This document shows positions 1-64,000 of a stretch of 64,000 nucleotides of DNA, piece after piece. Numbering within the stretch: position 1 is the stretch's first letter; every line of letters starts with the position of its first letter. Where the stretch lies: positions 144,371-208,370 of the forward strand of contig JAFCCU010000001.1 in assembly GCA_017610005.1 (NCBI GenBank), in the 5' to 3' direction. The position numbers and the translations under genes are program-made. The stretch comes from Candidatus Woesearchaeota archaeon. GTDB lineage: Archaea > Nanobdellota > Nanobdellia > Woesearchaeales > B29-G15. The notes beneath the pieces are model-generated. The model searched no databases. It had not been told where the DNA came from and saw nothing but the letters and a program-made list of their open reading frames with translations.

Positions 1-308
1 TTGGGGCATTAAAGATTAGAATGTTTAGACCTTTTCCATTGCAAGAAGTAGCTAAATGGCTTACAGGTAAGAAAAGTGTAGCAGTGCTTGACAGATCAGC
101 TTCATTTGGTTCTGTTGGCCCAGTTTATCATGAAATAAGATCTGCATTATATGAAACAGAAGCTAAACCCAAGGTTGTAAGTTATATTTATGGACTTGGA
201 GGCAGAGACATCAATGTTGAACATATTGAGAAGGTTTTTGAAGAATTAGAAAACGGAACAGCAAAAGCAGAAAATTATCTTGGAGTGAGGGATGAAAATG
301 AACGTTAA
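1..308 (+). CDS. porA: Pyruvate/2-oxoacid:ferredoxin oxidoreductase alpha subunit, C-terminal fragment (gene starts upstream of the window)
   Basis: In-frame ORF runs off the 5' edge. The C-terminal sequence ...[45 protein letters not shown] is typical of the PorA C-terminus. It overlaps the porB start by 17 nt, as in por operons. Confidence 0.6.
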
Positions 309-2319
309 AGAGATTGCTGCAAGAAAAGAAAGATTAGCGCCAGGCCATAGGCTTTGCCCTGGTTGTGCTGCTCCAATGATTGTAAGACAAACATTAAAAG
401 CAATAAAACAAGATGTTGTTATTGCAAACGCCACAGGATGTTTAGAAGTATCAACTACAATTTATCCATATTCTTCATGGCGAGTTCCCTGGATTCATAA
501 TGCATTTGAAAACGCAGCAGTAACAATTTCTGGTGTAGAAACAATGTATCGAGCCTTAAAAAAGAAAGGCAAGATAAAAAAAGATATTAAATTCATTGCT
601 TTTGGTGGAGATGGAGGAACATATGATATTGGCCTGCAAAGTCTTTCAGGGGCTTTAGAGCGAGGTCATGATTTTCTGTATATTTGCTACGATAATGGAG
701 CTTATATGAATTGTCTCAGCCGAGATACTTTTGTTATGACTCAAGATGGTCTAAAAAAAATTACTGATATAAAAACCGGAGACCCAGTTTATGCATTTAA
801 TCAAAAAACCGGAGACCTAGTAATTAAAAAGTGCACAGGAGTTTTTGATAACGGAGTTAAGAAAGTGTACGAATTAAAAACCTTACATCATTCTATCAAG
901 GCAACAGCCAATCATCCTTTCCTTGTTGTAAAAAGGGGAGGAAGAGGAAAAGATGGGAAACTTGAATGGAAAACCGTTGAAAAACTAAAAAATAACGATG
1001 AAGTGGTTGTTTTAAAAAATTCTTTGAAAGGGAAAAGTTTCAAACTGGCTCCAGTAAATATTTCAAAGAAAGGTGACTATAAAGTAAACAGACTTAATTT
1101 AGTTTCTATCCCCAAGAAAACAAGCCCGGATTTAATGGAATTATTGGGGTTATATGTTGGTGATGGATGGATAAGGGAAGAAAAAGGGGAAGTGGGTTTT
1201 GCTTTGCCCAAGGGTGTTAAAGGAAGGAACCGGGCTGAAAGTTTGCTAAAATCAATTTTTAAAGCTAAATTAAGTAATAAGTTTCATGATTATATCTATT
1301 TATACTCAGTCAATGCAGCAAGATTCATTAATTCTTTAGGATTTGGAAAGAATGCTCGCGAAAAACTAATTCCTCCTTGGGTTTTTACATTGCCTGATAA
1401 CGAAAAAGAAGCATTTGTCAAGGGCTTAATGCTTTCTGATGGGTATACCATTGGAAAGAGCCTTAGATATGTTTCTGCAAGTATGGATTTATTAAAAACA
1501 TTAAGACTTTTATTGCAAACTATAAAGTATAGGGTTGGAAAGATCCATCAACAAAAAAAGAAAAAAGGAACATTTGTTGTTTATAGGCAATTACTTGAAG
1601 ACTCAACTTATGGGTACATTTGTTTTAGTAAACCAAAAGGGGCTGATTTAAAGAAATTTAAATCACAAGTAAAACAAAGAAACTTTTTAGCAGGAAATGA
1701 GAATTTTGCAACTGAAAAAATAACTTCTATTGAATATGTAAAAGAAGAACCCACTCTTGATTTAAGGGTTGAAGGTGAACATAATTTTGTTGCAGATGGA
1801 ATTGTAGTTCATAATACTGGAATTCAAAGAAGTTCAGCTACCCCAAGAGGTGCATGGACTAATACAAGTCAAGTAGGAAAAGCTATACAAGGAAAACAGG
1901 AATTTAAAAAAGATTTAACAGCTGTTGTTATTGCGCACCATATTCCTTATGTTGCAACAGCAACCCCTGCAAACTACATTGATTTAATGAAAAAAGTTGA
2001 AAAGGCTATTAACACACCAGGCCCTGCTTTTATGAATATTTTATCACCGTGCCCAAGAGGTTGGAGATTCCCTGCAAATTTAACAATTTCAATGTGTAAG
2101 TTAGCTGTTGAAACAGGCTTTTGGCCATTATTTGAGTATGAAAACGGCAAATACACATTAAACTTTGATCCTACTAAAAAGAAAAAACCAATTTCTGAAT
2201 GGATTGATAGCCAAGGAAGATACAGGCATTTTAAGGGCAATAAGAAGTTTGCAGCCGAAATTCAAGCTGATGTGGATAGAAAGATTGATGAACTTAAATG
2301 GCTAGCCTCCCGTAAATAA
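292..2319 (+). CDS. porB: Pyruvate:ferredoxin oxidoreductase beta subunit (TPP-binding) interrupted by an in-frame intein. The extein is 292..711 plus 1816..2319, about 307 aa.
   Basis: N-terminal PGHRLCPGC motif and the GDGG TPP motif are present. The conserved YDNGAYMN|TGIQRSS motif is split by 368 aa of intein. The C-terminal region is homologous to PorB. Confidence 0.85.
712..1815 (+). mobile_element. Intein with a LAGLIDADG homing endonuclease domain, inserted in the TPP-binding motif of PorB
   Basis: It starts with Cys (CLSRDTFV, block A). Block B is [10 protein letters not shown]. Two LAGLIDADG-like motifs are present: [11 protein letters not shown] and [11 protein letters not shown]. 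Blocks F/G read [20 protein letters not shown] followed by Thr +1. The length is 1104 nt, in frame. Confidence 0.8.
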
Positions 2320-2779
2320 TTTAAACCAGTTTTTTCTCATATTTGTGAAACAAAAGCAAATGCAAAGGGATTAATTTTCTTTTGTATTACGAAATTCTAA
2401 TTGTTAATATAATGTTAAATTATTTTTATGCTTTTGTTGGGCAAGCTTTTGTAATCAAAAATGGTAAAAGGATTTATGAGGAATAAGATTAAATCTAAAA
2501 GTATCCTTTAAATACCATGAATAACATAAAAAATAAATTGCTAGTTATAAGTGAAAAAGGGGGCCTAGGTAAACTACCCTAGCTGTTAATTTAGTATATG
2601 CTTTATCGCAAATGGATTTTAAGGTGGGCATATTAGATGGTTGATATTCATGGCCCTAAAGTTCCAAAAATGCTTCCAAATGATAAATATTGCAAAAAGG
2701 ATTAACTGAATCATGCGATAAAATAAAAGGATTAATAAACTCTGCAATTTAGTATTAAGGTTAGAAATACTCTTATCCC

Positions 2780-3859
2780 TTGTATAAGATGAAAGAGAAA
2801 ATAGCATTGATTTCGGTTTTTGTAAATTTAATTTTAGCAGTTGGAAAAATAGCAGTTGGGCTTTTAGCAAAATCTACCTCTGTTCTAGCTGAAGGAATTC
2901 ATTCAGGAATGGATGTTATCTCCTCGGGAATAAGTTTATTGGGGATAAAAATATCCAAAAAACCAGTAGACAAAAAACACCCTTATGGGTATTATAAATT
3001 TGAAGTTCTATCAGGGCTAATGATAACATTGTTCTTATTTCTTGCAGGGTTATGGATGATTTATGAAGCATATAAAGGAATTATTAATCCCCATTTTATT
3101 TCGATTAGTTATCTTGCTTTGGGAGTGATGTTTTTATCAGTTGTTCTAAATGAAATTATGGCTAGATTAAAAATTTACTATGGAAAAAAAGAAAATTCTT
3201 TAAGTCTTCTTTCCGATGGTGTTCATGACAGGGTTGATGTATATGCGTCGATTGCAGTCTTAATAGGAATATTCGCAATGCCTTTTTGGATTTATACTGA
3301 TTCAGTTCTGGCATTTTTAATAGCATTATATATTATTAAAGAATCTTTTGAGCTAGGAAAAGAAGCAACAAATTCACTTTTGGATGTTTCTGCAGGAGAA
3401 GAAATTGAAAATAAAATAAAATTGATTGCAGAAAAAAATAATATAGAAATAAGTAAATTAAAAACACAAAAGAAAGGTTCTGTAGTTACAGCAAATCTTG
3501 AAATAAAATTACCTAAAGATATAACCGTTAATAAAGCTACAAAAATCTCTGGAAAACTTAAAGCTGAATTAATTAGCCAAATAGATTTACTGGAGTATGT
3601 TGCTATTCAAATTGAAACTCATGAAATGGTAGATATATCATTTGAACCTAAAAGGATAAGTTCTAAAATTAGTTTTAGTAGAGGTTTAAAGTGGCAAAAA
3701 AAAGGAAAGTTTGAGGGCATAATTAGTGAAGCACGGGGTAAAGGCCCAGTGGGCTATTGTGTTTGTCCTAAATGTAAATATAAGCAAGAACATAAAAAAG
3801 GAACCCCTTGCCATGCGATTAAATGCCCAAAGTGTAAAACCATAATGGAAAGGGAATAA
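2780..3859 (+). CDS. Cation diffusion facilitator (CDF) family metal efflux transporter with a C-terminal Cys-rich zinc-ribbon tail
   Basis: Six predicted TM helices. CDF signature around HSGMDVISSG and HPYGYYKFEVLSG. C-terminal CxxC...CPKC motifs (CVCPKCKYK...CHAIKCPKCK). Confidence 0.8.
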   Translation: MYKMKEKIALISVFVNLILAVGKIAVGLLAKSTSVLAEGIHSGMDVISSGISLLGIKISKKPVDKKHPYGYYKFEVLSGLMITLFLFLAGLWMIYEAYKGIINPHFISISYLALGVMFLSVVLNEIMARLKIYYGKKENSLSLLSDGVHDRVDVYASIAVLIGIFAMPFWIYTDSVLAFLIALYIIKESFELGKEATNSLLDVSAGEEIENKIKLIAEKNNIEISKLKTQKKGSVVTANLEIKLPKDITVNKATKISGKLKAELISQIDLLEYVAIQIETHEMVDISFEPKRISSKISFSRGLKWQKKGKFEGIISEARGKGPVGYCVCPKCKYKQEHKKGTPCHAIKCPKCKTIMERE

Positions 3860-3978
3860 AAGATTTTTTAATGATTAAATCTGCGGTTTAGAAAGAACCA
3901 AAAAATAATGGGGAAAAAATTTAAATAGTTCTTTACTAATAGTAGAATAGTAAAAGGCTTTTTATCTTATTAATTAAA

Positions 3979-4430
3979 ATGGAAGAATATAAATTTCAAT
4001 ATTGTCAAAAGATAATTGTTCTATCAATAGGATAAAACCAAGGTGCTTCTTTGTAAAAGGCAGGGAGAAACAGAGCTCAATGAAATTTTTACTTTTATTG
4101 GTGGGAAGATGGAAACCACTGATGATTCTATCCTTCAAGGATTAAAAAGAGAAAAAGATGAAGAAGAATTTTAAGATATCAATTTACCCTACATTCAGTG
4201 TAAACTATCTTTACAGAAAAAAAGATGGAAACTCCTTGATTTTACCTCACTATTTGGCAGTCCATCAAAGTGGAGAAATTACTTTAAATGAAGAATATTC
4301 AGAATATAACTGGGTACAAATAAGTAAGTTAGATGAATTTGAACCAAAAATACCAGAGATCCCCCATATCCTAAAACAAATGCTTAGATTAGAAAAAATT
4401 GCAAAAGTAGAAGAATTTATTTTAATTTAA
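3979..4430 (+). pseudogene. Nudix hydrolase disrupted by two frameshifts. The three frame pieces are 3979-4035, 4031-4177 and 4158-4430.
   Basis: Piece 1 reads MEEYKFQYCQKIIVLSIG. Piece 2 contains a Nudix-box-like FIGGKMETTDDSILQGLKREKDEEE. Piece 3 is the 90-aa ORF with a Nudix C-terminal region. Both breaks lie at A-homopolymers. Confidence 0.45.
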
Positions 4431-4466
4431 GTAAGGTTTAAATAATTCTTTTATTATTTCTATTTT

Positions 4467-5015
4467 ATGCATATATTCCCTCAGGTTGTAAAATTTGTAA
4501 ATGAGTCTTTTGATTCAAATACTGTCCAAATCATTCATTTTGAAAGAACTGTCCATTTTGTAAAGATATTAAATCAAGATGCAGATGAAGCATTTTTAGT
4601 TGCAGCATATTCTCATGATATTGCAAGAGCTTTTACAGAAATTAAACAATTTAAGGGCAGGTTTAAAGACCCAAGCTATCTTAAGGCCCATCAAGATAAA
4701 AGTGCAAAAATTATTGGAGAATTTCTTAAGAAGATTAATGCAATTAATGAATTCATTGAAAGAGTAAAGATGCTTGTATCTAGACATGAAGTAGGAGGAA
4801 ATGAAGATCAGAATATTTTGAAAGATGCTGATAGCTTAAGTTTTTTTGAAAAAAACATTGATTTCTTCGTAACAGTTATGGTGAAAAGAACAAGTAAAGA
4901 TGAAGTTAAAGAGAAATTTGATTGGATGTTTAATAGAATATCTTTAAAAGAAGCTAAAGAAATTGCGAGGCCTTGGTATGAAGAGGCTATAAATCGTCTT
5001 GAATCATTAGAATGA
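4467..5015 (+). CDS. HD-domain phosphohydrolase
   Basis: H...HD motif (AAYSHDIARAF), about 180 aa, helical. Confidence 0.55.
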   Translation: MHIFPQVVKFVNESFDSNTVQIIHFERTVHFVKILNQDADEAFLVAAYSHDIARAFTEIKQFKGRFKDPSYLKAHQDKSAKIIGEFLKKINAINEFIERVKMLVSRHEVGGNEDQNILKDADSLSFFEKNIDFFVTVMVKRTSKDEVKEKFDWMFNRISLKEAKEIARPWYEEAINRLESLE

Positions 5016-5478
5016 TTGAATTAATAACTGCATTAACACTTCTGCCTTTAGTTTCAATTAAAGTTCCGTAATCATTAACAAGACTAAAAACAGCGTTTGT
5101 AGCTTCTTTTCCATAACTTTTACTTCTTAAGGAATCTCTTTTTATACATTCTTGTAAGGAGGTTTTTAGAGTAAATACATAATTTTTGAAATTAATTGAG
5201 GAAGTTAGATGCTCGATTTGCTTTTCATGATAAAAGCAGCCATCAATAATAACTATCTTCCTTGCATTAAGTGCAATTAATATATCTGGAAGGACAATCT
5301 CATCCCCTTTAATGAAATTCTCAAGTGGAATACACTCTGTTTTGATAACATCTAAGTTATTAGCTTTCATTACCTTATCAATAGAAAAGTAGCTTCCATT
5401 TAGCTTCTCCGCTAATTCTTTAGCAATTGTTGTCTTCCCTGATCCCAGCGGTCCCCTGATAATAATAAAAAAGCTCAT
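4987..5478 (-). CDS. P-loop NTPase / small AAA-type kinase
   Basis: Walker A motif IIRGPLGSGKTT at the N-terminus, 163 aa. Its end overlaps the convergent HD gene. Confidence 0.55.
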   Translation of the reverse strand: MSFFIIIRGPLGSGKTTIAKELAEKLNGSYFSIDKVMKANNLDVIKTECIPLENFIKGDEIVLPDILIALNARKIVIIDGCFYHEKQIEHLTSSINFKNYVFTLKTSLQECIKRDSLRSKSYGKEATNAVFSLVNDYGTLIETKGRSVNAVINSIILMIQDDL

Positions 5479-5559
5479 AAATAATTTAAATTTTTTGCCC
5501 TATTAATATTTTTTTTAATCTTCGCAAAATTTAAGTACTAAATATTAATTACATTAAAC

Positions 5560-5880
5560 ATGGCATTCAAAGCATTATTCATTGCACATATACCTGATGC
5601 AGATTATAGAATACATAAAAGTGTAATCGACACAGGGATGTATAAAATGTTTTCTGTAATGGTTAAAAACCAAGAAGAGGCATTACTGGTTGCAAAAGAA
5701 TATTTTGAAAAAGAGGGCATACAAGCAATAAGTTTATGTCCGGGATTTACAAATTCTAATGTTGGGGAAATTTCTTCCTTACTTAATGGCCAAGTTAGCG
5801 TTAATGTTTCAAGAGGAGATGGCCCAAGCAATAAAATTGCAATGGATGCTATGAAAGAAGCAGGATTTTTTGACCATTAA
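5560..5880 (+). CDS. Hypothetical protein
   Basis: 106-aa ORF with ordinary codon usage; no recognisable motif. Confidence 0.35.
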   Translation: MAFKALFIAHIPDADYRIHKSVIDTGMYKMFSVMVKNQEEALLVAKEYFEKEGIQAISLCPGFTNSNVGEISSLLNGQVSVNVSRGDGPSNKIAMDAMKEAGFFDH

Positions 5881-6290
5881 CTTTATAAGTAATGTTGTTA
5901 CTATTAAGTAACTATGATTCAACCTTCTGAACAAAGATTTGGATTGTGTACTCGCCGTAGCTTGGATTGCGCTTACAGCTGATGCAATAATTGTTCCATT
6001 TTTAACAGGAAAAACTCTCCATGAACACATCGGTCTACCCCCAAGTGATTATAAACTCTTAGGGAGTAGAACTGTTCTAATAGCTGAACAGGCTACATGG
6101 GGCGCAGTTACACTTTACCAAACTGCTAGATCTTACTTAAAAACACGGCCAGAGCCTTATCTTATAGCAATCTGTTGAGCTCAACAATTTCTGCTCCATT
6201 AAGGGGGTTCTCGAAATCAAGAATAAAAATCTCTATGATTCTCTCCCTCTTATCAAAAATTTTAAATACTACTTATTTCTCTTTAAACCC

Positions 6291-8357
6291 ATGGCAAAAG
6301 GGGGTAGTTTAGATAGTCTATTTAATCCACGAGCAATTGCAGTGATTGGTGCATCAAATGCCCCTCAGAAAGTTGGAAATAATATTCTTAGAAATTTGCG
6401 AGACTTTGGGTATCGAGGACAGATCTATCCAATAAATCTAAATGAACCTACCATTCTTAATATGAGGGCTTATCCTACTGTGCTTGATGTGCCTGGTCCA
6501 ATTGATCTTGTAATTATTGCAATTCCGGCACAGTTCTCTGTACGTGCTATTGAAGAGTGTGGAATTAAAAAAATTAAGAATGCAATAGTAATTTCTGCAG
6601 GATTTAAAGAAGTGGGGGAAGCAGGATTAGAATTGCAAGATGAACTAATGGCTGCAGCAAGAAAGTACAATGTAAGAATTCTTGGCCCTAATTGTTTAGG
6701 AGTAATTAACCTTCATAATAATATGAATGCTTCATTTTCATCGATTAATCCAAAAAAAGGAAATATTTCATTTATCTCTCAATCAGGTGCATTATGCACC
6801 TCAATTCTATCATTAGCAGTTGAAGAAAATTTTGGGTTCTCAAAATTTATTAGTATTGGCAATAAAATTGACTTAGATGAATGTGATTTATTAGAGTATT
6901 TAGGTGACGACCCTCAAACAGATGTTATTTTAATATATATAGAATCATTAAACAACGGAAGGCGGTTTATGCAAGTTGCAAATAAAGTTGCACATAAAAA
7001 ACCAGTTGTAATGATTAAGGCGGGTGTAACTGAAGCAGGGGCAAAAGCAGTATCCTCGCATACTGGTGCAATGGCAGGCAAAGATCAAATATTTGAAGCA
7101 GCTTTAAGGCAATCTGGAGTTATTAGAGTTTGTTGTCTTGAGGACTTATTTAATGCTGCTGAGTTATTCTCGAAAATGACCAAACTTGATAATAATAATT
7201 TATTAATTGTTACAAATGGTGGTGGAATGGGAGTAATTACTGTTGATACTTGTATGAAACTTGGAATTCCTCTTGCTAAACTTGCAAGCTCTCACGAAGA
7301 AAAAATTAGAAAATTTTTACCAGGCCATGCCATAGTTAATAATCCCGTAGATGTAATTGGAGATGCTGGAGTTGATCGTTTTAAAAAAGTACTTGATATT
7401 GCAATTAAAGATAAAGCTGTTGGAGTAATCTTAGTAATTGTCACTCCTCAAAGTATGACTGATATTGTTGAAACAGCTGAACTTATTATTAAACTCGAAG
7501 GTAAAAAAGAGATAATAACTAATTTTATTGGAAGAGAGCGTAAAATGATTATTGCTCAAGAAATTCTAAATGAATCTGAAGTCCCAAACTATGAATTTCC
7601 TGAAGGTGCAGTAAATGGGATTGAAATGTTAGCCAGATTCAATAAATTTGTAAAAAGAAAAAGTGAAATACCTAAACAGATTATATTTAATAAAGCAATT
7701 GTTAGGCAAATCTTAGATAAAAAGAGAAAGAAACTTTCACTTGAGGAAGGTTTTAGAATATTAAGTGCACTTGGATTAAAAACAGCGCCTCAGATTTTTT
7801 CAAATAATTTAGAGGATCATTTGGATTTTTTAAACCAGCATAATCAAATTATTTTAAAATTGGACTCGCCCTTCGCTCAGCACAAAACTGAAGAGAAATT
7901 AGTTACAAAAAAGATTACTTGTGACCAGGAATTAAAAGCAGAATTTACCAGACTTAGGGAAGCTTGCAAAAACTATAAGGAATCCAAAGTTTGTGCTCAA
8001 AAGTTTATTTTAGGCACTGAACTAATTATTGGGGGTCTTTCAGATAGAACATTTGGAAGCGTAGTAACTTTAGGGATAGGGGGAATTTTAACAGAACTTC
8101 TAAAAGATATTTCATTTAGAGTTCCGCCCATAACAAATAGGGATGTAGATGAAATGATTGATGAATTAAAAACTGGCAAACTTTTAAAGGGTTTTAGAAA
8201 TTTACCAAAGGTAGATATTGATTCATTAAGGATATTTGTGCATGCAATTGGCTCTCTGTTATTAGAAATGCCACAAATTGCCGAAATTGAAATGAATCCG
8301 GTTATTGCAACTAAAGATTCTGCTTATGCAGTAGATATTTTAATTACTCTTGCATAA
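6291..8357 (+). CDS. acd: Acetyl-CoA synthetase (ADP-forming), fused alpha/beta subunits (acetate--CoA ligase [ADP-forming])
   Basis: N-terminal CoA-binding Rossmann region (AIAVIGASNAPQKVGN), succinyl-CoA-synthetase-like flavodoxin domain, C-terminal ATP-grasp domain; 688 aa. Confidence 0.85.
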   Translation: MAKGGSLDSLFNPRAIAVIGASNAPQKVGNNILRNLRDFGYRGQIYPINLNEPTILNMRAYPTVLDVPGPIDLVIIAIPAQFSVRAIEECGIKKIKNAIVISAGFKEVGEAGLELQDELMAAARKYNVRILGPNCLGVINLHNNMNASFSSINPKKGNISFISQSGALCTSILSLAVEENFGFSKFISIGNKIDLDECDLLEYLGDDPQTDVILIYIESLNNGRRFMQVANKVAHKKPVVMIKAGVTEAGAKAVSSHTGAMAGKDQIFEAALRQSGVIRVCCLEDLFNAAELFSKMTKLDNNNLLIVTNGGGMGVITVDTCMKLGIPLAKLASSHEEKIRKFLPGHAIVNNPVDVIGDAGVDRFKKVLDIAIKDKAVGVILVIVTPQSMTDIVETAELIIKLEGKKEIITNFIGRERKMIIAQEILNESEVPNYEFPEGAVNGIEMLARFNKFVKRKSEIPKQIIFNKAIVRQILDKKRKKLSLEEGFRILSALGLKTAPQIFSNNLEDHLDFLNQHNQIILKLDSPFAQHKTEEKLVTKKITCDQELKAEFTRLREACKNYKESKVCAQKFILGTELIIGGLSDRTFGSVVTLGIGGILTELLKDISFRVPPITNRDVDEMIDELKTGKLLKGFRNLPKVDIDSLRIFVHAIGSLLLEMPQIAEIEMNPVIATKDSAYAVDILITLA

Positions 8358-8526
8358 GCTTAAACTGTCCAAATAACTCTTTTTTTATGAATCTAGCGGC
8401 AGGATTATCTCCATTTACACCATGTTTTCTTAATTGCGCCCTGTATATGGCGATAGTATGCTTAGAATACCCTCTAAAGGCAAGTTCTTCTAAAAGTAAT
8501 TTCTCTACCCAGCTCATAAAAAGGCA

Positions 8527-9222
8527 TCACTTACGGCCTTTAAGAACCCTTTTTGCCTTATTCCGGAAGAATTTTAAGGTATTTGGAAATATCCTTTCAT
8601 TAACTTTAGCGTATTTTCTAGTTAATCTGTCAAATAAGAGTGAATCTCCTCCTTTTACATAGAAATATCCTATAGTTGCAACAATTAATGCTCCAATTGT
8701 TGCAACAATAAAATCTTCCATGGTATCAACAATTCCAGATCGTTGCATAATTAAACCAAAAGATTTATCCATGATATATTCGAAAATTTCCCAAATAACG
8801 GCTAAAGCCAAAGAAAAGCAAAAAGAGAATATCGCAACAAATATAGGGGTTAATTTAATATTTTGTTCTTTTGATACTAAATACACAATTAAAAAGCCTA
8901 CAAATGCTATTGCTACTCCTGATAAACTATGAAGCATCAAGTCCCACCACCAAAAAATCTCATAAAAGCCAAACCCTAGCCCTAAAAAGAATCCGGCAAA
9001 AACCAATAAAGTTAATGCTAATTCAAATTCTATGGGTAAATATAAAACTTTTTTCCGTTCTATAAACAATGGCAGTAATGAAACAAACAGGGCAAGAGCA
9101 GAAGAATAAGCAATTGTCCAGTTAAATGTGAATACTGCGTAACATAAAGCAGTAGTTAATATCCCTCTAAGAATAAACGATATTATCAATTGGATATGAT
9201 CTGCTCTATCATCTTCTTGCAT
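8527..9222 (-). CDS. Integral membrane protein (about 6 TM helices), function unknown
   Basis: Hydrophobic segments throughout; FYEIFWWWD and WEIFEY motifs. Confidence 0.5.
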   Translation of the reverse strand: MQEDDRADHIQLIISFILRGILTTALCYAVFTFNWTIAYSSALALFVSLLPLFIERKKVLYLPIEFELALTLLVFAGFFLGLGFGFYEIFWWWDLMLHSLSGVAIAFVGFLIVYLVSKEQNIKLTPIFVAIFSFCFSLALAVIWEIFEYIMDKSFGLIMQRSGIVDTMEDFIVATIGALIVATIGYFYVKGGDSLLFDRLTRKYAKVNERIFPNTLKFFRNKAKRVLKGRK

Positions 9223-9263
9223 ATTCTCTTAAGAATATAATCTATTTATAGATTTTTTGGAAA

Positions 9264-9851
9264 TTATCTAAGAACATAGGTCTTTGTAACAAGTCCTTCT
9301 TCAGGGAAAATTAAAGTTTTATCTTCAAAAACCCTATTGATTCCATCAAATTTTCCAATAGTGTAAGGATAATGCTTTCCTCTTTGGTGAAGGACAAGCG
9401 AGTTTCCAGTAATGATCAAGGCATGTTGTAAGGCTAATGCAGGATTCCTTTGAAAACTATGATATGTTTCAGGATAATAAAGGGCCAGAATTCCAATATC
9501 TTTTACTTCTCCTTCTAAAAAATGTGAATGGAGAATATGTTCAAATGCTTCTCTACCCAGGTAGGGGACATCTCCTTTCCTATTTCTAGATAAAAAGAAG
9601 TCTACCTTGTATTGGAATCCTAATTTGTGGAGATTTTGAAGAGGGATAACTTCTTCTTCGAGGCCAAAGGTCCATGCTGTAAGTCCAAAACAATTGGATG
9701 TTGCTATTTCAAAACTTATAAAATCCCCCCCAGTTAACTCCTGTGCCGAGGGAACGTAAACTCTTCCTTGATCTGGATTTGAAATGGCCCAAGTTACCCT
9801 TTCTTCTATTGGTAATCCAGAAATAAACGTTAAAATCTCCTCTTCGTGCAT
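9264..9851 (-). CDS. Hypothetical protein
   Basis: 195-aa ORF. His-rich patches (HSHF, HQRGKH) could indicate a metal-dependent hydrolase, but no canonical motif order was recognised. Confidence 0.4.
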   Translation of the reverse strand: MHEEEILTFISGLPIEERVTWAISNPDQGRVYVPSAQELTGGDFISFEIATSNCFGLTAWTFGLEEEVIPLQNLHKLGFQYKVDFFLSRNRKGDVPYLGREAFEHILHSHFLEGEVKDIGILALYYPETYHSFQRNPALALQHALIITGNSLVLHQRGKHYPYTIGKFDGINRVFEDKTLIFPEEGLVTKTYVLR

Positions 9852-9922
9852 AAATAAAAGAAATTAATAATCATTAATAAATCAAACTCCATAGAATCAT
9901 TTAGAAAAAAGGAAAAATAGTT

Positions 9923-10066
9923 TTATAATTCTTCTTCGTTATCGTCGTAATCCATATATCCGCGAATAAAGGCAGCTTCAGCAGCAGTACATTCATCATC
10001 TTCTAGCCCTTTTTCAAAACCAGAATAAATATCTTCTAATGTGTCTTCTTGGTATTCAGCTTCCAT
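9923..10066 (-). CDS. Small acidic protein (47 aa), not in the ORF track
   Basis: ATG preceded by GGAGGCGATAAAG. Translation MEAEYQEDTLEDIYSGFEKGLEDDECTAAEAAFIRGYMDYDDNEEEL*. It lies downstream of, and co-oriented with, the 758-aa gene. Confidence 0.35.
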   Translation of the reverse strand: MEAEYQEDTLEDIYSGFEKGLEDDECTAAEAAFIRGYMDYDDNEEEL

Positions 10067-10169
10067 CTTTATCGCCTCCAGGTAGTAACCTAAAAACTTT
10101 TGATGAAAGATACTATATAATAATGAGTTGTCTAGGAATAGACAATAAAGGTAATACTAAGTATTACTT

Positions 10170-12446
10170 TTATTCGTAGGGTTTAGGATGGTGGGGAATC
10201 CCTAACTCTTGTGCTTCAGAATAAATATGAGAAAATGCAGGATTTCTACCAATTTCATCCTTTAATAGAATATGGCCATCAGTTTGGGCATAGCTAATTG
10301 TGAAAAACGCAGTCTGATGTATTTGCTGGATTACACTTAAAAACTTTTCAGTTGCTCTAACAGTTCCATTTATTTCAATTCCTCCCTTAAGGAGTAATCT
10401 GTTTAATAAGTATTTACAAACATTTCTATCTTCTTTATTGTGTTCAACAACCCAATTTTGGGCAAAAAGGTATCCAACAAAAACTTGTTTAAAAACATCC
10501 ATGTGGTCTGTTGTAACGCTTGATTTTTTCCTAACTGAAAAATAATCCTGCATTTGACCAACAAATCTGGTGTAGCTTTCAATTAAATGGGTTTCTCTTA
10601 AAGTTTTCTCTACTGGAGTGGGCTTTTGTTTATTTTGTGATCGTGGCAGACCATATGGCCCCTCCAGCAGGATATAAAGCGTTTCCCAAAGTTTAAATTT
10701 CTCAAATGAGTCTGCAACATTACTTTCCCCAAATAAAATATGACTCATGGGTAATTGAACTTGTTCAAAAATTGAATAACGCTCAGCTGTTTCATCTGTT
10801 TCAAGTAGGTGGTTAACCAATGAAAATCTGGCAAGGTGAATTCTTGGCGAGGTGTAATCATCATGCAATTTTTTCCCTTTGTGACCTTTTTCCCTAAGTT
10901 TCCCCACATCTTCGTCCATTAAAATTTCTATGATTCTAGGAACATTATCATCTCCTATTTCTATGTTAAAAGGCCATGCCCCCCAAATTTCCCTTTCTTT
11001 AAGGCCCTTTAATTTAACTGTTCCAGGGTTTAAAACTGTGCTACAAATTGTAGCGTTACCAGAAGGGTGAAATAATTGGGATAATAAAACAGCAACCTCT
11101 TTTCCTGCAGCATAGTTGTTGTCTTTTAGCCCTACTGCCTCTTTATAACCTTGGATTCTCATAGATTCGGTAATATTCCCCCTTGACTCTAGAATTTTCT
11201 CCTCAAGTCCAGGGAAATCATCGATCTTATCTCCAAAACCCACTTCAATAGTTCTTCCGTCCTCAGTTTCAAAATGGAGGACTGCTTGGTTATAAACAGG
11301 AACTGCCAAATTTGAGTGGGGTAATAAAACAAGTGGGTTAATAACTTGGACATATTTTCCATTTCCTAATTTTCGAAATTTACCCATAGATTTAATTATA
11401 TCACCCACAATATTTTCAATAGACCTTGAAAATCTCCGCACCTCTGGGTATACTCCAAAAATTCTTTCATAGGCCTTAGGATCATTATTGAGTTTGTAAA
11501 TGGTATTGCAGGAGCTAGAGACAGAATTAGTCCCAACAACAATTGGGCCCTTATAATCAGCAAGTATTCTTCCTATTTCTAATATTGTACCAAAATGAAG
11601 AAAAGATTCAACTTCCCGCGTTGTTTTAGGCTCGATGTTTTCTAAATCAATATTTTCGCTAGCGTATACAATTGCAACGTTTGACTTGTGTACATCTTTA
11701 GGATTTGTACTCCCAACAAGTTTATCACGAATATCTGGGATATCATCTTCAAGTGCAACCACAATATGTTCGATTGTCCTAGTTACTGAATCTTCATTTC
11801 TTCCTAAAATGGTAACAGTTCCAACATTATCAAAATTCCTAAGATAGGCAATAGCGGTTGCTCGGCCCGCTTTCCCAGTTCCCCCTATAATTACAGGATT
11901 AATTTGGCATATTGTCTTATATTTGGTTGAAGAAGTTTCTCCAAGTTCTTGCCGGTAAATTAATTCATTCTCCATCATCCCAGCAATTATATTATCCATA
12001 GTCTTACGTTTACGCCTTTTGAATGTATCATCATGAGAAGCAATTTCTTCATTTACAACAGCCATTAGTTGAATTGGAGAACCACTATGGCGAACTACAT
12101 CAAAATACAATGATTCAAGATAAAATTTTACTTTTTTATCTTTAGTTTTTTGATCGACGCTTTCAAGTGGGATTTTTATTTTTGAATTTTGGAGGGAATA
12201 ATTATAGAGTCTATCTTCCCATCCTTCTCGCATGTCTACAATGACTATGCCTACATTATAGGCTCCATCTCCACCGTCAGCCATACTTAACCCCCTTATA
12301 GCATCTAAATTAGTTTCTTGGGCTAAAAGAATTCTTTCTCTATTTGGAGGGTTCTTTGTCTCTAACCTTCCTTCTAATGTTTTAAAAAAACTGTCATCTC
12401 CTACAACTATTACTTCAGTTCTTGAATTTCTACCTAGTCCTGCCAC
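10170..12446 (-). CDS. Large multidomain protein with a lactate/malate-dehydrogenase-like NAD(P)-binding Rossmann core; N- and C-terminal domains of unknown function
   Basis: 758 aa. GxGxxG-like IIGGTGKAGRATAIAYL with downstream VVGTNSVSS, resembling the LDH/MDH VTNPVD region. Flanking regions of about 160 aa and 250 aa are unassigned. Confidence 0.55.
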   Translation of the reverse strand: MAGLGRNSRTEVIVVGDDSFFKTLEGRLETKNPPNRERILLAQETNLDAIRGLSMADGGDGAYNVGIVIVDMREGWEDRLYNYSLQNSKIKIPLESVDQKTKDKKVKFYLESLYFDVVRHSGSPIQLMAVVNEEIASHDDTFKRRKRKTMDNIIAGMMENELIYRQELGETSSTKYKTICQINPVIIGGTGKAGRATAIAYLRNFDNVGTVTILGRNEDSVTRTIEHIVVALEDDIPDIRDKLVGSTNPKDVHKSNVAIVYASENIDLENIEPKTTREVESFLHFGTILEIGRILADYKGPIVVGTNSVSSSCNTIYKLNNDPKAYERIFGVYPEVRRFSRSIENIVGDIIKSMGKFRKLGNGKYVQVINPLVLLPHSNLAVPVYNQAVLHFETEDGRTIEVGFGDKIDDFPGLEEKILESRGNITESMRIQGYKEAVGLKDNNYAAGKEVAVLLSQLFHPSGNATICSTVLNPGTVKLKGLKEREIWGAWPFNIEIGDDNVPRIIEILMDEDVGKLREKGHKGKKLHDDYTSPRIHLARFSLVNHLLETDETAERYSIFEQVQLPMSHILFGESNVADSFEKFKLWETLYILLEGPYGLPRSQNKQKPTPVEKTLRETHLIESYTRFVGQMQDYFSVRKKSSVTTDHMDVFKQVFVGYLFAQNWVVEHNKEDRNVCKYLLNRLLLKGGIEINGTVRATEKFLSVIQQIHQTAFFTISYAQTDGHILLKDEIGRNPAFSHIYSEAQELGIPHHPKPYE

Positions 12447-12578
12447 AATCCAGACCTCTTCCTACTAAATAGTGACTACTATCACCTTTAAAAAGCTTAT
12501 TGTGGTTATTACGCTTAATTTTAATGTCCAATTTTTATCACAACAATATTTAAATATCTCTTTTATCAAATAATCTTC

Positions 12579-13760
12579 ATGCAATTTATTGGGTTAGGTA
12601 ATATCAAAGAAAGTCATGGGCAAAAAGCCGCATTATTAAAAAAGGTATTAGATAATGGGTATAATGTTGCACCATTTTTTGTAATCTCTCAGGATTTTTT
12701 TGATTCATTAGTAGAATTAAATGGCGCTAAAAATCAATTGGATTTTTTAAAAACTAAATTAAAAGGAGAAAGTTCCATTGAAGTTTTAAACCAATTATCT
12801 TCATTAATAAAAAAATTTATTGTCCCAGAACCAATTATTAAAGAACTTAACAAACATTACCTAAAACTTAGTAATAACCCTCTGGTGGTTAGAAGTGTTT
12901 TTGATTTGGTAAAAAAAGAAACATTTGTCGCTGTTAGGGCTTCAGACCCAAATCCTTATATTGATACATATACTAATATTTTAGGAAAAGATGAACTCAT
13001 TAGGGCAATAAAACTATGTTTAGCCTCATTTTATAAGCCAAAAGCTTTTTCTTATTCAAGAACTAAATCACTTGGACATAACTGTTTAGTTGTCCAAAAA
13101 ATGGTGTTAACAGAAAAAGCGGGAATTATGCTCTCTGATTCTGGAGTTATTAAAATTAAGGCACATTGGGGACAAACCGGTTTTATTTCAAAACTAAATC
13201 CAGATACTTATTTTGTAAATAATTCTCAGATATCTTCAAAGAAAATTGGTCTTCAAAACTATATGTACATGCTTGAAAAAGAATCATTTGTTAAAAAAAG
13301 TTTGCCTGCGAGAGCTGCTGAGTCTCAAGTGCTAGAAGATAGAGAGATATTAAATCTTGCTCAAACTTTTAAGTCATTAAAGAATATTTTAGGGAACATT
13401 GAACTAGAATTTGGATTTTCTAATGGAAAGATATATATTATAAATGTGCGGCCTGTTAATAAGATGGAAGAATGGGATTTTATAGGGGGTCCCCCTAATG
13501 AAGAAGAAAAGATTGATGAGAAAATAGTAGATCTTGAGCCAAACCAAGAAGACACGATCAATATGGGGGAAGTTGTAGATATAAATGCTAACCCTAAAAT
13601 TGTAGATGTTATGGAAGAACCAAAGCTTAATAATATTATGGAAGAATCAGAAAATTCAAAAGAAAAAATTGAAAAAATATTCTTAAAATACGAAATTATT
13701 AACCCTAATTTAAAAAATGTATTGAACTTATTAAAAGATGATTTATTGGAGGAATTATAA
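12579..13760 (+). CDS. Stand-alone PEP-synthase/PPDK N-terminal nucleotide-binding (PPDK_N-like) domain protein with an acidic low-complexity C-terminal tail
   Basis: MQFIGLGNIKESHGQKAALLKKVLDNGYNVAPFFVIS matches the start of the PPS/PPDK ATP-grasp-like domain. No phospho-His or PEP-utilising TIM domain follows. The tail is E/N/K-rich. Confidence 0.55.
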   Translation: MQFIGLGNIKESHGQKAALLKKVLDNGYNVAPFFVISQDFFDSLVELNGAKNQLDFLKTKLKGESSIEVLNQLSSLIKKFIVPEPIIKELNKHYLKLSNNPLVVRSVFDLVKKETFVAVRASDPNPYIDTYTNILGKDELIRAIKLCLASFYKPKAFSYSRTKSLGHNCLVVQKMVLTEKAGIMLSDSGVIKIKAHWGQTGFISKLNPDTYFVNNSQISSKKIGLQNYMYMLEKESFVKKSLPARAAESQVLEDREILNLAQTFKSLKNILGNIELEFGFSNGKIYIINVRPVNKMEEWDFIGGPPNEEEKIDEKIVDLEPNQEDTINMGEVVDINANPKIVDVMEEPKLNNIMEESENSKEKIEKIFLKYEIINPNLKNVLNLLKDDLLEEL

Positions 13761-13761
13761 A

Positions 13762-14085
13762 ATGCCTGCAGGAAGACCTCCAAATAGTGAAATTCGTCAA
13801 AGAATTGTAGAAATTCTGCATTATTTAGGAAAAAGTTATGGCTATAAAATCTATAAAATTTACTGTCAGATATTCCCTGAAGTTACAATGAGGGTAGTTT
13901 ATTACCATCTTAATAAGGGTACTGAACTAGGAATTTTTGAGATGGAAAGGGTTAAAGGTATTGAAGGCAACTATAGTTGGGGTAGCACTGCCGAAAAGGT
14001 TTTTTATTCGCTTGGAAAAATGGCTATGCCATTAGGACTTGATAATGTTGAAGAATTCTTCTCAAAAAGGCCAGAGACTTCTTAA
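13762..14085 (+). CDS. Winged-helix transcriptional regulator (PadR/MarR-like); start moved to the ATG at 13762 with a GGAGG upstream
   Basis: About 107 aa. GRPPNSEIRQRIVEILHYLGKSYGYKIYK helix-turn-helix pattern. The track ORF starts earlier at 13738 and overlaps the upstream gene. Confidence 0.5.
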   Translation: MPAGRPPNSEIRQRIVEILHYLGKSYGYKIYKIYCQIFPEVTMRVVYYHLNKGTELGIFEMERVKGIEGNYSWGSTAEKVFYSLGKMAMPLGLDNVEEFFSKRPETS

Positions 14086-15234
14086 AACTGGTAAGAAAAT
14101 TAATGTTAATATCATTAAAATACATATTTGATTAACTAATTTCCAAATGCCTGGGGCTCTCTTTTTCAAAACAAATGGACTCGATATTTGTAACATTCTT
14201 GCACCATCTGTAATAAAAATTGGGAATAAATTAATCAATCCTAAATTAAAAGAGATCAAATACAGCCAGAAAAATAACTCACTTAACCAATTAACTGAGG
14301 CAAATGCCACTTTACCAAAAAAACCTGGTGTTTTTGGCCTAAGTATTGCTTTTTTGTATAAAAGACCCATATACCCCCTAGATTCATTATCTGGGTTAAC
14401 CCCAGTGGTTAAGGAGTATGTTTCCCCATCAAGTGTTAATATGTCTACATTTTGATTCGGTTTTAAAGATATTGAAAAGTCATAAAATCCCATTAAACTA
14501 TCAATCTTTTCCCCATTTAATTGTTCAATTTCAACTAATTCTGGCATTCCAACTTCGTTAGCGCCAGTTCCATTAATAGGGCTAACAATTATACCATCAC
14601 TAATTGTTATTGCATCGGCAGCTGGAACTAATAAATACCCTAAAATAAGAATAAAAATTGCAGCAGTAATTAGATTTGACATTGGGCCTGCAGCGAAAAC
14701 TGCATTTTGAACCCAGGCTTTTTCTTTAACAAGCTTTTTTTCGTCAGGTTCAACAAAAGCACCTAATATTGGTCCGAAAAATGCAATTCCTGATGATTTA
14801 ATTGGAATATTGTAGGCTTTTGCAACAACTCCATGAGAAAATTCATGAATTACAATTATGGCAAATAAGGATATCCATCCAATAATAAATGGAAATGCCA
14901 TTCCAGTTCCAGCAATTGGTAATCCTGGAAGAACGGGAGCAATACCCGGAGTGGAGGGATTAATTATTACTTCATAAACTCTTGTACCTAAATAATAAAT
15001 AATATAAAATACACCAAAAAATGCAATGATTGCAAAACTTTTTCCTAAGAAATGAATTGTTTTTTTGAATCTTGCAAGAGAATCAATAACTTTAAGTCCA
15101 AATTTTGTTCTGTAAATATAAAAGAATTTCGCTTCAACATCAAATTTTTTTTTATTAATAAAAACTAAACTTGCTAAAATTATATAAAAAATGAGAATCC
15201 ATTTATATTGAATTATAAATTCGAGAAAGCTCAT
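14062..15234 (-). CDS. Site-2 protease (M50 family intramembrane metalloprotease) with a PDZ domain
   Basis: HExxH motif (VIHEFSHGVVAKAY), multiple TM helices, an internal PDZ-like segment and a downstream zinc-ligand region. Confidence 0.8.
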   Translation of the reverse strand: MSFLEFIIQYKWILIFYIILASLVFINKKKFDVEAKFFYIYRTKFGLKVIDSLARFKKTIHFLGKSFAIIAFFGVFYIIYYLGTRVYEVIINPSTPGIAPVLPGLPIAGTGMAFPFIIGWISLFAIIVIHEFSHGVVAKAYNIPIKSSGIAFFGPILGAFVEPDEKKLVKEKAWVQNAVFAAGPMSNLITAAIFILILGYLLVPAADAITISDGIIVSPINGTGANEVGMPELVEIEQLNGEKIDSLMGFYDFSISLKPNQNVDILTLDGETYSLTTGVNPDNESRGYMGLLYKKAILRPKTPGFFGKVAFASVNWLSELFFWLYLISFNLGLINLFPIFITDGARMLQISSPFVLKKRAPGIWKLVNQICILMILTLIFLPVLRSLWPF

Positions 15235-15392
15235 TTTTTCCTAATTGGTCTTAGTGCTTTTTTCCCGCATTTTCTACAAGAAATTTGTCCTTCGGTAACC
15301 TTTAATATTGGCGCCTTAATTTTGCTTTTGCATTTTTTACAGACAAATACTCTGTGGAACATACGCGCTTCTGCTTCTGGGAATTTTGCCAT
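15231..15392 (-). CDS. rpl40e: Ribosomal protein L40e (53 aa), not in the ORF track
   Basis: Translation MAKFPEAEARMFHRVFVCKKCKSKIKAPILKVTEGQISCRKCGKKALRPIRKK has the C4 zinc ribbon and the CRKCG..LRP signature. Its TGA overlaps the S2P ATG (ATGA). Confidence 0.8.
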   Translation of the reverse strand: MAKFPEAEARMFHRVFVCKKCKSKIKAPILKVTEGQISCRKCGKKALRPIRKK

Positions 15393-15393
15393 T

Positions 15394-15783
15394 TTATTTT
15401 ACCTGTTTTAGTATTTTTTGTCCTAACATCTCCCAATAGAGTATATTCGCACCATCCTTGACTTCATCTTTAAACTCACTTGTAATCTCAAGATCAAAGG
15501 TTTCAAAGGTTTCAGAGTCCATCACATTTGCTTTATCTCCTTGGATTGAAAGCACTTGTGCATTTCTCTTATCAATTATTGGTACTTCAATTTTATCGTG
15601 ACCTGGTTTAACAATGATTCGCTTTTTTCCATCAAGTATTCCTGACGCAGATAGCCTCACTTTTGCGTGGCCATGTTTTCCAGGTCTTGAAATTTGAATA
15701 TCAGACACTCTACAAGCGACTCCATCAATTACGACATTGCTTCCTTTTTTTACTGAGGTCAGTACTTCATGCTTAATACTCAT
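15394..15783 (-). CDS. eif5a: Translation initiation factor 5A (aIF-5A)
   Basis: Hypusine loop STSKTGKHGHAK-like (RPGKHGHAKVRL), 129 aa, OB fold. Confidence 0.9.
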   Translation of the reverse strand: MSIKHEVLTSVKKGSNVVIDGVACRVSDIQISRPGKHGHAKVRLSASGILDGKKRIIVKPGHDKIEVPIIDKRNAQVLSIQGDKANVMDSETFETFDLEITSEFKDEVKDGANILYWEMLGQKILKQVK

Positions 15784-15836
15784 TTTTGGGTTTCACCTCG
15801 GAATTTTAATTTTGGAGTAGTTTATAAAGGTTGTGG

Positions 15837-16361
15837 CTACTTTTCTAATTTAATTCTGTATAAGTTCAAAAATGACTTAATTGTGGCCCTTAGATCTTTG
15901 ACATCCCCTACAACATGATCTGCATTTTTTTTTGTATAAATTGAAAAAAAGAATTTGTCAAAAATAGTACGAATAAAATAATACATCGGGTGTGACTCCC
16001 ATCTATCTTCATAATCATTCATCATAAATCCTTCGGTTTCAGTAACTACCTTGCCTTTATTTAGGTTTTTTTTATTCCCATCAATTTCAACAGTTACATC
16101 AGTAATATTATGCATACGTATATGGATTCTTATGACAGATTTAGAATAATCAGTTAGTTTCTTCCATGGTTCAAGTATGAGTTCAACGTATTTACCGTTT
16201 TTTTCAACTATTTCTTCATTTTTTGTTTCTAGTTTATCATATCCTTTTTCCTTAAGCCAAGTATCAATTGTTAAATAAAATTCTGGAATACTTAAAACTC
16301 CATCATAACTAAGTGAATCTTTCTTTGCAACAAAATTTATTTCTGCCATTTTAGTAAGCAT
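15837..16361 (-). CDS. Hypothetical protein, paralog of the adjacent gene
   Basis: 174 aa. Shares ...DYSKSVIRIHIRMHNITDVTVEIDG... and a C-terminal ...LRATIKSFLNLY with the neighbour. Confidence 0.5.
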   Translation of the reverse strand: MLTKMAEINFVAKKDSLSYDGVLSIPEFYLTIDTWLKEKGYDKLETKNEEIVEKNGKYVELILEPWKKLTDYSKSVIRIHIRMHNITDVTVEIDGNKKNLNKGKVVTETEGFMMNDYEDRWESHPMYYFIRTIFDKFFFSIYTKKNADHVVGDVKDLRATIKSFLNLYRIKLEK

Positions 16362-16911
16362 TACCTCTTGATTCTAATTTTAAAAATTCTTTGACTTTTG
16401 CATGAAGTTCATATAATTCGTAATACAATACATCGGAATCTTGCAAGTCTATTTCCTTTTTAATAATGTACTTGTTAAAAAAGTTTTGTAAAAAAAGAGT
16501 AAATTTAGATGATTTCCACCTTTGCCACCCAATTATATTAGGGTAATTAGTATCAATATAACTTTTAAAAAGTATTTTCATTCTCAATTCTATCATCTTA
16601 ATTACTTTATCCCCTCTTAACACTTCAACATCTTTATTTTTAAACATATGAAAATGAATATAAATTCTATCTCGTTTGTAGGCATCTTTTTTCCTTCTTC
16701 CGTCTAATTCAATTTCAATTTCAGGTGGTTTAAACTTGTGATTAACTTCATAAACCTTAAATTTACGGTACCTCATCCATTTGCAAATCATATTATAAAG
16801 CCCATCAAAATCAACAGCACCCTTGTATCTTATAACAAAATCAGGGTTATGAAAAGAATCTGTATTAACTGGAACAATTGTTTCAGGAACAGTTACTTCA
16901 ACTTCAGCCAT
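16351..16911 (-). CDS. Hypothetical protein, paralog of the adjacent gene
   Basis: 186 aa. ...DAYKRDRIYIHFHMFKNKDVEVLRGD... and ...LHAKVKEFLKLE align with the 15837..16361 product. An 11-nt overlap indicates translational coupling. Confidence 0.5.
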   Translation of the reverse strand: MAEVEVTVPETIVPVNTDSFHNPDFVIRYKGAVDFDGLYNMICKWMRYRKFKVYEVNHKFKPPEIEIELDGRRKKDAYKRDRIYIHFHMFKNKDVEVLRGDKVIKMIELRMKILFKSYIDTNYPNIIGWQRWKSSKFTLFLQNFFNKYIIKKEIDLQDSDVLYYELYELHAKVKEFLKLESRGNAY

Positions 16912-17007
16912 ATACTAAACTTGCACTATTCGCTATATAAACTTTTCGAGCAAAAAGGATAATAGTTTGAAGTCCACAATGAAGATCCTATTAGCTCCAG
17001 ACTCTTG

Positions 17008-17037
17008 TCAGTTTGCAGTAGGCAGTCTGCAGTTTGG
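17008..17037. repeat. Degenerate heptamer array (CAGTTTG CAGTAGG CAGTCTG CAGTTTG) flanked by CTCCAGACTC x2
   Basis: 7-nt periodicity seen directly; related to the AGTCTGA heptamer family. Confidence 0.4.
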
Positions 17038-17060
17038 AGAGAATGTATCGCTCCAGACTC

Positions 17061-17507
17061 CTAAAGTCCTTTCAGAGAAATTCCAGCTTCAACTTTTTCA
17101 AGCAAGATATCAAAGAGTTCTGGTTGAATTTTCAAAACATCTTTTAGAGTTAAGAATCCAAGAAGTTCACTACCGTTAACAACTGGTAAATGTCTAATAT
17201 CGCTATTTCTCATGGTAACAAGTGCTTCAAAAACATCTTTATCAGGTTCAATTGTAACAACTTTATTTTCCATAATATCTTCGGCGCGCATGAATTTAGG
17301 GTCTCTGCCATCAGCAACAACTTTTCTTACTACATCCCATTCAGTTATTATCCCAAGGAGTTTTTTGTCTTGTTCAACAATTAAAGAACCAATATTTTTC
17401 TCTTTCATAAGTTTTGCACAGAATTCAAGCGACTTTGTTGGCATCACAGTCACAGGACTGTGAGTCATAGCATCTACAACACTCACCCCAGTTTTCATAA
17501 ATAGCAA
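17061..17507 (-). CDS. CBS-domain pair protein
   Basis: Two CBS motifs (...IGSLIVEQDKKLLGIITEWDVV... and ...IRHLPVVNGSELLGFLTLKDVL). Confidence 0.75.
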   Translation of the reverse strand: MLFMKTGVSVVDAMTHSPVTVMPTKSLEFCAKLMKEKNIGSLIVEQDKKLLGIITEWDVVRKVVADGRDPKFMRAEDIMENKVVTIEPDKDVFEALVTMRNSDIRHLPVVNGSELLGFLTLKDVLKIQPELFDILLEKVEAGISLKGL

Positions 17508-17561
17508 AAAGACCCCTAACTTTTAAAAGATTGTTGCATTACAGAATATAAAAGAAAAAAT

Positions 17562-19421
17562 TTAACGCCGAACAAGAATTTCGACGTTTTTACCAAAAAA
17601 CTTTCTTAAATCTTCAAATAAAGATTCTTTAATGAATGATTTATCTGGGAATTTCGCATCAACCAATGCCTTGTCAAGAGCTGCTAAAGATGATTTTTTA
17701 ATGTTTGCAATTCTTCCATCTTTAATCTTGGCAATTGAAACTTCTTTTTCTTTTGCTTCAAGGTCAAATGTAATAAATGCTTTATCTTCAAGCATAATCA
17801 CTTCACCAAATTTCTTACCATGCTTGACATGAATTTTACATTTGTCAACTTGTTTTCCTTGAACCATTTGAATATATTCAGAAAGTCTCTTGAATATTGA
17901 ATATCTGGCTTTTTTAGCTTTTGCAATATCTGCCTTAGTAAACTTGCCTTTTTTATACTCTTCAAAAAACTTGAAGAATTCACTAATCTTTCTGTAATAT
18001 TTTGTCTCAAGTTTACCTTGATCAACTAATGTAGTTTTGACCAAGCCTACAAGATCAGAATCTTTTGCATAAGAAACACCTTCAATTTTTAAGACATCTC
18101 TTACAACGGAAGTTACATCATCCATGTGTTTTTTAACACTTTCTTTCTCTTTTTGTTCACGAATTGCGACAAAGAGTTTGTTAATTCTTTTTAGATATTC
18201 TTCAGCATCAGTAACAAGTTTATCGGCATCAGCGCCTGATAATTGTTTAATCTTGCCATGCTCTAAGTCTTTTCTAATTCTGATATTCTCTTCTAATATT
18301 TTAACATATTTATCCTCAAGAATCTTATCCTTCTTAACAAATAGTTGCCTCATTAATTCAGGTGTTTCCCTTGGCGTTGGAGGTGGGACACCATACAACA
18401 TTAATGCTGCTTGACTTGGGGTTAATATTGCCCAATATGTGTCTTCCATTCCAATTGTGTTAATATTCTTTTTAATCCTTGTAATGATCTGTTCGCCTGA
18501 GTGCATATATAGGTCAATTGCTTCAGGTGATGGTTTAATCTTTCCTAGCTTTAATAGTTGTTTCCAAGGTAAGAAAGTACCTGTATCATGTAGAGGAATA
18601 CCATCTCTTAAGAAAGTAAAGATGATTGGATTTGCTTCTCTAACACTTTCCCAGAAGTCAGTTAATATGTACACTTGGATATTTAATTTATTTCTAATAC
18701 CAGTAACTTCGCCTGCTTCAATACCCATGCTTATAATTATCGCTCTTAATTTTTCTTTTAATTCATAACGAGTCATGCGTTTAACATCAGTATCATCTAT
18801 TACAATAAAGACATCTACATCTGATTCTGCAGTAGCTCTTCCTTGTACAATTGATCCTGCAAGCACGTAAGAGACAATATATCTTTCAAACTTTTGCAGC
18901 ACCATATTTTTATGAATTTCTGATATTTTTACTGCCGCAAGTGTTCCTTTATCATATAGAATTTGAGATAAAGCAATTAACTTTAAGATTTCATATTTTT
19001 GGTCCATACAATTTTGCCATAATTCAGTTAAAATCATAACTTGTGGCATAATATTTTTGTCGATCTTCTGGGCCATTTGATCAATAATTTGAGCAAGCTT
19101 TGCTTTAAGCTCATATTTAGTCATTGTTTTACTATCAGAATCATCAATTAATACCAGGATGTTTACTTGATCTTTATTTTCAGGTGGAGGTGGTGGCATC
19201 CCAGGGGTGGCTTGCGGAGGTCTAATTCCTGCCATTTCAGGAGGAGGTAATAAAGCAAGCCCAACAACATAATTATCAAATTTATCTAGTACTTGAGTTT
19301 TGAAAGTATCTAATTTAGTTTTTAATTTCTTGATTTTTTCTTGGGCATCTTTAGGTAATTTGTCTAACATTTGTTGAACTTTAGGGTCTGCTGGAGCCTT
19401 TTTAGAATTCTTCTTAACCAT
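17562..19421 (-). CDS. Protein with two tandem Pol-beta-type nucleotidyltransferase folds (one canonical GS...DVD, one degenerate), an N-terminal coiled coil and a Pro-rich linker
   Basis: AGSIVQGRATAESDVDVFIVIDD is a classic minimal NTase motif. An earlier NILVLIDDSDSK copy lacks GS. The linker reads PPPEMAGIRPPQATPGMPPPPP. 619 aa. Confidence 0.55.
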   Translation of the reverse strand: MVKKNSKKAPADPKVQQMLDKLPKDAQEKIKKLKTKLDTFKTQVLDKFDNYVVGLALLPPPEMAGIRPPQATPGMPPPPPENKDQVNILVLIDDSDSKTMTKYELKAKLAQIIDQMAQKIDKNIMPQVMILTELWQNCMDQKYEILKLIALSQILYDKGTLAAVKISEIHKNMVLQKFERYIVSYVLAGSIVQGRATAESDVDVFIVIDDTDVKRMTRYELKEKLRAIIISMGIEAGEVTGIRNKLNIQVYILTDFWESVREANPIIFTFLRDGIPLHDTGTFLPWKQLLKLGKIKPSPEAIDLYMHSGEQIITRIKKNINTIGMEDTYWAILTPSQAALMLYGVPPPTPRETPELMRQLFVKKDKILEDKYVKILEENIRIRKDLEHGKIKQLSGADADKLVTDAEEYLKRINKLFVAIREQKEKESVKKHMDDVTSVVRDVLKIEGVSYAKDSDLVGLVKTTLVDQGKLETKYYRKISEFFKFFEEYKKGKFTKADIAKAKKARYSIFKRLSEYIQMVQGKQVDKCKIHVKHGKKFGEVIMLEDKAFITFDLEAKEKEVSIAKIKDGRIANIKKSSLAALDKALVDAKFPDKSFIKESLFEDLRKFFGKNVEILVRR

Positions 19422-19487
19422 TAATAGTCACCTTCCTGGGTTTAATGTTTTTTTGGAAATATCGACGCTATATAAACCTTTGGGTAA

Positions 19488-19524
19488 AGTAGTCTGAAGT
19501 CTGAAGTTTGAAGTCTGAAGTTTT
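19488..19524 (+). repeat. Heptamer tandem array (GTCTGAA)x about 5
   Basis: Reads agtctgaagtctgaagtttgaagtctgaag. Same unit as the large arrays; inverted relative to the array at 20455. Confidence 0.8.
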
Positions 19525-19679
19525 TAGGAAAATGTTTTAGTTTATAATTCGAAAATTATAGACGACAAAATTCGGGTTAAAAACCTCGAAATTTCCCATT
19601 CGTCGGAACCAAAAGCTTTATAAATGATGAGTTATAACTAAGTAGTAACAACATCTCCATTGGAGGGATAAAACTTGAG

Positions 19680-20297
19680 GTGAATAACATGGCTGGATTA
19701 AAAAAATATGAAAATATGGTGGACGCTGCTAAAGCACAAGCAAAATTAAGAGATTATACAGAAGAAATGCAGTGGCGTGCGCAAGAAGGTATTTCAAGTT
19801 CTATTGGTGTAGATAAATCTATTACTTTAAAAGACTTAAAGAAAGGCGGAAAAGAAGTTCAATTTAAAATTTATGAAGCAGCCAGAGGTGCAGCAGAAGA
19901 ATCCCTTTCAGCCCAATTTAAGGATTTAACAGGAGATATCTCATTATTTGCTGGACACATTTTATCTTCAGCTGGTTATGGTCAAGATGCATGGGAGAGA
20001 TACTTGCCTACTGACGGGCCAATTTCAAAAGGGGATATCTTGCAAGGACAAGTTTACGCAAATCAAAGTGGAGATGGAATGGTTAGATCATTTGCTATTG
20101 ATAATATGTCAAGTTCAGGAGTTGATTCAACATTGGTGGAATGGCAACAAAGCAATCCAAATTTTGAGTTTACAAAGCCTTTAGCAGAACTACCTGAGGT
20201 TGAAAAAAGAAAGATCGCAGGTGACATTGCACGGCAAAAAACAGGAAACCTTGAAACTACAATTACTTCAAGCATCTTAAGGGAAAAAACTAACTAA
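19680..20297 (+). CDS. Hypothetical soluble protein (205 aa) flanked by inverted heptamer arrays
   Basis: Strong SD (GAGGTGA) 7 nt upstream and a TATA-like CTTTATAAAT about 55 nt upstream. No TM segment or signal peptide. Followed by two tandem hairpin/T-tract modules. Confidence 0.55.
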   Translation: MNNMAGLKKYENMVDAAKAQAKLRDYTEEMQWRAQEGISSSIGVDKSITLKDLKKGGKEVQFKIYEAARGAAEESLSAQFKDLTGDISLFAGHILSSAGYGQDAWERYLPTDGPISKGDILQGQVYANQSGDGMVRSFAIDNMSSSGVDSTLVEWQQSNPNFEFTKPLAELPEVEKRKIAGDIARQKTGNLETTITSSILREKTN

Positions 20298-20304
20298 TTT
20301 TTTT

Positions 20305-20434
20305 AACCGATGAATTCTTTAATTCATCCCCCCAGTTGTCGGAAGGACCACCCTCCTTTCGACTTTTTAATCGATGAGTTCTTACGAATTCATCCCCCAG
20401 CTGCCGGAAAGGGGCGCCTTTCCGGCACTTTTTT
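20305..20434 (+). terminator. Tandem duplicated structured module of about 65 nt x2. Each copy is a GATGAATTC...GAATTCATC palindrome plus a GC-rich hairpin and a T-tract.
   Basis: Unit 1 is cgatgaattctttaattcatccccccagttgtcggaaggaccaccctcctttcgacttttt. Unit 2 is cgatgagttcttacgaattcatcccccagctgccggaaaggggcgcctttccggcactttttt. Stems base-pair as shown. Confidence 0.45.
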
Positions 20435-20454
20435 CTAATCAACTTATAAATCCT

Positions 20455-20503
20455 CAGACTTCAGACTTCAGACTTCAGACTTCAGACTTCAGACTTCAGA
20501 CTA
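20455..20503 (-). repeat. Heptamer tandem array (CAGACTT)x7, the reverse complement of AAGTCTG
   Basis: Seven perfect copies read directly. Confidence 0.85.
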
Positions 20504-20543
20504 TTAGTAACCTTTAAATAAGAATTCTGGTTAAAAATAAGTT

Positions 20544-22439
20544 ATGGCAAAGAAAATTAGTATAAAATACAATGGGAAGAGTCACAGTTTCAGTGCGGGA
20601 GTGTCTGCATTGGATGTGATGGAGAAATTAAAACTGGACAAAAAAAGTGTGTTGGCTGTGCAGGTAGGTACTGAGACACTCGAAACTACTAAGCCAATAT
20701 TAAATTCTGGAGAACTTATGCTTCTAACATTCAATGATGCTTTAGGAAAAGAAATATTCTGGCATTCTTCTGCTCACGTACTTGCAGATGCAATAGTTAG
20801 ATTATATCCAAATGCCAAACCAACAATTGGCCCCCCAATAGAAGAAGGGTTTTATTATGATTTTGATAATTTAAAGATTTCTAATGAAGATTTTCCTAAG
20901 ATTGAAAAAGAAATGAAGAAGATTATTCACGAGAATAATAAGTTTCTTAGAGCTGAAATAAAAAAAGCAGAAGCAAAGAAATTATTTAAAAATAACAAGT
21001 TCAAGCTTGAAATGGTTGAGGATTTAGATGATATTTCTACATATACAACCGGCAAGTTTGTTGATTTATGTAGAGGCCCACATATTCCTAGCACAAAGGT
21101 AATTCACGCTATAAAACTGACTAAGCTTTCAGGTGCTTATTGGAGAGCTGACGCAAAAAAAGCTCAATTGACTAGGATATATGGGATTGCTTTCCCTACT
21201 AAAGAATTATTAACAGAATATAATGTTAGAATTGTTGAAGCTGAACGAAGAGATCATCGGAAATTAGGTGCAAAAATGGATTTATTTTCGTTTCAGGACG
21301 AAGGGCCTGGATTTGTATTCTGGCATGCAAAAGGGATGATTATTTACAATTCTTTAATGGAATTTTGGAGAGAAGAGCATAGGCTTGCAGGCTATGAGAT
21401 GGTCATGACTCCAATTATTCTAAAAAAGGAATTGTGGCTTAAGTCTGGGCATTGGGACCATTATAAGGAGAATATGTACTTTACAAAAATAGATAATGAT
21501 GATTATGCAATTAAACCCATGAATTGCCCTGGAGGAATCTTAATCTACAAGAATAGTAAACATAGTTATAGGGAATTTCCTTTGCGTTGGGCAGAAGTAG
21601 GCCTTGATCATAGGCATGAGATGTCAGGAGTATTACATGGATTAATGCGTGTAAGATCTTTTTGGCAAGATGATGCCCATATTTACTGCCTTCCAGAACA
21701 AATGGAAGATGAAATTATCAAGGTTGTTGAGTTAACTGATAAAATTTACAAGGCCTTTGGTTTTGAATACCATATTGAACTTTCAACAAGACCTGAAAAA
21801 TTCATGGGTAAAAAAGAAGATTGGGATCTAGCAGAAGCAACTCTTGCTGGGGCACTTAAAAAACTTAAGAAAAAGTTTGTTGTAAATCATGGCGATGGGG
21901 CTTTTTATGGACCTAAAATTGACTTCCATATTAGAGATTCTTTGGGAAGAACATGGCAATGTGCAACAGTTCAACTTGACTTCCAAATGCCTGAGAAATT
22001 CGATTTAACTTATATGGGAGATGATGGTACTGAAAATCATAGGCCTGCAATGATTCATAGGACTGTTTTTGGTTCATTTGAGCGATTTATTGGTATTTTA
22101 ATTGAGCATTTTGCAGGTAAATTACCTCTTTGGTGTGCTCCCAACCAGGTTAGAATCTTAACAATAGCTGAGAAATTCAATGATTATGCATATAAGGTAC
22201 GTCAACAGCTCTTTGATGCCCATATTCGTGTAGAAGTTGATGAGTCTGGCAATACAATTGGGAAAAAAATCCGTGAAGCTCAACTGGATAAGGTCAATTA
22301 TATGCTTGTTATTGGCGAAAAAGAAGTTGATTCTAATACAATTGCAATAAGGGATAGGACAGGTAAACAGAAGTTTGGCGTAAAAACTAGTACTTTTGTT
22401 AAGAAATTAAATAAAGAAATAAAAGAAAAAGAGTTTTAG
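20544..22439 (+). CDS. thrS: Threonyl-tRNA synthetase
   Basis: TGS N-terminal domain, class II core (HRKLG, FVFWH), C-terminal anticodon-binding domain; 631 aa. Confidence 0.9.
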   Translation: MAKKISIKYNGKSHSFSAGVSALDVMEKLKLDKKSVLAVQVGTETLETTKPILNSGELMLLTFNDALGKEIFWHSSAHVLADAIVRLYPNAKPTIGPPIEEGFYYDFDNLKISNEDFPKIEKEMKKIIHENNKFLRAEIKKAEAKKLFKNNKFKLEMVEDLDDISTYTTGKFVDLCRGPHIPSTKVIHAIKLTKLSGAYWRADAKKAQLTRIYGIAFPTKELLTEYNVRIVEAERRDHRKLGAKMDLFSFQDEGPGFVFWHAKGMIIYNSLMEFWREEHRLAGYEMVMTPIILKKELWLKSGHWDHYKENMYFTKIDNDDYAIKPMNCPGGILIYKNSKHSYREFPLRWAEVGLDHRHEMSGVLHGLMRVRSFWQDDAHIYCLPEQMEDEIIKVVELTDKIYKAFGFEYHIELSTRPEKFMGKKEDWDLAEATLAGALKKLKKKFVVNHGDGAFYGPKIDFHIRDSLGRTWQCATVQLDFQMPEKFDLTYMGDDGTENHRPAMIHRTVFGSFERFIGILIEHFAGKLPLWCAPNQVRILTIAEKFNDYAYKVRQQLFDAHIRVEVDESGNTIGKKIREAQLDKVNYMLVIGEKEVDSNTIAIRDRTGKQKFGVKTSTFVKKLNKEIKEKEF

Positions 22440-22476
22440 ACAAACTTTTTAAATCCCTAGCTATTGAGAAGTAAAA

Positions 22477-23817
22477 ATGGTACTTGAAAAGCTCGGGAGT
22501 TCACTTCGTGGCACTCTAGATAAAATTGGCAAGGCATTATTTGTAGATAAAAAGCTGATTAATGAGCTAATAAAAGATATTCAAAAGGCACTTATTGAGG
22601 CTGACGTCAATATTCAACTTGTGCTCGATCTTTCTGAAAATATCCGAAAAAGGATGATTGAAGAGGAAATTCCTTCTACTGTCACCAAAAGAGATTATCT
22701 TGTAAAAGTAGTTTATGAAGAATTAATATCCTTAATGGGTAAAGAAGAAAAAACTCTTGAAATCAAAAAAAAGCCAACAAAATTGATGCTTGTTGGTTTA
22801 TTTGGGTCAGGAAAGACAACTACTGCAGGAAAATTAGCCAGTTATTACAAAACAAGAGGGCACAGAGTCGCTGTTATGCAGACTGATACATGGAGGCCCG
22901 CGGCATATGAACAACTTGAGCAACTTGCTAAAAAGATTGGAGTTGATTTTTTTGGTGTAAAAAACGAGAAAAATCCAGAAAAAATTTACAATGCTTTTAA
23001 AGATAAATTAAAGAAATATGATTTAGTAATAGTAGATACTGCAGGAAGAGATGCATTGTCCGGTGAATTAGTTAAAGAAATTGAAAGTTTAGCAAAAATA
23101 GTTGAGCCTGATGAACGTTTTTTAGTAATTTCTTCAGATATTGGTCAAACTGCACAAATTCAAGCTGAACAATTCCATAAGAGTTGTCATATAACTGGGG
23201 TTATTGCCACAAAAATGGATGGTACTGCCAAGGCAGGGGGAGCATTAACTGCATGTGCTGCTACAGGCACTCCCTTGATTTTTATAGGGGTTGGTGAAAA
23301 AATTAAGGATCTTGAGCAATTTAGGCCTAAAAATTTTGTTGGAAGATTGCTTGGTATGGGAGATTTAACTGCATTGCTTGAAAAAACTGAAGAAGCAATA
23401 TCTGCTGAAGATGCAGAAGATATGGGAAAAAGGCTATTAAAAGGAGAATTTAATTTAATTGACCTTTATGAACAAATGTCTGCATTAAAAAAAATGGGTC
23501 CATTAAGTAAGGTTATGGATATGATTCCTGGAATGTCTAAAATGAAACTTCCTGAAGGGGTGCTTGACTCTCAAGAAGGCCAATTAAAAAAATGGAAGTT
23601 TATTATGGATTCTATGACCCAAGAAGAACTAGAAGATCCTAGTTTAATGAACAATCAAAGGGTTGAAAGAATTGCAGAAGGCTCTGGGAGGGGTTCTGCT
23701 GAAATTCGTCAATTAATTAAGCAATATAAAAAATCTAAGAAAATGATGAAAATGTTTAAAGGAGGTAATACTAATAATAAAAAGCTCCAGCAAATGATGA
23801 AGCAATTCTCAAAATAA
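22477..23817 (+). CDS. srp54: Signal recognition particle protein SRP54
   Basis: NG domain with GLFGSGKTTT, DTAGR and TKMDG motifs; Met-rich M domain at the C-terminus. Confidence 0.9.
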   Translation: MVLEKLGSSLRGTLDKIGKALFVDKKLINELIKDIQKALIEADVNIQLVLDLSENIRKRMIEEEIPSTVTKRDYLVKVVYEELISLMGKEEKTLEIKKKPTKLMLVGLFGSGKTTTAGKLASYYKTRGHRVAVMQTDTWRPAAYEQLEQLAKKIGVDFFGVKNEKNPEKIYNAFKDKLKKYDLVIVDTAGRDALSGELVKEIESLAKIVEPDERFLVISSDIGQTAQIQAEQFHKSCHITGVIATKMDGTAKAGGALTACAATGTPLIFIGVGEKIKDLEQFRPKNFVGRLLGMGDLTALLEKTEEAISAEDAEDMGKRLLKGEFNLIDLYEQMSALKKMGPLSKVMDMIPGMSKMKLPEGVLDSQEGQLKKWKFIMDSMTQEELEDPSLMNNQRVERIAEGSGRGSAEIRQLIKQYKKSKKMMKMFKGGNTNNKKLQQMMKQFSK

Positions 23818-23938
23818 ACTCTTTATAATTAAACCTAATATAAATCCAATTACTATTCCGAGAAAAAAATCAATTCTCAGAATAAACTCTTTATAATTAA
23901 ACCTATTATAAATCCAATAACAAGTCCTAGCAAAAAAT
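23803..23938. repeat. Tandem duplication of 68 nt x2 (about 80% identity) spanning the srp54 stop and the 3' end of the convergent gene
   Basis: Copy 1 is 23803-23870; copy 2 is 23871-23938. Each starts caattctca[a/g]aataaactctttataattaaacct... The reverse complement of copy 1 encodes a near-identical ...GFILGLIIKSLF* tail out of frame. Confidence 0.7.
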
Positions 23939-24287
23939 CAACAAATTCTCCTTTAAGTTCTTTTGGACTTGCAAAGTTTCCGACAACATTTTCTACAGGT
24001 TGTTGTGTCACTTTTGGAGCAAGTTCATTGATTCTGTGATGAACTAGTCTATAAGCTTTGTCCGCCCTATTAGCTCTAATAAGCCTATCAGAAAGAACAC
24101 TGTCGCCTACGGCACCTTTTACCCAGGAAGCAAAGTCATTTCTTGATTCAGTTACATGATGTTTGTAAATATCTGCACCCATTCCTTTTAGAACTTCTTC
24201 AAGTTCAAACAAGTTTTTTAGAACTCTTCCATCACAAATCGTAAAATTCTCATCAGGATTAACATCTCTAAGTTCCATCATAATCAC
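23877..24287 (-). CDS. Hypothetical protein with a C-terminal TM anchor; N-terminal domain paralogous to the adjacent gene
   Basis: 136 aa. Shared N-terminal pattern ...HV...NDFAxWV.... C-terminal hydrophobic FLLGLVIGFIIGLIIKSLF. Confidence 0.5.
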   Translation of the reverse strand: MIMMELRDVNPDENFTICDGRVLKNLFELEEVLKGMGADIYKHHVTESRNDFASWVKGAVGDSVLSDRLIRANRADKAYRLVHHRINELAPKVTQQPVENVVGNFASPKELKGEFVDFLLGLVIGFIIGLIIKSLF

Positions 24288-24634
24288 CTTTTTTTATGCG
24301 CAAGAGTATCATGCACACTTAAGCCTACTTTACTTGTGAAGGCCTTATCACACTTTTTACATTTAAACTTTTTAATACTTTTGGTGGTTTTTTTAGCTAA
24401 TAACCTTTTTAAAACAATAACTTGAGATTCAAGCTTATTGGTAGTTGTTTTTAGTTCATCAGCTAGTTTTTTTTGCTTAAACACATGTTCTACCCATAGG
24501 GCAAAGTCATTTTTTTGAGCATTAACGTGTAATTTAAACACATGATTTGGAATTTCATCTAGTTTCATCCCAAATTCTTTTACACTTTTTAATACCCCCC
24601 CATCTTCAAGGTAGAAATATTTCTCGTTTTTCAT
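24284..24634 (-). CDS. Hypothetical protein with the same N-terminal domain plus a C-terminal C2H2 zinc finger
   Basis: CKKCDKAFTSKVGLSVHDTLAH is a canonical C2H2 finger. 116 aa. Translationally coupled to neighbours by 4-nt overlaps. Confidence 0.55.
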   Translation of the reverse strand: MKNEKYFYLEDGGVLKSVKEFGMKLDEIPNHVFKLHVNAQKNDFALWVEHVFKQKKLADELKTTTNKLESQVIVLKRLLAKKTTKSIKKFKCKKCDKAFTSKVGLSVHDTLAHKKR

Positions 24635-25860
24635 TTTACACCCCTAATCTTAATTTCTTCAAATCCTTTAATTTTCTTTTTTGTAATCTTTTCTACTCGT
24701 AAAATAATATCATTAATAATGTTCATAAAGTTAATGAATGCATCATATGGATTCTCATAAGGATTAAAGTATTTGTGAACATCCCCGTCATTAAACCATT
24801 TTGTGCACATATAGTAAAAATGATCGCTTGTTTGCATTTTCCGCCAATCTTCAATAAGTTGATCATCTTTTGTTTCCAAAATTCCCTTTTCCAGATCATA
24901 AAGAGATTTTACAGCTGATTTTTGAATATCATTTCCAACCCATGCAGTTAAATCTCTTTCAACGTCTGCCCAAGAAATAATCTTAGGACAATCAAATTCA
25001 CCTTTACTATCAATTTTTTCAATTGCTTCACTAGGAGTTATGAAATCATTATCAGGATGTTTTAAAATACTAGCAGGTAGATTTTCAAGGAATTTAAAAA
25101 TGCCTGTATGCTCCCATTGATGTTCCCCAAAGGTTTCAAAATCCATAAATAAATTAATGATTTCACCATTTCCATTTATTTTATCAACCCACGTTGTGAA
25201 TTTTTTTATAGTTAATGGATATTCTTTCCAGTCTTTATTAGAAAATCTAAACGCGATATCATCACTTAGTCTATAATTTTTTAATAATAATTTTAAGTCA
25301 CTTCTTGGAGGATTATAAATAAAATTAGGTGACCTCCAACCTAGAATTTTATCGGCTCCTTCAGCCATTGCCCCCATAAAACCAAGTTCCCTTATTTGTT
25401 CACCAAGTTTATTGGAGTAAATTAATTCAGTATTTCTAAAAACTTTTGGAATGACTCCAAATTCTTTTTCAATTAATTTTTTATGCTTTTCAACTTGTAA
25501 TTTAAATTCATTATTGGAGTAAACCGAACTTAATGAATGGTAATATGTTTCAGAAATAAACTCTACATTACCAGTTTTTGCAAGGTCTTTAAAACTTTCT
25601 AGTACTTCTGGAGCCCATTTTTTAAATTGTTCAATAACCACTCCAGATAAAGAAAAGCTAATCTTAAACTCAGGATGTTTTTCAATTAATTTTTTTAAGA
25701 GCTTTGTAGTAGGTAAATAACATTTTTTTGCCACTTTTTGCAACACTTCCATATTACCTTTATCATCAAAATAATTATGAAAATTCCCTATATTAAAAAT
25801 ACCATATTTACGTAACCTAAATGGTTGATGAACTTGAAAATAAAAACAAATAGAAACCAT
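24631..25860 (-). CDS. Glycoside hydrolase family 57 protein (alpha-amylase/glucanotransferase-like)
   Basis: N-terminal ICFYFQVHQPFRL is the GH57 signature start. 409 aa. Lies in the glycogen gene cluster. Confidence 0.7.
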   Translation of the reverse strand: MVSICFYFQVHQPFRLRKYGIFNIGNFHNYFDDKGNMEVLQKVAKKCYLPTTKLLKKLIEKHPEFKISFSLSGVVIEQFKKWAPEVLESFKDLAKTGNVEFISETYYHSLSSVYSNNEFKLQVEKHKKLIEKEFGVIPKVFRNTELIYSNKLGEQIRELGFMGAMAEGADKILGWRSPNFIYNPPRSDLKLLLKNYRLSDDIAFRFSNKDWKEYPLTIKKFTTWVDKINGNGEIINLFMDFETFGEHQWEHTGIFKFLENLPASILKHPDNDFITPSEAIEKIDSKGEFDCPKIISWADVERDLTAWVGNDIQKSAVKSLYDLEKGILETKDDQLIEDWRKMQTSDHFYYMCTKWFNDGDVHKYFNPYENPYDAFINFMNIINDIILRVEKITKKKIKGFEEIKIRGVK

Positions 25861-25862
25861 TT

Positions 25863-27125
25863 TTAAATTACCCTCTTATAAGTTTTAATACACTCTCCAG
25901 CCGAATCATCCCAACTCATTCTCATAATCTCATCAAATCCTTTTTCAGATAAGGTTTTATGAAGGGGTGAGTAATTCAAAACACCCATTATTTTATTAAC
26001 CATCTCATCTATATCCCAAAAATCAACTTTTAGGGCGTGTGTTACAACTTCAGAAACACCTGATTGTTTAGAAATTATACATGGGGTGCCGTTCTTCATA
26101 GCTTCTAAGGGAGTTATCCCGAAAGGCTCAGAAACACTTGGCATTACATAAACATCTGCCATTTTAAAAGCAGTGTCCACCTCTTTTCCCCGTAAAAATC
26201 CTGAAAAGATAACCTTATTTGAAAGTCCAAGTGCAGCAGTTTTTTCTACCATCCTAGGAATCATATCACCTGATCCTGCAACAATAAACTTAACATTAGG
26301 ATCCATTTCACTAATTTTTTTAGCAGCTTCAAGAAAGTACCCGGGTCCCTTTTGAATGGTTACCCTTCCCAAAAAAAGGACAATTTTATCTTCAACTGCT
26401 AATTTTGGTGGTCTAACGTCCTCTTCATTATTTGACCCTTCTTCCATATTTACGGCATTATAAACAACATCAATTTTTTCGGGGGCAATTCCGTAATGTT
26501 TAACAACAATTTGTTTTGTTAAATTAGAAACTGCAATTATCCTGTCTGCTTTTTCAAAACATTCCCTTTCGATAGCATAAATTTCGGGATTGGGGTTTCC
26601 CCCAGTTCGGTCAAATTCAGTTGCATGGATTTGAAATACGAGAGGTTTTCCAGTTGCTTCTTTAGCTTTAATGCCTGCCTTACCTGTCATCCAATCATGA
26701 GCGTGAATTACATCAAACCTTGTTTTTTTTGCAATCTCCCCCCCAAGCAAAGCATACTTCTCAACCTCAGCCCATAAATTGTCTCCATAATTGGGCATCC
26801 CACTATTTTCAGAAGGTTGTAAATTTTTAAATCCTTCATCATTTAGGTAAGGGACCAATCTGGAGGGTATTTTTATCTCGGAAATATGTGATGTTAGAAA
26901 TTTTTCAGAAGTTACAAGCTCAACAAATTCTCCATTGATATCATAAGGGGCTTTTGGGATTACAAATTTTATTTCTACACCTAAATTAGAAAGTCCTTTA
27001 GTAAGTCCGTAGCAAGCAGTACCCAAACCTCCACTTTTAAAAGGTGGGAATTCCCATCCAAACATTAATACTTTCAAAGTTGTTTTCTCCCCTTTTTTTG
27101 TCAAAAAAATATTATAAATATTCAA
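25863..27125 (-). CDS. glgA: Archaeal-type glycogen synthase (GT5/GT4 fold, GlgA-like)
   Basis: N-terminal VLMFGWEFPPFKSGGLGTACYGL resembles the KxGGL motif of GT5 glycogen/starch synthases. C-terminal GT-B domain with E...E motif. 420 aa. Confidence 0.65.
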   Translation of the reverse strand: MNIYNIFLTKKGEKTTLKVLMFGWEFPPFKSGGLGTACYGLTKGLSNLGVEIKFVIPKAPYDINGEFVELVTSEKFLTSHISEIKIPSRLVPYLNDEGFKNLQPSENSGMPNYGDNLWAEVEKYALLGGEIAKKTRFDVIHAHDWMTGKAGIKAKEATGKPLVFQIHATEFDRTGGNPNPEIYAIERECFEKADRIIAVSNLTKQIVVKHYGIAPEKIDVVYNAVNMEEGSNNEEDVRPPKLAVEDKIVLFLGRVTIQKGPGYFLEAAKKISEMDPNVKFIVAGSGDMIPRMVEKTAALGLSNKVIFSGFLRGKEVDTAFKMADVYVMPSVSEPFGITPLEAMKNGTPCIISKQSGVSEVVTHALKVDFWDIDEMVNKIMGVLNYSPLHKTLSEKGFDEIMRMSWDDSAGECIKTYKRVI

Positions 27126-27256
27126 AGGTTCTATTCTCTTTTTAAACTTTCCTATTATATTTGTATTACCTTATACATCAACTTTATACATCAACTTTCA
27201 ATATTAACTTAATAGTAGTGTGAAAGTTATTTAAATAAATCAATATAGGTTTTAAT

Positions 27257-29026
27257 ATGGAAAAGAGTGCGATATTTGAAACATCTTGGGAAGTTTGCAA
27301 TAAGGTAGGGGGGATTTACACTGTTCTAAAAAGTAAAGCTGCCCACATGAAATCCATGTTTAAAGAAAACTTCTTTTTGGTTGGACCTTATTTTCCACAA
27401 GGAAAACAAGCTGCTTTTGAAGAAAAGTTACCTCCAGAGGATATTAAATTAGTTTTTGATGAGCTAAGACACGAGGGTATTTTGTGCCACTTTGGAAAAT
27501 GGTTAATTCCTTCATCACCTAATGTTATTTTAGTTGATTACTCTGGTTATTCACATAAAAATAATGAAATTAAAAAAGATTTTTACGAAAAATTTGGTAT
27601 TGATTCTTTAGGTTCAACTTACCATGATTATGATGAACCTATTGTTTGGAGTACAGCTGTTGGGAGGATGGTAGAAGTTTATGCAAATTCTCACAAAGAA
27701 GATCATGTGATAGTGCATTGTCATGAATGGTTAGCTTCTGGAGCAGGTTTGTACCATAAGGGAAAGGATTCGCGAGTGAAAGTTGTTTTTACAACCCATG
27801 CAACCATGCTTGGTAGAACCTTAGCTTCTGTTGAACACGATTTTTATAATAAACTAGAAACTTATAACCCCTTGGAAGAAGCAAAAAGATTAGGTGTTCA
27901 TACTAAACATCAAACTGAGGTAGCTATTGCAAAAACTTGTGATGTTTTTACAACTGTTTCTGAATTAACAGGGGATGAAGCAAAATTCTTCCTTGGACGA
28001 GTACCTGATGTTATTTTACCTAATGGGCTAGATTTAAGAGATTTTCCTACATTTGAAGAAATATCAATAAAACATAAATTGTTCAAACGAAATATACTTG
28101 AGTTTGTTCAATATGCCTTATTTCCCTATTACACATTTAACCTTGATGATACAATAATCATGTTTACGGCAGCAAGGTACGAGTTTAGGGGGAAAGGACT
28201 TGATGTGTATATCAAAGCCTTAAAACAGCTTGATTTAGCACTAACAAAAAATTTTAAGGGAAAAACAGTGGTTAATTTTTTCTTTGTTCCTACAGGTTCT
28301 GCGCATGGTATTGATCCGGAAATACTTGAAAATAAAACTTTTTTTGAAGATATTAGAGAAAGTATTGTTTCTTCAATGCCAAAGGTTCAAGATAGGTTGC
28401 TCTACAGGACTTTAGCTAATAAAAAAATAATTAAATCTGATTTATTTGATGATAATACCTTAAGAGAACTTAAAAGAAAGATTAATAGGTTTCAAAAAGC
28501 TGGATCACCTAAACTTTGTTCACATATAATAAACGAAGATAACGATGCCATCCTAAAAGGATTTAAACAGGCAGGTTTAACAAACTCAGCAGAAAATGCT
28601 GTTAAGGTTTTCCTTTATCCCATTTACTTAACTGGTGCCGATGGACTGTTAGATATGGATTACTATCAGTGCATACAAGCTTGCCAATTTGGGATATTCC
28701 CTTCTTTTTATGAACCTTGGGGTTACACTCCGGTTGAAGCTGCTGCCCTAGGTGATGTAACCTTAACTACAGACTTATCTGGATTTGGGAGGTTTGTTTT
28801 AAGCCACTATCCAAAAAAAGCAAATCAAGGTATCCATGTTTTGCCACGGGGCAAGGCAACCGATGACGAATTTGCTGAAATTTTATCAAAAAGACTTTAT
28901 GAGTTTGCAGCGTATTCTAAAGATGAAAGAATAAATCAAAAAATGGAAGCAAAAAGATTTAGTAATAAATTTGACTGGGAACATTTGATAGTTTACTATC
29001 AAAAAGCCTATGAGATGACAAGATGA
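27257..29026 (+). CDS. Eukaryote-like glycogen synthase (GT3 family)
   Basis: N-terminal FETSWEVCNKVGGIYTVLKSKA matches the GT3 glycogen synthase signature (FEVAWEVANKVGGIYTV). 589 aa. Confidence 0.7.
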   Translation: MEKSAIFETSWEVCNKVGGIYTVLKSKAAHMKSMFKENFFLVGPYFPQGKQAAFEEKLPPEDIKLVFDELRHEGILCHFGKWLIPSSPNVILVDYSGYSHKNNEIKKDFYEKFGIDSLGSTYHDYDEPIVWSTAVGRMVEVYANSHKEDHVIVHCHEWLASGAGLYHKGKDSRVKVVFTTHATMLGRTLASVEHDFYNKLETYNPLEEAKRLGVHTKHQTEVAIAKTCDVFTTVSELTGDEAKFFLGRVPDVILPNGLDLRDFPTFEEISIKHKLFKRNILEFVQYALFPYYTFNLDDTIIMFTAARYEFRGKGLDVYIKALKQLDLALTKNFKGKTVVNFFFVPTGSAHGIDPEILENKTFFEDIRESIVSSMPKVQDRLLYRTLANKKIIKSDLFDDNTLRELKRKINRFQKAGSPKLCSHIINEDNDAILKGFKQAGLTNSAENAVKVFLYPIYLTGADGLLDMDYYQCIQACQFGIFPSFYEPWGYTPVEAAALGDVTLTTDLSGFGRFVLSHYPKKANQGIHVLPRGKATDDEFAEILSKRLYEFAAYSKDERINQKMEAKRFSNKFDWEHLIVYYQKAYEMTR

Positions 29027-29958
29027 GTACAGAACTACGAAAGGATTATCTTTTTGAACGTTGGTCAGTTATTGCATTTAAAAGAAAAGCAAGACCAATG
29101 GATTTTAAAACAGACCATTCTACAAATAATAAAAAATGTTTTTTTTGTCCAGGTAACGAAGAAGAAGAAACAAGAATTGGCCAAATACCAAAAAAAGGGC
29201 CTTGGAAGATTCGTTGGATCCACAATAAATATCCTGCTATTTCAGTTGAGTCTCAAGGGAAATCAATAAATTCTTTATTTTACAAACAAAAACCGGGTTA
29301 TGGCTTTCATGAAGTTATTATTGAAACACCTGTCCATGGACAATCAATCCATGAACTCCCGCTTAAAGATTTTGTTCTAGTGATGAAGGTTTATCAAGAA
29401 AGGTTTATTGAATTATCTAAAAGAAAAGGCATAAAATATGTTGTTCTTTTTAAAAATCATGGACCTAAAGCAGGTGCATCTTTAGCACATGAACATGCAC
29501 AGGTTGTGGCTCAAACAATTATTCCTAGTTATGTAAAGGCTAAATTAGATCTAATAAAAGGAAAAAAATGCCCTTATTGCAAAATTTTAAATCTAGAGAA
29601 AAAAACAAATAGGTTGGTATTTGAAGATGAACATTTTGTAAGTTTCACACCTTTTTCTCCTAGATTTGCCCATGAGGTTTGGTTAATGCCTAAAAAACAT
29701 ATTAAAAGTTATTCAAACCTAAATAATGAGGAACTTGTATCAATGGCAAAAATGCTTAAGAAAATATTAAAAAAAATGTCTAAACTTTCTGATTCCTTTA
29801 ATTTTACTTTTTTTAATTCCCCTAGTAAGGGGGACCTACATTTTCATATAGAAATCTTTCCAAGAACCTCAACCTGGGCAGGCTACGAATTTCAAACGGG
29901 GGATTATATACTCTCTACTCCTCCAGAGGAGTCTGCGAGGTTTTACCGCAATGGTTGA
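29023..29958 (+). CDS. Galactose-1-phosphate uridylyltransferase-family (GalT-like, HIT superfamily) nucleotidyl transferase/phosphorylase
   Basis: CFFCPGNE zinc site, HEHAQV (HxHxQ) active-site motif, 311 aa. Confidence 0.7.
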   Translation: MSTELRKDYLFERWSVIAFKRKARPMDFKTDHSTNNKKCFFCPGNEEEETRIGQIPKKGPWKIRWIHNKYPAISVESQGKSINSLFYKQKPGYGFHEVIIETPVHGQSIHELPLKDFVLVMKVYQERFIELSKRKGIKYVVLFKNHGPKAGASLAHEHAQVVAQTIIPSYVKAKLDLIKGKKCPYCKILNLEKKTNRLVFEDEHFVSFTPFSPRFAHEVWLMPKKHIKSYSNLNNEELVSMAKMLKKILKKMSKLSDSFNFTFFNSPSKGDLHFHIEIFPRTSTWAGYEFQTGDYILSTPPEESARFYRNG

Positions 29959-31696
29959 AGTAAATTACCACCTTGGACATAAATTTGCCTCTAAAAGATT
30001 GAATATCGATGTTGAAAGATTACTTGTTTGTAATAATTCTCCATCTTACTTTACTTATCCAATAAAATGGACCAGTAGATTTGATGGTTTTGTTACAACT
30101 TTAAATTCTAAAACAGTTAAGGTTGTCGACCAAATAATTCCGCAGGTTGGAGGGGGAATCGTATCAATCCATCATAAGGGCTATAAGGTTGAAGTGATCA
30201 GAGAAAATCTCGCTGAGGAATTCTTTTTGCCAAATGGTTTTACAACCATGATTTATTCCCTTAGTAAAAAAATCCCTTTACAAATATTATTTGATATTAA
30301 AGAACTAAATGATGCTGAAGAATGGGGTCGAAATTACAAAATCGAGATTATTTCTAACAAAACAGTAATTTATTATGAAAAACTTGACTGTTATGTTGCA
30401 ATCAATTGCCCAATTGAATTTAATGAAACGTGGCATAAAAAAGAATATGAATATGATAAAAATAGATCCTCTCCTCATTATAATCGGTGGGTATATTCGC
30501 CTGGAAAATTTTTCGCGCATAATTTAATTATCACATTGAAAAAAACAAAAAAAGAAGTACTTGCAGAAAATGAATATATAGAAACAAATTTACAAAGGAT
30601 AACTTCAATTGAAGAAAAAGAATTTTTAATTAATATAGAGAATAAGGGAAATAATGATGTAAACATTGCATATAACCTCTCAAAATATTATCTTAAAAAA
30701 TTAGGTACAAAAAGAGGGATTATTGCGGGTTTTCCTTGGTTCACACAAGTTTGGACTCGTGATGAATTAATTTCACTTAAGGGAATGTATTTAGCAGGAG
30801 AAATTGAATATGTTAAATCTAGGTTAATTAAATACCTTGATTTAATTCATGCAGATGGGCGTTTAGTAAATCATTTTACTGGGCAAGAGAAAAATGCAGA
30901 TGGTGGGGGCTGGTTGTTTAGGAGACTTCTTGATTACTATCTATTATCCAGAGAAACAAGCCTTGCATTTGATCAAAAAGAAAGAAAAAAAATACAAACT
31001 TCCTTAGAAACTGCATCAAATTGTTTAACAAAATACTTTAAAAAAGACCATTTATTACATTCCACAAATTACCAAACCTGGATGGACTCGCTTCGAAGAG
31101 AAGGTGCAAGGGTAGAAATCCAAGCACTTGACACAAATTTATATGCATTATTAAGGTTAATTACCAAAGAAACTTCATATTTAACTCAAGAAAGAAAGCT
31201 GGTGAAGGAATTTAAAAGGAAATTTTTAAAAGGAGCAATTTTAAAAGATGAAGTAAATGATTTAACAATTAGGCCTAATGTTTTTTTGGCTGGTTATGTT
31301 GGACTAAGACTCTTAAAAGAAGAAGAATGGGCAAAAATTTATAGAAAAGCAATAAAAAGTTTGTGGAATGAGTGGGGAGGTTTATCTACTATAGATAAAT
31401 TAGATTCAAGATTTCACAATAACCACACTGGAGAAAATCCAGAAAGTTACCACAATGGAGATTCTTGGTTTTTTATAAATAATATTGCAGGAATTGCTAT
31501 GTCACGTCAAAAGGGGTTTTCTAAATATGTTAAGATGATTTTACAAGCTTCAACAAAAAATATTTTAGAAATGGGCTCTTTAGGTTGCGCTAGTGAAGTA
31601 TCCTCTTCAAGCAAATTAGAAAGTAAGGGTGCATGGCTACAAGCTTGGAGCTTGGCAACCTATATAGAATTAGTAGAGGTAATAGAAAATGGATAG
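29951..31696 (+). CDS. Glycogen debranching enzyme (amylo-alpha-1,6-glucosidase, GDE_C-like)
   Basis: GFPWFTQVWTRDELISLKGM (GDE_C core), 581 aa. Cluster context. Confidence 0.65.
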   Translation: MVEVNYHLGHKFASKRLNIDVERLLVCNNSPSYFTYPIKWTSRFDGFVTTLNSKTVKVVDQIIPQVGGGIVSIHHKGYKVEVIRENLAEEFFLPNGFTTMIYSLSKKIPLQILFDIKELNDAEEWGRNYKIEIISNKTVIYYEKLDCYVAINCPIEFNETWHKKEYEYDKNRSSPHYNRWVYSPGKFFAHNLIITLKKTKKEVLAENEYIETNLQRITSIEEKEFLINIENKGNNDVNIAYNLSKYYLKKLGTKRGIIAGFPWFTQVWTRDELISLKGMYLAGEIEYVKSRLIKYLDLIHADGRLVNHFTGQEKNADGGGWLFRRLLDYYLLSRETSLAFDQKERKKIQTSLETASNCLTKYFKKDHLLHSTNYQTWMDSLRREGARVEIQALDTNLYALLRLITKETSYLTQERKLVKEFKRKFLKGAILKDEVNDLTIRPNVFLAGYVGLRLLKEEEWAKIYRKAIKSLWNEWGGLSTIDKLDSRFHNNHTGENPESYHNGDSWFFINNIAGIAMSRQKGFSKYVKMILQASTKNILEMGSLGCASEVSSSSKLESKGAWLQAWSLATYIELVEVIENG

Positions 31697-32522
31697 CTTG
31701 CTAATATTTTTAAAAGGTCTTTTTATGGGTATAGCAGATATTATTCCTGGGGTTTCTGGAGGAACAATTGCGTTAATAACAGGGATATATGAAAGGCTAA
31801 TTAAGGCAATTAGTTCTATTGATTTTAAATTTCTAGTACTATTCTCGAAAGGAAAATTCAAAGAAGGTTGGAAAAATATCTTGGAAATTGATTTTGCATT
31901 ATTAATCCCTTTGGCCTTGGGAATTGGGGTTGCGATTTTAGCTATGTCTAGAGTGATGACTTATTTACTTGAAAATTTAACAGGAATAACATTTGCTTTC
32001 TTTTTTGGATTAATCTTAGGTTCTGCCTCATTACTTTTCAAGCAATTCAAAGCTAAAGGAATAGTTTCTTATTTTTTTACATTAGTCGGAATAATTTTGG
32101 CATATCTTTTAGCTAGGACAACCTCTGTAAATGTTGCTCATTCTTTACCAATTACATTTTTAGTCGGAATAATTGCAATAATTGCCATGATCTTACCTGG
32201 AATTTCTGGGTCATTTATCTTGCTTCTTTTAGGGCAGTATCATTATATGCTTAAAGCTATAAAGAATTTTGAAATAAATACAATCATTGTTTTTATGGTT
32301 GGTGCTCTTATTGGCCTCTTAGGATTCTCAAGATTATTAAATTGGATATTAAAAAAATGGGAGATAAATACAATTTATTTGCTAATAGGGCTAATGATTG
32401 GTGCATTAACATTACCAATTATGAGCGTTTTAGCATCCACATTTATTCTTTGGCAGGTTTTATTAGCTGGAATATGTGGTTTTTTTACCATATATTTTAT
32501 TCATAAACTTTCAATTAATTAA
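31689..32522 (+). CDS. DUF368 family membrane protein (putative polyprenyl-phosphate transporter)
   Basis: GIADIIPGVSGGTIALITGIYERL is the DUF368 signature; about 8 TM helices. Confidence 0.75.
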   Translation: MDSLLIFLKGLFMGIADIIPGVSGGTIALITGIYERLIKAISSIDFKFLVLFSKGKFKEGWKNILEIDFALLIPLALGIGVAILAMSRVMTYLLENLTGITFAFFFGLILGSASLLFKQFKAKGIVSYFFTLVGIILAYLLARTTSVNVAHSLPITFLVGIIAIIAMILPGISGSFILLLLGQYHYMLKAIKNFEINTIIVFMVGALIGLLGFSRLLNWILKKWEINTIYLLIGLMIGALTLPIMSVLASTFILWQVLLAGICGFFTIYFIHKLSIN

Positions 32523-32560
32523 TAAAAAAGCTTATTACTAACCTTTTCTTTCTTTATTTT

Positions 32561-33829
32561 ATGGAATTAATTGCTGATTTGCATATTCATGGAAGGTATT
32601 CTCGCGCTTGTAGCAAGCAATTAAGCATTGCTTCGCTCGAGAAATGGGCAAGAGTAAAAGGTGCACATCTACTCGGAACTGGGGACTTTACACATCCTGA
32701 ATGGATTAAAGAATTAAAAAATGAATTAATTGAAGATGGCAAGGGAATTTTACGTACTAAAACCGGATTTCCATTTATTTTGCAAACTGAAATATCCTTA
32801 ATGTATTCTCAAGGAGGGAAAGGAAGGAAAATTCATATTGTTTTGCTAGCCCCTGATTTTAAAACAGTAGATATAATCACCCAGAATTTGTTAAAAATCG
32901 GAAGAATTGATTATGATGGCAGGCCAATATTTGGAATGGAAGCACCCCGCATGGTTAAATTACTTAAAGCAATTAATGAAAAAATTGAGATTATTCCCGC
33001 CCACGCATGGACTCCCTGGTTTGGAGTTTTTGGAAGTAAATCAGGTTTTAACTCATTAAATGAAGCATTTTTAGACCAGGTTAAACATATTTATGCGATT
33101 GAAACAGGGCTTTCAAGTGATCCCCCGATGAACTGGAGATTAAAAGAACTTGATAAAATTCAACTTATAAGCTCTTCTGATTCACATTCATTTTGGCCTT
33201 GGAGAATTGCAAGGGAAGCAACAATTTTTGATATCCCTGAATTAAATTATAATAATATTATCAAAGCAATTAGAACTGGTGAAGGACTAAAGTTAACTAT
33301 TGAAGTTAATCCAAATTATGGTAAATACCACTATGATGGGCACCGAAATTGCAATATATCAATGTCTCCACAAGAGTCAAGTGTTGTAAATAATATTTGC
33401 CCAGTTTGTAAAAAGCCCTTAACGATTGGTGTTTTAAATCGAGTTGAGGAACTTGCTAATAGACCAGAAGGAACTAAATTATTAGATAAACCTCCTTTTT
33501 TAACATTAATTCCCTTACATGAAATTATTTCTGCTGTTGTTGGTTCTTCAGTTAATTCAAAAAAGGTATGGGAAATTTATAATAAAATGATTGAAGGAAT
33601 GGGAAATGAATATAACATTCTTTTAAATGCTTCTAAAGACCAAATAGCTGTTTTTTCTACCCCCCAAATCGCCGAAGCAGTAATTGACAATAGAGCGGGG
33701 GAAATCATGGTAGAACCAGGTTATGATGGGGAATATGGGGTATTAAATCTAGGAGATAAAAAACAAAAGAAATTAAGAGCTGTAAAACGGGTTATTCAAA
33801 GTCAAAAAGGCCTTGATTCTTTCCTTTAA
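32561..33829 (+). CDS. endoQ: Endonuclease Q-like PHP-domain nuclease
   Basis: N-terminal ADLHIHGRYSRACSK...HLLGTGDFTHPEW is a PHP metal site. C-terminal CPVCKKPL zinc finger. 422 aa. Confidence 0.6.
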   Translation: MELIADLHIHGRYSRACSKQLSIASLEKWARVKGAHLLGTGDFTHPEWIKELKNELIEDGKGILRTKTGFPFILQTEISLMYSQGGKGRKIHIVLLAPDFKTVDIITQNLLKIGRIDYDGRPIFGMEAPRMVKLLKAINEKIEIIPAHAWTPWFGVFGSKSGFNSLNEAFLDQVKHIYAIETGLSSDPPMNWRLKELDKIQLISSSDSHSFWPWRIAREATIFDIPELNYNNIIKAIRTGEGLKLTIEVNPNYGKYHYDGHRNCNISMSPQESSVVNNICPVCKKPLTIGVLNRVEELANRPEGTKLLDKPPFLTLIPLHEIISAVVGSSVNSKKVWEIYNKMIEGMGNEYNILLNASKDQIAVFSTPQIAEAVIDNRAGEIMVEPGYDGEYGVLNLGDKKQKKLRAVKRVIQSQKGLDSFL

Positions 33830-34776
33830 TCACATTGAAACATTCTTAGCCCGCCAGTTGCTTCTGAAGTTGCAGCAAGATTAGTCATTGTGGTGTTATA
33901 AGTAAGATCTCTGCATCCATTAATGGAAAACATTTCACGATCAGTGAAAGCATCGGGGCTTCTTGTGTATCTTAAGCACGCTGATGCGAGATTAATAACA
34001 TCTACCTCCCCAAGTGCAGTTGGGAAAACTGTATCACCAATAGTCATAGTGCCATCAGGGGTTACAACAACATTGTTACCAGTAAAAATATCAATTGCCA
34101 CGTAACCTGTCCCTCCGGGAAATTGTTGTGCAATAACCATTACTTCTCCATCTGTGGTAATTAACCTTCTTTGATCTCCTTCCCATTCACTATTTCTACT
34201 TTCATAAATGGCAGTTAATTTATGAGCCAAACCTTCTTGGATTATTAAAGGAAATTCAATTAAATTAAGTTCTTCACCCTGCCAATGTTTGATTTCATCC
34301 TTCCCGTCAAATCCATTAGGAATAAATTGATATAGATGATGTGTTCCATTGCCTTGAGTTACAAGAGAATAAGTTCTAAAGTCCCTTTGTGAAACAAATT
34401 CAATTATTTCTGCACCAACAAAAACATCTTTTACAAAATATTCATTTTGAGTTAAAAAATCAACAGGAACTTCATTAGTTTCAGAATTTGGGCATATTAC
34501 ATAAGTGCCCCCTTTTTGAAACATAAATGGGTTTTCGTTTTTATCAGTTCCTGAAATTCTAAATCCAGAGACTCTTCCTTCAGTGAATATCGCATCTAAA
34601 GTTGTATTTTCTTCTTTTCCAAATAACAAAGTTCCTCTATTTTCAATAATGTTCCCATTTAGATCATTAAATGAGCTATAAGCATAGGGATCAATACCTA
34701 CTGAATCTGCTAAAGTGGCTGTAGTTGTTAAAAGCGTTACTCCTAATAATCCGACTAAAGTTGCTAATCCTTTCAT
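33826..34776 (-). CDS. Secreted hypothetical protein with an N-terminal signal peptide
   Basis: MKGLATLVGLLGVTLLTTTATLADS signal sequence; 316 aa. Confidence 0.5.
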   Translation of the reverse strand: MKGLATLVGLLGVTLLTTTATLADSVGIDPYAYSSFNDLNGNIIENRGTLLFGKEENTTLDAIFTEGRVSGFRISGTDKNENPFMFQKGGTYVICPNSETNEVPVDFLTQNEYFVKDVFVGAEIIEFVSQRDFRTYSLVTQGNGTHHLYQFIPNGFDGKDEIKHWQGEELNLIEFPLIIQEGLAHKLTAIYESRNSEWEGDQRRLITTDGEVMVIAQQFPGGTGYVAIDIFTGNNVVVTPDGTMTIGDTVFPTALGEVDVINLASACLRYTRSPDAFTDREMFSINGCRDLTYNTTMTNLAATSEATGGLRMFQCD

Positions 34777-34898
34777 AATAAATCACCTGTTAAATTGCGT
34801 GAACTCTTATGACAAAGCCCCTCATTTATAAACGTTACGGTATTTTGTTACTTTATAGGAGCAAAAGATTTTAAAAGGGAATCAAATTAATAAAGTTT

Positions 34899-35909
34899 AT
34901 GGTTCATGCATTAATAGCTTCAACTTTAATTAAATATGCAATTCTAACTGAAAAGGTTGGAAAAGATTATGGCATGAGGCAATTTTTTCTAAATCCTGAT
35001 TTAGAAGTTCGATTAGAATGTGCAGGATTTCCTCAATTAGAATATACTTCTAAAATGAATAACTGGTGGAGCTGTAGAGATATTTCCTTGAGGATGGCAA
35101 ATGAACTTCGAGACCAAGGATTCATAGTTAGATTTGGTCACTACGAAAAAGGGCCTTTGACCCATGTTGCCATAAAAGTATATGACCCTACAGAAAAAGG
35201 TTGGTGGTTATTAGATCCCACTCCATTTGATCAACTCTATAGTGAGGATGATTTAATTCAAACATTAAGGGATTTTACTTGGAAAAAAGCTCAAAAAGTA
35301 CAAAGTATGCCCGGACATGGGAGTTTATTATCCTTGGAACCCATTAATGGGAATTACATTGCTTCAGAAGTCTCGATAGTGCCTTTTGGTGCAATGAGCA
35401 TCTCTGAAGATCCAGGGGTTACTGAAACAAAATATTTAATTGAAGTGGGAGTTTCACTAGGAGAGTTAACATCATATGATAATCTTGAGACAATTAATTT
35501 TGCAGTAAGTGTAATAGACACGGATTTGATTAGAGATTATAGAAATGAATTTAATAATAGAGAATGGATTTCTAGACCTCGTTTAACATTTAATCAATTG
35601 ATTCAAAGAGGAGCATTAAAATTAAGTATTTATGATTATAAAGAGATGATCAGGCGAATTGAGGAAAAGTCAATCGGCACCAAAGGAAGGCCTAGCGATC
35701 CTTTTGAAAAAATGGATAAACTCTCAAGAAAATCAAAAGAACATAGATTATTAATTGGCCATCTGCAATATAATCTGGATGCAATTATTAATATTGTTAT
35801 GAATCTTCCAACAAATATTTTAGATAAATACGGAAGAGAGACAAATATGATGACAGGAGAAGTAATTGATCTTGATCCTTCTATAAAAAAACCAAATGAC
35901 ATTATCTAA
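34899..35909 (+). CDS. Transglutaminase-like (Cys-His-Asp) domain protein
   Basis: WWSCRD ... GPLTHVAIKVYD ... WLLDPT arrangement, typical of the transglutaminase-like core. Confidence 0.45.
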   Translation: MVHALIASTLIKYAILTEKVGKDYGMRQFFLNPDLEVRLECAGFPQLEYTSKMNNWWSCRDISLRMANELRDQGFIVRFGHYEKGPLTHVAIKVYDPTEKGWWLLDPTPFDQLYSEDDLIQTLRDFTWKKAQKVQSMPGHGSLLSLEPINGNYIASEVSIVPFGAMSISEDPGVTETKYLIEVGVSLGELTSYDNLETINFAVSVIDTDLIRDYRNEFNNREWISRPRLTFNQLIQRGALKLSIYDYKEMIRRIEEKSIGTKGRPSDPFEKMDKLSRKSKEHRLLIGHLQYNLDAIINIVMNLPTNILDKYGRETNMMTGEVIDLDPSIKKPNDII

Positions 35910-36387
35910 ATCTCAGAATAACCCCTGCAATTAAATTAGCAACAATAATACAAATAAAAGAAATAATAAAAAATTCATAAGGGAAAACTAACAAAATCAA
36001 GCTTTCGTGGGGAAAAAGCCATGTACCTGAGGCAAAAAAAATCTTGTGAAATAATGAAAAAGAAGTATTAAAAAAAAATCCAGCGATAACTCCAAGGCCA
36101 GAAAAAATAAGCATGAAAATTCCAGCGTCTTTTCTTACCTTCTTTGATTTCGCCCACAAAAGGCTAAATAAGCCAGTAATAATCCATATATAATGAATTG
36201 GTTCAATAACTGCTTTCACATCCTTTAAATGGTTTTTTTCATTTTCATTAAATTTGTTTGAAAGATTTCCTTTTCCAATAAAATATTTTTGAGTATTAAG
36301 AAATAAAGAATTGGAATAATCTGCATAAATTGCCATCATAACAATACTTAAAATTAAAAATACAGCCAAGATTCCTCCCTTAATCAT
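35902..36387 (-). CDS. Integral membrane protein (about 4 TM helices), unknown function
   Basis: Hydrophobic profile only. Confidence 0.45.
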   Translation of the reverse strand: MIKGGILAVFLILSIVMMAIYADYSNSLFLNTQKYFIGKGNLSNKFNENEKNHLKDVKAVIEPIHYIWIITGLFSLLWAKSKKVRKDAGIFMLIFSGLGVIAGFFFNTSFSLFHKIFFASGTWLFPHESLILLVFPYEFFIISFICIIVANLIAGVILRFR

Positions 36388-36438
36388 AAATTAAAGAATC
36401 TAAGAAACCTTAATAAAGTTACGTAATTTCAAAAGATT

Positions 36439-37395
36439 ATGGAGGAAATAGTTGAGTTTTTAAAGGGAGTAACCCAAACAGAAATTGATACTCCTTCACT
36501 TTTAAAATCTTTATACAAACCATTTGAGTTTAAAGAAGAATTTTTTTTGCAACTTCCAAAGTCCGAAGAAAAAAAAATTCTTTTTGTTGATGGGGGGAAT
36601 GCAGAACTGATTGCTACTCCAAATCTTTCTGTTCACTTCGTTAGAATTATCGCTGTAACTTTTAAGGGGAAAGAAAGGAGTAGTACAAAAAAAATTGAAG
36701 CTTATGTTGCCGCGAAGGCATCAAATGAAAAAGACATTTCTTATGAAACCCGAGTTTTTCCGATAAAAAATAATTTTAAATTCCCTCCTTTAACATTTTC
36801 TTCTTATGATCAGACTTTAAAAACTGGTGAAAACAGGGTTCAAATAAGTAAAATTGGAGGTGTTATAAGAAGATTTATGGAAATTACTATTGCAACAGAA
36901 TCTGCGGATGATTGTGACTTAATTGTATTAGATGGAAATTTAGAAGCCCCATTTACTCATGAAGATGAGTTTTTTAACGCACTTTATGCCAAACAAATAC
37001 CTGTTATAGGATTAGCTAAAACCTGCTCTTTGTTGATGAATTCAGGAGATTCATTAATTAAATTTATTTTATCCAAGGCAAAAAAGAACTCCTGGATATA
37101 TTCTCCTGTGGCTAAGGGAAAACACCACACCATTAATATCGCAAAATTGCACAATCTAGCCCATTATATCTTTAGATTAGATACTCATGGGCCTTTAAAA
37201 GAGCTTATTGGTTCCCTTTTGCCATTGTGTAACGATGCAGAAATTCCAGGCTACCCATATGGCTTAATTTACGTAGATCGATTGGCAAGAGTAACAAATC
37301 AAGAAAAAGAATATCTAAAAATCAGACTTTCAACTATTTTGGATAAAGACTTAAAAATTGCAATTAAAGCTCTTGATTTTCATAGTATTCTCTAA
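36439..37395 (+). CDS. Hypothetical protein, possibly a NurA-like nuclease domain
   Basis: ILFVDGGNAE and LIVLDGNLE are reminiscent of NurA motifs; the assignment is weak. Confidence 0.35.
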   Translation: MEEIVEFLKGVTQTEIDTPSLLKSLYKPFEFKEEFFLQLPKSEEKKILFVDGGNAELIATPNLSVHFVRIIAVTFKGKERSSTKKIEAYVAAKASNEKDISYETRVFPIKNNFKFPPLTFSSYDQTLKTGENRVQISKIGGVIRRFMEITIATESADDCDLIVLDGNLEAPFTHEDEFFNALYAKQIPVIGLAKTCSLLMNSGDSLIKFILSKAKKNSWIYSPVAKGKHHTINIAKLHNLAHYIFRLDTHGPLKELIGSLLPLCNDAEIPGYPYGLIYVDRLARVTNQEKEYLKIRLSTILDKDLKIAIKALDFHSIL

Positions 37396-37438
37396 CGATA
37401 AATATATAAACTCTAAACGTGGATAAATTTATTGAGAG

Positions 37439-38422
37439 GTGATTAAAGTATATGATGTAATATGTTGTGGAAGTTCTACAATTGATGTATTTGGAGATAC
37501 CTCTTCAGAGTTAATAAGAATTAAAACTAAAAGATATATGGAAGATCATATCTGTTATCCTTCTGGTGTTAAGCTATTATTAAAAGATTTAAATTTTCAA
37601 CTTGGAGGGGGAGGAATTAATACTGCTCTTGCCATGGTGAAATTAGGATTAAAAGTTGCTTATCTTGGTGCAATTGGAAAAGATGCTAATGGTGACTTAG
37701 TTATTTCAAAATTAAAAAAAAATAAGATAGATTTTATAGGTGTTAGAGATAAAAATCAAACTGGCTATGCAATTATTTTAGATTCCTTAATCCATGATCG
37801 CACCATCTTAAAATATTCTGGTGCAAATAACCATTTGTATTATAAGGACATAAATAAAAATAAATTAAAAACCAAATGGTTTTATTTGACATCCATGGTT
37901 GAAGAGTCTTTTAAAACCCTTGAAAGGCTGGCTAAATTTGCAAAAATTAATGGAATAAAGGTTGCATTTAACCCCTCTAATTATGTGATTAAAGATTATT
38001 TAAGCCATATGCCTTACATAATCAGTAAGTGTGATTTATTTGTTTGTAATGAAACTGAAGCATATATTTTAACCGGCCTTGAAGGAAAGAAAAAGCAACT
38101 TCAGGCAATAAAACGGATGGGTGCTAAAAATATTGTTGTAACTTGTGGGGGCGAAGGCGCGTCTTATACTAACGGAAAAGATTATGTCCATATAGAATCT
38201 CATCATATAAATGTTATAGAAGTAACTGGGGCAGGAGATACTTTTGGGAGTACTTTTGTAACAGCATTAATGAAGGTTCCAAAAGATTTCAGATATGCCT
38301 TAAAGTTAGCCATGTCAAATGCGGAATCTGTGATTACTAAGATGGGTGCACAAGGAGGGTTATTAACCTTTGAAAAAGCTCATTTGAAAACTAAAAATAA
38401 ATTTAAAATAAAAAAGTTATAG
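37439..38422 (+). CDS. PfkB-family carbohydrate kinase (ribokinase-like); GTG start
   Basis: C-terminal VTGAGDTFGSTFV (pfkB signature 2) and a GG motif near the N-terminus. SD GAGGTGA. Confidence 0.8.
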   Translation: MIKVYDVICCGSSTIDVFGDTSSELIRIKTKRYMEDHICYPSGVKLLLKDLNFQLGGGGINTALAMVKLGLKVAYLGAIGKDANGDLVISKLKKNKIDFIGVRDKNQTGYAIILDSLIHDRTILKYSGANNHLYYKDINKNKLKTKWFYLTSMVEESFKTLERLAKFAKINGIKVAFNPSNYVIKDYLSHMPYIISKCDLFVCNETEAYILTGLEGKKKQLQAIKRMGAKNIVVTCGGEGASYTNGKDYVHIESHHINVIEVTGAGDTFGSTFVTALMKVPKDFRYALKLAMSNAESVITKMGAQGGLLTFEKAHLKTKNKFKIKKL

Positions 38423-38435
38423 AGGTGTAGTAAAA

Positions 38436-40847
38436 GTGAACAAAAAAGAGGATTTTATACTATGGTTTGATCAAATTAATTATGACGATGTTCCTTTTGT
38501 GGGAGGGAAAAATGCCTCTTTAGGTGAGATGTATACAAATTTAACTAAACTGGGTGTAAATGTCCCCAATGGGTTTGCTGTTACTGCAACTGCTTATAGA
38601 TACTTCTTAAATAAAGCAGGTATTAATGAAGATATTGCTGCAGAGCTTGCAAAATTAGATATTCATGATTTAACATCATTAGCTCAAGTTGGGCATGATA
38701 TTAGGGAGCATATTTTACGAGCAGAATTTCCAGATGACTTAAAAGAAAGTATTACCAAGGCTTATCATCACTTATCCATACAGTATGGCCATAAGACTGA
38801 TGTTGCAGTAAGATCAAGTGCCACGGCCGAAGATTTACCTGATGCATCTTTTGCTGGACAACAAGAGACTTTTTTAAATATCAAGGGAGATGTCGCCCTT
38901 TTAGAAGCCTGCAAAAAATGCTTGGCATCATTATTTACTGACCGTGCTATTTCTTATAGGGTAGATAAAGGGTTTTCTCATCTTGATGTGGCTTTAAGTA
39001 TTGGAATTCAAAAAATGGTAAGGTCAGATAAGGCATGTAGTGGTGTTATGTTCACAATTGACACCGAATCAGGGTTTAGAGAAGCTGTTTTTGTAACCTC
39101 TTCTTACGGTCTTGGAGAGAATATTGTTCAAGGAGCAGTTAACCCAGATGCATTTTACGTCTTTAAACCTACATTAAAGAAAGGGTTTAATTCATTAATT
39201 TCAAAAAAAATAGGGGAAAAAGCAATCAAAATGATCTATTCTCATGGTGGTTCAAAATCCATTAAAAATGTAAATGTTCCTCATGCTGAAAGAAATAAAT
39301 TTAGTATCAGTGATGAAGAGGTTTTAACTCTAGCTAAATGGGGAGTAATAATTGAAGACCATTACACTAAAAGAAAAGGAGATTTTACTCCAATGGACAT
39401 TGAATGGGCAAAAGATGGCGAAACAAATAAACTTTTCATTGTTCAAGCACGTCCAGAAACTGTCCAAAGTAATAAGAATGTAAATGTTATCGAAAGATAC
39501 AAATTAAAAGAAAAGGGAGATTTGCTTGTTGGAGGTGCTTCTGTTGGAGCAAAAATTGGCAATGGACAAGTAAATATCATTAAAGATGTTCATAATATAA
39601 ATGAATTTCAAAAAGGACAAATCCTTGTAACGGACATGACTGATCCTGATTGGGAACCTATTATGAAGATTGCTTCAGCAATTGTTACTAATCGGGGTGG
39701 GAGAACTTGTCACGCAGCAATTATTTCTAGAGAATTAGGAATTCCTTGTGTTGTTGGAACAATTAATGGAACAGAAAAAATTCCTAATGGAGAAGGTGCA
39801 ACTGTATCATGTGCAGAGGGAGAAGATGGATTTGTTTACAAAGGTATCTTAGGCTTTGAAATTGAAACTGTTAATCTTAAGGAATTACCAGTTACCAAAA
39901 CCAAAGTAATGATGAACCTTGGAAATCCTGAAGCAGCATTTACATTATCTTTTATGCCAAATCAAGGAGTAGGACTTGCCAGAGAAGAATTTATTATTAA
40001 TTCTCATATTCAAGTTCATCCTCTTGCTTTAATCAATTATGAAAATATTGAAGAAAAGGGAATTAGACATGCAATTGATGTTTCAACAATTGGTTATCCA
40101 GATAAAAAGCAATTTTTCATAGATAAATTAGCTGAAGGCGTCTCTATGATCGGAGCTGCATTTTATCCAAAAGATGTTATTGTTCGTTTAAGTGATTTTA
40201 AGAGCAATGAATATGCTAATTTGATTGGAGGAACATTGTACGAACCAACTGAAGATAATCCAATGATTGGTTGGAGGGGTGCAAGTAGATATTACTCAGA
40301 AAAATATGGGCCTGCTTTTGTATTAGAATGCAAAGCATTAAAAAAAGCAAGGAAAGAGTTTGGTTTGACCAATATCAAGATAATGATTCCATTTTGCAGA
40401 ACAATAGCTGAAGGCAAAAGTGTTTTAGCTATAATGGAAGAACATGGATTAAAAAGAGGAGAAGACGGACTTGAAGTTTATGTCATGTGTGAAATTCCAT
40501 CAAATGTAATATTAGGAGATGAATTTTGCAAGATTTTTGATGGATTTTCAATTGGAACTAATGACCTAACTCAGTTAACCTTGGGACTTGATCGCGACTC
40601 TGAACTTGTTGCAGAAATTTATGATGAGAGAAATGACGCTGTTAAAAAGCTTGTGTCTCAGATCATTAAAACTGCTAAGAAGAATAAAAGAAAAATTGGT
40701 ATCTGTGGTGACGCTCCATCAACTTTCCCAGAATTTACCGAATTTTTAGTGCAAAATGGGATTGATACAGTATCTGTTACACCCGATGCCTTATTAAAAA
40801 CATTAGTCACTGTTTCGGAGAAAGAAAAGCTTTTAAAGAAGCGTTAA
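38436..40847 (+). CDS. ppsA: Phosphoenolpyruvate synthase (pyruvate, water dikinase); GTG start
   Basis: PPDK_N domain, phospho-His domain with GGRTCHAAIISRELGIPCVVG, and a C-terminal PEP-utilising TIM domain; 803 aa. Confidence 0.9.
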   Translation: MNKKEDFILWFDQINYDDVPFVGGKNASLGEMYTNLTKLGVNVPNGFAVTATAYRYFLNKAGINEDIAAELAKLDIHDLTSLAQVGHDIREHILRAEFPDDLKESITKAYHHLSIQYGHKTDVAVRSSATAEDLPDASFAGQQETFLNIKGDVALLEACKKCLASLFTDRAISYRVDKGFSHLDVALSIGIQKMVRSDKACSGVMFTIDTESGFREAVFVTSSYGLGENIVQGAVNPDAFYVFKPTLKKGFNSLISKKIGEKAIKMIYSHGGSKSIKNVNVPHAERNKFSISDEEVLTLAKWGVIIEDHYTKRKGDFTPMDIEWAKDGETNKLFIVQARPETVQSNKNVNVIERYKLKEKGDLLVGGASVGAKIGNGQVNIIKDVHNINEFQKGQILVTDMTDPDWEPIMKIASAIVTNRGGRTCHAAIISRELGIPCVVGTINGTEKIPNGEGATVSCAEGEDGFVYKGILGFEIETVNLKELPVTKTKVMMNLGNPEAAFTLSFMPNQGVGLAREEFIINSHIQVHPLALINYENIEEKGIRHAIDVSTIGYPDKKQFFIDKLAEGVSMIGAAFYPKDVIVRLSDFKSNEYANLIGGTLYEPTEDNPMIGWRGASRYYSEKYGPAFVLECKALKKARKEFGLTNIKIMIPFCRTIAEGKSVLAIMEEHGLKRGEDGLEVYVMCEIPSNVILGDEFCKIFDGFSIGTNDLTQLTLGLDRDSELVAEIYDERNDAVKKLVSQIIKTAKKNKRKIGICGDAPSTFPEFTEFLVQNGIDTVSVTPDALLKTLVTVSEKEKLLKKR

Positions 40848-41008
40848 CCATTTTTTTTAAAATAGTGATATTTATGATTCAGTATAGCAAAAAAGGACTA
40901 CCAAAAAAAGTTGTAAATAATAGACAAAAGAATCCCATTTGGTTTTATTGTCTACTTTGTTTAATGGTAGCAGCTGTCGCAATTCAGTTATTTTAAAGAG
41001 GTGTTAAA

Positions 41009-41764
41009 ATGAGTGAACTCTTAAAAAAAGAACGCATAATAATTTTAGCCTATGATCAAGGGATGGAACATGGGCCTTCTGAATTTAATCTAAAAGATAT
41101 TGATCCTAATTTTATGATAAAAATTGCTGAAAACGGTAAAATTGATGGAATAGTTCTTGGGCATGGTATCGCTGAAAAATACCCCACAAAAGCTCCCTTA
41201 ATAGTTAAATTAAATGGAAAAACCAAACTAAAAAGAGGAGCACCCATGAGCCATCAGCTGTGTTCTGTTGATCGGGCTTTAAGACTTGGTGCAACTGCCT
41301 TAGGATTTACAATTTATCCTGGAAGCGAATACGAGGCTGTCCAGTTCCAACAGTTTTCAGCCATTGTAGAAAAAGCTCACAAATTAGATATCCCGGTTAT
41401 TGCTTGGGTTTATCCCAGAGGGCAAGACATTAATGAGCTTTCTACAGATACTATTGCATATGCAGCAAGAATTGCACTTGAGCTCGGAGCAGACTTTTGC
41501 AAAATAAAATATAATGGTGATCCTGAAGGCTTTGCTTGGGCTGTAAAATCAGCTGGTAAATGCAAAGTCTTAGTGGTAGGAGGCCCAAAAGACAGCGATG
41601 AATCTTTCTTAACGTATGTCAAGGAAGCAATAGACGCGGGCGCAACAGGGATTGCTGTTGGAAGAAATATAAGGCAACATGATAATCCAGCAGGAATGCT
41701 TGAAGCTTTAAAGGAGATTATCTATAATAATAACAGTGTTGAAGAAGCTTTAAAAAAGATATAA
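41009..41764 (+). CDS. fbaB: Class I fructose-bisphosphate aldolase (archaeal DhnA/FbaB type)
   Basis: ILAYDQGMEHGP N-terminus, Schiff-base Lys region (CKIKYNGDPEG); 251 aa. Confidence 0.8.
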   Translation: MSELLKKERIIILAYDQGMEHGPSEFNLKDIDPNFMIKIAENGKIDGIVLGHGIAEKYPTKAPLIVKLNGKTKLKRGAPMSHQLCSVDRALRLGATALGFTIYPGSEYEAVQFQQFSAIVEKAHKLDIPVIAWVYPRGQDINELSTDTIAYAARIALELGADFCKIKYNGDPEGFAWAVKSAGKCKVLVVGGPKDSDESFLTYVKEAIDAGATGIAVGRNIRQHDNPAGMLEALKEIIYNNNSVEEALKKI

Positions 41765-41856
41765 AAACGTTTTCTATTTTTTATATATTAAATATTGACA
41801 TTTTATAATTCTCATATAGCAAAACATTTTTATACAACTACATTATAAAATACACA

Positions 41857-42933
41857 ATGCAAAAAAAGAGGGTATTAGTAGGTATTCCTATTATTCTTGC
41901 TATTTTGATAATTTTTTTAATTATTTTGCACCCATTAAAAAATAATTATTTTTTAATATTGTCTGGTATAATTTTAGTTTTTCTCTTGGGTCTTTTGATT
42001 ATAATCATCTCTAATAATAAAAAAGTAGAAAAGATGCAAGGTGAACTCAATGAAATCCAGGTCATATCAGACCATCTTTATAATGCTCTAATTGGTATAA
42101 GAAATTCAATCATGATCATGTCTAACTCAAGCACAAAGATATCTGGGTTAGCCACAACAAATGAGCAATCTATTTCACAATCAAATGAAGTTATGAATAA
42201 TCTTACAAATTCAATCAAAGAAAATTTTGATGTTGTGGGTGAAACTGCAGACAAAGTAACAGCTGCAAGACAAGAAGCAGAAAAAGGCGAAGAAAATGCT
42301 GAAAATGCTAGAATTATGATTAATCAAATAAATACAGATGTAGATAATTCAAGAAGATTGGCTGAATCTTTGACTGAAAAAAGTAAAATAATCGAAGGTA
42401 TTGTTAATTTAATTACAGATGTTTCTGAGCAAACCAAATTATTAGCATTAAATGCTGCCATAGAAGCCTCTCGTGCAGGAGACGCAGGCAAGGGATTTGA
42501 AGTAGTTGCAGATGAGATTAGAAAACTTTCTGAAGAAACTGGGGTGTCTGTAAAGAAAATATCAAAATTATTAGATGAGGTTACAACAAGTACCAACGAT
42601 GTAGTATCTTCTATGGTAAAAACCAGTCATGAAGTCGGACTCGGAACAAATGTTATTAATGGAGCATTAGAATCACTAAAGAGGATTTCAAGATCCACCT
42701 CAGAAAGCACTAAATTTGTAGATGATGTTTATTCCATGTTTGAGCAACAAATTGCTGGAACTAAGACTGTTGAACATTCTTTAACGGAGATTCATAAGAT
42801 TTCAAAGGACAATCAATTTTCAATAGATGAAGTCTCCCAAGGATTAAATAAAATTTCAGATTTAATATTGCAACTTGAAGAAAATTCAAAAAAATTAGCA
42901 GATGTAGCAAGAGAATTAAATGAAAGACGGTAA
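41857..42933 (+). CDS. Methyl-accepting chemotaxis protein (two N-terminal TM helices plus an MCP signalling domain)
   Basis: Highly conserved LLALNAAIEASRAGDAGKGFEVVADEIRKLSEET. Confidence 0.8.
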   Translation: MQKKRVLVGIPIILAILIIFLIILHPLKNNYFLILSGIILVFLLGLLIIIISNNKKVEKMQGELNEIQVISDHLYNALIGIRNSIMIMSNSSTKISGLATTNEQSISQSNEVMNNLTNSIKENFDVVGETADKVTAARQEAEKGEENAENARIMINQINTDVDNSRRLAESLTEKSKIIEGIVNLITDVSEQTKLLALNAAIEASRAGDAGKGFEVVADEIRKLSEETGVSVKKISKLLDEVTTSTNDVVSSMVKTSHEVGLGTNVINGALESLKRISRSTSESTKFVDDVYSMFEQQIAGTKTVEHSLTEIHKISKDNQFSIDEVSQGLNKISDLILQLEENSKKLADVARELNERR

Positions 42934-43615
42934 TTACTTACTTTTTGATTCTATGGGATTTACTTTTGGAGTCAAAACCAGCTCAGTTAAAGCTGTATTA
43001 AATCCAACAAAATTAACTACTCTCCCTAATTCAAAAGATTTTGTTTTAGGTTTAATGAATTTACGAGGCGAAGCAGTTTTAATATATGACTTAGCTAGAA
43101 TGCTTAAGATTGGCTCTATAATTGATCTACAGTCAGCTAAAACAATTTTAATAGAAGGAGGGGAAGCAGGAGATTTTGCAATTGCTGTTGAAACTGTTAA
43201 AAAAGTCTTTAGTCCCCAGAAATTTAAAAAAGGAGTTTTACCCGCAGGTATTCTTTCTAGCAATCTCATTAAAGGAGTAATTGAAACAACAAAAGAATCA
43301 ATTGTCCTCCTTGATAATTTAGAGAAAGGTAAAGGATTAGAGAACCTCCACTCTCTTAATTTGTTTCATGTATTCCAACCATTTATTTTTTCAACAGGGC
43401 ACCAAGCAAGAAACTTAAGAGAATTTTTACATCAATTAGAAATTATTCCAAATGAAGATTTTGATTACCACTTTAATGAAAAGACAAACCATTTTTCTCC
43501 ATGGCTAAAAAATATATTAAATGAAGAAAAATTAGCTAATTCTATAAAAATTGCAACTGATAGGCAACAAATAATAATAAAGATACAAAGAAGATTATGC
43601 ACAAAAATGTGTTAA
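42920..43615 (+). CDS. cheW: CheW-like coupling protein with a C-terminal extension of about 90 aa
   Basis: LGLMNLRGEAVLIYDLARML CheW core. Translationally coupled to the MCP. Confidence 0.65.
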   Translation: MKDGNYLLFDSMGFTFGVKTSSVKAVLNPTKLTTLPNSKDFVLGLMNLRGEAVLIYDLARMLKIGSIIDLQSAKTILIEGGEAGDFAIAVETVKKVFSPQKFKKGVLPAGILSSNLIKGVIETTKESIVLLDNLEKGKGLENLHSLNLFHVFQPFIFSTGHQARNLREFLHQLEIIPNEDFDYHFNEKTNHFSPWLKNILNEEKLANSIKIATDRQQIIIKIQRRLCTKMC

Positions 43616-43643
43616 ACATGCATCCTAAAAATTTTATAAATTT

Positions 43644-44024
43644 TTATGAAACTAAAACAGCATTAACTGTGCCATCTTGTGCAGGTCTTGAAGTAACCTT
43701 TGCATTTCCTGATTTAGTTTTAATAATAGTGCCTTTTGTTATAATATCTCGTCTAACATAATTCCTGTTAGCAGTATTTTCTAGCACATCTTCAATTTCT
43801 AAAACAGTATATTTTTTTGTTTTTTGATCGAGGACATTTGCTTTTTTGGTTCTTAAAAGTCTATTTTTAATAAAAGCAGCTTTTCCTCTAATTTTGGTTA
43901 ATCTTCTTTCTCCAATCATAGTAAAAGTTGGATCTCGACCCATATCAGCAAGTTTTTTTTTCTTGTTCTGTAGGTATCTACCTCCAGTAGCTTTTCTTTT
44001 TGATCGTGTTTGAATAATAACCAT
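43644..44024 (-). CDS. rps8e: Ribosomal protein S8e
   Basis: QTRSKRKATGGRY N-terminus, 126 aa. Confidence 0.85.
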   Translation of the reverse strand: MVIIQTRSKRKATGGRYLQNKKKKLADMGRDPTFTMIGERRLTKIRGKAAFIKNRLLRTKKANVLDQKTKKYTVLEIEDVLENTANRNYVRRDIITKGTIIKTKSGNAKVTSRPAQDGTVNAVLVS

Positions 44025-44238
44025 TAAGTGAGCAAAATTTGGTTGTATTTAAAAGCTTTGTGATTGTTATCGAGATTTATCTATGGAAATATAAAGTAAA
44101 CTTAGCTTCTGTGGTTGGTTGCTTTTATCATTAAAAAACAATAATCATTTAAAAGTTTTTTTTAAAGCTTATTTTAAAATATATACTTTAAAGGTTAATT
44201 GTTTTTAAATACTATTTAATCAATTTATAATTTCTGGC

Positions 44239-44967
44239 ATGGAATCACATAAATCTAAAAGTTTTTCTGAAGGTGGATCATATATCTTACCGTTTATAGG
44301 TACTGAATCTACAGGCAAAACAATTTGTTTAAAAAATATTTTAACTTACTTAGAAACTTTAGGATACAGGGTTTTTTATCTTGATGAAGGGGCTAGAATT
44401 GCTGATATGCTAGGTAAAGCAATAAATATTGGCACTTCTATTGCAACACAGCAATGGATTCTTGATGACTTAGAATTACAGTTACAAGCTGCAATCCACA
44501 GAGGATATGATATAATCTTAACAGACAGAACTTTTTTAGACAATACATTTGGTTATTGGGCAAGAATAGCTGAATCTCAAAGCATGCCTAAAGACGAAAT
44601 TGAAGAACATTTACAAGTTTGGGGCATTGATAAGACATTAGAATATGCAGATGCCTTATTTTATTATCATTCGTTTCCAATAAACAGTCAGTTTATGACT
44701 AAATTAATTACCGATAACCAAAAAAGTCGAGATGCTGAATTTAGGAGGGATTGTGGGATTCGAATTGATAAAGGTGTTGTAAGGCTAGAACAAGAACATC
44801 CAGAAATCATTGTAGCGCACAATTACCCAACTTTCCAAAGTGAGATTAATTCTGTTGCAGAATGGCAAAGCCGTTTGAGAATGGCAATTCATTCTACTTA
44901 TGAGACCATTGATTCTGTTGTACTGTCGCAAATTGAATATAAACTTGAAGAAAGGCATAACAGCTAG
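44239..44967 (+). CDS. P-loop NTPase (AAA_28/NadR-kinase-like)
   Basis: Walker A motif FIGTESTGKT, 242 aa. Confidence 0.45.
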   Translation: MESHKSKSFSEGGSYILPFIGTESTGKTICLKNILTYLETLGYRVFYLDEGARIADMLGKAINIGTSIATQQWILDDLELQLQAAIHRGYDIILTDRTFLDNTFGYWARIAESQSMPKDEIEEHLQVWGIDKTLEYADALFYYHSFPINSQFMTKLITDNQKSRDAEFRRDCGIRIDKGVVRLEQEHPEIIVAHNYPTFQSEINSVAEWQSRLRMAIHSTYETIDSVVLSQIEYKLEERHNS

Positions 44968-44988
44968 GAAACCTTTAAAAAGGAGAAT

Positions 44989-45186
44989 TTGTTTTATAAG
45001 CAAATGCCAAGAAATTTATACAGATCATTAAAAAATCGTAGAATTGCAGGTGTTTGTGGCGGAATTGCCGAGTATCTAGGTATTGATCCTACTGTGGTTC
45101 GATTAATTTGGATTCTATCTTGCTTTTTAGGAGCAGCAGGGGTTTTAGCATATCTTATCGCTTGGGTAATTATCCCAGAACATTAA
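44989..45186 (+). CDS. PspC-domain membrane protein
   Basis: NRRIAGVCGGIAEYLGIDPTVVRLIWIL followed by a TM helix; 65 aa. Confidence 0.7.
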   Translation: MFYKQMPRNLYRSLKNRRIAGVCGGIAEYLGIDPTVVRLIWILSCFLGAAGVLAYLIAWVIIPEH

Positions 45187-45188
45187 CA

Positions 45189-45451
45189 GTCGGAAGTCTG
45201 AAGTCTGAAGTCTGAAGTCTGAAGTCTGAAGTCGGAAGTCGGAAGTCGGAAGTCGGAAGTCGGAAGTCTGAAGTCGGAAGTCGGAAGTCGGAAGTCGGAA
45301 GTCGGAAGTCGGAAGTCGGAAGTCGGAAGTCGGAAGTCGGAAGTCGGAAGTCGGAAGTCGGAAGTCTGAAGTCTGAAGTCTGAAGTCTGAAGTCTGAAGT
45401 CGGAAGTGAAAAACAATATTTACCATACCTTAAACATTAAACCCTAAACCC
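45189..45451 (-). repeat. Heptamer array module A. It has 31 tandem copies of GTCGGAA/GTCTGAA (45189-45405) plus the conserved about 45-bp flank (45406-45451, reverse complement of GGGTTTAGGGTTTAATGTTTAAGGTATGGTAAATATTGTTTTTCAC). It is inverted relative to modules B and C.
   Basis: 217 nt is exactly 31 x 7. The array starts 2 nt after the PspC stop. The flank is near-identical to the sequence at 56210 and 57436. Confidence 0.9.
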
Positions 45452-45545
45452 TATTTACCTAAATTATAAATTCTCTTTGTACTCCAGATTTAATTTTTCT
45501 CATAGAACATTTTAAATAGTACTTAAGATTTTTTATAGTCGAGAA

Positions 45546-48026
45546 ATGGGTATAAATAAAAAAGGTGTATTATTAGTTTTAATATTAGTTTTGCCTATCA
45601 TTATTATTGCTAGTTCTAAACAAGCTGTAACTCAAGACATATTTGCTGATTATAAAACAAATATTGACTTAAATACGGCCAGAAAATTTACAGTGGGAGA
45701 TTTTTCATTAGAATTAAAAAGTTTAGATAATTTTGTTAAATTAATTGGAGTTAATGAGGATAAAAGCAAATTTTTTTCTTATAGATTTGATTCTCCACCA
45801 AGTGAAACATTTGTAACTTTTGCAACAGATACAGGCGAAAAGAAAGAAGTTTTACTTTCTAATATTCCCGAAGCGAAAAATTCTGATCATTTAAAAAATG
45901 AAGCTGCAAATTCATATGTTGGAAAAATTCAAGGAGTTCTTCTCGAAGACACACGTGAAAAAGAAATTCCTGTAATAATAACCTTAGATATAGGTAAATA
46001 CATGGATTTACGACTAGAAAATTTAGAAAAGAACCAGCCATTAATGACAATTGAAGGAAGTGAAGAAGCGTTCCTTAAGTCCCGCGAAGAACTTCTTAAA
46101 GAGCTCCAAATGGATATTTTAAAAGATTCTTCTAACTTAAGATTAGTTAACGCTGTCGCAACAAAACTTACTCAATCTGAAATCAAGGAGTTAGAGGATT
46201 TAGATATTGTTACAAAAGTTAGTTTTGATAGTCCGGTACATATAGTATTGTATAATTCAACTGAAATAATAAATGCAACAAGTTTATGGCATGCAGGCAA
46301 TAACATAACTGGGAAAGGAATAACTATTGCTATTATTGACACAGGAGTAGATTATACTCATGTTGATTTAGGTGGTTGTCTTGGTGAAGATTGTAAAGTT
46401 TTAAGTGGATATGACTTTGTAAACCAAGATTCTGATCCGATAGATGACCATGGCCATGGAACTCATTGTGCTGGAACTGCTGCTGGAAATGGAACAATGT
46501 TAGGGGTTGCTCCTAATGCAAAAATTTATGCCTATAAAGTTTTAAGTGATACAGGATCTGGAAGCACATCTTGGGTGATTGGGGGAATTGAAAGAGCATT
46601 AGACCCAGATAATGATGGTGATTACTCAGATCATGCAGATGTAATCAGTTTGTCCCTGGGGGGTTCTGGAAATCCAGATGATGAATTATCTCAAGCAGTT
46701 AATGCAGCAACGGTAACTGGAGCAGTAATGGTTGTTGCTGCAGGAAACTCTGGACCTTATGCTGAAAGTATCGGAAGTCCAGGTGGTGCTGAAAAAGCAA
46801 TTACTGTGGGTGCAACTTGTAAGCCTTCCCAAATTGGGGACCATTATTATTGTGATGAAAAAATTGCAAGTTTTTCTTCACGTGGGCCAACATCTACAGG
46901 GAGCATAAAGCCAGATATTGTGGCTCCTGGTGTTTTAATTTGTGCTGCCCAATGGGGAGACGCATGGGCTAGCTCCCAATGTTTTGATAATGATCATACT
47001 GCAATATCTGGAACTTCAATGGCCACACCCCATGTCGCAGGTGCAGCAGCATTATTGCTTCAAAGTCATGTAAATTGGACACCTGAACAAGTTAAATCAG
47101 CTTTAATGACTACAAGCACTAATCTCGGTTATAACCCAAACTTTCAAGGGACTGGTGAAATAAATGTTTTATTGGCTGAAAATGCATCTTTTTCAACTCA
47201 ACCACAAAGTTTGGGATTTGGCTTTGTAAACAATAACGATTTTGCAACTGAGTTTAAAATTATTAACCTAAAAAATACCCCAGTAACTTTAACATTAAGT
47301 GTTGCAGATGTTATAGATGAAGAGTCAAATACATTTTCTTTTGCAAGCTTAAATACAACTTCGATAAATCTTCCAGGTGGAAATTCAACTAACATTACTC
47401 TTGAGATTAATATAACTGGCAATGCAGAAGGCAACTTTTTTGGTATGATTAATATAACCTATGATAATTATGTTGGAAGAATGCCATTTTCATTTGTCAA
47501 GCTTTCCCAATTAACCATTACTGTGAATGGATCTCAAGCAGTTTATCCTGATTTATTGATACATGATGAAAATTTAACAATTAGGCGTGGTGTTTTCCAA
47601 GGGATAGCGTTTGAAGGAGATACTTATACATTTCAAATACCTTCTGGGAATTATACTGTCTACGCAGTTGGTGATCAAGAAGACTTAAATTATGAATATT
47701 TGCTAATGGGGATTGTTGAAGTTCCAATAAATTCTCATATTAATAAGACATTAAATGTATCAAATGCAAGGGAGTTTACAGTTGGAGCTGAGTCTTTGAC
47801 AGGAGAACCGTTAAAATTGTATAAATGGGAAAAGGGATTTGTTTCATATTATTTAGGAGAAACATTAAGCTATTCTTTTGTAGATCCAGAATTTGGAAAT
47901 AGAACCATTAGAATTTCAAATAAACCAGATAATCAAGTAACTACAGACATCATAATCAATTACCATGGGGTACCTACAGATTCAGCTTACACCTCAGGAG
48001 GAAACAGTAGATCAATTGGAACATAA
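45546..48026 (+). CDS. Secreted subtilisin-like serine protease (S8 family) with a long C-terminal beta-rich region
   Basis: Signal peptide. Asp/His/Ser triad motifs AIIDTGVDYTHVDLGG, HGTHCAGTAAG and GTSMATPHVAG. 826 aa. Confidence 0.85.
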   Translation: MGINKKGVLLVLILVLPIIIIASSKQAVTQDIFADYKTNIDLNTARKFTVGDFSLELKSLDNFVKLIGVNEDKSKFFSYRFDSPPSETFVTFATDTGEKKEVLLSNIPEAKNSDHLKNEAANSYVGKIQGVLLEDTREKEIPVIITLDIGKYMDLRLENLEKNQPLMTIEGSEEAFLKSREELLKELQMDILKDSSNLRLVNAVATKLTQSEIKELEDLDIVTKVSFDSPVHIVLYNSTEIINATSLWHAGNNITGKGITIAIIDTGVDYTHVDLGGCLGEDCKVLSGYDFVNQDSDPIDDHGHGTHCAGTAAGNGTMLGVAPNAKIYAYKVLSDTGSGSTSWVIGGIERALDPDNDGDYSDHADVISLSLGGSGNPDDELSQAVNAATVTGAVMVVAAGNSGPYAESIGSPGGAEKAITVGATCKPSQIGDHYYCDEKIASFSSRGPTSTGSIKPDIVAPGVLICAAQWGDAWASSQCFDNDHTAISGTSMATPHVAGAAALLLQSHVNWTPEQVKSALMTTSTNLGYNPNFQGTGEINVLLAENASFSTQPQSLGFGFVNNNDFATEFKIINLKNTPVTLTLSVADVIDEESNTFSFASLNTTSINLPGGNSTNITLEINITGNAEGNFFGMINITYDNYVGRMPFSFVKLSQLTITVNGSQAVYPDLLIHDENLTIRRGVFQGIAFEGDTYTFQIPSGNYTVYAVGDQEDLNYEYLLMGIVEVPINSHINKTLNVSNAREFTVGAESLTGEPLKLYKWEKGFVSYYLGETLSYSFVDPEFGNRTIRISNKPDNQVTTDIIINYHGVPTDSAYTSGGNSRSIGT

Positions 48027-51000
48027 AACCTTACTTACAATTGGATTAGTATTATTTATGTTAGTATTAACTGGTTGCCCTTCTGAAGATAAAGCATACT
48101 CCATTGCAGAAGACCATTATCTTATAGGTTTTATTTTACATAATGTAGATGATTCAACTAATGAAATCCTTAATTATTCTGTTGATGATTTAGCAGTTTA
48201 TAATTATTCATACAATTATCCAGGAGGATTGCCCAGGACATATTCTCAAGTATTATTTTGGGTGGCCCCAATACACGAAAACTCTTCAGCAGGTGCAGGG
48301 TCAAGTTGGATTGATATAAATGTTCCAGTATCAAAAACATATTATTTGTATGGAGAAAATCCAGTTCCACAAAGCTATAGATCAAATTGGTCATTCTCAA
48401 ATTACTTACATGTTAATTACCTAAAATCTGAAGAATCAAGTGTTGAATTTGCTTATGAAGTTATGCAAGTTGAACACTATTTATCAGAAAGTGCATTTTA
48501 TGGAATAACCCCAATACCTGGAGTTTACAAACAAATAAGTTTTGGTGGCGCACCGTACTTGCCAACAAGTATTACAATTAATGACAGTAATTTATTATTA
48601 AATAGTCATCTTCTAAGGGGGAGTAATGGGAATTCTTATATTTCAAGAAGGACCAAACAGGATGTATGGAACTCAGAAACTGGAGAAATTAATGTTTCTC
48701 TTTTGGAACCCAACTTTCAAATTTATAAAGAAGGAAGCTTAGATGAATTTGGAAACTTAACTGATGAAGGTTATAATTGGGATAAAACAAAATTAAATTA
48801 TGACCTGACCAATGGAAATTACACTGTTATTGTAAATTTTTCTTCTTATTACCCTGTTTGGAACCACACAATGATTACAAGTTCCTTTGAATACCCTTCA
48901 ATTGACCCAGAACCACCAGTTTTAACTCAAATAAATATATCTCCAAGATTCCAATATAATGAAAATATTAATGTTTCATTAAATTTTACTGATGATTCAA
49001 CAATTAGCAATGTTTCAATTTTTTATTCTACTGATCTTGATGACACATGGGTAGAGACAAACGTTGATGAAAATTATACAACAAATTTTTCTATCCCTAA
49101 TGGTGGAGAAGAAGAAATAAATTTAAAATTTGAAGCAATCGATTTTTATAATAACTCCATCAATTGGGTTGTAAAACCTGTCTCTTTACTATCAATATTG
49201 CCAATATTTGATTTTGATTGTGAAGAAAGCTCAGCCACCAGAGGTGAATTAATCTCTTGCAGTGGTCAATGTATAACTGACCTCGGTGGAAACTGCAGTG
49301 GGCTTAGGTTTGCATATTATTTAAATGATCAATTTGTTAGTTATGATAGAAGTGAAAAATATGATTCATGGGCTGGGACAGAAGAAGGAGAATTTTCTAC
49401 TGAAATAACTATCCCTTATACAATAACAGGTGATAGTCTAAATATTTCTTTAATTTTCCCAGGGACTGGTATTTTTCAAGATGTCACAGAAACAGTTGAA
49501 ATTGACCTTGTTATGCACGAATATGATCTAGCTGTAAACAACTTAACTTGTCTTAGTCCAGAAATTGATGCAATTAATGATATTACAGCAGAAGTTTTCA
49601 ACAACGGGGATTATGAGTCTACACAAGTAAATGTAAGTTTAATAATTGATCAAGTTTTAGTTAACTCCACAATCATTTCTACAGTATCCAGTTTAGAAAG
49701 CGAATCTGTTTCATTTAATTGGAGCCCAACAGAATCAGGAATTTATAATATTACAATCTATGTAACACCAGAAGATGATGATGGAGATTTAACAAATAAC
49801 TACGCTGAAACAGAAGTTAGTCTGGGGGCAGACATTAAAGGATATATCTCATTATCCTCGTGGAGTAATGCTATTAATGAAAGTGTAGAAATAAATATTG
49901 ACTACGGCAACAATAAAGATATTAATGTCACAGATATTTCTGCTGTTTTCTTTGACTTTTATGATTATGATTCAACTTATCCAGATTATGGAAAACAAGG
50001 TAATCTATACCTAAATGATACTTTATATTATGTCAATGCTACACTCCGCGGAAATTTGGTTGATTTCAACATAACTTATAATGATACTAGTTATTATTAT
50101 ACGCTTCATGAAGGCCAAAGTATATTACTTAATACTGGTGCTCGATTTGATTTTAAATATAAATATTCAGATTATTGTGCGTTGATGATTGGATTTGCGG
50201 AAAAAACTGAATTTGAGCTTGAAAATTTAACAAGTTATGACGAAAAAGAAAAGAAGTTTAATTGGACCCCCACAGTATTAGGCTACCATCGCTTAAAGCT
50301 TTTTATTAATACCTCAAGTGATTCATATTGGGCAAATAATAATGATTACACTGGAGGTTATGTAAAATCATATAATCCAGACTTAATAGTTATGGTAGAT
50401 AGTAATTACTATTTAGAGTACAATGCTCCTTCTAATCTTGAAATTGATATTTATAATGATGGGTATGTGGATTCTGGCCAAATTTCAGGGTTATTTACTA
50501 TTTATTATCCTTATGTTGACGAATATATCTCTTATGAATCTACTGATATTATTGAGTTTAATGGAAATAACTATTCAATTTATGTAAATGGGAGTAGTAA
50601 TTTAGTTTTTTACAATGTAACTTATGATGGGACTTCAGAACTGTTCAATTTAACTTATGGAGAGAATATTACGTTAGGGGATGGAACAGTCCTTGACTCA
50701 GTTTATATGAGTGATTATGGCACAACATCCTTATTAGGGATTCCTAACTCTACAGATGTGTCTTATTCAAGTATTCAAGCAGGGTTCTCTAGATTAGAAT
50801 ATGAAACATGGATACCCGTAGAATTAGGAGATTATTCATTAAAGATTAAACTGGATGATGCAAATGATGCAGACCCAAGTGATAACTTTGATTTTTATGA
50901 AGTTACTGCAAAAGTTCCAGGTCCTGATTTAAGTTTAGGTTTTTATAACTATGAAGATGCCTTTGTAAATCAAGAGTATTCACTAGGAATAAGTCTTTAT

Positions 51001-54000
51001 AATTATGGTACAACTGAAGGAATCAATGCAAATCTTTCCATATTAGACTTGTATAGTTATGAATCTAAATCTGGTTACTTTGCAAATTCAAGAATATTTG
51101 AATTCAATGGAACTGAATTTAATGTAACGCTAAATTCAAGTTCAAATGAAAGTTACCTTGCAGGAAAATTAAAATTTGATGACACAATATTAAATATTTC
51201 GGGGTATGAATGGGGAGATTATTTTGAGGTTGGAGAGGGATTATTCTTTGCTATAGACCGATGTTATACAGATAAATGTTATTTTTTCATTGGCAATGGG
51301 ACAATAACCTCATACACGATTGCAAATATTAGCACTAACACTTATAAGGAATTCAACTTCACTCCAACAGTGATTGGTGAACATGAGATATTCGTTAGTT
51401 TAAATGTAAGTGACGAAGTTGATTATTCCAATAATTATTATAATGATAATTTAGAAGTAATAAAACCTGGGCCAAATCTTTATACTTACTTAGGTGGGGA
51501 TTACTTTATACCTGTAAATTCTTCAACCAATGTTTCTCTTAATTACAAAAATATTGGCACAGCACCCAGTAATTGTTCTTATAAGGTGTATGCTCTTGAA
51601 GAATATAACACTTCATATCTCTATTGTGGGGAAAGCGGAACATTTTATTATAATTCTGAAACTTATTATATTAATTCAACAAATTATAATTCAACCTTTA
51701 AAATTTTTAATATAACTCATAATGGTACAAAATATAATTACATGCTTTCAAGGTATCAGGGAGTAGAACTTCCTAATGGAGATTATTTCTTTAGCGATTC
51801 TGGGGGGAGTTCTAGTTGTTATCCTGGATTTGGAAAAGGCAATTTCTCTTCTGGAAGAATTAACATAGGTCCAACTAATAACTATAATACTGCAATCATT
51901 AGTTATACTCCATCAACGCTTGGACAGATAAAACTGCTTTCATATGCAAATTGTTCTGATGATACTGATTATTCGAACAATGGAGCATATTTTACTTCAT
52001 ATGCCCTTCGTCCAGGTGCAAATGGCGAACCTTATTTCTATATTTCTTCATATACTCAGGCTACGACCTTATCGCTTAGATTAAATAATGTGGGAACAAC
52101 TCAGATTATTAATGGTTCACTGTTCTTATATGAAAATGAAGTTTTGATTTATAATATCTCGGGGTTAACTGTGGATAATGATGACACTTCTTATAATTAC
52201 TATGATTACATTCCTACTACCCTTGGAACAACTACCTTAACTTTAGTTGCAAATGTTCCAGATGATATTAATCAAAGTAATAATATTTACACTAGAAAAT
52301 CTTACACCTATCAAGTTGTCAATAGAAGTTTTACCACAAATGATGAAAATGGATCTGTAAATGATGATCAGATAATTAATCTTTTAAATGATGATCTTGA
52401 TAATGTAGCAAATAAATCAAAAGCAACTTATTATTTCCCTGAAGACAACATAGTTATTCTTAATAATGACACTTCAAATTATTTAACTTCTGTAGAGTAT
52501 ATTCTAGCTAATACGACTAATAATCTTACTGCTCAAACACAATTCTATGAAAACTTTGGAAATAAATATTTTATATATGCAACAAATCCTGATTATAGTT
52601 TTAATAATACAAATTGGGCAATTGAGCATAATGACTATCTCTCTTTTGTCCATTCATTGGAAGGATTTGTTGTTTATGGTTGTAATGATTGGAATTTTTC
52701 ATCGAGAAATTGCTCTTGGAATTATGTTTCTAATGATTTAAATGTTTATTCTGATAGTTTTGAATTTTACGATTACACTGGAAAATACACTACATTTGCC
52801 CTTGCAAATGACACCGACTTAGACAGTGTTCCAACTGATGAAGATAACTGCCCCTACATATTTAATAGAAGGCAAACTGATGTTGACAACGATGGACAGG
52901 GAGATAAATGCGACTCCGATGCAGATGATGATGGAATAAATGATTCTGAAGATACAATTATTGGAAAAGCTGCTTCAATTAATTCAAATGTGGCGTTAAA
53001 CATAACAATAAATGGGAGTTTAAATATTAATGGAACTAAAAATAAAACTCAGCTTGTTGAAATCAAAAAAGAAAATATAACTATTGTTAAATTTAATCAC
53101 AATTTTAGTAGTAAAAGGCTTCAACTAACAAATATCACTATTCGTGTACAAAGCGATACAAGCCCCCTAGGGTATCTAGTTATTCAAGGCATCAATTTGG
53201 TAAATGATACAAAAACAGTCACTGTCGACCGTATAGGTGGCTCTAATAGTGTTTGTGTTAAAGATGCACTTGTAACAAACATATCAGAGATGTCAGATGA
53301 TTGCAATGAGACATATGAGACAGAACTAAGCTGCATTACAGGCCTTGAACAATCAGGATACAACTGCTCTATAAACGGCTCTACTTTTATTATATCAGGA
53401 TTAAATCATTCAGCTTTAAAAGAAATTGCTTTACCTGCTCCAACTACCACAACTACTATTAGTTCCTCCAGTGGAAGCTCAAGTGGAGGGACTGGAATGG
53501 GAATTGCACCGCTTTGTTTGCCTGATCCTCAATGCGGGTCTTGGGGTAATTGCTTTGAAAACGAAACTCAATATAGGGAGTGTTTTGATGCTTGTCGCCA
53601 AAAAGCGTCTGTTGAAAAGCAAAGTTGCACATATATTATGCCCACTACAACAACTTCGATTGAGCCAGTAATAGAAACTCCCGCTTTAATAGAAACTTGT
53701 GATGATGGTTATTGGAATCAAGATGAAGAAGGAATTGATTGTGGAGGGGTTTGTGAACCTTGCAAGGTATTTAAAGATACAATTAAAGCATTACCTATTG
53801 CAATAGGTTTAGGGGTCTTGTTAGGTGGTATTTTGGCCTTTTTATGGGTTAAAAAACATAGTTCCACTCCTGCTTATCATGAAAAAGAAAATGAATTAGC
53901 TGACTTTATTAAACAAGCAAAAGGTGCATTACATAATAAAGATATTGAAACTGCTAGGCAAATGTATGGGAAAATTAAAACAGCTTATTCAAAACTCCCT

Positions 54001-54063
54001 GAACAAGAAAAAGAACTATTCTATGATCACATTATGGAAGTTTATAACAGGTTATCTAAGTGA
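47965..54063 (+). CDS. Giant (about 2000 aa) N-glycosylation-rich cell-surface protein with thrombospondin-type-3-like Ca-binding repeats, a membrane-proximal Cys-rich module, and a C-terminal TM anchor with cytoplasmic tail; candidate S-layer protein or adhesin. The true start is uncertain.
   Basis: Hydrophobic N-terminal segment LLTIGLVLFMLVLTGC with a lipobox-like LTGC. Dozens of NxS/T sequons. DEDNCPY...DVDNDGQGDKCDSDADDDGINDSEDT. CLPDPQCGSWGNC...CGGVCEPC. ALPIAIGLGVLLGGILAFLWV then KKHS. Confidence 0.75.
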   Translation: MGYLQIQLTPQEETVDQLEHKTLLTIGLVLFMLVLTGCPSEDKAYSIAEDHYLIGFILHNVDDSTNEILNYSVDDLAVYNYSYNYPGGLPRTYSQVLFWVAPIHENSSAGAGSSWIDINVPVSKTYYLYGENPVPQSYRSNWSFSNYLHVNYLKSEESSVEFAYEVMQVEHYLSESAFYGITPIPGVYKQISFGGAPYLPTSITINDSNLLLNSHLLRGSNGNSYISRRTKQDVWNSETGEINVSLLEPNFQIYKEGSLDEFGNLTDEGYNWDKTKLNYDLTNGNYTVIVNFSSYYPVWNHTMITSSFEYPSIDPEPPVLTQINISPRFQYNENINVSLNFTDDSTISNVSIFYSTDLDDTWVETNVDENYTTNFSIPNGGEEEINLKFEAIDFYNNSINWVVKPVSLLSILPIFDFDCEESSATRGELISCSGQCITDLGGNCSGLRFAYYLNDQFVSYDRSEKYDSWAGTEEGEFSTEITIPYTITGDSLNISLIFPGTGIFQDVTETVEIDLVMHEYDLAVNNLTCLSPEIDAINDITAEVFNNGDYESTQVNVSLIIDQVLVNSTIISTVSSLESESVSFNWSPTESGIYNITIYVTPEDDDGDLTNNYAETEVSLGADIKGYISLSSWSNAINESVEINIDYGNNKDINVTDISAVFFDFYDYDSTYPDYGKQGNLYLNDTLYYVNATLRGNLVDFNITYNDTSYYYTLHEGQSILLNTGARFDFKYKYSDYCALMIGFAEKTEFELENLTSYDEKEKKFNWTPTVLGYHRLKLFINTSSDSYWANNNDYTGGYVKSYNPDLIVMVDSNYYLEYNAPSNLEIDIYNDGYVDSGQISGLFTIYYPYVDEYISYESTDIIEFNGNNYSIYVNGSSNLVFYNVTYDGTSELFNLTYGENITLGDGTVLDSVYMSDYGTTSLLGIPNSTDVSYSSIQAGFSRLEYETWIPVELGDYSLKIKLDDANDADPSDNFDFYEVTAKVPGPDLSLGFYNYEDAFVNQEYSLGISLYNYGTTEGINANLSILDLYSYESKSGYFANSRIFEFNGTEFNVTLNSSSNESYLAGKLKFDDTILNISGYEWGDYFEVGEGLFFAIDRCYTDKCYFFIGNGTITSYTIANISTNTYKEFNFTPTVIGEHEIFVSLNVSDEVDYSNNYYNDNLEVIKPGPNLYTYLGGDYFIPVNSSTNVSLNYKNIGTAPSNCSYKVYALEEYNTSYLYCGESGTFYYNSETYYINSTNYNSTFKIFNITHNGTKYNYMLSRYQGVELPNGDYFFSDSGGSSSCYPGFGKGNFSSGRINIGPTNNYNTAIISYTPSTLGQIKLLSYANCSDDTDYSNNGAYFTSYALRPGANGEPYFYISSYTQATTLSLRLNNVGTTQIINGSLFLYENEVLIYNISGLTVDNDDTSYNYYDYIPTTLGTTTLTLVANVPDDINQSNNIYTRKSYTYQVVNRSFTTNDENGSVNDDQIINLLNDDLDNVANKSKATYYFPEDNIVILNNDTSNYLTSVEYILANTTNNLTAQTQFYENFGNKYFIYATNPDYSFNNTNWAIEHNDYLSFVHSLEGFVVYGCNDWNFSSRNCSWNYVSNDLNVYSDSFEFYDYTGKYTTFALANDTDLDSVPTDEDNCPYIFNRRQTDVDNDGQGDKCDSDADDDGINDSEDTIIGKAASINSNVALNITINGSLNINGTKNKTQLVEIKKENITIVKFNHNFSSKRLQLTNITIRVQSDTSPLGYLVIQGINLVNDTKTVTVDRIGGSNSVCVKDALVTNISEMSDDCNETYETELSCITGLEQSGYNCSINGSTFIISGLNHSALKEIALPAPTTTTTISSSSGSSSGGTGMGIAPLCLPDPQCGSWGNCFENETQYRECFDACRQKASVEKQSCTYIMPTTTTSIEPVIETPALIETCDDGYWNQDEEGIDCGGVCEPCKVFKDTIKALPIAIGLGVLLGGILAFLWVKKHSSTPAYHEKENELADFIKQAKGALHNKDIETARQMYGKIKTAYSKLPEQEKELFYDHIMEVYNRLSK

Positions 54064-54263
54064 AATACAGGCATTACAAAAGTAAATTTTACGAATTTAT
54101 AGGAATTACGTATGATTCTGAAACTCTTGAAGAATCAGTTGTTTACAAGGCGTTATACCACTATGAAAAATTTGGTAAGATGCAATATGGGTTAGGCCTA
54201 AGACTATGTTTTTTTGAAAAGTGGAATGGAAAATTAATTCCAAGATTCGAGGAAATACAATGA
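54060..54263 (+). CDS. DUF1653-like small protein (GTG start overlapping the upstream stop)
   Basis: KYRHYKSKFYEFIG...ESVVYKALY is a YRHYKG-type motif; 67 aa. Confidence 0.45.
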   Translation: MKYRHYKSKFYEFIGITYDSETLEESVVYKALYHYEKFGKMQYGLGLRLCFFEKWNGKLIPRFEEIQ

Positions 54264-54658
54264 AAACAGTAGTAAAAGCGATTATAAAGAAAAATGGCAA
54301 AATTTTACTTATAAAACGAAGTGAAAACGATAGATATTATCCTGGTGCGTGGGATCTTCCAGGGGGCAATATCGAAGCTAATGAATGTCTTGCCATTGCC
54401 TTGAAAAGAGAAGTTTATGAGGAAACAGGCTTAAAATGTGAGCCTATTGATATTGTATGGCAAAAAACAGAATATGTGATTGACGTTAAAATAAACTTTA
54501 AAGTTTTCTCTACCAGAAACATTTCAGGTGAACTTAAACTATCATTTGAACACAGCAATTTTATGCTCGCTGATGTAAAAAAGATAAAGAACTTAAATGT
54601 AAATCCATTTATTCTTAAAGTAATTTCTGATATCCCTGCAATTGATATTTTGCCTTAA
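54260..54658 (+). CDS. Nudix hydrolase
   Basis: Nudix box GAWDLPGGNIEANECLAIALKREVYEETGL. Start taken at the ATG at 54260 (ATGA overlap with the previous stop). Confidence 0.8.
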   Translation: MKTVVKAIIKKNGKILLIKRSENDRYYPGAWDLPGGNIEANECLAIALKREVYEETGLKCEPIDIVWQKTEYVIDVKINFKVFSTRNISGELKLSFEHSNFMLADVKKIKNLNVNPFILKVISDIPAIDILP

Positions 54659-54781
54659 CCAACACTTTTATAAACGATCAACTCCTTTTCATCAACATGA
54701 ACAAAGAAAGTGATTGTTTTCATTGTTGTTTTAACTAGTTTTCAGTCTCCTAAAACCAATATTCGATATATACTTTCTCCA

Positions 54782-54809
54782 GACTGCAGACTCCAAACTC
54801 CAGATTGTT
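54782..54809. repeat. Degenerate heptamer array (CAGACTG CAGACTC CAAACTC CAGATTG)
   Basis: 7-nt periodicity, the same family as the large arrays; upstream of tRNA-His. Confidence 0.4.
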
Positions 54810-54825
54810 TTGGTTTACCAAAACC

Positions 54826-54833
54826 TTTATATT
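54826..54833 (+). promoter_or_regulatory. TATA-box-like element (TTTATATT) about 27 nt upstream of tRNA-His
   Basis: AAACCTTTATATT resembles an archaeal BRE plus TATA box; spacing is appropriate for a TSS near 54857-54859. Confidence 0.35.
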
Positions 54834-54858
54834 CTAATCAAAAACTTTACGGAGGTAT

Positions 54859-54931
54859 GGCAGCTGTAGTGTAACGGTTAGCATGGGACCCTGTGGAGGT
54901 CCAGGAGCGGGTTCGACTCCCGCCATTTGCC
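54859..54931 (+). tRNA. tRNA-His (anticodon GTG at 54893-54895) with an encoded G-1
   Basis: Manual cloverleaf. G-1:C73. Acceptor GCAGCTG/CATTTGC with one C:U mismatch. D stem GTGT/GCAT, loop AACGGTTA. Anticodon stem GGACC/GGTCC, loop CTGTGGA. T stem GCGGG/CCCGC, loop TTCGACT. Sits directly upstream of hisS. Confidence 0.8.
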
Positions 54932-54940
54932 CTTAAAATC

Positions 54941-56209
54941 ATGAAAACTGTAAAAGGAACCAGGGATTTTCTACCAAGTGAACAGTTAATAAGAGAGGAT
55001 ATTATGCAATCCTTGAGGGTTGTATTTCAATCTTTTGGATTTAGACCTCTTGATACCCCTGCACTCGAACTTTTTGAAACACTTTCCGCTAAATATGCTG
55101 GTGGTTCTGAAATTTTAAAAGAAACTTTCTCATTAAAAGGTAGAAGTGATACACCATTAGGCTTGAGATATGACTTAACAGTGCCCCTCGCGCGTGTAAT
55201 TGCTTCTAATCCACAATTAAAATTTCCCTTTAAACGCTATCAAATAAGTAAGGTTTGGCGCGATGGGCCAGTAGGCATGGGAAGATACAGAGAATTTTGG
55301 CAATGTGATGTTGACACAATTGGTGCTAAATCAATGAAAGCTGACGCTGAAATACTTGCAATTGCTTATGAAGTTTTTAAAAAATTAGAATGCAAAGTTG
55401 TAATAAACGTAAACAATAGAAAACTTCTTAATGGAATATTAGAAAAATTAGAAATTTCTAATACAGCCGATGCAATCTCAATTATTGATAAATTTAAAAA
55501 ATTAAACAAAAAGGGCCTTTTAAAAGAATTTAAAGCTAAAGGCATAAGTTCTGTTACTGCTGAAAAAATATTAAACTTCTTTGAGAAAATTCCAACTAAT
55601 GCACTTTCTTTTCTCTCAAAAGAAATAACAAGTGAAGAGGGTCAAGAAGGGCTCCAAGAATTAAAAGAGCTAAGTAAATATGCAAAAGCTTATGGCATCA
55701 AAGTCAATATAACTCCGGAACTTGCAAGAGGATTAAGCTATTATACTTCAACCATTTTTGAAATATTTGCACCAAAATTCAATTTCTCTTTAGCAGGTGG
55801 CGGCCGCTATAATAAATTAATTGGAAGTTTTTTAAATGCAAAACAAGACTATCCTGCAGTCGGAATCTCTTTTGGGCTTGATAGAATTAGAGATATTTTA
55901 GCTGAAAAAACCACAAAAATCGAAACAAAAACCCAAATATTCATAATCCCTATTGGAACAGAACTCGAAGCAATAGTCCTTACAAAAAAACTTAGAGAAG
56001 TAGGAATTAATGTTGAAACTGATATTATGGGCAAAGGCATAACAAAAAACCTAAATTATGCAAATTCCCTTGGAATCCCTTATGTTTTATTCTTAGGAGA
56101 AAAAGAAATTAAAGCAGGTAAATATAAACTCAAAAACATGACTTCTGGTAAAGAAACCTTAATCACAGAAAAAACCTTAATAAAACAACTTTTTTCTCCA
56201 GACTGTTAG
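54941..56209 (+). CDS. hisS: Histidyl-tRNA synthetase. Start at the ATG at 54941; the track's 54893 start overlaps the tRNA.
   Basis: Class II motifs (GTRDFLP, LRYDLTVPLAR, FRYERPQ-like RYREFWQCDVD, GGGRYN) and a C-terminal anticodon-binding domain. Confidence 0.9.
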   Translation: MKTVKGTRDFLPSEQLIREDIMQSLRVVFQSFGFRPLDTPALELFETLSAKYAGGSEILKETFSLKGRSDTPLGLRYDLTVPLARVIASNPQLKFPFKRYQISKVWRDGPVGMGRYREFWQCDVDTIGAKSMKADAEILAIAYEVFKKLECKVVINVNNRKLLNGILEKLEISNTADAISIIDKFKKLNKKGLLKEFKAKGISSVTAEKILNFFEKIPTNALSFLSKEITSEEGQEGLQELKELSKYAKAYGIKVNITPELARGLSYYTSTIFEIFAPKFNFSLAGGGRYNKLIGSFLNAKQDYPAVGISFGLDRIRDILAEKTTKIETKTQIFIIPIGTELEAIVLTKKLREVGINVETDIMGKGITKNLNYANSLGIPYVLFLGEKEIKAGKYKLKNMTSGKETLITEKTLIKQLFSPDC

Positions 56210-56346
56210 AGGGTTTAGGGTTTAAGGTATGGTAAATATTGTTTTTCACTTCAGACTTCAGACTTCAGACTTCAGACTTCAGACTTCAGACTTCAGACTT
56301 CAGACTTCAGACTTCAGACTTCAGACTTCAGACTTCAGACTTCAGA
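56210..56346 (+). repeat. Heptamer array module B. It has the conserved flank GAGGGTTTAGGGTTTAAGGTATGGTAAATATTGTTTTTCAC followed by (CTTCAGA)x14.
   Basis: The flank starts immediately after the hisS TAG stop; 98 nt of perfect 7-mers. Direct orientation relative to module C. Confidence 0.9.
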
Positions 56347-56449
56347 CTGTTAAATATTTCTTCTCCTTAAATCAGCTGCACGTTCATAGTAAACTCTTGC
56401 TTTTTCAAATCGCCCCTTCTCATACATTATTTCTCCTTTCCTGTGGTAT

Positions 56450-56857
56450 CTAGCTGCTTGCAATAAATACAACTAAACCTAAAAGAATACTAGACGAAGC
56501 AGTTAAGGGTTTAGAAATCTGTCCAGTTATAGAAACACAGTTTTCATCAATTTCATTATTACAATTATCATCAACATCATTACAATATTCACCATGAGGA
56601 AGATTTTCAGTGCATTGACAATGAGTATATTCTATTTCTATTTCTCCTCTCAAATTATCAATTATTCCATCACAGTTATCATCTTGATTATTACATATTT
56701 CTTTAGCCCCTGGAAATACACTATTTGAATTGTCATCACAGTCCGGAGTAGAAAATTGACAGCCACCATTAACCCCAAATCCATCATTATCTGTATCAAC
56801 ACAAACAGCAGATACTAACGGAATCATTAATAGAATTAACAAAACAAAATACTTCAT
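56450..56857 (-). CDS. Secreted Cys-rich protein with three CxDxDxDG-type (MopE-like putative metal-binding) repeats and a C-terminal hydrophobic anchor
   Basis: Signal peptide MKYFVLLILLMIPLVSA. Repeats CVDTDNDGFG, CNNQDDNCDGIID and CNDVDDNCNNEIDENC. C-terminal ILLGLVVFIASS. Confidence 0.55.
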   Translation of the reverse strand: MKYFVLLILLMIPLVSAVCVDTDNDGFGVNGGCQFSTPDCDDNSNSVFPGAKEICNNQDDNCDGIIDNLRGEIEIEYTHCQCTENLPHGEYCNDVDDNCNNEIDENCVSITGQISKPLTASSSILLGLVVFIASS

Positions 56858-56949
56858 ATTTTATTTTCTAGTGTTTTAATGTTTATATAATTTCGGTATT
56901 ATGTGATAGTTACAACAATTTATAAATATCAAGCTCAAAATTACCTTCT

Positions 56950-57435
56950 ATGAAAAAAGGACAGATCATTTCTCAAGTATTTGTTTATATGTTAGTGCTA
57001 TTTGTTGTAGGAATTGTTGCTGTGATTGGCACAATGGGTGTAGGAAATCTACTTGAAAAACAGTGTTTAGCAGATATTTCGAAATTTAAAGGAGATTTTG
57101 CAAAAAATGTTTATGATACCAAAGATTTAGGAGAAGCAAAAATTTATTCTCATAGGATGCCTTGTTCTTTTAATCATATCTGTTTTTTTGATCCCATCGC
57201 ACCTATTGGAACACCTAAATATCAATCTTCTTTTATTCAAGAATATTCAGATTCAAATAATGTATTCTTAGTTAAAGCCCCACAACCAATACGTTCAGAT
57301 ATGGTAGACGCTTTTAATACCTCAAAAATATCTTTAACCACTAGATACAAATGTTTTAATGCAACTAGCGGAAGATTGCGTGTACTTTTAGAAGGAAATG
57401 GCAAACGGGGAACAAAAGTCTTAGTACCAAATTGA
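56950..57435 (+). CDS. Archaeal type IV pilin-like protein (class III signal peptide)
   Basis: MKKG|QIISQVFVYMLVLFVVGIVAVIG has the KG/Q prepilin-peptidase site with a conserved +1 Gln and hydrophobic helix; 161 aa. Confidence 0.5.
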   Translation: MKKGQIISQVFVYMLVLFVVGIVAVIGTMGVGNLLEKQCLADISKFKGDFAKNVYDTKDLGEAKIYSHRMPCSFNHICFFDPIAPIGTPKYQSSFIQEYSDSNNVFLVKAPQPIRSDMVDAFNTSKISLTTRYKCFNATSGRLRVLLEGNGKRGTKVLVPN

Positions 57436-57561
57436 GGGTTTAAGGTATGGTAAATATTGTTTTAGACTTTCGACTTTAGACTTCAGACTTCAGACTTCAG
57501 ACTTCAGACTTCAGACTTCAGACTTCAGACTTCAGACTTCAGACTTCAGACTTCAGACTCC
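57436..57561 (+). repeat. Heptamer array module C. It has the flank GGGTTTAAGGTATGGTAAATATTGTTTT followed by (AGACTTY/CGACTTT)x14, exactly filling the gap between the pilin-like stop and the dnaJ stop.
   Basis: The flank begins 1 nt after the TGA at 57433-57435. The array ends overlapping the dnaJ stop codon (57561-57563). Confidence 0.9.
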
Positions 57562-58616
57562 TAACTCTTAAAACTTCTCTCTAAATCAATAAGAATATTT
57601 TTCTGATTGCGATTAAGCTTTTTAGGAATTTTTATACTAATTGTGATTAATTGATCTCCCCTTCCGCCACCATGTACTCTCCTTAATCCTTGGCCCCGGA
57701 GTTTAAACAAGCTTCCGTCTTGTGTGCCTGTTGGAATTTTTAATTCAGCTTCACCATTTATCGTTGGAATTGTTATCTTCCCACCTATTGCAGCAGTTAC
57801 AAAATTAATTGGCTTCTCGCAAAGCAAATCCATCCCCTGTCGCTCAAAAAAGTTATGCGGTAAAACATTAATGTATACAAATAAGTCTCCTGCAGGGCCT
57901 CCTCTCTCTCCTGCCTCGCCTTTTCCTGGGACCCTTAATCTATTTCCTGATTCAACACCTGCGGGCAAGTCTACTTCGATTTCTTCTTCAATTCTAGTTT
58001 TGCCTTTTCCCTTACATTTTTCGCAAGGTTTAACAATGATTTTACCGGTTCCACCACACCTTCTACAAGGGGCGTTGGTTGCAAATATTCCAAAAGGAGT
58101 TCTTCTAGTTGTTTGAACAACACCAGATCCGCCACAAATTGTACACGATTGGATTCCATCTGGCTCCCCTCCAGTGCCATGACACCTATCGCAAGTTGAA
58201 TTTCTATTTAAAGAGATAACCTTAGTTATCCCTTCTGCAACATCTTCTAAAGAAATTGAAACCTCAATTTGAATATTTCTTCCCCTTCTTGAAGTTGGCC
58301 TCCGACTGCCTCCTCCTCCGAAAAAACTTGAAAATATATCTCCTAAATCAAAGTCTTGGTATCCTCCCTGGTCAAATCCCCTAAATCCTGAAGAACCTTG
58401 AGAATCATTATTGCCAAATCTATCATAGTGATCTTTAGTTTTAGGATCAGAAAGGACTTTATAGGCTTCATTAATCTCTTTAAACTTCTCTTCAGAGGCC
58501 TTATCTCCTCTATTTAAATCAGGATGATGCTTTTTAGCTAAAGTTCTATAAGCTTTTTTAATTTCTTCAAGACTTGCGCCCTTACTTAATCCAAGTTTTT
58601 CGTAGTAATCTGGCAT
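57561..58616 (-). CDS. dnaJ: Chaperone DnaJ (Hsp40)
   Basis: J domain with HPD (KKHHPDLN), G/F-rich region, four CxxCxGxG zinc-finger repeats, C-terminal domain. Confidence 0.9.
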   Translation of the reverse strand: MPDYYEKLGLSKGASLEEIKKAYRTLAKKHHPDLNRGDKASEEKFKEINEAYKVLSDPKTKDHYDRFGNNDSQGSSGFRGFDQGGYQDFDLGDIFSSFFGGGGSRRPTSRRGRNIQIEVSISLEDVAEGITKVISLNRNSTCDRCHGTGGEPDGIQSCTICGGSGVVQTTRRTPFGIFATNAPCRRCGGTGKIIVKPCEKCKGKGKTRIEEEIEVDLPAGVESGNRLRVPGKGEAGERGGPAGDLFVYINVLPHNFFERQGMDLLCEKPINFVTAAIGGKITIPTINGEAELKIPTGTQDGSLFKLRGQGLRRVHGGGRGDQLITISIKIPKKLNRNQKNILIDLERSFKS

Positions 58617-60363
58617 TATTTCTTCTTTTTATCTTTCACTTTATATTCTGCATCAATTGGCTCATCTTCTTTTTTCTTCTTTTTTCCTTCTGTTTCTTTT
58701 GCTTTTTCTTTGGAGGCCTCTTCTTTTTGATAAAGTTTAGTTGACATTTCTTGAGAGAGCTTAGTTAACTCTTCAACTTTTTGTTTGACTTTATCAATAT
58801 CCTTTTTATCAGCTTCAAGTAGCTTTTTAAGGTCATTATTCACTCCAGAGATTAGCTCAGCTTCTTTTTTATCTACCTTGTCCTTTAATTCAACAAGCAT
58901 TTTTTCAGTTGAGTAAACCATGGCATTTGCCTGATTAATTAAATCAACTTCAGCTTTTTTCTTAGCGTCAGAAGCTTCATACTTTTTAGCGTCTTCGGTC
59001 ATCTTTTTAATATCTTCATCACTTAAACTTTCTTTTCCGGTAATTTTAATTGACTGTTCCTTGCCTGTTCCTAAATCTTTTGCTGAAACATGTACAATTC
59101 CGTTTGAATCAATGTCAAATCCTACTTCAATTTGCTCCTTGAAAAACTCGAATGCTAACTGCTGGCTGGTTATCATCTGCAGTAGAAAATGTTTGAGCTT
59201 TCTTAATAGGAATTGTAGTATTTCTATCTATAACTTTAGTAAATACTCCTCCCAAGGTTTCAATACCAAGAGAAAGTGGAGTGACATCAAGAAGCAATAC
59301 ATCTTTAATCTCTCCCTTTAAGTAGAGCAATGGCTTCATCAGGATTAATGGATTTTTCTCCTTCTTTACCAGTTATATCTTTAATTAGCTTCTCAACTGC
59401 AGGAATTCTTGTAGATCCTCCAACCAAAATCGCTTGACCAAGTGGTTTTTCATCTAATTTACCATCTTCGAGAGCCTTTTTTGTTGGGCCCTCAAGTCTC
59501 TTTAAAATATCACTAATTAACTCTTCAAATTGAGCCCGAGTGATCTCTTTTTGTAAGTGTTTTGGCCCAGCGTCAGTTGCTGTAATAAATGGAAGGTTAA
59601 TTTGTGTTTTTGTAGCAGTAGAAAGCTCTTTTTTAGCATTTTCTGCAGCTTCTTTTAACCTTTGATAGGCTTGTTTATCTGCTCTTAAATCAACACCGTG
59701 GCCTTTTTTAAAGTCATCAGCTAAAAAATCGACAATTAATTCATCAATGTCATCTCCACCTAAGTGGTTATCTCCTGCTGTTGAAATTACTTCAAATACT
59801 CCATCGCCTAATTCTAAAACAGAAACATCAAAAGTTCCTCCTCCAAAATCAAAAACTAGGATTTTTCCAACCTTCTTTTTATCAAGACCATATGCTAATG
59901 CAGCAGCAGTAGGTTCATTAACTATTCTTAATACATTTAATCCAGCAATTTTTCCTGCATCTTTTGTAGCTTGCCGTTGAGCATCTTCAAAGTAAGCTGG
60001 AACAGTTATTACCGCATCAGTTACTGCAGTTCCCAAATAAGCTTCAGCATCTCGCTTAAGCTTTTGTAAAATCATTGCTGAAATTTGTTGTGGTGAATAA
60101 TCCTTATTATTAACTAACACTGAAAAGTCACGCTCACCCATATGTCTTTTAATACTTCTTACAGAATGCTCAGGATCCATTATAGCCTGATTTCGAGCAA
60201 CTTTACCCACTACTACTTCATCGCCTTTGATTTGTACGACAGAAGGTGTAGTTCTTTCTCCTTCACTATTAGTGATAATTGTTGGTTTTCCTCCTTCAAC
60301 TACTGCAACAGCAGAGAAAGTTGTACCAAGATCGATTCCGATTACTTTTGAAAATTCAGTCAT
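58616..60363 (-). pseudogene. dnaK: Chaperone DnaK (Hsp70) interrupted by two frameshifts. ORF pieces are 59305..60363 (NBD), 59127..59339 (linker/SBD start) and 58616..59176 (SBD/lid).
   Basis: N-piece has [14 protein letters not shown]. Middle piece has [16 protein letters not shown]. Last piece has GIVHVSAKDLGTGKEQ. The summed length is about 608 aa. Breaks lie at T/A homopolymers and may be assembly indels. Confidence 0.8.
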
Positions 60364-60865
60364 TTTCCATACCTCCGATAAATTCCTCTAACTTTTCTTT
60401 AGGCACAAGTTCTTCAAGACTAGCGCCAGGTAGAGGTTCTTTTAATTTAGTGTAAATTGCGTACTCTCTTACTGAATTTCTATCTTCAGTGTTTAAAAAA
60501 TGCTTAACATCAAACCATTTTTGAGCATCTTCTCCATGATGGTCACAAGTTGATATTTTGCAATGAAGTGGCCTTATTTTATGGATGGTACATTTGTTTT
60601 CTTCAACATTAAGAAAAATACATCTTCCATGAGGAGCCGAACCCTGTCTTAATTGTTTAAATCTATGTTTTTGTGTATTTAATTTAGTAAACTCTTCTAA
60701 GTATCTAGTTTTAAAGTCCTCTTCACTTAATTTGAACTCATTTGCCAATTGTGGAATTTCTTCATCTAAAACAATCCCTGAAGTAAAATAACAACAATGC
60801 CCGCAAGTTTTGCAATTTCCATGTTTAATCATTTCACTTTTTGGAGTATTTTTTGATATTAACAT
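60356..60865 (-). CDS. YkgJ/UPF0153-like CxxCxxCC zinc/iron-binding protein embedded between grpE and dnaK
   Basis: [10 protein letters not shown] motif plus additional Cys/His residues; 169 aa. Start and stop overlap grpE and dnaK. Confidence 0.55.
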
Positions 60866-61281
60866 TTTGCTACCTTCACTCGTGCATGCCGTAGTATTTT
60901 ATCTTTTATTTTGTAACCTTTCTGGAATACTTCTAAAATAGTCCCTTCAGGTTCTTTTGACTTTTGTGTTAGGATTGCTTCGTGAATTTCTGGGTTAAAA
61001 ATCTTATTTGTTGTTATTTCTTCTAATCCTTCTGATTCTAAAAGCGTTTTGAATTGGGAATAAATCATCTCAAAGCCTTTTAATAAATCATCATGGCCTT
61101 CTGTTTTTAATGCAAGTTCAAAATTATCTAAAACCGGAAGGAGTTTTTGTATAACATTAAGTGATGCAGACTCAGCAAAACTTCTAAACTCAGCTTCATT
61201 TCTTTTCCGATAGTTTTCAAATTCAGCTTGAGTTCTTTTAAGTAGCTCAGTTAGTTCAGCTTTTGTTATCCCTTTTTTCAT
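60859..61281 (-). CDS. grpE: Nucleotide exchange factor GrpE (short form)
   Basis: EFENYRKRNEAE (GrpE signature), LLPVLDNFELA, C-terminal beta domain; 140 aa. Confidence 0.8.
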   Translation of the reverse strand: MKKGITKAELTELLKRTQAEFENYRKRNEAEFRSFAESASLNVIQKLLPVLDNFELALKTEGHDDLLKGFEMIYSQFKTLLESEGLEEITTNKIFNPEIHEAILTQKSKEPEGTILEVFQKGYKIKDKILRHARVKVAKC

Positions 61282-61447
61282 CTTAAATAAACACCTTCCT
61301 GTTGATCTTACATCAACAAAAAGGTCTTTCTTTATAAACTTTTTGGAAAAATTAGGGTAAAAACAAATTTTAATTAGAAAAAAGTTAATTTAGTTTAGAA
61401 CTATTATTAGCAAAAAATATATATATTGAAGTTCATATTAAGTCAAC

Positions 61448-61846
61448 ATGGCGCGTCGAAGAAAACTTGTGTTGTTCCCAAAAGAAAAGCCAGAATCCAC
61501 CAATATAAACATTCAAATCCAATATTTTGGCACTTGTTTAGGGTTATTTGGCTTGCGGGACAAAGATAGCAGTTGTTATAGGCTTTTTATTGAACTTGTA
61601 AAAACAACAAAGGTAAAAAATCCTATTTCTTCTCAGGAATTAGCTTATAAACTTAATTTAACGCGAGGAACTGTTGTTCATCATTTAAATAGATTGATGG
61701 ATTCAGGCATTGTTAGGGTGATGGATAACAGATACTTCTTAATAGACCCATCATTAGAGAAAGTTGTAATACAGCTCAATAATGAGCTTGAAGAACTATT
61801 TAGTAATTTAAAAGAAATTGCTGTAAAGCTTGATAAGCAGCTCTAA
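61448..61846 (+). CDS. Winged-helix transcriptional regulator divergent from the grpE-dnaK-dnaJ operon; candidate heat-shock regulator
   Basis: SSQELAYKLNLTRGTVVHHLNRLMDSGIV HTH, 132 aa. Confidence 0.5.
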   Translation: MARRRKLVLFPKEKPESTNINIQIQYFGTCLGLFGLRDKDSSCYRLFIELVKTTKVKNPISSQELAYKLNLTRGTVVHHLNRLMDSGIVRVMDNRYFLIDPSLEKVVIQLNNELEELFSNLKEIAVKLDKQL

Positions 61847-62256
61847 GCTAATTCTTCTTCCTTAGACTTTTTCTTTTCGCCACGATACACTTCGGCAAAA
61901 GCAGGGGTTACAACAATGTAATCTTCCCCAAAACCTGCAATGTCACCATCAAGAGCATCTGTGGTCTTCTTAAGCTTGTTAATGGCTCTTTTCAATTCCA
62001 CAAGGTCCTTATCTTTTAATTCTTTAATATTAACTAAAGCGATAGTAGAACCCTCTCTTAGATGGTCTAAAATTGGTTTTAAGTCGGTAAAATCAGCTAT
62101 GTTATAGGTTCTAACAGTAATTTTCTTACCTTCGACAACCGCAGCTGTATCTAATTCAACGTAATCTTGATCTGCATCAGATAACATCCTGTCTTCTTCT
62201 TCACTACTTATAAGATCATTCAACTTCTCTTTTATTTTAGAGAAAAACTTAACCAT
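61843..62256 (-). CDS. sepF: SepF-like cell division protein (DUF552)
   Basis: About 137 aa. C-terminal YNIADFTDLKPILDHLREGSTIALVNIKELKD...GDIAGFGEDYIVVTPA resembles the SepF core fold. Confidence 0.55.
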   Translation of the reverse strand: MVKFFSKIKEKLNDLISSEEEDRMLSDADQDYVELDTAAVVEGKKITVRTYNIADFTDLKPILDHLREGSTIALVNIKELKDKDLVELKRAINKLKKTTDALDGDIAGFGEDYIVVTPAFAEVYRGEKKKSKEEELA

Positions 62257-62676
62257 TTTGAGAGCCCTCCTCGCCTGTTTTATTGTCCTTTAAAAATAGT
62301 TATTACTATATAAAACTTTCGAAAAGCTATTTTGAAGTAGTATTTCAATATTCATTAAGGTAAATTATCTTTTCACCCTTCATTTTAAGCACCATTATAC
62401 CTGCCATATGCTATTTTTTACCTTTCCAAATGTTTAACTCCCATTCTTCAAAGCCAGTGTCTGAAGCGGTATAACAGCGATTAAGAGGTAAATTTTCTTG
62501 CAGAAAATTTCCCCAAATTTTGCCTACGGCAAAACTTCTCTTAATCGCGATGTTAAATACAATAAAATTTGGGTTCCATATTTAGAATCGGGGGTCTCTA
62601 GTCCTTCGGACATTTAGTCTGCTTCGTAGATATTTATTGTTAAAGGGGACACACTTAAAAAAAGAAAAAAAATAAT

Positions 62677-62799
62677 TTATGCTACTGCATAAAGTGATTC
62701 ATCGTAAACATGAAAACCTTTTTCCTCAATTTCATGAGGAGATAGCTCTTCCACTTGCTCTGGATGCATAAGGTTTCCATATTTGTCTTGGTATAACAT
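62677..62799 (-). CDS. Mini-ORF 1 (40 aa) with a GGAGGTGA SD
   Basis: MLYQDKYGNLMHPEQVEELSPHEIEEKGFHVYDESLYAVA*; SD GATGTAGGAGGTGAAAGAAAATG. Confidence 0.3.
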   Translation of the reverse strand: MLYQDKYGNLMHPEQVEELSPHEIEEKGFHVYDESLYAVA

Positions 62800-62818
62800 T
62801 TTCTTTCACCTCCTACAT

Positions 62819-62914
62819 CTAATTTTCTATTGCAACTTCGTGCATAAACTCATCAATCCGAAAGTCATACAAATCTCCAACTAATTTTCTATTGTATCCT
62901 TTTTCATATATCAT
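62819..62914 (-). CDS. Mini-ORF 2 (31 aa) with a GAGGTGA SD
   Basis: MIYEKGYNRKLVGDLYDFRIDEFMHEVAIEN*. Confidence 0.25.
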   Translation of the reverse strand: MIYEKGYNRKLVGDLYDFRIDEFMHEVAIEN

Positions 62915-62924
62915 AACAATCACC

Positions 62925-63023
62925 TCAACAGCTTACTGCTGGACTCTCAAAATCCATCAGCATCTTTTGCAGATCAACTGTCATCCTTCCTTTTGAACCC
63001 TCGATTGTAATTACATTATCCAT
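62925..63023 (-). CDS. Mini-ORF 3 (32 aa)
   Basis: MDNVITIEGSKGRMTVDLQKMLMDFESPAVSC*; its stop overlaps the SD of mini-ORF 2. Confidence 0.25.
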   Translation of the reverse strand: MDNVITIEGSKGRMTVDLQKMLMDFESPAVSC

Positions 63024-63109
63024 TCTTTATCAATCCATTTATCTTTAAATTCTGCTAAGTGGTCACCAAAATTGTAGGTTTCCCACCATAGTTTTTCGTC
63101 CTGCAACAT
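63011..63109 (-). CDS. Mini-ORF 4 (32 aa, Trp-rich) with a perfect AAAGGAGGTGATACAAATG SD
   Basis: MLQDEKLWWETYNFGDHLAEFKDKWIDKEWIM*. Overlaps the alternative 44-aa ORF 63063..63197. Confidence 0.3.
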   Translation of the reverse strand: MLQDEKLWWETYNFGDHLAEFKDKWIDKEWIM

Positions 63110-63235
63110 TTGTATCACCTCCTTTTACAGTTTTCAAAGTAAGGTTTTTTGTAGCTTCAAAAAATGATTCTTGAATTAAATCAGGGGATAGTTTCATTTT
63201 TAGCCACCTCAAAAAAATTCAAAAAAAAGAAAAAT

Positions 63236-63727
63236 TTACTTAATTTCAAGCAGTTTCTTTTTCTTTTCCTCTACCTTGAGTTTTGGTACAGTTATCTTTA
63301 AGACACCATCCTTGTATTCTGCATTTGCTTTATCTGCATCTACATTTTTTGGTAGAGCAAACTTTCTGCAAAATCCTGCAAAACTCCTTTCAAGCCGAAA
63401 CATACCTTTCTTTTTATTTTCCTGCTTTACTTCATTCTTTTTTTCTGCTTTAATTTCTATGGAGTCTTTTGTAACATTCACTTGAATGTCATTTTTATTA
63501 ACTCCAGGCAGATCAAGCTCTGCAACAACTTCTTTTTCTGTTTCATACAAGTCAGATATTGGTGCCCTATAGTTACTTGTTACCAAATCTCCTTTTTTGC
63601 CAGAGCTATCTTCCAGCAAGAACTCATGTCCAATAAGTGGTTCTGTGCTGAAGAAATTGCTAAACAAACTATCCATATTTTCTTGCATTCTCCTCATTTC
63701 ATCCCAAATGCTTGACATTTTCTTCAC
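63236..63727 (-). CDS. hsp20: Small heat-shock protein (Hsp20/alpha-crystallin family)
   Basis: Alpha-crystallin domain ...LPGVNKNDIQVNVTKDSIEIKAEKK...YKDGVLKITVPK; 163 aa. Confidence 0.85.
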   Translation of the reverse strand: MKKMSSIWDEMRRMQENMDSLFSNFFSTEPLIGHEFLLEDSSGKKGDLVTSNYRAPISDLYETEKEVVAELDLPGVNKNDIQVNVTKDSIEIKAEKKNEVKQENKKKGMFRLERSFAGFCRKFALPKNVDADKANAEYKDGVLKITVPKLKVEEKKKKLLEIK

Positions 63728-63894
63728 CTCCGAGTATTGGTTTATTTTCGTCGATCTTAGATCAACTTAAAATAAGTAAAATATAACTTATATTTAAATT
63801 TTATTGTTTTTAAATATATAATTTCAATTATATTTATATCATGTGGATATTTTTACGAAATATTTATATATAAGCTATCATACCCTATATTAAA

Positions 63895-64000
63895 ATGGCA
63901 GAACTAAAGCTAAAAAAAATAAATAAACCAAAAAAAGGAGATGTTGAAAAAGATATTGATTGGTTCTGTGACAGCTTATGCCTTTCTTCTGGAAGAGATA
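63895..64000 (+). CDS. Hypothetical protein, N-terminal fragment (runs off the window)
   Basis: The ATG at 63895 is preceded by a TATA-like TTTATATATAAG about 25 nt upstream. Only 35 codons are visible. Confidence 0.25.
   Translation, partial: MAELKLKKINKPKKGDVEKDIDWFCDSLCLSSGRD

Follow-up and report, generated by a model that had tools for sequence, protein, structure and literature searches.

The classical hosts of inteins are proteins of replication and repair. Inteins outside that class, at conserved catalytic or ligand-binding sites, are exemplified by the one in SufB (Pps1) of Mycobacterium tuberculosis, and the inteins in PEP synthase, GF6P aminotransferase and UDP-glucose dehydrogenase of M. 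jannaschii provide precedents for metabolic hosts (InBase). In all of these the host proteins and the sites are other than the one considered here, PorB. The best-matching solved systems are the VMA inteins of Thermococcus litoralis and Pyrococcus horikoshii (7qsu/7qss/7qst) and PI-SceI of yeast VMA1, in which a LAGLIDADG endonuclease with two motifs is nested, at a conserved insertion point, in a HINT splicing domain. The same arrangement is found in the gene described below.

I propose that nucleotides 712-1815 of the window (the whole 64-kb stretch of DNA that was analysed) are very probably a selfish, bifunctional class-1 intein in a PorB-like precursor, a member of an old family that is restricted to this one site of PorB/VorB-type beta subunits, and that the element would both splice and home. 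A sequence-only reading had already placed an intein with a LAGLIDADG endonuclease at 712-1815, within the TPP motif of PorB, and the claim is borne out by Pfam and NCBIfam matches, by a structure model and by alignment of the extein. The features of the locus, in nucleotides of the window, are these:

21..308, + strand: 3' end of a porA-like alpha-subunit gene (Pfam PFOR_II PF17147, E 1.1e-18, profile positions 36-102 of 102)
292..711, + strand: N-extein of the PorB-like beta subunit, aa 1-140 (TPP_enzyme_C PF02775, E 8e-13; gapless alignment to 9bt4_C and 5c4i_C)
688..711, unstranded: left half of the predicted homing site (intein-free allele L001; codon conservation across loci)
712..1815, + strand: class-1 intein with nested LAGLIDADG homing endonuclease, 368 aa, aa 141-508 (Pfam, NCBIfam, AlphaFold2, Foldseek)
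712..1017, + strand: N-terminal HINT splicing lobe, intein residues 1-102 (invariant C1, C41, T65 and H68; sequence match to the N-lobes of the Ssp and Npu DnaB inteins)
1018..1671, + strand: linker and LAGLIDADG endonuclease domain, about intein residues 103-320 (boundaries from natural mini-intein alleles)
1747..1815, + strand: C-terminal splicing blocks F and G, with Asp350, His357, His367 and Asn368 (all four invariant, 191/191; NCBIfam intein_Cterm)
1816..1839, unstranded: right half of the predicted homing site (same evidence as the left half)
1816..2319, + strand: C-extein, 167 aa and stop (gapless alignment to 9bt4_C and 5c4i_C)

A single uninterrupted open reading frame, 292..2319 on the + strand, encodes a PorB-like precursor of 675 aa, and so the extein is in frame on both sides of an intein of 368 aa, just as the sequence-only reading had it. 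The start of porB is overlapped by 17 nt by the end of the porA-like gene, whose PFOR_II-bearing reading frame lies directly 5' of it and is listed from an internal ATG because the gene extends beyond the 5' end of the window. The order porA-porB recurs at the intein-free locus L001. The genes for the gamma and delta subunits would fall outside the window. Four kb downstream of porB lies a gene for ADP-forming acetyl-CoA synthetase, which fits a working fermentation pathway from PFOR to acetate. By tblastn the 64-kb window contains neither a second porB nor a second intein, and Pfam scans of ten window ORFs (nine of them longer than 580 aa) gave no Hint domains.

The host protein has the parts expected of a PFOR beta subunit. 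Three of the four cysteine ligands of the [4Fe-4S] cluster (C22, C25, C50) are in the N-extein, along with the GDG Mg/TPP motif, held in FGGDG at nt 601-615, and the -1 residue, Asn140. The C-extein starts with the Thr+1 nucleophile (1816-1818) and supplies the fourth ligand, the cysteine in LSPCPRGW, which aligns with Cys1071 in the 'ATC' of Desulfovibrio africanus PFOR. Aligned to PFOR structures, the TPP-binding domain has its GGDGG...YDN in place, and the four cysteines fall on the proximal [4Fe-4S] ligands. The spliced extein scores 382.2 bits against the NCBIfam PorB equivalog NF008819, under the cut-off of 405 bits; PorB is its top-scoring family, above VorB-type with 318 bits. Because of the score below the cut-off, the extein is called PorB-like, and pyruvate is a presumed substrate.

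The intein itself is complete, in frame and of class 1, with every splicing residue listed here present. Its junctions (marked with a slash here and below) read ...DNGAYMN/CLSRDTF...DGIVVHN/TGIQRSS. Block A contributes Cys1 (nt 712-714), block B the TxxH sequence T65-A-N-H68 (nt 904-915), and block G ends in VVH367-N368, followed by Thr+1; a further cysteine, Cys41, lies at nt 832-834. The sequence-only reading had named Cys1, the TxxH block, two LAGLIDADG blocks and VVHN/T, and each is where it said. That reading had also made itself depend on matches to Hint-domain models, and these are found: Pfam Intein_splicing PF14890 matches with E 1.4e-18 and 67.6 bits (cut-off 35.8), and the NCBIfam models intein_Nterm and intein_Cterm (TIGR01445, TIGR01443) both exceed their cut-offs, the latter at residues 350-368. 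C1, C41, T65, H68, D350, H357, H367 and N368 are invariant in all 191 non-redundant full-length members of the family, and the C-terminal junction is VHN/TG in 120/120 of the best full-length homologues. The AlphaFold2 model (pLDDT 91.9, pTM 0.88) has as its best Foldseek matches the TliVMA intein 7qsu (E 7e-23, TM 0.75), PhoVMA 7qst, PI-PkoII 2cw7 and PI-SceI 1vde. The agreement of these features with the sequence far exceeds chance. Conserved catalytic residues are necessary for activity and insufficient as proof of it. Judging from those residues, the intein in the window is probably splicing-competent.

The boundaries of the endonuclease domain were set by natural mini-inteins that delete about residues 102-322. 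Within it, the first LAGLIDADG motif is LLGLYVGDG (nt 1141-1167), with Asp151, and the second is VKGLMLSDG (nt 1417-1443), with Asp243; the acidic residue at motif position 8 is kept in 189 of 191 members in the first case and in 190 of 191 in the second. Pfam LAGLIDADG_3 PF14528 matches intein residues 232-294 (E 4.4e-8, 33.7 bits, cut-off 22.5). In the model, helix-strand repeats at residues 139-283 give the pseudo-dimeric alpha-beta-beta-alpha-beta-beta-alpha fold, and the intein aligns over its full length with TliVMA, PI-PkoII and PI-SceI and also matches I-DmoI (4unb). In the endonuclease core, residues 136-312, conservation among the 191 members is 95% or higher in 53 of 177 columns. 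The mean frequency of the commonest residue is 0.73 in the endonuclease domain, as against 0.75 and 0.83 in the splicing lobes, the domain being conserved to about the same degree as the lobes.

Where the intein sits is best seen by taking it out. The spliced extein of 307 aa aligns without a gap across N140/T141 to PDB 9bt4_C, a PFOR beta subunit (E 1e-81), 14 residues of which lie opposite DNGAYMN/TGIQRSS, and it aligns just as seamlessly to 5c4i_C (the two are solved PFOR and OOR beta subunits). Removal of 368 aa thus restores a gap-free PorB, colinear with its homologues as expected of the host of a class-1 intein. Had PorB homologues run on continuously through residues 141-508, there would be no insertion to explain; the intein-free homologues are 303-311 aa long. 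Asn140 corresponds to Asn996 of D. africanus PFOR and Thr141 to Thr997, two residues in the lining of the substrate pocket beside TPP, the numbering having been checked via Asp963, Thr991 and Val993. Asn996 lines the pyruvate pocket and rotates on pyruvate binding (PMC5020499). Judged by these alignments, the intein interrupts the conserved YMN/TG segment of a PorB-like TPP-binding domain, in the predicted substrate/TPP pocket. It also parts the Fe-S ligands, with three of them before the insert and the fourth after it. With the insert in the pocket and the ligands split, the precursor should be catalytically dead until spliced.

The life cycle that I propose has two arms. In the first, the intein would be translated within a precursor of about 75 kDa (a size taken from its length) of the beta subunit of a four-subunit-type pyruvate/2-oxoacid:ferredoxin oxidoreductase. 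Splicing would take the canonical class-1 route: an N-S acyl shift by Cys1, helped by Thr65 and His68; attack by Thr+1 to form a branched ester; cyclisation of Asn368, aided by His367; and an O-N shift that seals ...AYMN-TGIQ..., giving a PorB of 307 aa and a free intein of 368 aa. In the second arm the free intein would act as a pseudo-dimeric LAGLIDADG endonuclease, with Asp151 and Asp243 as its catalytic residues. It would recognise and cut the uninterrupted, highly conserved porB DNA around GCTTATATGAAT/ACTGGNATTCA, and recombinational repair off an intein-bearing copy would then insert the element.

The predicted homing site of an empty allele consists of 688..711 joined directly to 1816..1839, TACGATAATGGAGCTTATATGAAT/ACTGGAATTCAAAGAAGTTCAGCT. 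The intein-free allele L001 reads ...GCTTATATGAAT/ACTGGCATTCAGAGA..., a site also written ...GATAATGAGGCTTATATGAAT/ACTGGCATTCAGAGATCATCT.... Over 79 genome loci and the window, conservation reaches 90-100% at most of the first and second codon positions that lie no more than about 12 nt from the junction, and on this conservation 688..711/1816..1839 is the presumed target of cleavage. The flanks of the junction are highly conserved in every allele, too much so for tracts of co-conversion to show.

Then there is the evidence from other genomes. The same family of inteins occupies the same site of PorB in 163 or more protein clusters and in the representative genomes of 79 or more GTDB species, with hosts that include DPANN, Heimdallarchaeota, Bathyarchaeia, Omnitrophota, Parcubacteria and others, so that the window intein is one member of a widespread, apparently unpublished family and is not unique. 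The identical site, YMN/C...VHN/TG, is occupied in 120/120 of the best full-length homologues and in 79 of 80 genome loci. Away from PorB, no intein is closer than about 35% identity, and the nearest ones lie in unrelated proteins. A scan of viral contigs for a vector gave only inteins at most 31% identical over their full length. Those viral inteins sit in terminase, portal, protease-like and other proteins. One protein, P0265, appeared to have two inteins and was rejected as an artefact of the pattern search.

Within the family the window copy is a full-length, apparently intact member, and alleles at this one site present the three states of a homing cycle. The empty state is seen in the closest relatives of the extein (P0121-P0128, 70-82% identity), which have no intein. 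The degenerate state is seen in 27 of the 163 complete inteins at the site, shortened by the loss of part or all of the endonuclease domain, with several different deletion end-points. The inteins nearest to that of the window are 67-72% identical to it, several of them in exteins only 43-50% identical to the window's: at L004 the intein is 71% and the extein 47% identical, and at the bacterial L011, a VorB-like paralogue, 68.5% and 43%. Intein identity exceeds extein identity in about 90% of genome pairs and in 79% of protein pairs, figures in which the identity of the intein is inflated relative to that of the extein by retrieval of the homologues through similarity to the window intein or precursor; the bias is limited, because an exhaustive 50%-cluster search shows almost nothing at about 35-55% identity. 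As read from these comparisons, the sporadic distribution of the intein, its empty, full and degenerate alleles and the discordance of intein and extein bear the mark of a homing cycle and of horizontal spread. The family would thus have passed from one divergent host allele to another, also across the divide of Archaea and Bacteria. Some of the spread across domains could be transfer of whole genes and not homing, because the PorB family itself is common to Archaea and Bacteria at about 60-66% identity. The GC content of the intein follows that of the host across loci (r = 0.87, range 25-51%), which indicates that most copies are long resident and ameliorated. In the window the intein has 32.8% GC, the exteins 36.6% and the whole window 32.8%, and by GC the intein shows no compositional anomaly and thus no sign of recent arrival. 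Judged by its best hits and this GC content, the window would come from a DPANN-like archaeon (Woesearchaeota/Nanoarchaeota).

An alternative view is that the intein splices, that its endonuclease is dead, and that the element is a harmless passenger of porB, inherited only vertically. I consider this unlikely. Amelioration of GC to that of the host does speak of long residence, and many alleles have lost the domain entirely. Nor is an intact-looking fold proof of activity, because the study behind the structures 7qsu, 7qss and 7qst solved two archaeal inteins, of which one is associated with an endonuclease domain that is active and the other with one that is inactive (PMC8966425). But both catalytic aspartates and the 53 conserved columns have been kept by 191 members from two domains of life, a conservation hard to explain unless selection acts on the endonuclease or on another role of the domain; no consensus residue is missing from the window copy; and rankings of homologues by similarity of intein and by similarity of extein disagree. 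A quite different idea, that the insertion has inactivated porB, as a pseudogene or through an insert that does not splice, with PFOR made from another copy in the genome, I find scarcely credible. A 64-kb window is only part of a genome and a second copy could lie elsewhere, and the extein does fall slightly under the PorB cut-off. Against this, the 675-codon frame is intact, the splicing residues and cofactor motifs of the extein are all conserved, the exteins, which share 80-82% identity with homologues that lack an intein, show no sign of decay, and the window has no other porB.

A further reading sees in the insertion a switch. The intein might have been co-opted for conditional splicing, for example through a redox-sensitive Cys1 that keeps the oxygen-labile PFOR beta subunit inactive until conditions are reducing, although I think this very doubtful. 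As insertion is in the active site, splicing gates activity; conservation of the intein exceeds that of its host; a second cysteine, Cys41, is as invariant as Cys1; and other inteins are documented to splice conditionally, in response to redox state, temperature or substrate (reviewed in PMC7765530). The PorB intein would then be a conserved post-translational gate, in which oxidation traps Cys1, possibly with Cys41, and PFOR matures only in the reduced cell. Such a gate seems improbable to me, yet if real it could account for the finding that, in DPANN, Asgard, Omnitrophota and CPR, an element whose endonuclease is intact is better conserved than its essential host. However, the closest relatives manage well with no intein and many lineages retain only a mini-intein, which is the pattern of a parasite and not that of a required regulator, and targeting of conserved DNA by the endonuclease already predicts, by itself, insertion in an active site.

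If the selfish, bifunctional intein is accepted, a TPP/iron-sulfur enzyme of central anaerobic carbon metabolism joins the hosts of inteins as a new class. The sequence-only reading had called the site and host unusual. They are, when set against the classical bias towards replication and repair, and no description of an intein in PFOR/OFOR/PorB or a TPP enzyme was found in the literature searched; in sequence data, by the cluster and genome counts given above, the intein at this site is not rare. JGI/IMG automatically annotates some copies as 'pyruvate/2-oxoacid:ferredoxin oxidoreductase beta subunit/intein/homing endonuclease'. Insertion in the substrate/TPP pocket supports the view that the location of inteins is decided by endonuclease targeting of invariant DNA, not by a link to replication. 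With its empty and full alleles, and others from which the endonuclease has been deleted repeatedly, this one site amounts to a natural data set on the homing cycle, one that would include movement of the element from one divergent porB/vorB allele to another among Archaea and Bacteria living together in anoxic sediments and groundwater. There are practical consequences as well. Gene callers often start at the Met two residues 5' of the intein, and the genes are often named 'LAGLIDADG family homing endonuclease' or 'hypothetical protein'; with such starts and names, PFOR could be wrongly scored as missing or broken in reconstructions of DPANN, Omnitrophota and CPR. For protein engineering, candidate tools are to be found among the natural mini-inteins, with Thr+1 at their junction.

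How, then, does the PorB intein compare with those already known? PI-SceI has 454 aa, and the PorB intein, with 368 aa, is more compact. The VMA inteins and PI-SceI are its best Foldseek matches (E 7e-23 to 1e-14, TM up to 0.75), all have Cys1 and a C-terminal His-Asn, and each interrupts an enzyme outside replication at a conserved site that binds a cofactor or nucleotide. However, identity to them is only 14-20%, their host is an ATPase in place of a subunit of a TPP/[4Fe-4S] oxidoreductase, and the +1 residue of the PorB intein is Thr. PI-PkoII, from the DNA polymerase of Thermococcus kodakarensis (2cw7), is likewise a bifunctional LAGLIDADG intein (sequence E 2.5e-5, structure E 6.6e-17) but has a replicative polymerase as host, 537 aa, extra domains and 15% identity. 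The +1 residue of the Ssp and Npu DnaB inteins is Ser. These mini-inteins (1mi8, 4o1r) differ also in their host, a replicative helicase, and in the lack of an endonuclease domain from the solved constructs, yet their splicing lobes are the closest of any solved in sequence (E 5e-10 to 9e-10, about 30% over blocks A-B and F-G), sharing with the PorB intein the block patterns '...IKATANH.FL...' and '...HNFVA..I.VHN'.

Both ends of the 675-aa precursor resemble a thiamine-pyrophosphate enzyme, and between them lies the intein. Residues of the intein are counted from its Cys1, and Thr+1 is the first residue of the C-extein.

21-308, +, end of the upstream ORF, PorA (PFOR_II domain, Pfam)
292-2319, +, precursor, 675 aa, a single ORF
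712-1815, +, intein, 368 aa (precursor residues 141-508), starting with Cys and ending in His-Asn, then Thr
712-714, +, intein Cys1 (codon check)
904-915, +, block B, TANH (codon check)
1141-1167, +, LLGLYVGDG (codon check)
1417-1443, +, VKGLMLSDG (codon check)
1747-1815, +, blocks F/G (codon check)
1816-1818, +, Thr+1 (codon check)
6291-8357, +, ADP-forming acetyl-CoA synthetase (CoA_binding, Succ_CoA_lig and ATP-grasp_5 domains), 4 kb downstream of porB

A sequence-only reading had placed an intein with a LAGLIDADG endonuclease in the TPP motif of PorB. Its coordinates, length, frame and motifs all proved correct when checked codon by codon, and the translated junctions are DNGAYMN/CLSRDTF...DGIVVHN/TGIQRSS. 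The profiles agree: in Pfam the precursor exceeds the cut-offs of Intein_splicing (E 1.4e-18, 67.6 bits against 35.8) and LAGLIDADG_3 (E 4.4e-8, 33.7 bits against 22.5), and in NCBIfam those of intein_Nterm and intein_Cterm, followed by models of intein-bearing DnaB, GyrA, RtcB, RNR and IF-2. At the level of sequence, every feature that defines a class-1 intein is there, as is every one that defines a two-motif LAGLIDADG endonuclease.

Taking out residues 141-508 leaves a 307-aa product that best matches the PorB equivalog of NCBIfam (382 bits) and scores 318 bits against the VorB-type model. Since 382 bits falls just below the 405-bit PorB cut-off, I call the host PorB-like. Across the junction it aligns gaplessly to 9bt4_C, a PFOR beta subunit (E 1e-81), and to 5c4i_C, the beta subunit of oxalate oxidoreductase. 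By alignment, Asn140 corresponds to Asn996 of D. africanus PFOR and Thr141 to Thr997 (chain index plus 1, a numbering verified with the Mg ligands Asp963, Thr991 and Val993). Asn996 lies in the wall of the pyruvate pocket and turns upon pyruvate binding (PMC5020499). The intein also parts the cluster-ligand cysteines C22, C25 and C50 from the fourth, in LSPCPRGW. The unspliced precursor would be an inactive enzyme, and splicing would therefore be obligatory.

The gene content of the window fits a DPANN-like genome, small and fermentative, that depends on PFOR. The acetyl-CoA synthetase is the expected partner of PFOR in substrate-level ATP synthesis; elsewhere lie PEP synthase/PPDK, glycogen synthase, a debranching-type enzyme and ThrRS. 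The 64-kb window holds no second porB and no related intein. In the intein-free locus L001, about 0.9 kb and one ORF separate porB from a similar synthetase gene downstream. At 45546-54063 (+), an 826-aa S8 subtilase is followed by an overlapping 2032-aa ORF, probably a giant surface protein, whose sole Pfam match is one CARDB domain. A 758-aa ORF (10170-12446, -) has no Pfam match. The window's sole Rfam match is a tRNA (54860-54931, +, 53 bits). A 438-aa GTG ORF listed mechanically at 54893-56209 (+) begins inside it, and for that reason its true start is probably further downstream.

How widespread is the insertion? A search with the full precursor found at least 120 clusters (about 675 aa, 56-67% identity), all with the identical YMN/C...VHN/TG site, some named by IMG [quoted passage not shown]. 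Searching with the intein only gave exclusively PorB-type hosts. Among GTDB species, each represented by one genome, tblastn confirmed 294 relatives; 79 of the best 80 (57-71% identity) share the site. By submitter label the archaeal hosts are Woesearchaeota, Nanoarchaeota, Aenigmatarchaeota, Iainarchaeum, Micrarchaeota, Heimdallarchaeota (eight loci) and Bathyarchaeia; further hosts are Omnitrophota (many), Aerophobetes, Parcubacteria, Cloacimonadota, Vermiphilus and others. Some TPA labels (Methanosarcinales, Planctomycetia, Clostridia) seem unreliable. In an exhaustive 50%-cluster library the family comes to a handful of representatives; the next inteins there (at most about 35% identity) are in unrelated proteins, often with several inteins. 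The viral contigs searched yielded no close relative, only such distant inteins. The nearest, in IMG/VR contigs L085, L088 and L084, are 27-31% identical to the window intein and belong to ORFs of great length (as extracted, 1128-1641 aa), each with at least three inteins; L085 and L088 resemble portal-type proteins, with several HN/S, HN/C or HN/T junctions. The host and site had been thought unusual. The searchable literature has yielded no account of this PorB/PFOR host or insertion site, though automated pipelines have already tagged many copies and the insertion is no one-off.

Then there is the evidence of empty sites. The closest extein relatives of the window lack the intein (P0122 82%, P0121 80%, P0123-P0128 70-75% identity), and intein-free DNA, GCTTATATGAAT/ACTGGCATTCAGAGA, is nearly the same as the window flanks joined. 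The most similar inteins (67-72%) often sit in far more divergent exteins: 71% for the intein against 47% for the extein in L004, 68.5% against 50% in L019. L021 and L024 are the intein-bearing loci nearest by extein, yet their inteins are less similar. In the bacterial L011 (JACNFI010000238.1, a Cloacimonadota MAG), the intein (1885-2988) lies within a VorB-like beta subunit (424 bits, over the cut-off of NCBIfam NF008818). The intein there is 68.5% identical to the window's, the extein only 43%. The family therefore appears to have passed from one 2-oxoacid oxidoreductase paralogue to another and across the boundary of the domains. In 89-94% of pairs among 73 genome loci, inteins are better conserved than exteins (means 63% and 52% within Archaea, 60% and 50% between domains), as they are in 79% of pairs in the protein set, figures biased upward by retrieval of relatives through intein similarity. 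That bias is limited, since the 50%-cluster library conceals no group of far more divergent PorB inteins.

I propose that the intein splices by the canonical class-1 route and homes. Judging from the conserved residues, a Cys1 thioester would form first, then a branched ester at Thr+1, then the Asn368 succinimide, with an O-N shift last. The freed intein would cut the uninterrupted allele near its predicted target, GCTTATATGAAT/ACTGGNATTCA, and be copied in through recombinational repair. That the porB gene is simply dead is very improbable. A passenger that splices with a dead endonuclease is unlikely, fitting poorly with the conserved endonuclease domain: among 191 non-redundant full-length members, 53 of 177 columns of the core (136-312) are at least 95% conserved, and Asp151 and Asp243 are kept in at least 189.

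A domesticated switch of conditional splicing is less likely than such a passenger. The invariant Cys41, the gating of an active site and an oxygen-labile host are all suggestive of one, but the intein-free close relatives and the frequent mini-inteins argue for parasitism. Cys41 (window 832-834, N-terminal splicing lobe) is present in 191 of 191 members, as strictly as catalytic Cys1; it falls outside the roles assigned to standard intein blocks and lies opposite a Val of the Ssp DnaB intein (PDB 1mi8).

Some alleles of the family are degenerate. The 163 complete inteins at the site comprise 136 of full length (360-375 aa) and 27 shortened, 15 of them mini-inteins (153-192 aa), with several distinct deletion end-points spanning roughly intein residues 102-322; P0184 amounts to P0011 with its endonuclease cleanly removed. 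Intein GC (25% to 51%) tracks that of the host flanks (r = 0.87), 5.7 points below, so most copies would be old and ameliorated. In composition the window copy does not stand out.

The porB of L017 (JAHIMK010000007.1, Nanoarchaeota MAG KR13_N2.mb.68; P0338/P0244) carries two inteins (1566-2672 and upstream), the first at YMN/TG. The second insertion, 340 aa (CYSEDTEIF...ISLNGN/S), lies within the Mg/TPP motif GDGG/SYDIG and ends in Gly-Asn, not His-Asn; it passes the LAGLIDADG_3 cut-off (36.1 bits) with Intein_splicing sub-threshold (22.5 bits, Pfam). It would be a second, rarer site in this enzyme.

Twenty-six deposited proteins within P0241-P0289 (for example P0242, P0244-P0248, P0251, P0253) begin MNC, with Met two residues ahead of the intein, under the names "LAGLIDADG family homing endonuclease", "hypothetical protein" and "polymorphic toxin-type HINT domain-containing protein". 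Genome loci could be assigned to thirteen (L007, L015, L021, L034, L037, L040, L042, L043, L047, L056 and L063, plus two irregular cases, L045 shortened by a contig end and L017 lengthened by its second intein), and in all 13 the N-extein is open in frame upstream, with no stop. The gene calls behind these proteins are truncated, and PFOR could seem missing or broken in metabolic reconstructions from MAGs as a result. To this clear annotation pitfall the family adds an unusual host class, spread across domains among uncultivated anaerobes, and conservation of intein over extein.

The kind of element is textbook. Taken together, the empty sites, discordance, conservation, degeneration and residence match a homing cycle in which invasion is followed by fixation, decay of the endonuclease, loss and renewed invasion (review PMC7765530), a cycle that appears to operate here on a very conserved target common to PorB/VorB paralogues and both prokaryotic domains. 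By sequence, the closest solved chains are the Npu and Ssp DnaB mini-inteins, PI-PkoII and a VMA intein. The AlphaFold2 model of the intein is confident (pLDDT 91.9, pTM 0.88, 72-row alignment); below its leading Foldseek matches in the PDB come PI-PkoII and PI-SceI, and lower still mini-inteins, hedgehog Hint and I-DmoI. The best structural matches (E 7e-23 to 1.5e-18, TM up to 0.75) are the TliVMA and PhoVMA inteins, both associated with an endonuclease.

Follow-up and report, generated by a model that had tools for sequence, protein, structure and literature searches.

The repeats closest to those described here are the cyanobacterial STRRs (short tandemly repeated repetitive sequences), whose units, in the 1990 account of Mazel et al., are reportedly CCCCAGT, TTGGTCA and CAACAGT. 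Among the long simple-sequence repeats (SSRs) of prokaryotes, heptamers form the most abundant class, and polymerase slippage has been proposed as their cause (Mrazek et al. 2007, as far as relayed in PMC4679880 and PMC4692102). The Xanthomonas/Nostoc heptamers GGGAATC and GGGGA(T/C)T are G-rich and form G-quadruplexes, and at a given intergenic site even close species differ in their length and sequence (PMC4692102). Repeats of TAACTGA are known from marine Beggiatoaceae, some Cyanobacteria and Bacteroidetes, with up to 43 copies in some genomes; sets of mostly 2-6 copies lie a few nucleotides upstream of start codons, where translational control has been suggested (PMC4679880). The SSRs of phase variation in Haemophilus and Neisseria are located in ORFs, core promoters or 5'UTRs, and their copy number gates expression (PMC12721329, PMC8262952). 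The literature searched yielded no description of a heptamer repeat family of this kind in archaea; the initial annotation recognised no such archaeal family, but the kind itself is known in bacteria.

The window analysed here is a 64,000-nucleotide stretch of DNA from an AT-rich, small-genome DPANN archaeon that is Woesearchaeota-like. It carries a heptamer tandem-repeat family of five clean (TTCAGAC/TTCCGAC)n arrays, of 4.4, 7, 31, 14 and 14 copies, and two degenerate ones, all called with Tandem Repeats Finder (TRF) plus direct reading of the sequence. The features are as follows.

16995-17059, - strand: degenerate locus G, directly past the stop of a CBS-domain gene (TAG; + strand CTA 17061-17063)
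19491-19521, - strand: array E, 4.4 units, 91% matches, no flank (TRF)
20454-20502, + strand: array D, 7.0 perfect units (100%), no flank (TRF)
45189-45405, - strand: array A, 31 units, GTCGGAA and GTCTGAA mixed in blocks (TRF and reading)
45406-45452, - strand: flank A, AGGGTTTAGGGTTTAATGTTTAAGGTATGGTAAATATTGTTTTTCAC, equal to flank B plus one extra heptamer, ATGTTTA
45482-45490, + strand: single degenerate unit CTCCAGATT, with flank A on one side and the S8 peptidase promoter on the other
54777-54806, + strand: degenerate array F, CTCCAGA CTGCAGA CTCCAAA CTCCAGA T (TRF period 7, 4 copies, 80%)
56196-56209, + strand: hisS tail CTCCAGACTGTTAG, codons for PDC and the stop, with part of an S codon
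56210-56249, + strand: flank B, AGGGTTTAGGGTTTAAGGTATGGTAAATATTGTTTTTCAC, starting at most 1 nt after the hisS stop (TAG 56207-56209)
56250-56347, + strand: array B, (TTCAGAC)14, perfect (TRF and reading)
57436-57463, + strand: flank C, GGGTTTAAGGTATGGTAAATATTGTTTT, one GGGTTTA shorter than flank B but otherwise equal to it, immediately following (0 nt) the TGA of a 161-aa pilin-like gene
57464-57558, + strand: array C, AGAC, TTTCGAC, TTTAGAC, (TTCAGAC)11 (TRF and reading)
45410-45431 (-), 56224-56245 (+) and 57442-57463 (+): exact copies of the flank core AAGGTATGGTAAATATTGTTTT

That these arrays form one multi-locus family sharing a flank, as first proposed, is borne out by motif counts in the window: the 14-mer AGTCKGAAGTCKGA has 63 matches with at most one mismatch (0.03 expected), and the flank core has its three exact copies against 0.00 expected. 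The arrays are of period 7 only, and no perfect array of at least three copies was found in the window at any other period from 4 to 11. Both degenerate arrays proved real, one by TRF (54777-54806) and the other by reading (17007-17037); an array at 19488-19524, put at five copies, is present but has 4.4 copies at 19491-19521 according to TRF. All five clean arrays fall in the non-coding 11.6% of the window (P ~2e-5 for random placement), in keeping with the earlier view that they are strictly non-coding. The further claim that the unit never occurs in genes except at the 3' end of hisS stands for tandem copies, which are absent from genes, but not for single units, which were seen at six genic positions.

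12941 and 62459: single TTCAGAC units within genes
23978, 32085, 32163 and 55859: single TTCCGAC units within genes

With a probability of roughly 0.58, the arrays are a slippage-driven heptanucleotide SSR family that has spread by duplication and is tolerated only in intergenic DNA; they would correspond, in an archaeon, to the heptamer long SSRs of bacteria and the STRRs of cyanobacteria. Like both, they consist of 7-nt units joined head to tail without spacers; with STRRs they further share dispersal over many intergenic loci with one unit family per genome, composite tracts in which different heptamers adjoin, restriction to particular lineages, and slippage as the proposed cause with no assigned function. 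They differ from STRRs in having a DPANN archaeon as host instead of a bacterium (cyanobacterial or other), in their unit, TTCAGAC/TTCCGAC rather than any of the three cyanobacterial heptamers, in the identical 28-47-nt flank of three arrays, and in filling whole stop-to-stop spacers of a very compact genome. The TAACTGA repeats are similar in placing one heptamer at many intergenic loci, in their long arrays and in the neighbouring tracts of other heptamers, whereas the arrays here lie upstream of TATA boxes or past stops and never beside a start codon.

The flanks of the three long arrays show 100% identity over 28-40 nt and differ solely by indels of exactly 7 nt; the flank therefore stands in heptamer register, and it also contains TAAATATT. 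Positions after stop codons are as previously described (array A 2 nt, flank B 1 nt, flank C 0 nt). At its far side, each long array stops 2 nt short of a convergent gene's stop codon: that of PspC for A (TAA 45184-45186), of the frameshifted gene 56350-56857 for B (TG, then TTA) and of DnaJ for C (TC, then CTA). On the GTCTGAA strand, all long arrays accordingly begin 2 nt past a stop codon. Flank and array make up the entire spacers at B (140 bp) and C (125 bp), and the other convergent gene pairs of the window mostly overlap or are short-spaced.

Relatives were represented by seven DPANN contigs (111 kb in total), in which no perfect array of at least three copies was found at periods 5-9. 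The stop codons of hisS and the small-protein gene, and those of the pilin-like gene and DnaJ, overlap by 4-11 nt in relatives (L168, L122, L125, L172), so that modules B and C constitute 100% of the new spacers; on this comparison of sequences, both are lineage-specific insertions. Gene order across them (hisS, small secreted protein, pilin-like, DnaJ, DnaK, CxxC, GrpE) is that of the relatives, and the joins are therefore not chimeric. The nearest hisS is 62% identical to the copy in the window, and the hisS of relatives usually ends ~4 residues earlier.

Modules B and C exactly occupy the gap between stop codons that in relatives overlap, which would also suit a non-autonomous mobile module, in which flank plus array is a cut- or copy-and-paste unit that inserts at stop-stop junctions with an enzyme supplied in trans from elsewhere. 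Identical flanks at three loci fit this idea, as do the left edge AGGGTTTAGGG common to modules A and B with the 6 nt (TGTTAA) beyond their arrays, and a 10-nt direct repeat, CAGACTGTTA, bounding B, which could be a target-site duplication that keeps both stop codons. However, such a repeat is absent from the ends of A and C, and the right copy at B (56343-56352) falls on an array unit; its match, in a hisS tail that holds one degenerate unit, may be a unit captured there. Two clean arrays, D and E, have no flank, the modules lack terminal inverted repeats, and none of the scanned window ORFs of at least 100 aa was identified as a transposase, integrase or reverse transcriptase. Beyond the window, the flank gave one chance coding-region match each in a 22-mer scan of metagenome contigs and a 20-mer scan of viral contigs, and only E >= 2 in BLAST against phages and plasmids. 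A mobile module is, on balance, distinctly unlikely. CRISPR arrays and MITE/REP-type repeats are likewise repetitive, intergenic and present at several loci. The former, already set aside in the initial annotation for lack of spacers, are rejected because there are no spacers or cas genes, and the latter because terminal inverted repeats, palindromic units and an associated transposase are lacking in the window.

The short arrays are placed differently. Array D sits between two hairpin/T-run elements and the promoter of ThrRS (threonyl-tRNA synthetase), ending ~10 nt upstream of the TATA box TTTAAATA. Array E, with one variant unit, TTCAAAC (AGTTTGA on the other strand), precedes the TATA box of a nucleotidyltransferase-domain gene (17562-19421, - strand) by ~15 nt, and degenerate array F precedes that of tRNA-His by ~20 nt. 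In all three, (TTCAGAC)n runs towards the TATA box 10-20 nt away, which has a chance of 1 in 8. At locus G, two - strand copies of GAGTCTGGAGC in direct orientation enclose four degenerate units that run the opposite way, CCAAACT GCAGACT GCCTACT GCAAACT (+ strand 17007-17037, CAGTTTG CAGTAGG CAGTCTG CAGTTTG).

A single polarity just upstream of BRE/TATA elements in the three short arrays would suit a DNA-level cis element, with the arrays as multivalent sites for a sequence-specific DNA-binding protein or as histone-excluding insulator spacers. Such sites would lie upstream of the ThrRS, tRNA-His/hisS and nucleotidyltransferase promoters and between convergent genes. Array D, between terminator-like hairpins and a promoter, is probably untranscribed DNA, so any role common to the arrays would be exerted at the DNA level. 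The motif CTCCAGAYT is enriched 8-fold in the window (8 occurrences, 1.04 expected), mostly beside promoters or gene ends and in 6 of the 8 cases beside arrays, and the flank is perfectly conserved in three copies. Yet agreement in polarity at 3/3 loci amounts only to P = 0.125, copy number ranges from 4 to 31 irrespective of gene type, the 7-bp period does not stay in phase with the helical repeat of DNA, and relatives run the same genes with zero spacer and no array. The window yielded no candidate binding protein; it does encode an ArsR/MarR-type helix-turn-helix regulator, which nothing ties to the arrays. A cis-acting role is therefore considered unlikely.

Several functions first suggested for the arrays depend on transcription or RNA structure. 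A TATA-like box in the flank had been thought to drive transcription into the array, but on a position weight matrix from 33 putative BRE/TATA sites of the window it scores -1.6 bits array-ward, against 6-17 bits at the training sites and 2.0 at the 99th percentile of all window positions; the best scores anywhere in the three flanks are 0.8-2.9 bits. The (UUCAGAC)n strand folds worse than 200 of 200 shuffles (z ~+4) and the (GUCUGAA)n strand folds no differently from its shuffles (z -0.6, +1.25), results that speak against a structured 3'UTR or terminator on either strand. Rfam has no match, which, with the missing promoter, also disfavours a repeat-RNA gene.

Unusually unstructured RNA would nevertheless suit a single-strand binding platform, and the sense-strand repeat begins 2 nt past the stop in PspC, 56350-56857, DnaJ and the CBS gene, with CUGA/UGA in each unit giving stops in all three frames. 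These features would be explained if the arrays acted in RNA, either as 3'UTRs (PspC, DnaJ, secreted protein) that recruit a single-strand RNA-binding protein or nuclease, or through flank-driven repeat or antisense RNA reaching the 3' ends of stress genes. Such a role is improbable given a flank unlike the promoters of this genome and the lack of an Rfam family. In addition, D, E and F lie upstream of promoters and outside the neighbouring mRNA, relatives have no arrays, and the ORF from the flank ATG, which reads (FRLQTSD)n in A and B, is cut short in C, where 10 codons are followed by an in-frame TAG.

Several of the neighbouring genes encode secreted or surface proteins and the SSRs are long enough for hypermutability, which lent appeal to the suggestion of contingency (phase-variation) loci that switch the S8 peptidase, pilin-like and secreted Cys-rich protein genes by copy number. 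The arrays resemble the phase-variation SSRs of Haemophilus and Neisseria, which are also short, slippage-prone tandem repeats, sometimes 7-nt and sometimes intergenic, but differ in lying outside ORF, core promoter and 5'UTR. None in the window is within an ORF or between a TATA box and start codon, so a change in copy number cannot shift frame or core-promoter spacing. For the three at 3' ends, expression cannot be gated by array length, and the housekeeping genes hisS, ThrRS, tRNA-His and DnaJ are flanked by arrays as well. Phase variation is thus very improbable here.

Under the favoured slippage reading, a short seed, e.g. (T/C)TCCAGAC or TTCAGAC, would grow and shrink in 7-nt steps by slipped-strand mispairing in replication or repair. 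Only sites at which gaining or losing 7 nt leaves every reading frame intact would retain arrays; in a genome this compact, these are the few intergenic bases, where arrays would lengthen up to a stop codon or the edge of a promoter. The flank would be an older, now degenerate stretch of the same heptamer-phased tract, parsed as (GGGTTTA)1-2, (ATGTTTA)0-1, AGGTATG, GTAAATA and TTGTTTT, and the three flank-bearing modules, rather than arising independently, would be paralogous copies that spread through ectopic duplication or gene conversion. From its flank outwards, on the - strand, array A consists of TTCCGAC x1, TTCAGAC x5, TTCCGAC x13, TTCAGAC x1, TTCCGAC x5, TTCAGAC x5 and TTCCGAC x1, a block-wise A/C variant pattern typical of slippage or sub-block duplication. 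Bacteria commonly show the same architecture, with composite tracts of different heptamers, inverted array pairs and up to 34 units. Decay in the host region, where dnaK is broken and gene 56350-56857 frameshifted, fits weak selection against junk DNA. In viral contigs, shuffled-unit controls were about as frequent as the real unit (19 vs 15 and 7 loci), so the unit is not special. There is no evidence for the arrays as a gene, promoter, structured RNA or autonomous mobile element, and any cellular effect is probably passive, e.g. spacing convergent gene ends or setting distance upstream of promoters. Two observations run counter to this reading: the 28-40-nt flank identity could reflect selection on the flank rather than recent copying, and placement is partly regular, with short arrays directed TATA-ward and long arrays 2 nt past stops.

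An assembly or sequencing artefact is the least credible explanation and extremely improbable. Perfect runs do not exceed 101 bp, near the typical maximum k-mer, but the five loci have unique flanks and both orientations, variant units occur within A and C, other loci hold degenerate versions, and the gene order of relatives is kept over B and C. The 101-bp run, the longest seen, is in B; as this is just above a typical maximum k of ~100, the copy number of array B may be a collapsed lower bound.

Finally, the Xanthomonas/Nostoc GGGAATC repeats match this family as intergenic heptamer arrays, sometimes in inverted pairs, with no link to gene class, but differ in that the unit here is not G-rich and its RNA is essentially unstructured. 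Short G-runs (GGGTTTAGGGTTTAAGGTATGG) occur in the flank only.

Period-7 arrays are found by Tandem Repeats Finder at several loci in the window, and direct sequence reading agrees with them, bearing out the multi-locus heptamer arrays described in the initial annotation.

Period-7 arrays in the window (Tandem Repeats Finder)
19491-19521: short array E, without flank; 4.4 copies, 91% matches
20454-20502: short array D, without flank; 7.0 copies, 100% matches
45188-45407, minus strand: long, flank-bearing array A; 31.4 copies, 97% matches
54777-54804: degenerate array F; 4 copies
56248-56348, plus strand: long, flank-bearing array B; 14.4 copies, 100% matches
57461-57559, plus strand: long, flank-bearing array C; 14.1 copies, 96% matches

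The 64 kb contain five clean and two degenerate heptamer loci. At the five, units of TTCAGAC or TTCCGAC (TTCMGAC) follow one another contiguously and head-to-tail, without spacers. The dimer AGTCKGAAGTCKGA, allowing at most one mismatch, has 63 matches in the window vs 0.03 expected, and period 7 is exclusive: among periods 4-11, no other gives a perfect array of three or more copies there. Because the perfect run of array B spans 101 bp, the array may have been collapsed, in which case its copy number is a lower bound. All of the arrays lie inside the 11.6% of the window that is non-coding. The earlier statement that the unit never occurs inside genes holds for tandem copies only, since single units are present within genes. 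CTCCAGAYT, a related motif that stands alone, is present eight times in the window vs 1.04 expected, an 8-fold enrichment; six of the eight copies adjoin arrays, and one supplies the last codons of hisS, where a single degenerate unit is embedded.

The genomic setting of these arrays is compact, with a GC content of 32.8% and about 88% coding sequence, and includes genes for aIF5A, ribosomal protein S8e and SRP54. Putative promoters consist of a BRE-like A-rich stretch and a TTTAWAWA box (e.g. 20513-20520, 45517-45524 and 54826-54833). The BRE/TATA box mostly starts about 29-31 nt before the ATG, a distance that suggests mostly leaderless transcripts. The closest named relatives of hisS are from Woesearchaeota/Nanoarchaeota, the nearest being 62% identical. 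Gene content, promoters and hisS matches identify the host as a DPANN archaeon of which no close relative has been sequenced. The window also encodes a TPP-dependent enzyme subunit with an intein carrying a LAGLIDADG homing-endonuclease domain (292-2319).

The three long arrays belong to modules of flank plus array that abut stop codons. Module A, on the minus strand, consists of AGGGTTTAGGGTTTAATGTTTAAGGTATGGTAAATATTGTTTTTCAC, 31 units, TG and the TTA of the PspC stop. In module B, on the plus strand, the hisS TAG is followed by the flank of A lacking ATGTTTA, then 14 units, TG and TTA. Module C, also on the plus strand, begins after the TGA of a 161-aa pilin-like gene with a flank containing a single GGGTTTA; its array reads AGAC TTTCGAC TTTAGAC, then 11 units, TC and the CTA of the DnaJ stop. 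Exact matches to the flank core AAGGTATGGTAAATATTGTTTT number three in the window vs 0 expected, confirming the proposed common flank at A, B and C. The three flanks are identical apart from indels of exactly 7 nt, and the flank therefore shares the heptamer register of the array; it opens with a mini-array of its own, (GGGTTTA)1-2. Variant units within array A are arranged in blocks. These blocks and the 7-nt flank indels indirectly support the proposed slippage at the arrays.

A frameshifted gene (56350-56857, minus strand) has its true stop in the TTA that follows array B, and its C-terminus (YHRKGE...RRRNI*) matches the end of a 136-aa protein adjoining hisS in L168, a related DPANN contig. 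This gene encodes a secreted Cys-rich protein with a signal peptide and a MopE-type metal-binding motif; a frameshift near 56450 puts the C-terminal 32 residues in another frame.

The flank is missing from two short arrays and from one degenerate array. Each of these lies 10-20 nt upstream of a TATA box, the genes concerned being ThrRS (threonyl-tRNA synthetase), a nucleotidyltransferase-domain gene and tRNA-His, with TTCAGAC polarity towards the promoter in all three. Array-adjacent regions at 19438 and 45432 have the 13-mer GGGTTTAATGTTT in common, and those at 54774 and 56193 the 13-mer TTTCTCCAGACTG. As a link between these regions the 13-mers are suggestive only, because hundreds of chance 13-mer pairs are present in the AT-rich window. 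The polarity towards promoters, together with the location of arrays at stop + 2 nt, the identity of the flanks at A, B and C and a 10-nt direct repeat, CAGACTGTTA, at module B only and at neither A nor C, would favour either a role in cis regulation or insulation or a mobile module. Both are improbable, and about equally so. In the boldest reading, which we regard as unlikely, flank plus (TTCAGAC)n would be an actively propagated discrete module that lands precisely between overlapping convergent stops and directly upstream of promoters in a streamlined DPANN genome. There it would be an insulator bound by protein, or a spacer without structure that keeps colliding transcription units uncoupled. 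More widely, the heptamer phenomenon of bacteria in an archaeon would imply a generating mechanism independent of the bacterial replicative polymerase.

The flank carries no promoter signature. A position weight matrix (PWM) built from 33 BRE/TATA promoters of the window scores the flank site TAAATATT, put forward initially as a TATA-like box, at -1.6 bits; the top-scoring positions of the flanks reach 0.8-2.9 bits vs 6-17 bits for the training sites, and a promoter in the flank was rejected on these scores. A structured 3'UTR or terminator, another of the roles initially suggested, finds no footing in RNA folding. The (UUCAGAC)n-plus-flank RNA folds worse than 200 of 200 shuffles (z about +4), and the opposite-strand RNA folds no better than shuffles. 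In a search of the window against Rfam 15, only tRNA-His reaches the gathering score; at E <= 1, snoR64 appears over flank B at chance level (22 bits vs 45, E 0.93). On the folding and Rfam results a structured RNA, a terminator hairpin and a known Rfam family were rejected, and the Rfam search and the PWM scores leave a repeat-RNA gene unsupported. Translation from the flank ATG would give (FRLQTSD)n in A and B, but in C it would run for 10 codons and then reach an in-frame TAG. A coding repeat peptide was rejected because of this stop and because promoter and properly spaced Shine-Dalgarno sequence are both absent.

Elsewhere in the window, a two-hairpin and T-run element occurs in two tandem copies after a 202-aa gene (20298-20440). 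Comparison of the copies reveals compensatory changes in the second hairpin (GTCGGAAGG...CCTTTCGAC vs GCCGGAAAGG...CCTTTCCGGC). The elements, for which Rfam has no match, may act as terminators or represent a pair of small RNAs.

In L168, whose hisS is the 62% identical one, the stops of hisS and the 136-aa gene overlap by a 4-nt CTAA, as do those of the pilin-like and DnaJ genes; the latter two genes overlap in four further related contigs (L122, L123, L125 and L172) too. Most other convergent pairs in the window overlap or are less than 60 bp apart. Module B (140 bp) and module C (125 bp) therefore fill, from end to end, spacers that relatives lack. No perfect array of at least three copies with period 5-9 was found in 111 kb from seven related contigs. 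The heptamer family is thus confined to this lineage, and the adjoining genes can do without it. Gene order is conserved across B and C, which argues against a chimeric assembly. At another convergent pair, a 68-bp tandem duplication (23803-23941; 2 copies, 90% identical) covers the stops of SRP54 (22477-23817, plus strand) and a 134-aa gene (23877-24281, minus strand). It looks like a case, independent of the heptamer family, in which duplication has parted overlapping gene ends.

Each heptamer array is either upstream of a BRE/TATA or downstream of a stop codon. The suggestion of a contingency locus adjoining surface genes fails on this geometry: a classical phase-variation switch is excluded because no array in the window lies within an ORF or between a TATA box and a start codon. 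As to mobility, none of the modules is bounded by terminal inverted repeats, and the window ORFs of at least 100 aa, scanned against Pfam, include neither a transposase nor an integrase nor a reverse transcriptase. A MITE was rejected on the absence of terminal inverted repeats and of a transposase among these ORFs. Searches with the flank gave one chance match in metagenome contigs (22-mer, inside a coding region), one in viral contigs (20-mer, in a gene) and only E >= 2 by BLAST against phages and plasmids.

CRISPR repeats are about 23-50 nt long, have unique spacers and are usually accompanied by cas genes, whereas here units of 7 nt follow one another directly; the window proteins scanned yielded no Cas domain, and the initial exclusion of CRISPR stands. 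Telomere-type (TTTAGGG)n forms long terminal arrays at chromosome ends. The window has, instead, 1-2 internal GGGTTTA copies at the flank start, and GGGTTTA is not enriched across it (15 vs 10.4 expected). CTGAAG in the unit and CTGGAG in the degenerate unit are Eco57I/Eco57MI-type sites. Outside the arrays they are neither avoided nor enriched (54 vs 44.6 and 37 vs 33.1), and a restriction-site array was rejected.

The unit itself is widespread. A (TTCMGAC)3 scan of the genome collection gave at least 120 loci in many bacterial phyla, those listed including Bacteroidota, Planctomycetota, Acidobacteriota, Cyanobacteria and Patescibacteria. Among the matches listed, bacterial arrays are often neighboured by other heptamer tracts or paired in inverted orientation, and the longest has 34 units. 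By a crude ORF test, 39 of 53 listed bacterial arrays of at least 6 units do not fall in a long open frame, the "in ORF" class being inflated by high-GC genomes. In viral contigs the real unit and two shuffled-unit controls are about equally common (19 vs 15 and 7 loci), so the spread reflects general abundance of heptamer simple sequence repeats (SSRs) and not conservation of TTCMGAC across phyla. Two bacterial (TTCNGAC)n arrays, L003 and L076 (Chitinophagaceae/Chitinophagales), are each adjoined by a near-identical terminator-like hairpin, AAAAAAGCGTCCCGTTAAAGACGCTTCAA; flank-plus-heptamer-array modules therefore exist in Bacteroidota too. An unrelated metagenome contig matched by chance (L121, Ga0105051_10040523) has 64-75-bp tandem repeats of about 4 copies (1503-1852 and 3284-3603) on both sides of a gene that itself contains a 12-bp in-frame repeat, TCGTAGAAAATG, 5.8 times.

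Two papers (PMC4679880, PMC4692102) describe heptamers as the most abundant class of long SSRs in prokaryotes and give polymerase slippage as the proposed cause. Named families include the cyanobacterial STRRs, the Xanthomonas/Nostoc GGGAATC-type and the TAACTGA of Beggiatoaceae (PMC4679880, PMC4692102). The claimed novelty is thus partial: the literature searched yielded no description of such a heptamer family in archaea, but the kind is known in bacteria (PMC4679880, PMC4692102). The arrays resemble long SSRs and STRRs in their 7-nt head-to-tail unit, many dispersed loci and non-coding confinement. STRRs in the strict sense are the STRR1-3 units of heterocystous cyanobacteria, unlike TTCMGAC in an archaeon, and the TAACTGA-type forms short sets a few nt upstream of start codons, whereas the nearest array edge here is at least 40 nt from any ATG, upstream of the TATA box. 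A 2025 survey (PMC12699852) ranks archaea last among the domains in STR density, at about 1.02 bp per kb over all unit sizes; in the window the TTCMGAC family alone reaches about 7.7 bp per kb.

What the evidence best supports is a family of heptanucleotide SSRs of the STRR/long-SSR kind, driven by slippage. The arrays would arise by slippage, the flank-bearing modules would have been copied between loci, and the family would survive only where 7-nt indels do no harm; the arrays themselves are probably without function. Heptamer arrays are not restricted to bacteria, so explanations based on the footprint of bacterial DNA polymerase III would need generalising. Even highly compact genomes can gain heptamer tracts quickly. 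The arrays are likely break or collapse points in assembly and potential strain-typing markers for the lineage.

Decay of nearby genes, namely a broken dnaK and the frameshifted secreted protein, fits weak purifying selection. The dnaK gene (58616-60363, minus strand) is split into ORFs at 59305-60363 and 58616-59176, with frameshifts and apparent internal deletions around 59177-59304; DnaK of relatives is intact (605-623 aa), and the window copy is a pseudogene or an assembly error. Further along, about 1 kb (62257-63235) has no ORF of at least 60 aa and contains at least two tiny minus-strand ORFs (about 40 aa) behind strong GGAGGTG ribosome-binding sites.

Follow-up and report, generated by a model that had tools for sequence, protein, structure and literature searches.

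Two genes of a DPANN-type archaeon, one encoding a MopE-like Cys-rich secreted protein and the other a pilin-like protein, lie between two near-identical blocks of tandem heptamers, which raises the question of whether these repeats delimit a variable surface-gene cassette or have come to flank the pair for another reason. An earlier note on this DNA had taken the first view. After analysis of the window, by which we mean the whole 64-kb stretch of DNA in which the pair lies, together with orthologous loci from related genomes, we consider it probable that the repeat modules are lineage-specific heptameric simple-sequence repeats (SSRs) that settled secondarily beside a conserved gene pair, and that the bracketing is not a cassette boundary.

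The geometry described in the earlier note is borne out by tandem-repeat and pattern searches. Modules B and C are direct repeats with exactly two divergent genes between them, and module A lies inverted 10.8 kb upstream; the segment between A and B holds, as stated there, an S8 protease, a 2032-aa CARDB protein, DUF1653, Nudix, tRNA-His, and hisS. The coordinates of these and other features are collected in Table 1.

Table 1. Repeat modules, arrays, genes, and short motifs discussed in the text, by position in the window.
Feature	Position	Strand	Details
Leaderless array 1	19489-19523	-	~5 units, AGACTTC/AAACTTC
Leaderless array 2	20454-20504	+	7 perfect units
Module A	45188-45453	-	Inverted copy; ~31-unit array 45188-45407, leader 45408-45453
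Degenerate array 6	54776-54806	+	Leaderless; units CCAGACT GCAGACT CCAAACT CCAGATT
tRNA-His	54860-54932		Upstream of hisS
hisS	54941-56209	+	422 aa; conserved left neighbour
Left copy of 10-nt direct duplication CAGACTGTTA	56199-56208	+	Last codons of hisS
Module B	56210-56349	+	Leader 56210-56245, then (CAGACTT)~14 array; tandem-repeat and pattern searches
Right copy of CAGACTGTTA	56343-56352	+	Last array unit plus stop codon of MopE-like tail
MopE-like Cys-rich secreted protein gene	56350-56857	-	ORF 56450-56857 (135 aa), truncated
Conserved motif ATTATGTGATAGTTACAACAATTTATAAATA	56898-56928	+	Divergent promoter region; common to L140, L142, and L143
Pilin-like gene	56950-57435	+	161 aa; N-terminus MKKGQIISQVFVYMLVLFVVG
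Module C	57436-57560	+	Leader 57436-57463, then ~14 units; tandem-repeat and pattern searches
dnaJ	57561-58616	-	Conserved right neighbour

Modules B and C have a common 28-nt leader followed by ~14 units of AGACTTC in the same orientation, and they are identical over this leader and most of the ~100-bp array. The leader of B (AGGGTTTAGGGTTTAAGGTATGGTAAATATTGTTTT) is made up of two AGGGTTT units, a unique stretch of 21 nt, and a T5 run at 56242-56246; that of C (GGGTTTAAGGTATGGTAAATATTGTTTT) carries one GGGTTT unit and a T4 run, and the first three units of the C array are the variants TAGACTT/TCGACTT/TAGACTT. The leader of module A has two mismatches and one extra heptamer, and its array consists of AGACTTC blocks at both ends and a CGACTTC variant in the middle, with CGACTTC units confined to A and absent from B and C. 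The homology among the three modules ends sharply at the leader start and at the array end. The 28-nt leader occurs three times in the window against an expectation of zero; A, B, and C share 28 to 37 nt of leader and therefore descend from one composite module, which was presumably copied locally. Because the B and C arrays are only ~100 bp long, short-read assembly may have collapsed them.

The leader-bearing modules occupy their sites with precision. The spacer that separates the stop codon of hisS (56207-56209) from that of the conserved MopE-like tail (56350-56352) consists entirely of module B, and module C is the entire spacer between the stop codons of the pilin-like gene (57433-57435) and dnaJ (57561-57563). 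The array end of module A adjoins the PspC stop codon (45184-45186), and its leader faces the promoter of the S8 protease. All three modules adjoin the stop codon of a convergent gene, and in each the array begins 0 to 1 nt past the stop codon of the opposite-strand gene. Of the 10 pairs of convergent genes in the window, five overlap, and the spacers filled by B and C rank among the largest between convergent genes.

The enclosed genes differ in how clearly they can be assigned. The MopE-like ORF has a signal peptide at its N-terminus and matches the Pfam family Cu-binding_MopE (PF11617) with a score of 36.7 bits (cut-off 27, E = 5e-9), which makes its product a putative metal-binding motif protein by the Pfam threshold. 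It is 49% identical to its L140 orthologue. Compared with the orthologues in L140 and L143, the gene has undergone a frameshift and a deletion of ~30 aa in the TM/linker region, and the conserved cytoplasmic tail (ending in YHRKGEIMYEKGRFEKARVYYERAADLRRRNI before the stop codon) persists out of frame at 56350-56466. The nearby dnaK, like the MopE-like gene, carries frameshifts or deletions. The pilin-like protein returned zero Pfam or NCBIfam matches, and its AlphaFold model, a long N-terminal helix with strands, is unreliable (pLDDT 43). Its N-terminus resembles a class III signal, with MKKG before the cleavage site and QIISQ and a hydrophobic helix after it (MKKG, then QIISQVFVYMLVLFVVGIVAVIG); basic residues, a G/A/S cleavage site, and a hydrophobic helix of ~20 aa are all present. 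This motif is kept in four aligned orthologues (KG, KS, or KA and then Q), as well as in L140, L143, and L144. The pilin-like orthologues are 38 to 76% identical. The assertion that both products are secreted or surface proteins thus holds for the MopE-like protein, by its signal peptide, while the pilin-like protein is a candidate by virtue of its N-terminal motif. The 31-nt motif in the divergent promoter between the two genes is kept across the closer relatives.

Comparison with relatives addresses the age of this arrangement. The order in L143 is hisS, a secreted/TM gene on the minus strand, the pilin-like gene on the plus strand, and dnaJ on the minus strand, and at each of the two convergent junctions the stops overlap by 4 nt; in L140 the MopE-like gene is followed by the pilin-like gene and dnaJ, in the same orientations and with a 4-nt overlap, and in L142 the pilin-like gene and dnaJ overlap by 8 nt. 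Overall, the 3' ends of dnaJ and the pilin-like gene overlap by 4 to 11 nt in relatives. In L142, L122, L125, L126, and L144 the pilin-like gene lies between hisS and dnaJ, as it does in all relatives examined, and heptamer arrays are absent from all seven of these loci (L143, L140, L142, L122, L125, L126, and L144). Among more remote relatives the interval from hisS to the pilin-like gene varies, holding 0, 2, or 4 genes, and does so without repeats and without surface genes. A gene upstream of hisS in L144 was checked as a Nudix orthologue and proved not to be the orthologue. The order of hisS, secreted gene, pilin-like gene, and dnaJ is, as judged from these loci, ancestral. Since array-free relatives have overlapping stops at these junctions, modules B and C would have entered both stop-stop junctions later. 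A repeat-bounded variable two-gene cassette, as the earlier note had proposed, is difficult to reconcile with a pair that is ancestral and syntenic in array-free relatives, and the alternative arrangements that it had suggested looking for in related genomes did not appear, with one order and orientation and no repeats across the seven loci.

The hisS junction retains a possible record of how a module entered. A perfect 10-nt direct duplication flanks module B, and deleting 56209-56352 restores a TTAA overlap of two stop codons, comparable to the CTAA overlap in L143. Insertion at B may have duplicated the overlapped nucleotides, and therefore both reading frames would have retained their stops. 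The target duplication differs by copy, being perfect over 10 nt at B, imperfect over 5 nt at C (CCAAA/CCTAA), and nonexistent at A. No conserved ORF was found in the modules and no transposase in the window. A MITE with terminal inverted repeats is unsupported, as the module ends share no inverted repeats and the RNA and DNA are unstructured.

The three modules are part of a larger set. Searches with TRF and by pattern recovered six heptamer arrays in the window, with 5, 7, 31, 4 (degenerate), 14, and 14 units, and the 14-mer AGACTTCAGACTTC, allowing up to two mismatches, occurs 66 times against 0.5 expected. Together the six arrays amount to about 8.5 bp per kb of the window, compared to an average over all STRs in archaea of ~1 bp per kb (PMC12699852). 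All six fall within the ~9% of the window that is non-coding. By contrast with this density, 12 related loci totaling ~140 kb contain zero heptamer arrays of any kind, orthologous junctions included. The arrays therefore show what is typical of heptameric SSR families: tandem 7-nt units, at least three per array, at dispersed loci above chance, in intergenic DNA, and with a presence that varies between related genomes. Several other identities for the arrays were considered and rejected. A heptad-repeat peptide, MVNIVFHF(RLQTSDF)n, is ruled out by an in-frame TAG in module C, and a structured or known RNA by z-scores of +4.5 and +3.3 and by Rfam matches that were only sub-threshold and attributable to chance. 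A scan of a genome-contig collection with (MGACTTC)3 returned >120 loci, bacterial and unrelated. The leader gave one match in a metagenome scan, inside a bacterial coding gene, and one in a viral contig, both judged to be chance. Viral loci with four tandem copies numbered 3 for AGACTTC and 4, 0, and 5 for three control heptamers of the same composition, and we therefore rejected the idea that AGACTTC is a special cross-phylum heptamer; the viral hits can be put down to heptamer SSRs being abundant in general.

The remaining three arrays lack the leader and were overlooked in the earlier note. Array 1 ends 12 to 14 nt ahead of the TTTATATA box (minus strand, 19469-19476) of a gene for a 619-aa nucleotidyltransferase. 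At thrS (ATG at 20544), array 2 ends 10 nt upstream of the TTTAAATA box (20513-20520), and array 6 ends 19 nt upstream of the TTTATATT box (54826-54833) of tRNA-His (54860). In all three leaderless arrays, then, the distance from the array end to the downstream TATA-like box is 10 to 19 nt, and the array is oriented toward the gene. PDB sequence searches with the 619-aa nucleotidyltransferase and with a 205-aa ORF between arrays 1 and 2 gave no match. Within the window the repeats are not tied to surface genes, as arrays also stand at thrS, the nucleotidyltransferase, and tRNA-His, and repeats at such unrelated loci are half of what the earlier note had itself named as speaking against its model.

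On the reading that we favour, (CAGACTT)n spread to at least six intergenic sites of a DPANN-type archaeal genome, where the arrays would most likely have grown and shrunk by replication slippage and would have lasted only where coding sequence stayed undisrupted. Modules B and C may then have inserted secondarily into two convergent junctions, earlier with overlapping stop codons, around an ancient divergent gene pair, in which case the bracketing would mark where insertions are tolerated. The repeats would be latent substrates for homologous recombination, with no sign of use. The two clean position classes, leaderless arrays at TATA boxes and leader-bearing modules at stop codons, count against pure neutrality; this positional order exceeds what a neutral element would predict and hints at function.

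That order is the starting point for a regulatory explanation, in which the arrays are cis-regulatory protein-binding sites, the leaderless ones being operator or activator sites by BRE/TATA and the leader-bearing ones 3'-end insulators or terminators between convergent genes. We regard this as unlikely overall. The distance of arrays 1, 2, and 6 from their TATA-like boxes fits such a role, as does the T5 run of the B leader, which comes directly after the hisS stop; T-runs serve as an archaeal-type transcription termination signal, although the run in module C is merely T4. Contiguous heptads are also known to be bound by a protein, the omega repressor of plasmid pSM19035. Further precedents come from the hmw1A and hmw2A promoters of Haemophilus, where, in the account given in PMC2651432, heptanucleotide SSR copy number modulates expression, and from Nostoc, where heptamer repeats influence recF/recO regulation (bioRxiv 10.1101/2022.06.06.494920). 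However, a candidate binding protein was not identified, relatives carry the same genes array-free and with overlapping 3' ends, the promoter-proximal cases number only three, and copy numbers from 4 to 31 follow no obvious logic. A related and rather more doubtful proposal is that the module is an undescribed archaeal intergenic element, either a non-autonomous mobile unit that lands at overlapping stops and duplicates the overlap or the cis part of a network around a heptad-recognising regulator, which would mark promoters with leaderless arrays and 3' boundaries with leader-bearing ones.

The arrays could also act at the level of RNA, as (GAAGUCU)n elements in the 3'-UTRs of PspC, the MopE-like gene, and dnaJ, or as an unstructured antisense or sponge RNA made from a TATA-like box in the leader. 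The start of the array 0 to 1 nt past the opposite-strand stop in all three leader-bearing modules is consistent with this, and the RNA of the forward strand shows a marked lack of structure (z = +3.3 to +4.5), as would suit a single-strand binding platform; recognition by RNA-binding proteins has been proposed by MacGregor for TAACTGA repeats (PMC4679880). But stops would adjoin arrays equally if arrays simply fill all non-coding space, and leaderless arrays, placed ahead of TATA boxes, would not be transcribed with their genes; we regard an RNA-level role as very improbable.

Recombination between the repeats, as originally suggested, would let B and C excise or duplicate the pair and A and B invert the 10.8-kb segment, generating surface variation. 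Homologous recombination between identical 125-bp repeats is physically possible, and near-identical direct repeats, an inverted partner, and enclosed genes for secreted or surface proteins form the kind of configuration that invites this model; the A-B segment moreover starts with the S8 protease/CARDB giant protein pair, which is found in different contexts in other genomes. Yet the order and orientation across B and C are those of seven repeat-free related loci, a synteny that is invariant at genus/family depth and already speaks in part against the model. Since the pilin-like gene adjoins dnaJ in every case, a switch that deleted it would hardly be benign. Neither rearrangement would switch a promoter, and Pfam scans of essentially all window ORFs of at least 90 aa revealed no invertase or integrase. 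The same arrays stand at the thrS, tRNA-His, and nucleotidyltransferase loci, and, as the CGACTTC units of A do not recur in B or C, no chimeric arrays testify to an exchange with A. We therefore hold the repeats to be very improbable as recombination sites that produce surface variation. That the bracketing is an assembly artefact, with identical arrays causing mis-joins, is extremely unlikely: although the ~100-bp arrays of B and C are near a typical read or k-mer length and dnaK and the MopE-like gene are damaged nearby, the junctions on each side of both modules agree with the order of genes seen in independent relatives, which come from other samples, the flanking ORFs run clean to their stops, and the window's long ORFs, of 2032, 826, and 803 aa, are unbroken.

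Several known systems can be set beside these SSR modules. Invertons, shufflons, and repeat-bounded phase-variable loci, such as the fim switch and the Bacteroides capsule invertons, combine short specific inverted repeats with a dedicated site-specific recombinase and a switched promoter or coding segment. The modules here are likewise direct or inverted repeats near surface genes, but all three of those components are absent and gene order is invariant in relatives, which serves as a warning for annotation that repeats beside surface genes are not in themselves a sign of a phase-variable cassette. Miniature non-autonomous insertion elements (MITEs, Correia, and RPE/REP-type elements) are tolerated at gene ends. 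They resemble the modules in being short, non-coding, and present in several copies at gene boundaries without ORF loss, and the 10-nt duplication at B is a possible match, whereas the modules have no terminal inverted repeats or hairpins, no consistent duplication, and a tandem-heptamer body, and no cognate transposase was seen. Omega/ParR-type operator or centromere arrays offer another comparison, as the heptads adjoin TATA boxes at three loci; no cognate small DNA-binding protein was identified among the larger ORFs of the window. In Haemophilus influenzae, a 7-bp array of 13 to 38 units lies ~100 bp upstream of the surface genes hmw1A and hmw2A and changes copy number by slippage (Dawid et al. 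1999, as related in PMC2651432). In that description the array sits between promoter and gene and tunes expression, whereas the surface genes here have B and C at their 3' ends and not in the promoter that they share.

The closest likeness is to the heptameric SSR families of bacteria, which include the cyanobacterial STRR, GGGAATC in Xanthomonas, and GGGGA(T/C)T in Nostoc (Rehm et al. 2015, PMC4692102), and the TAACTGA repeats of Beggiatoaceae, Cyanobacteria, and Bacteroidetes (MacGregor 2015, PMC4679880). These families share with the arrays described here a single 7-nt unit arranged head to tail at many intergenic sites, with variable copy number, in both orientations and including inverted pairs, absent from or different in relatives, and often near gene starts or ends; in these repeats, too, the mobilisation mechanism is not known. 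Heptamer repeats in cyanobacteria, Xanthomonas, and Beggiatoaceae have been recognized for decades, and their spread and role are still unexplained. The present case differs in its host, a DPANN-type archaeon whose reduced, compact genome nevertheless tolerates heptamer arrays, in its unit, CAGACTT, and in the leader on three copies. It also differs in position: the copies near promoters precede archaeal TATA boxes instead of covering a ribosome-binding site, and two copies exactly separate convergent stops that formerly overlapped. The locus thereby provides an unusually clean before/after comparison, with overlapping stops in relatives and a module of 125 to 140 bp here, flanked at one site by the 10-nt duplication, that could help to show how such arrays seed.

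Three arrays of one heptamer in the window, modules A, B, and C, share a leader as well as their repeat units and, as the earlier note held, B and C lie in the same orientation with A inverted. Modules B and C do bracket two divergent genes, and the A-B segment does carry the S8 protease, the 2,032-aa CARDB protein, DUF1653, Nudix, tRNA-His, and hisS. Across the window a 14-mer of the repeat, with up to 2 mismatches, matched 66 times (0.5 expected) and the leader 3 times (0 expected), far more than chance would give. The modules become homologous abruptly at (A)GGGTTT and stay so through the last array unit, with unrelated flanks on either side; the leader of A has 2 mismatches and 1 extra heptamer. 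The leaders of A and B each have a T5 run and are closed by stop codons in 3/3 forward frames, and one forward frame is open in the leader of C. All three leader-bearing modules place their array 0 to 1 nt from the convergent gene's stop codon, and the leaders of B and C directly follow the stop codon of the gene that runs in their own direction. The arrays of B and C (~100 bp) may be collapsed in length by short-read assembly; the bracketing itself is unlikely to be a misassembly, because independent relatives agree with the window at both junctions of B and C.

Coordinates of the repeat modules and associated features (window coordinates unless a locus is named)
Feature	Position	Strand	Description
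Module A	45188-45453	- (reverse complement)	~31 units, central CGACTTC variant block
Module B	56210-56349	+	leader AGGGTTTAGGGTTTAAGGTATGGTAAATATTGTTTT, then (CAGACTT)~14
Module C	57436-57560	+	28-nt leader core as in B, ~14 units
Leaderless array 1	19489-19523	-	faces 619-aa nucleotidyltransferase gene
Leaderless array 2	20454-20504	+	faces thrS
Leaderless array 6	54776-54806	+	degenerate; faces tRNA-His
Duplication at B	56199-56208, 56343-56352		CAGACTGTTA, 10 nt, perfect
S8 protease + giant CARDB unit	45546-54063; L145 10001-17519; L146 10001-18396		
hisS-to-pilin-like slot	56210-56949		
MopE-like gene	56350-56857	-	truncated
Promoter motif	56898-56928		ATTATGTGATAGTTACAACAATTTATAAATA, 31 nt
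dnaK	58616-60363	-	split: 58616-59176 + 59305-60363
205-aa ORF	19680-20297	+	
Tandem ~65-nt units	20298-20445	+	
TPP-enzyme ORF with intein	292-2319	+	
Chemotaxis proteins	41857-43615	+	
68-bp unit x2	23803-23941		90% identical
Phage contig arrays	L128 5900-6010 and its minus strand		GAAGTCT/AGACTTC, inverted

Judged from its genes, the host genome is of the DPANN archaeal type, because the window has a gene for ribosomal protein S8e and a homologue search with its hisS gave Woesearchaeota or Nanoarchaeota MAGs as the named best matches. The window has ~33% G+C. The genome is compact, with a ~9% non-coding share in the window, where 5 of 10 convergent gene pairs overlap by 4 to 29 nt. A TPP-enzyme ORF (pyruvate:ferredoxin oxidoreductase beta-like) is interrupted by an intein that carries a LAGLIDADG homing-endonuclease domain. 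This DPANN-type genome also encodes a methyl-accepting chemotaxis signaling-domain protein and a CheW-DUF5752 fusion. A 68-bp unit, present twice, reaches across the 3' end of SRP54 and the convergent spacer.

Three further arrays of the heptamer lack the leader. All three end upstream of a TATA-like box, at a distance of 10 to 19 nt, and are oriented toward the downstream gene. None of these genes is a surface gene, and since they adjoin a nucleotidyltransferase gene, thrS, and tRNA-His, the repeat family is not specific to the surface-gene locus to which it had been tied. The neat division into leaderless arrays near promoters and leader modules abutting stop codons leaves room for a putative regulatory, protein-binding role, with precedents in the heptamers of the hmw promoters (PMC2651432) and of Nostoc recF/recO (bioRxiv 10.1101/2022.06.06.494920). 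Between the inverted arrays 1 and 2 lies a 205-aa ORF that had no match in Pfam, NCBIfam, or PDB; just 3' of it are two tandem ~65-nt units, G+C-rich despite the 33% G+C genome, each with two hairpins and a terminal T-run (RNA fold z = -8.3). These units had no Rfam match and may represent tandem terminators or a small RNA not yet described.

Homologue searches and gene-context look-ups recovered seven related loci. In L143 (hisS 62% identical), the order is hisS(+), a gene for a secreted/transmembrane protein(-), a pilin-like gene(+), and dnaJ(-), with a 4-nt overlap at both convergent junctions; its secreted protein and that of the window have a conserved cytoplasmic tail in common (…YHRKGE.AYEK…YYE.A.D.RRRN). 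L140 (pilin-like gene 65% identical) has a MopE-like gene(-) with 49% identity, the pilin-like gene(+), and dnaJ(-), again with a 4-nt overlap, and in L142 (pilin-like gene 76% identical) the pilin-like stop and the dnaJ 3' end overlap by 8 nt. The more distant L122, L125, L126, and L144 retain tRNA-His, hisS, the pilin-like gene, dnaJ, and dnaK, together with a CxxCxxCC gene, grpE, an HTH gene, and sepF. Their slot between hisS and the pilin-like gene holds 0, 4, 2, and 0 unrelated minus-strand genes, respectively, so that with L143 it varies among 0, 1, 2, and 4; these genes in the distant relatives lack signal peptides, and those of L125 and L126 belong to one unannotated, cytoplasmic-looking family. 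A heptamer array of any kind was found in 0/12 related loci (~140 kb). This comparison indicates that the gene pair and its neighbors are ancestral, that the repeats are recent additions in the window's lineage, and that B and C inserted precisely at the two junctions on either side of the pair where stop codons had previously overlapped.

A perfect duplication flanks module B, and 6 of its 10 bases belong to the heptamer unit. It could have arisen through microhomology-guided insertion, as a true target duplication, or as what is left of a second module. Removing B and one duplicate copy gives …CCAGACTGTTAAATATTT…, in which a single TTAA holds both the hisS stop (TAA) and the tail stop (plus-strand TTA), resembling the CTAA overlap in L143. 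The flanking repeat at C is an imperfect 5 nt only (CCAAA/CCTAA), and no flanking duplication was seen at A.

The Cys-rich ORF of the bracketed pair matches Pfam Cu-binding_MopE (36.7 bits; cut-off, 27) and has a signal peptide. The ORF ends just beyond a hydrophobic stretch that is shortened, and the conserved cytoplasmic tail, which is TPR-like, continues in another frame as far as 56350; the gene carries a frameshift and a partial deletion, and its orthologues in L140 and L143 are uninterrupted. dnaK is likewise split, by frame breaks and what look like two internal deletions at about 59130-59330, and is either a pseudogene or a local sequence error; relatives have an intact 605- to 623-aa dnaK in the same dnaJ-dnaK-CxxCxxCC-grpE cluster. 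Together these lesions suggest local gene decay or local sequence errors. The 161-aa pilin-like ORF begins MKKG|QIISQ followed by a hydrophobic helix, an N terminus that reads as typical of an archaeal class III (prepilin-type) signal; it matched no Pfam or NCBIfam model, and its AlphaFold model is unreliable (pLDDT 43). A 31-nt motif in the divergent promoter of the pair is kept in L140, L142, and L143 despite 30 to 50% GC differences and is likely an operator plus TATA box.

The earlier note proposed that recombination between the repeats could excise or duplicate the two-gene surface cassette and invert the 10.8-kb segment between A and B. Such a switch is physically possible but, on 64 kb of one genome, very improbable: every specific hallmark is missing, synteny is conserved in relatives, and the CGACTTC units of A are absent from B and C. 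No terminal inverted repeats were present at the modules, and the ORFs of the window yielded no recombinase or transposase. The S8 protease gene and that of the giant CARDB-domain protein behind it form a conserved two-gene unit, found in different genomic contexts in relatives, and this pair, rather than that between B and C, looks like a relocatable surface module.

An ORF through the arrays (MVNIVFHF(RLQTSDF)n) was rejected as a gene because a TAG interrupts it in module C. Forward-strand RNA showed less structure than did shuffled controls (z = +4.5 and +3.3), and the modules gave nothing above threshold in Rfam. A scan of 185,579 genomes for (MGACTTC)3 matched >120 unrelated bacterial loci, mostly non-coding and often adjoining blocks of other heptamers, for example CGACTTC beside TCACTTC, TGGCTTC, or CGACTAA (among the bacterial genome matches, L004, L009, L016, L029, L066, and L112). 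In viral contigs, three control heptamers of the same composition occurred at 4, 0, and 5 loci versus 3 for the window's heptamer; the inverted arrays of one phage contig, L128, could form long hairpins. Since control heptamers were about as frequent, we rejected a shared cross-genome element and attribute the wide occurrence to the general abundance of heptameric simple sequence repeats (SSRs) in prokaryotes (PMC4692102). The leader was without counterpart outside this genome in the sequence collections searched.

The best-supported reading is therefore a lineage-specific heptameric SSR family, of which A, B, and C would come from one composite leader-plus-array module and which would be tolerated in non-coding DNA only. 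The properties of the window's repeats match those of the bacterial heptameric families STRR, GGGAATC, and TAACTGA (PMC4692102, PMC4679880). The arrays contribute ~8.5 bp per kb in the window; the archaeal mean for all STRs is near 1 bp per kb (PMC12699852).
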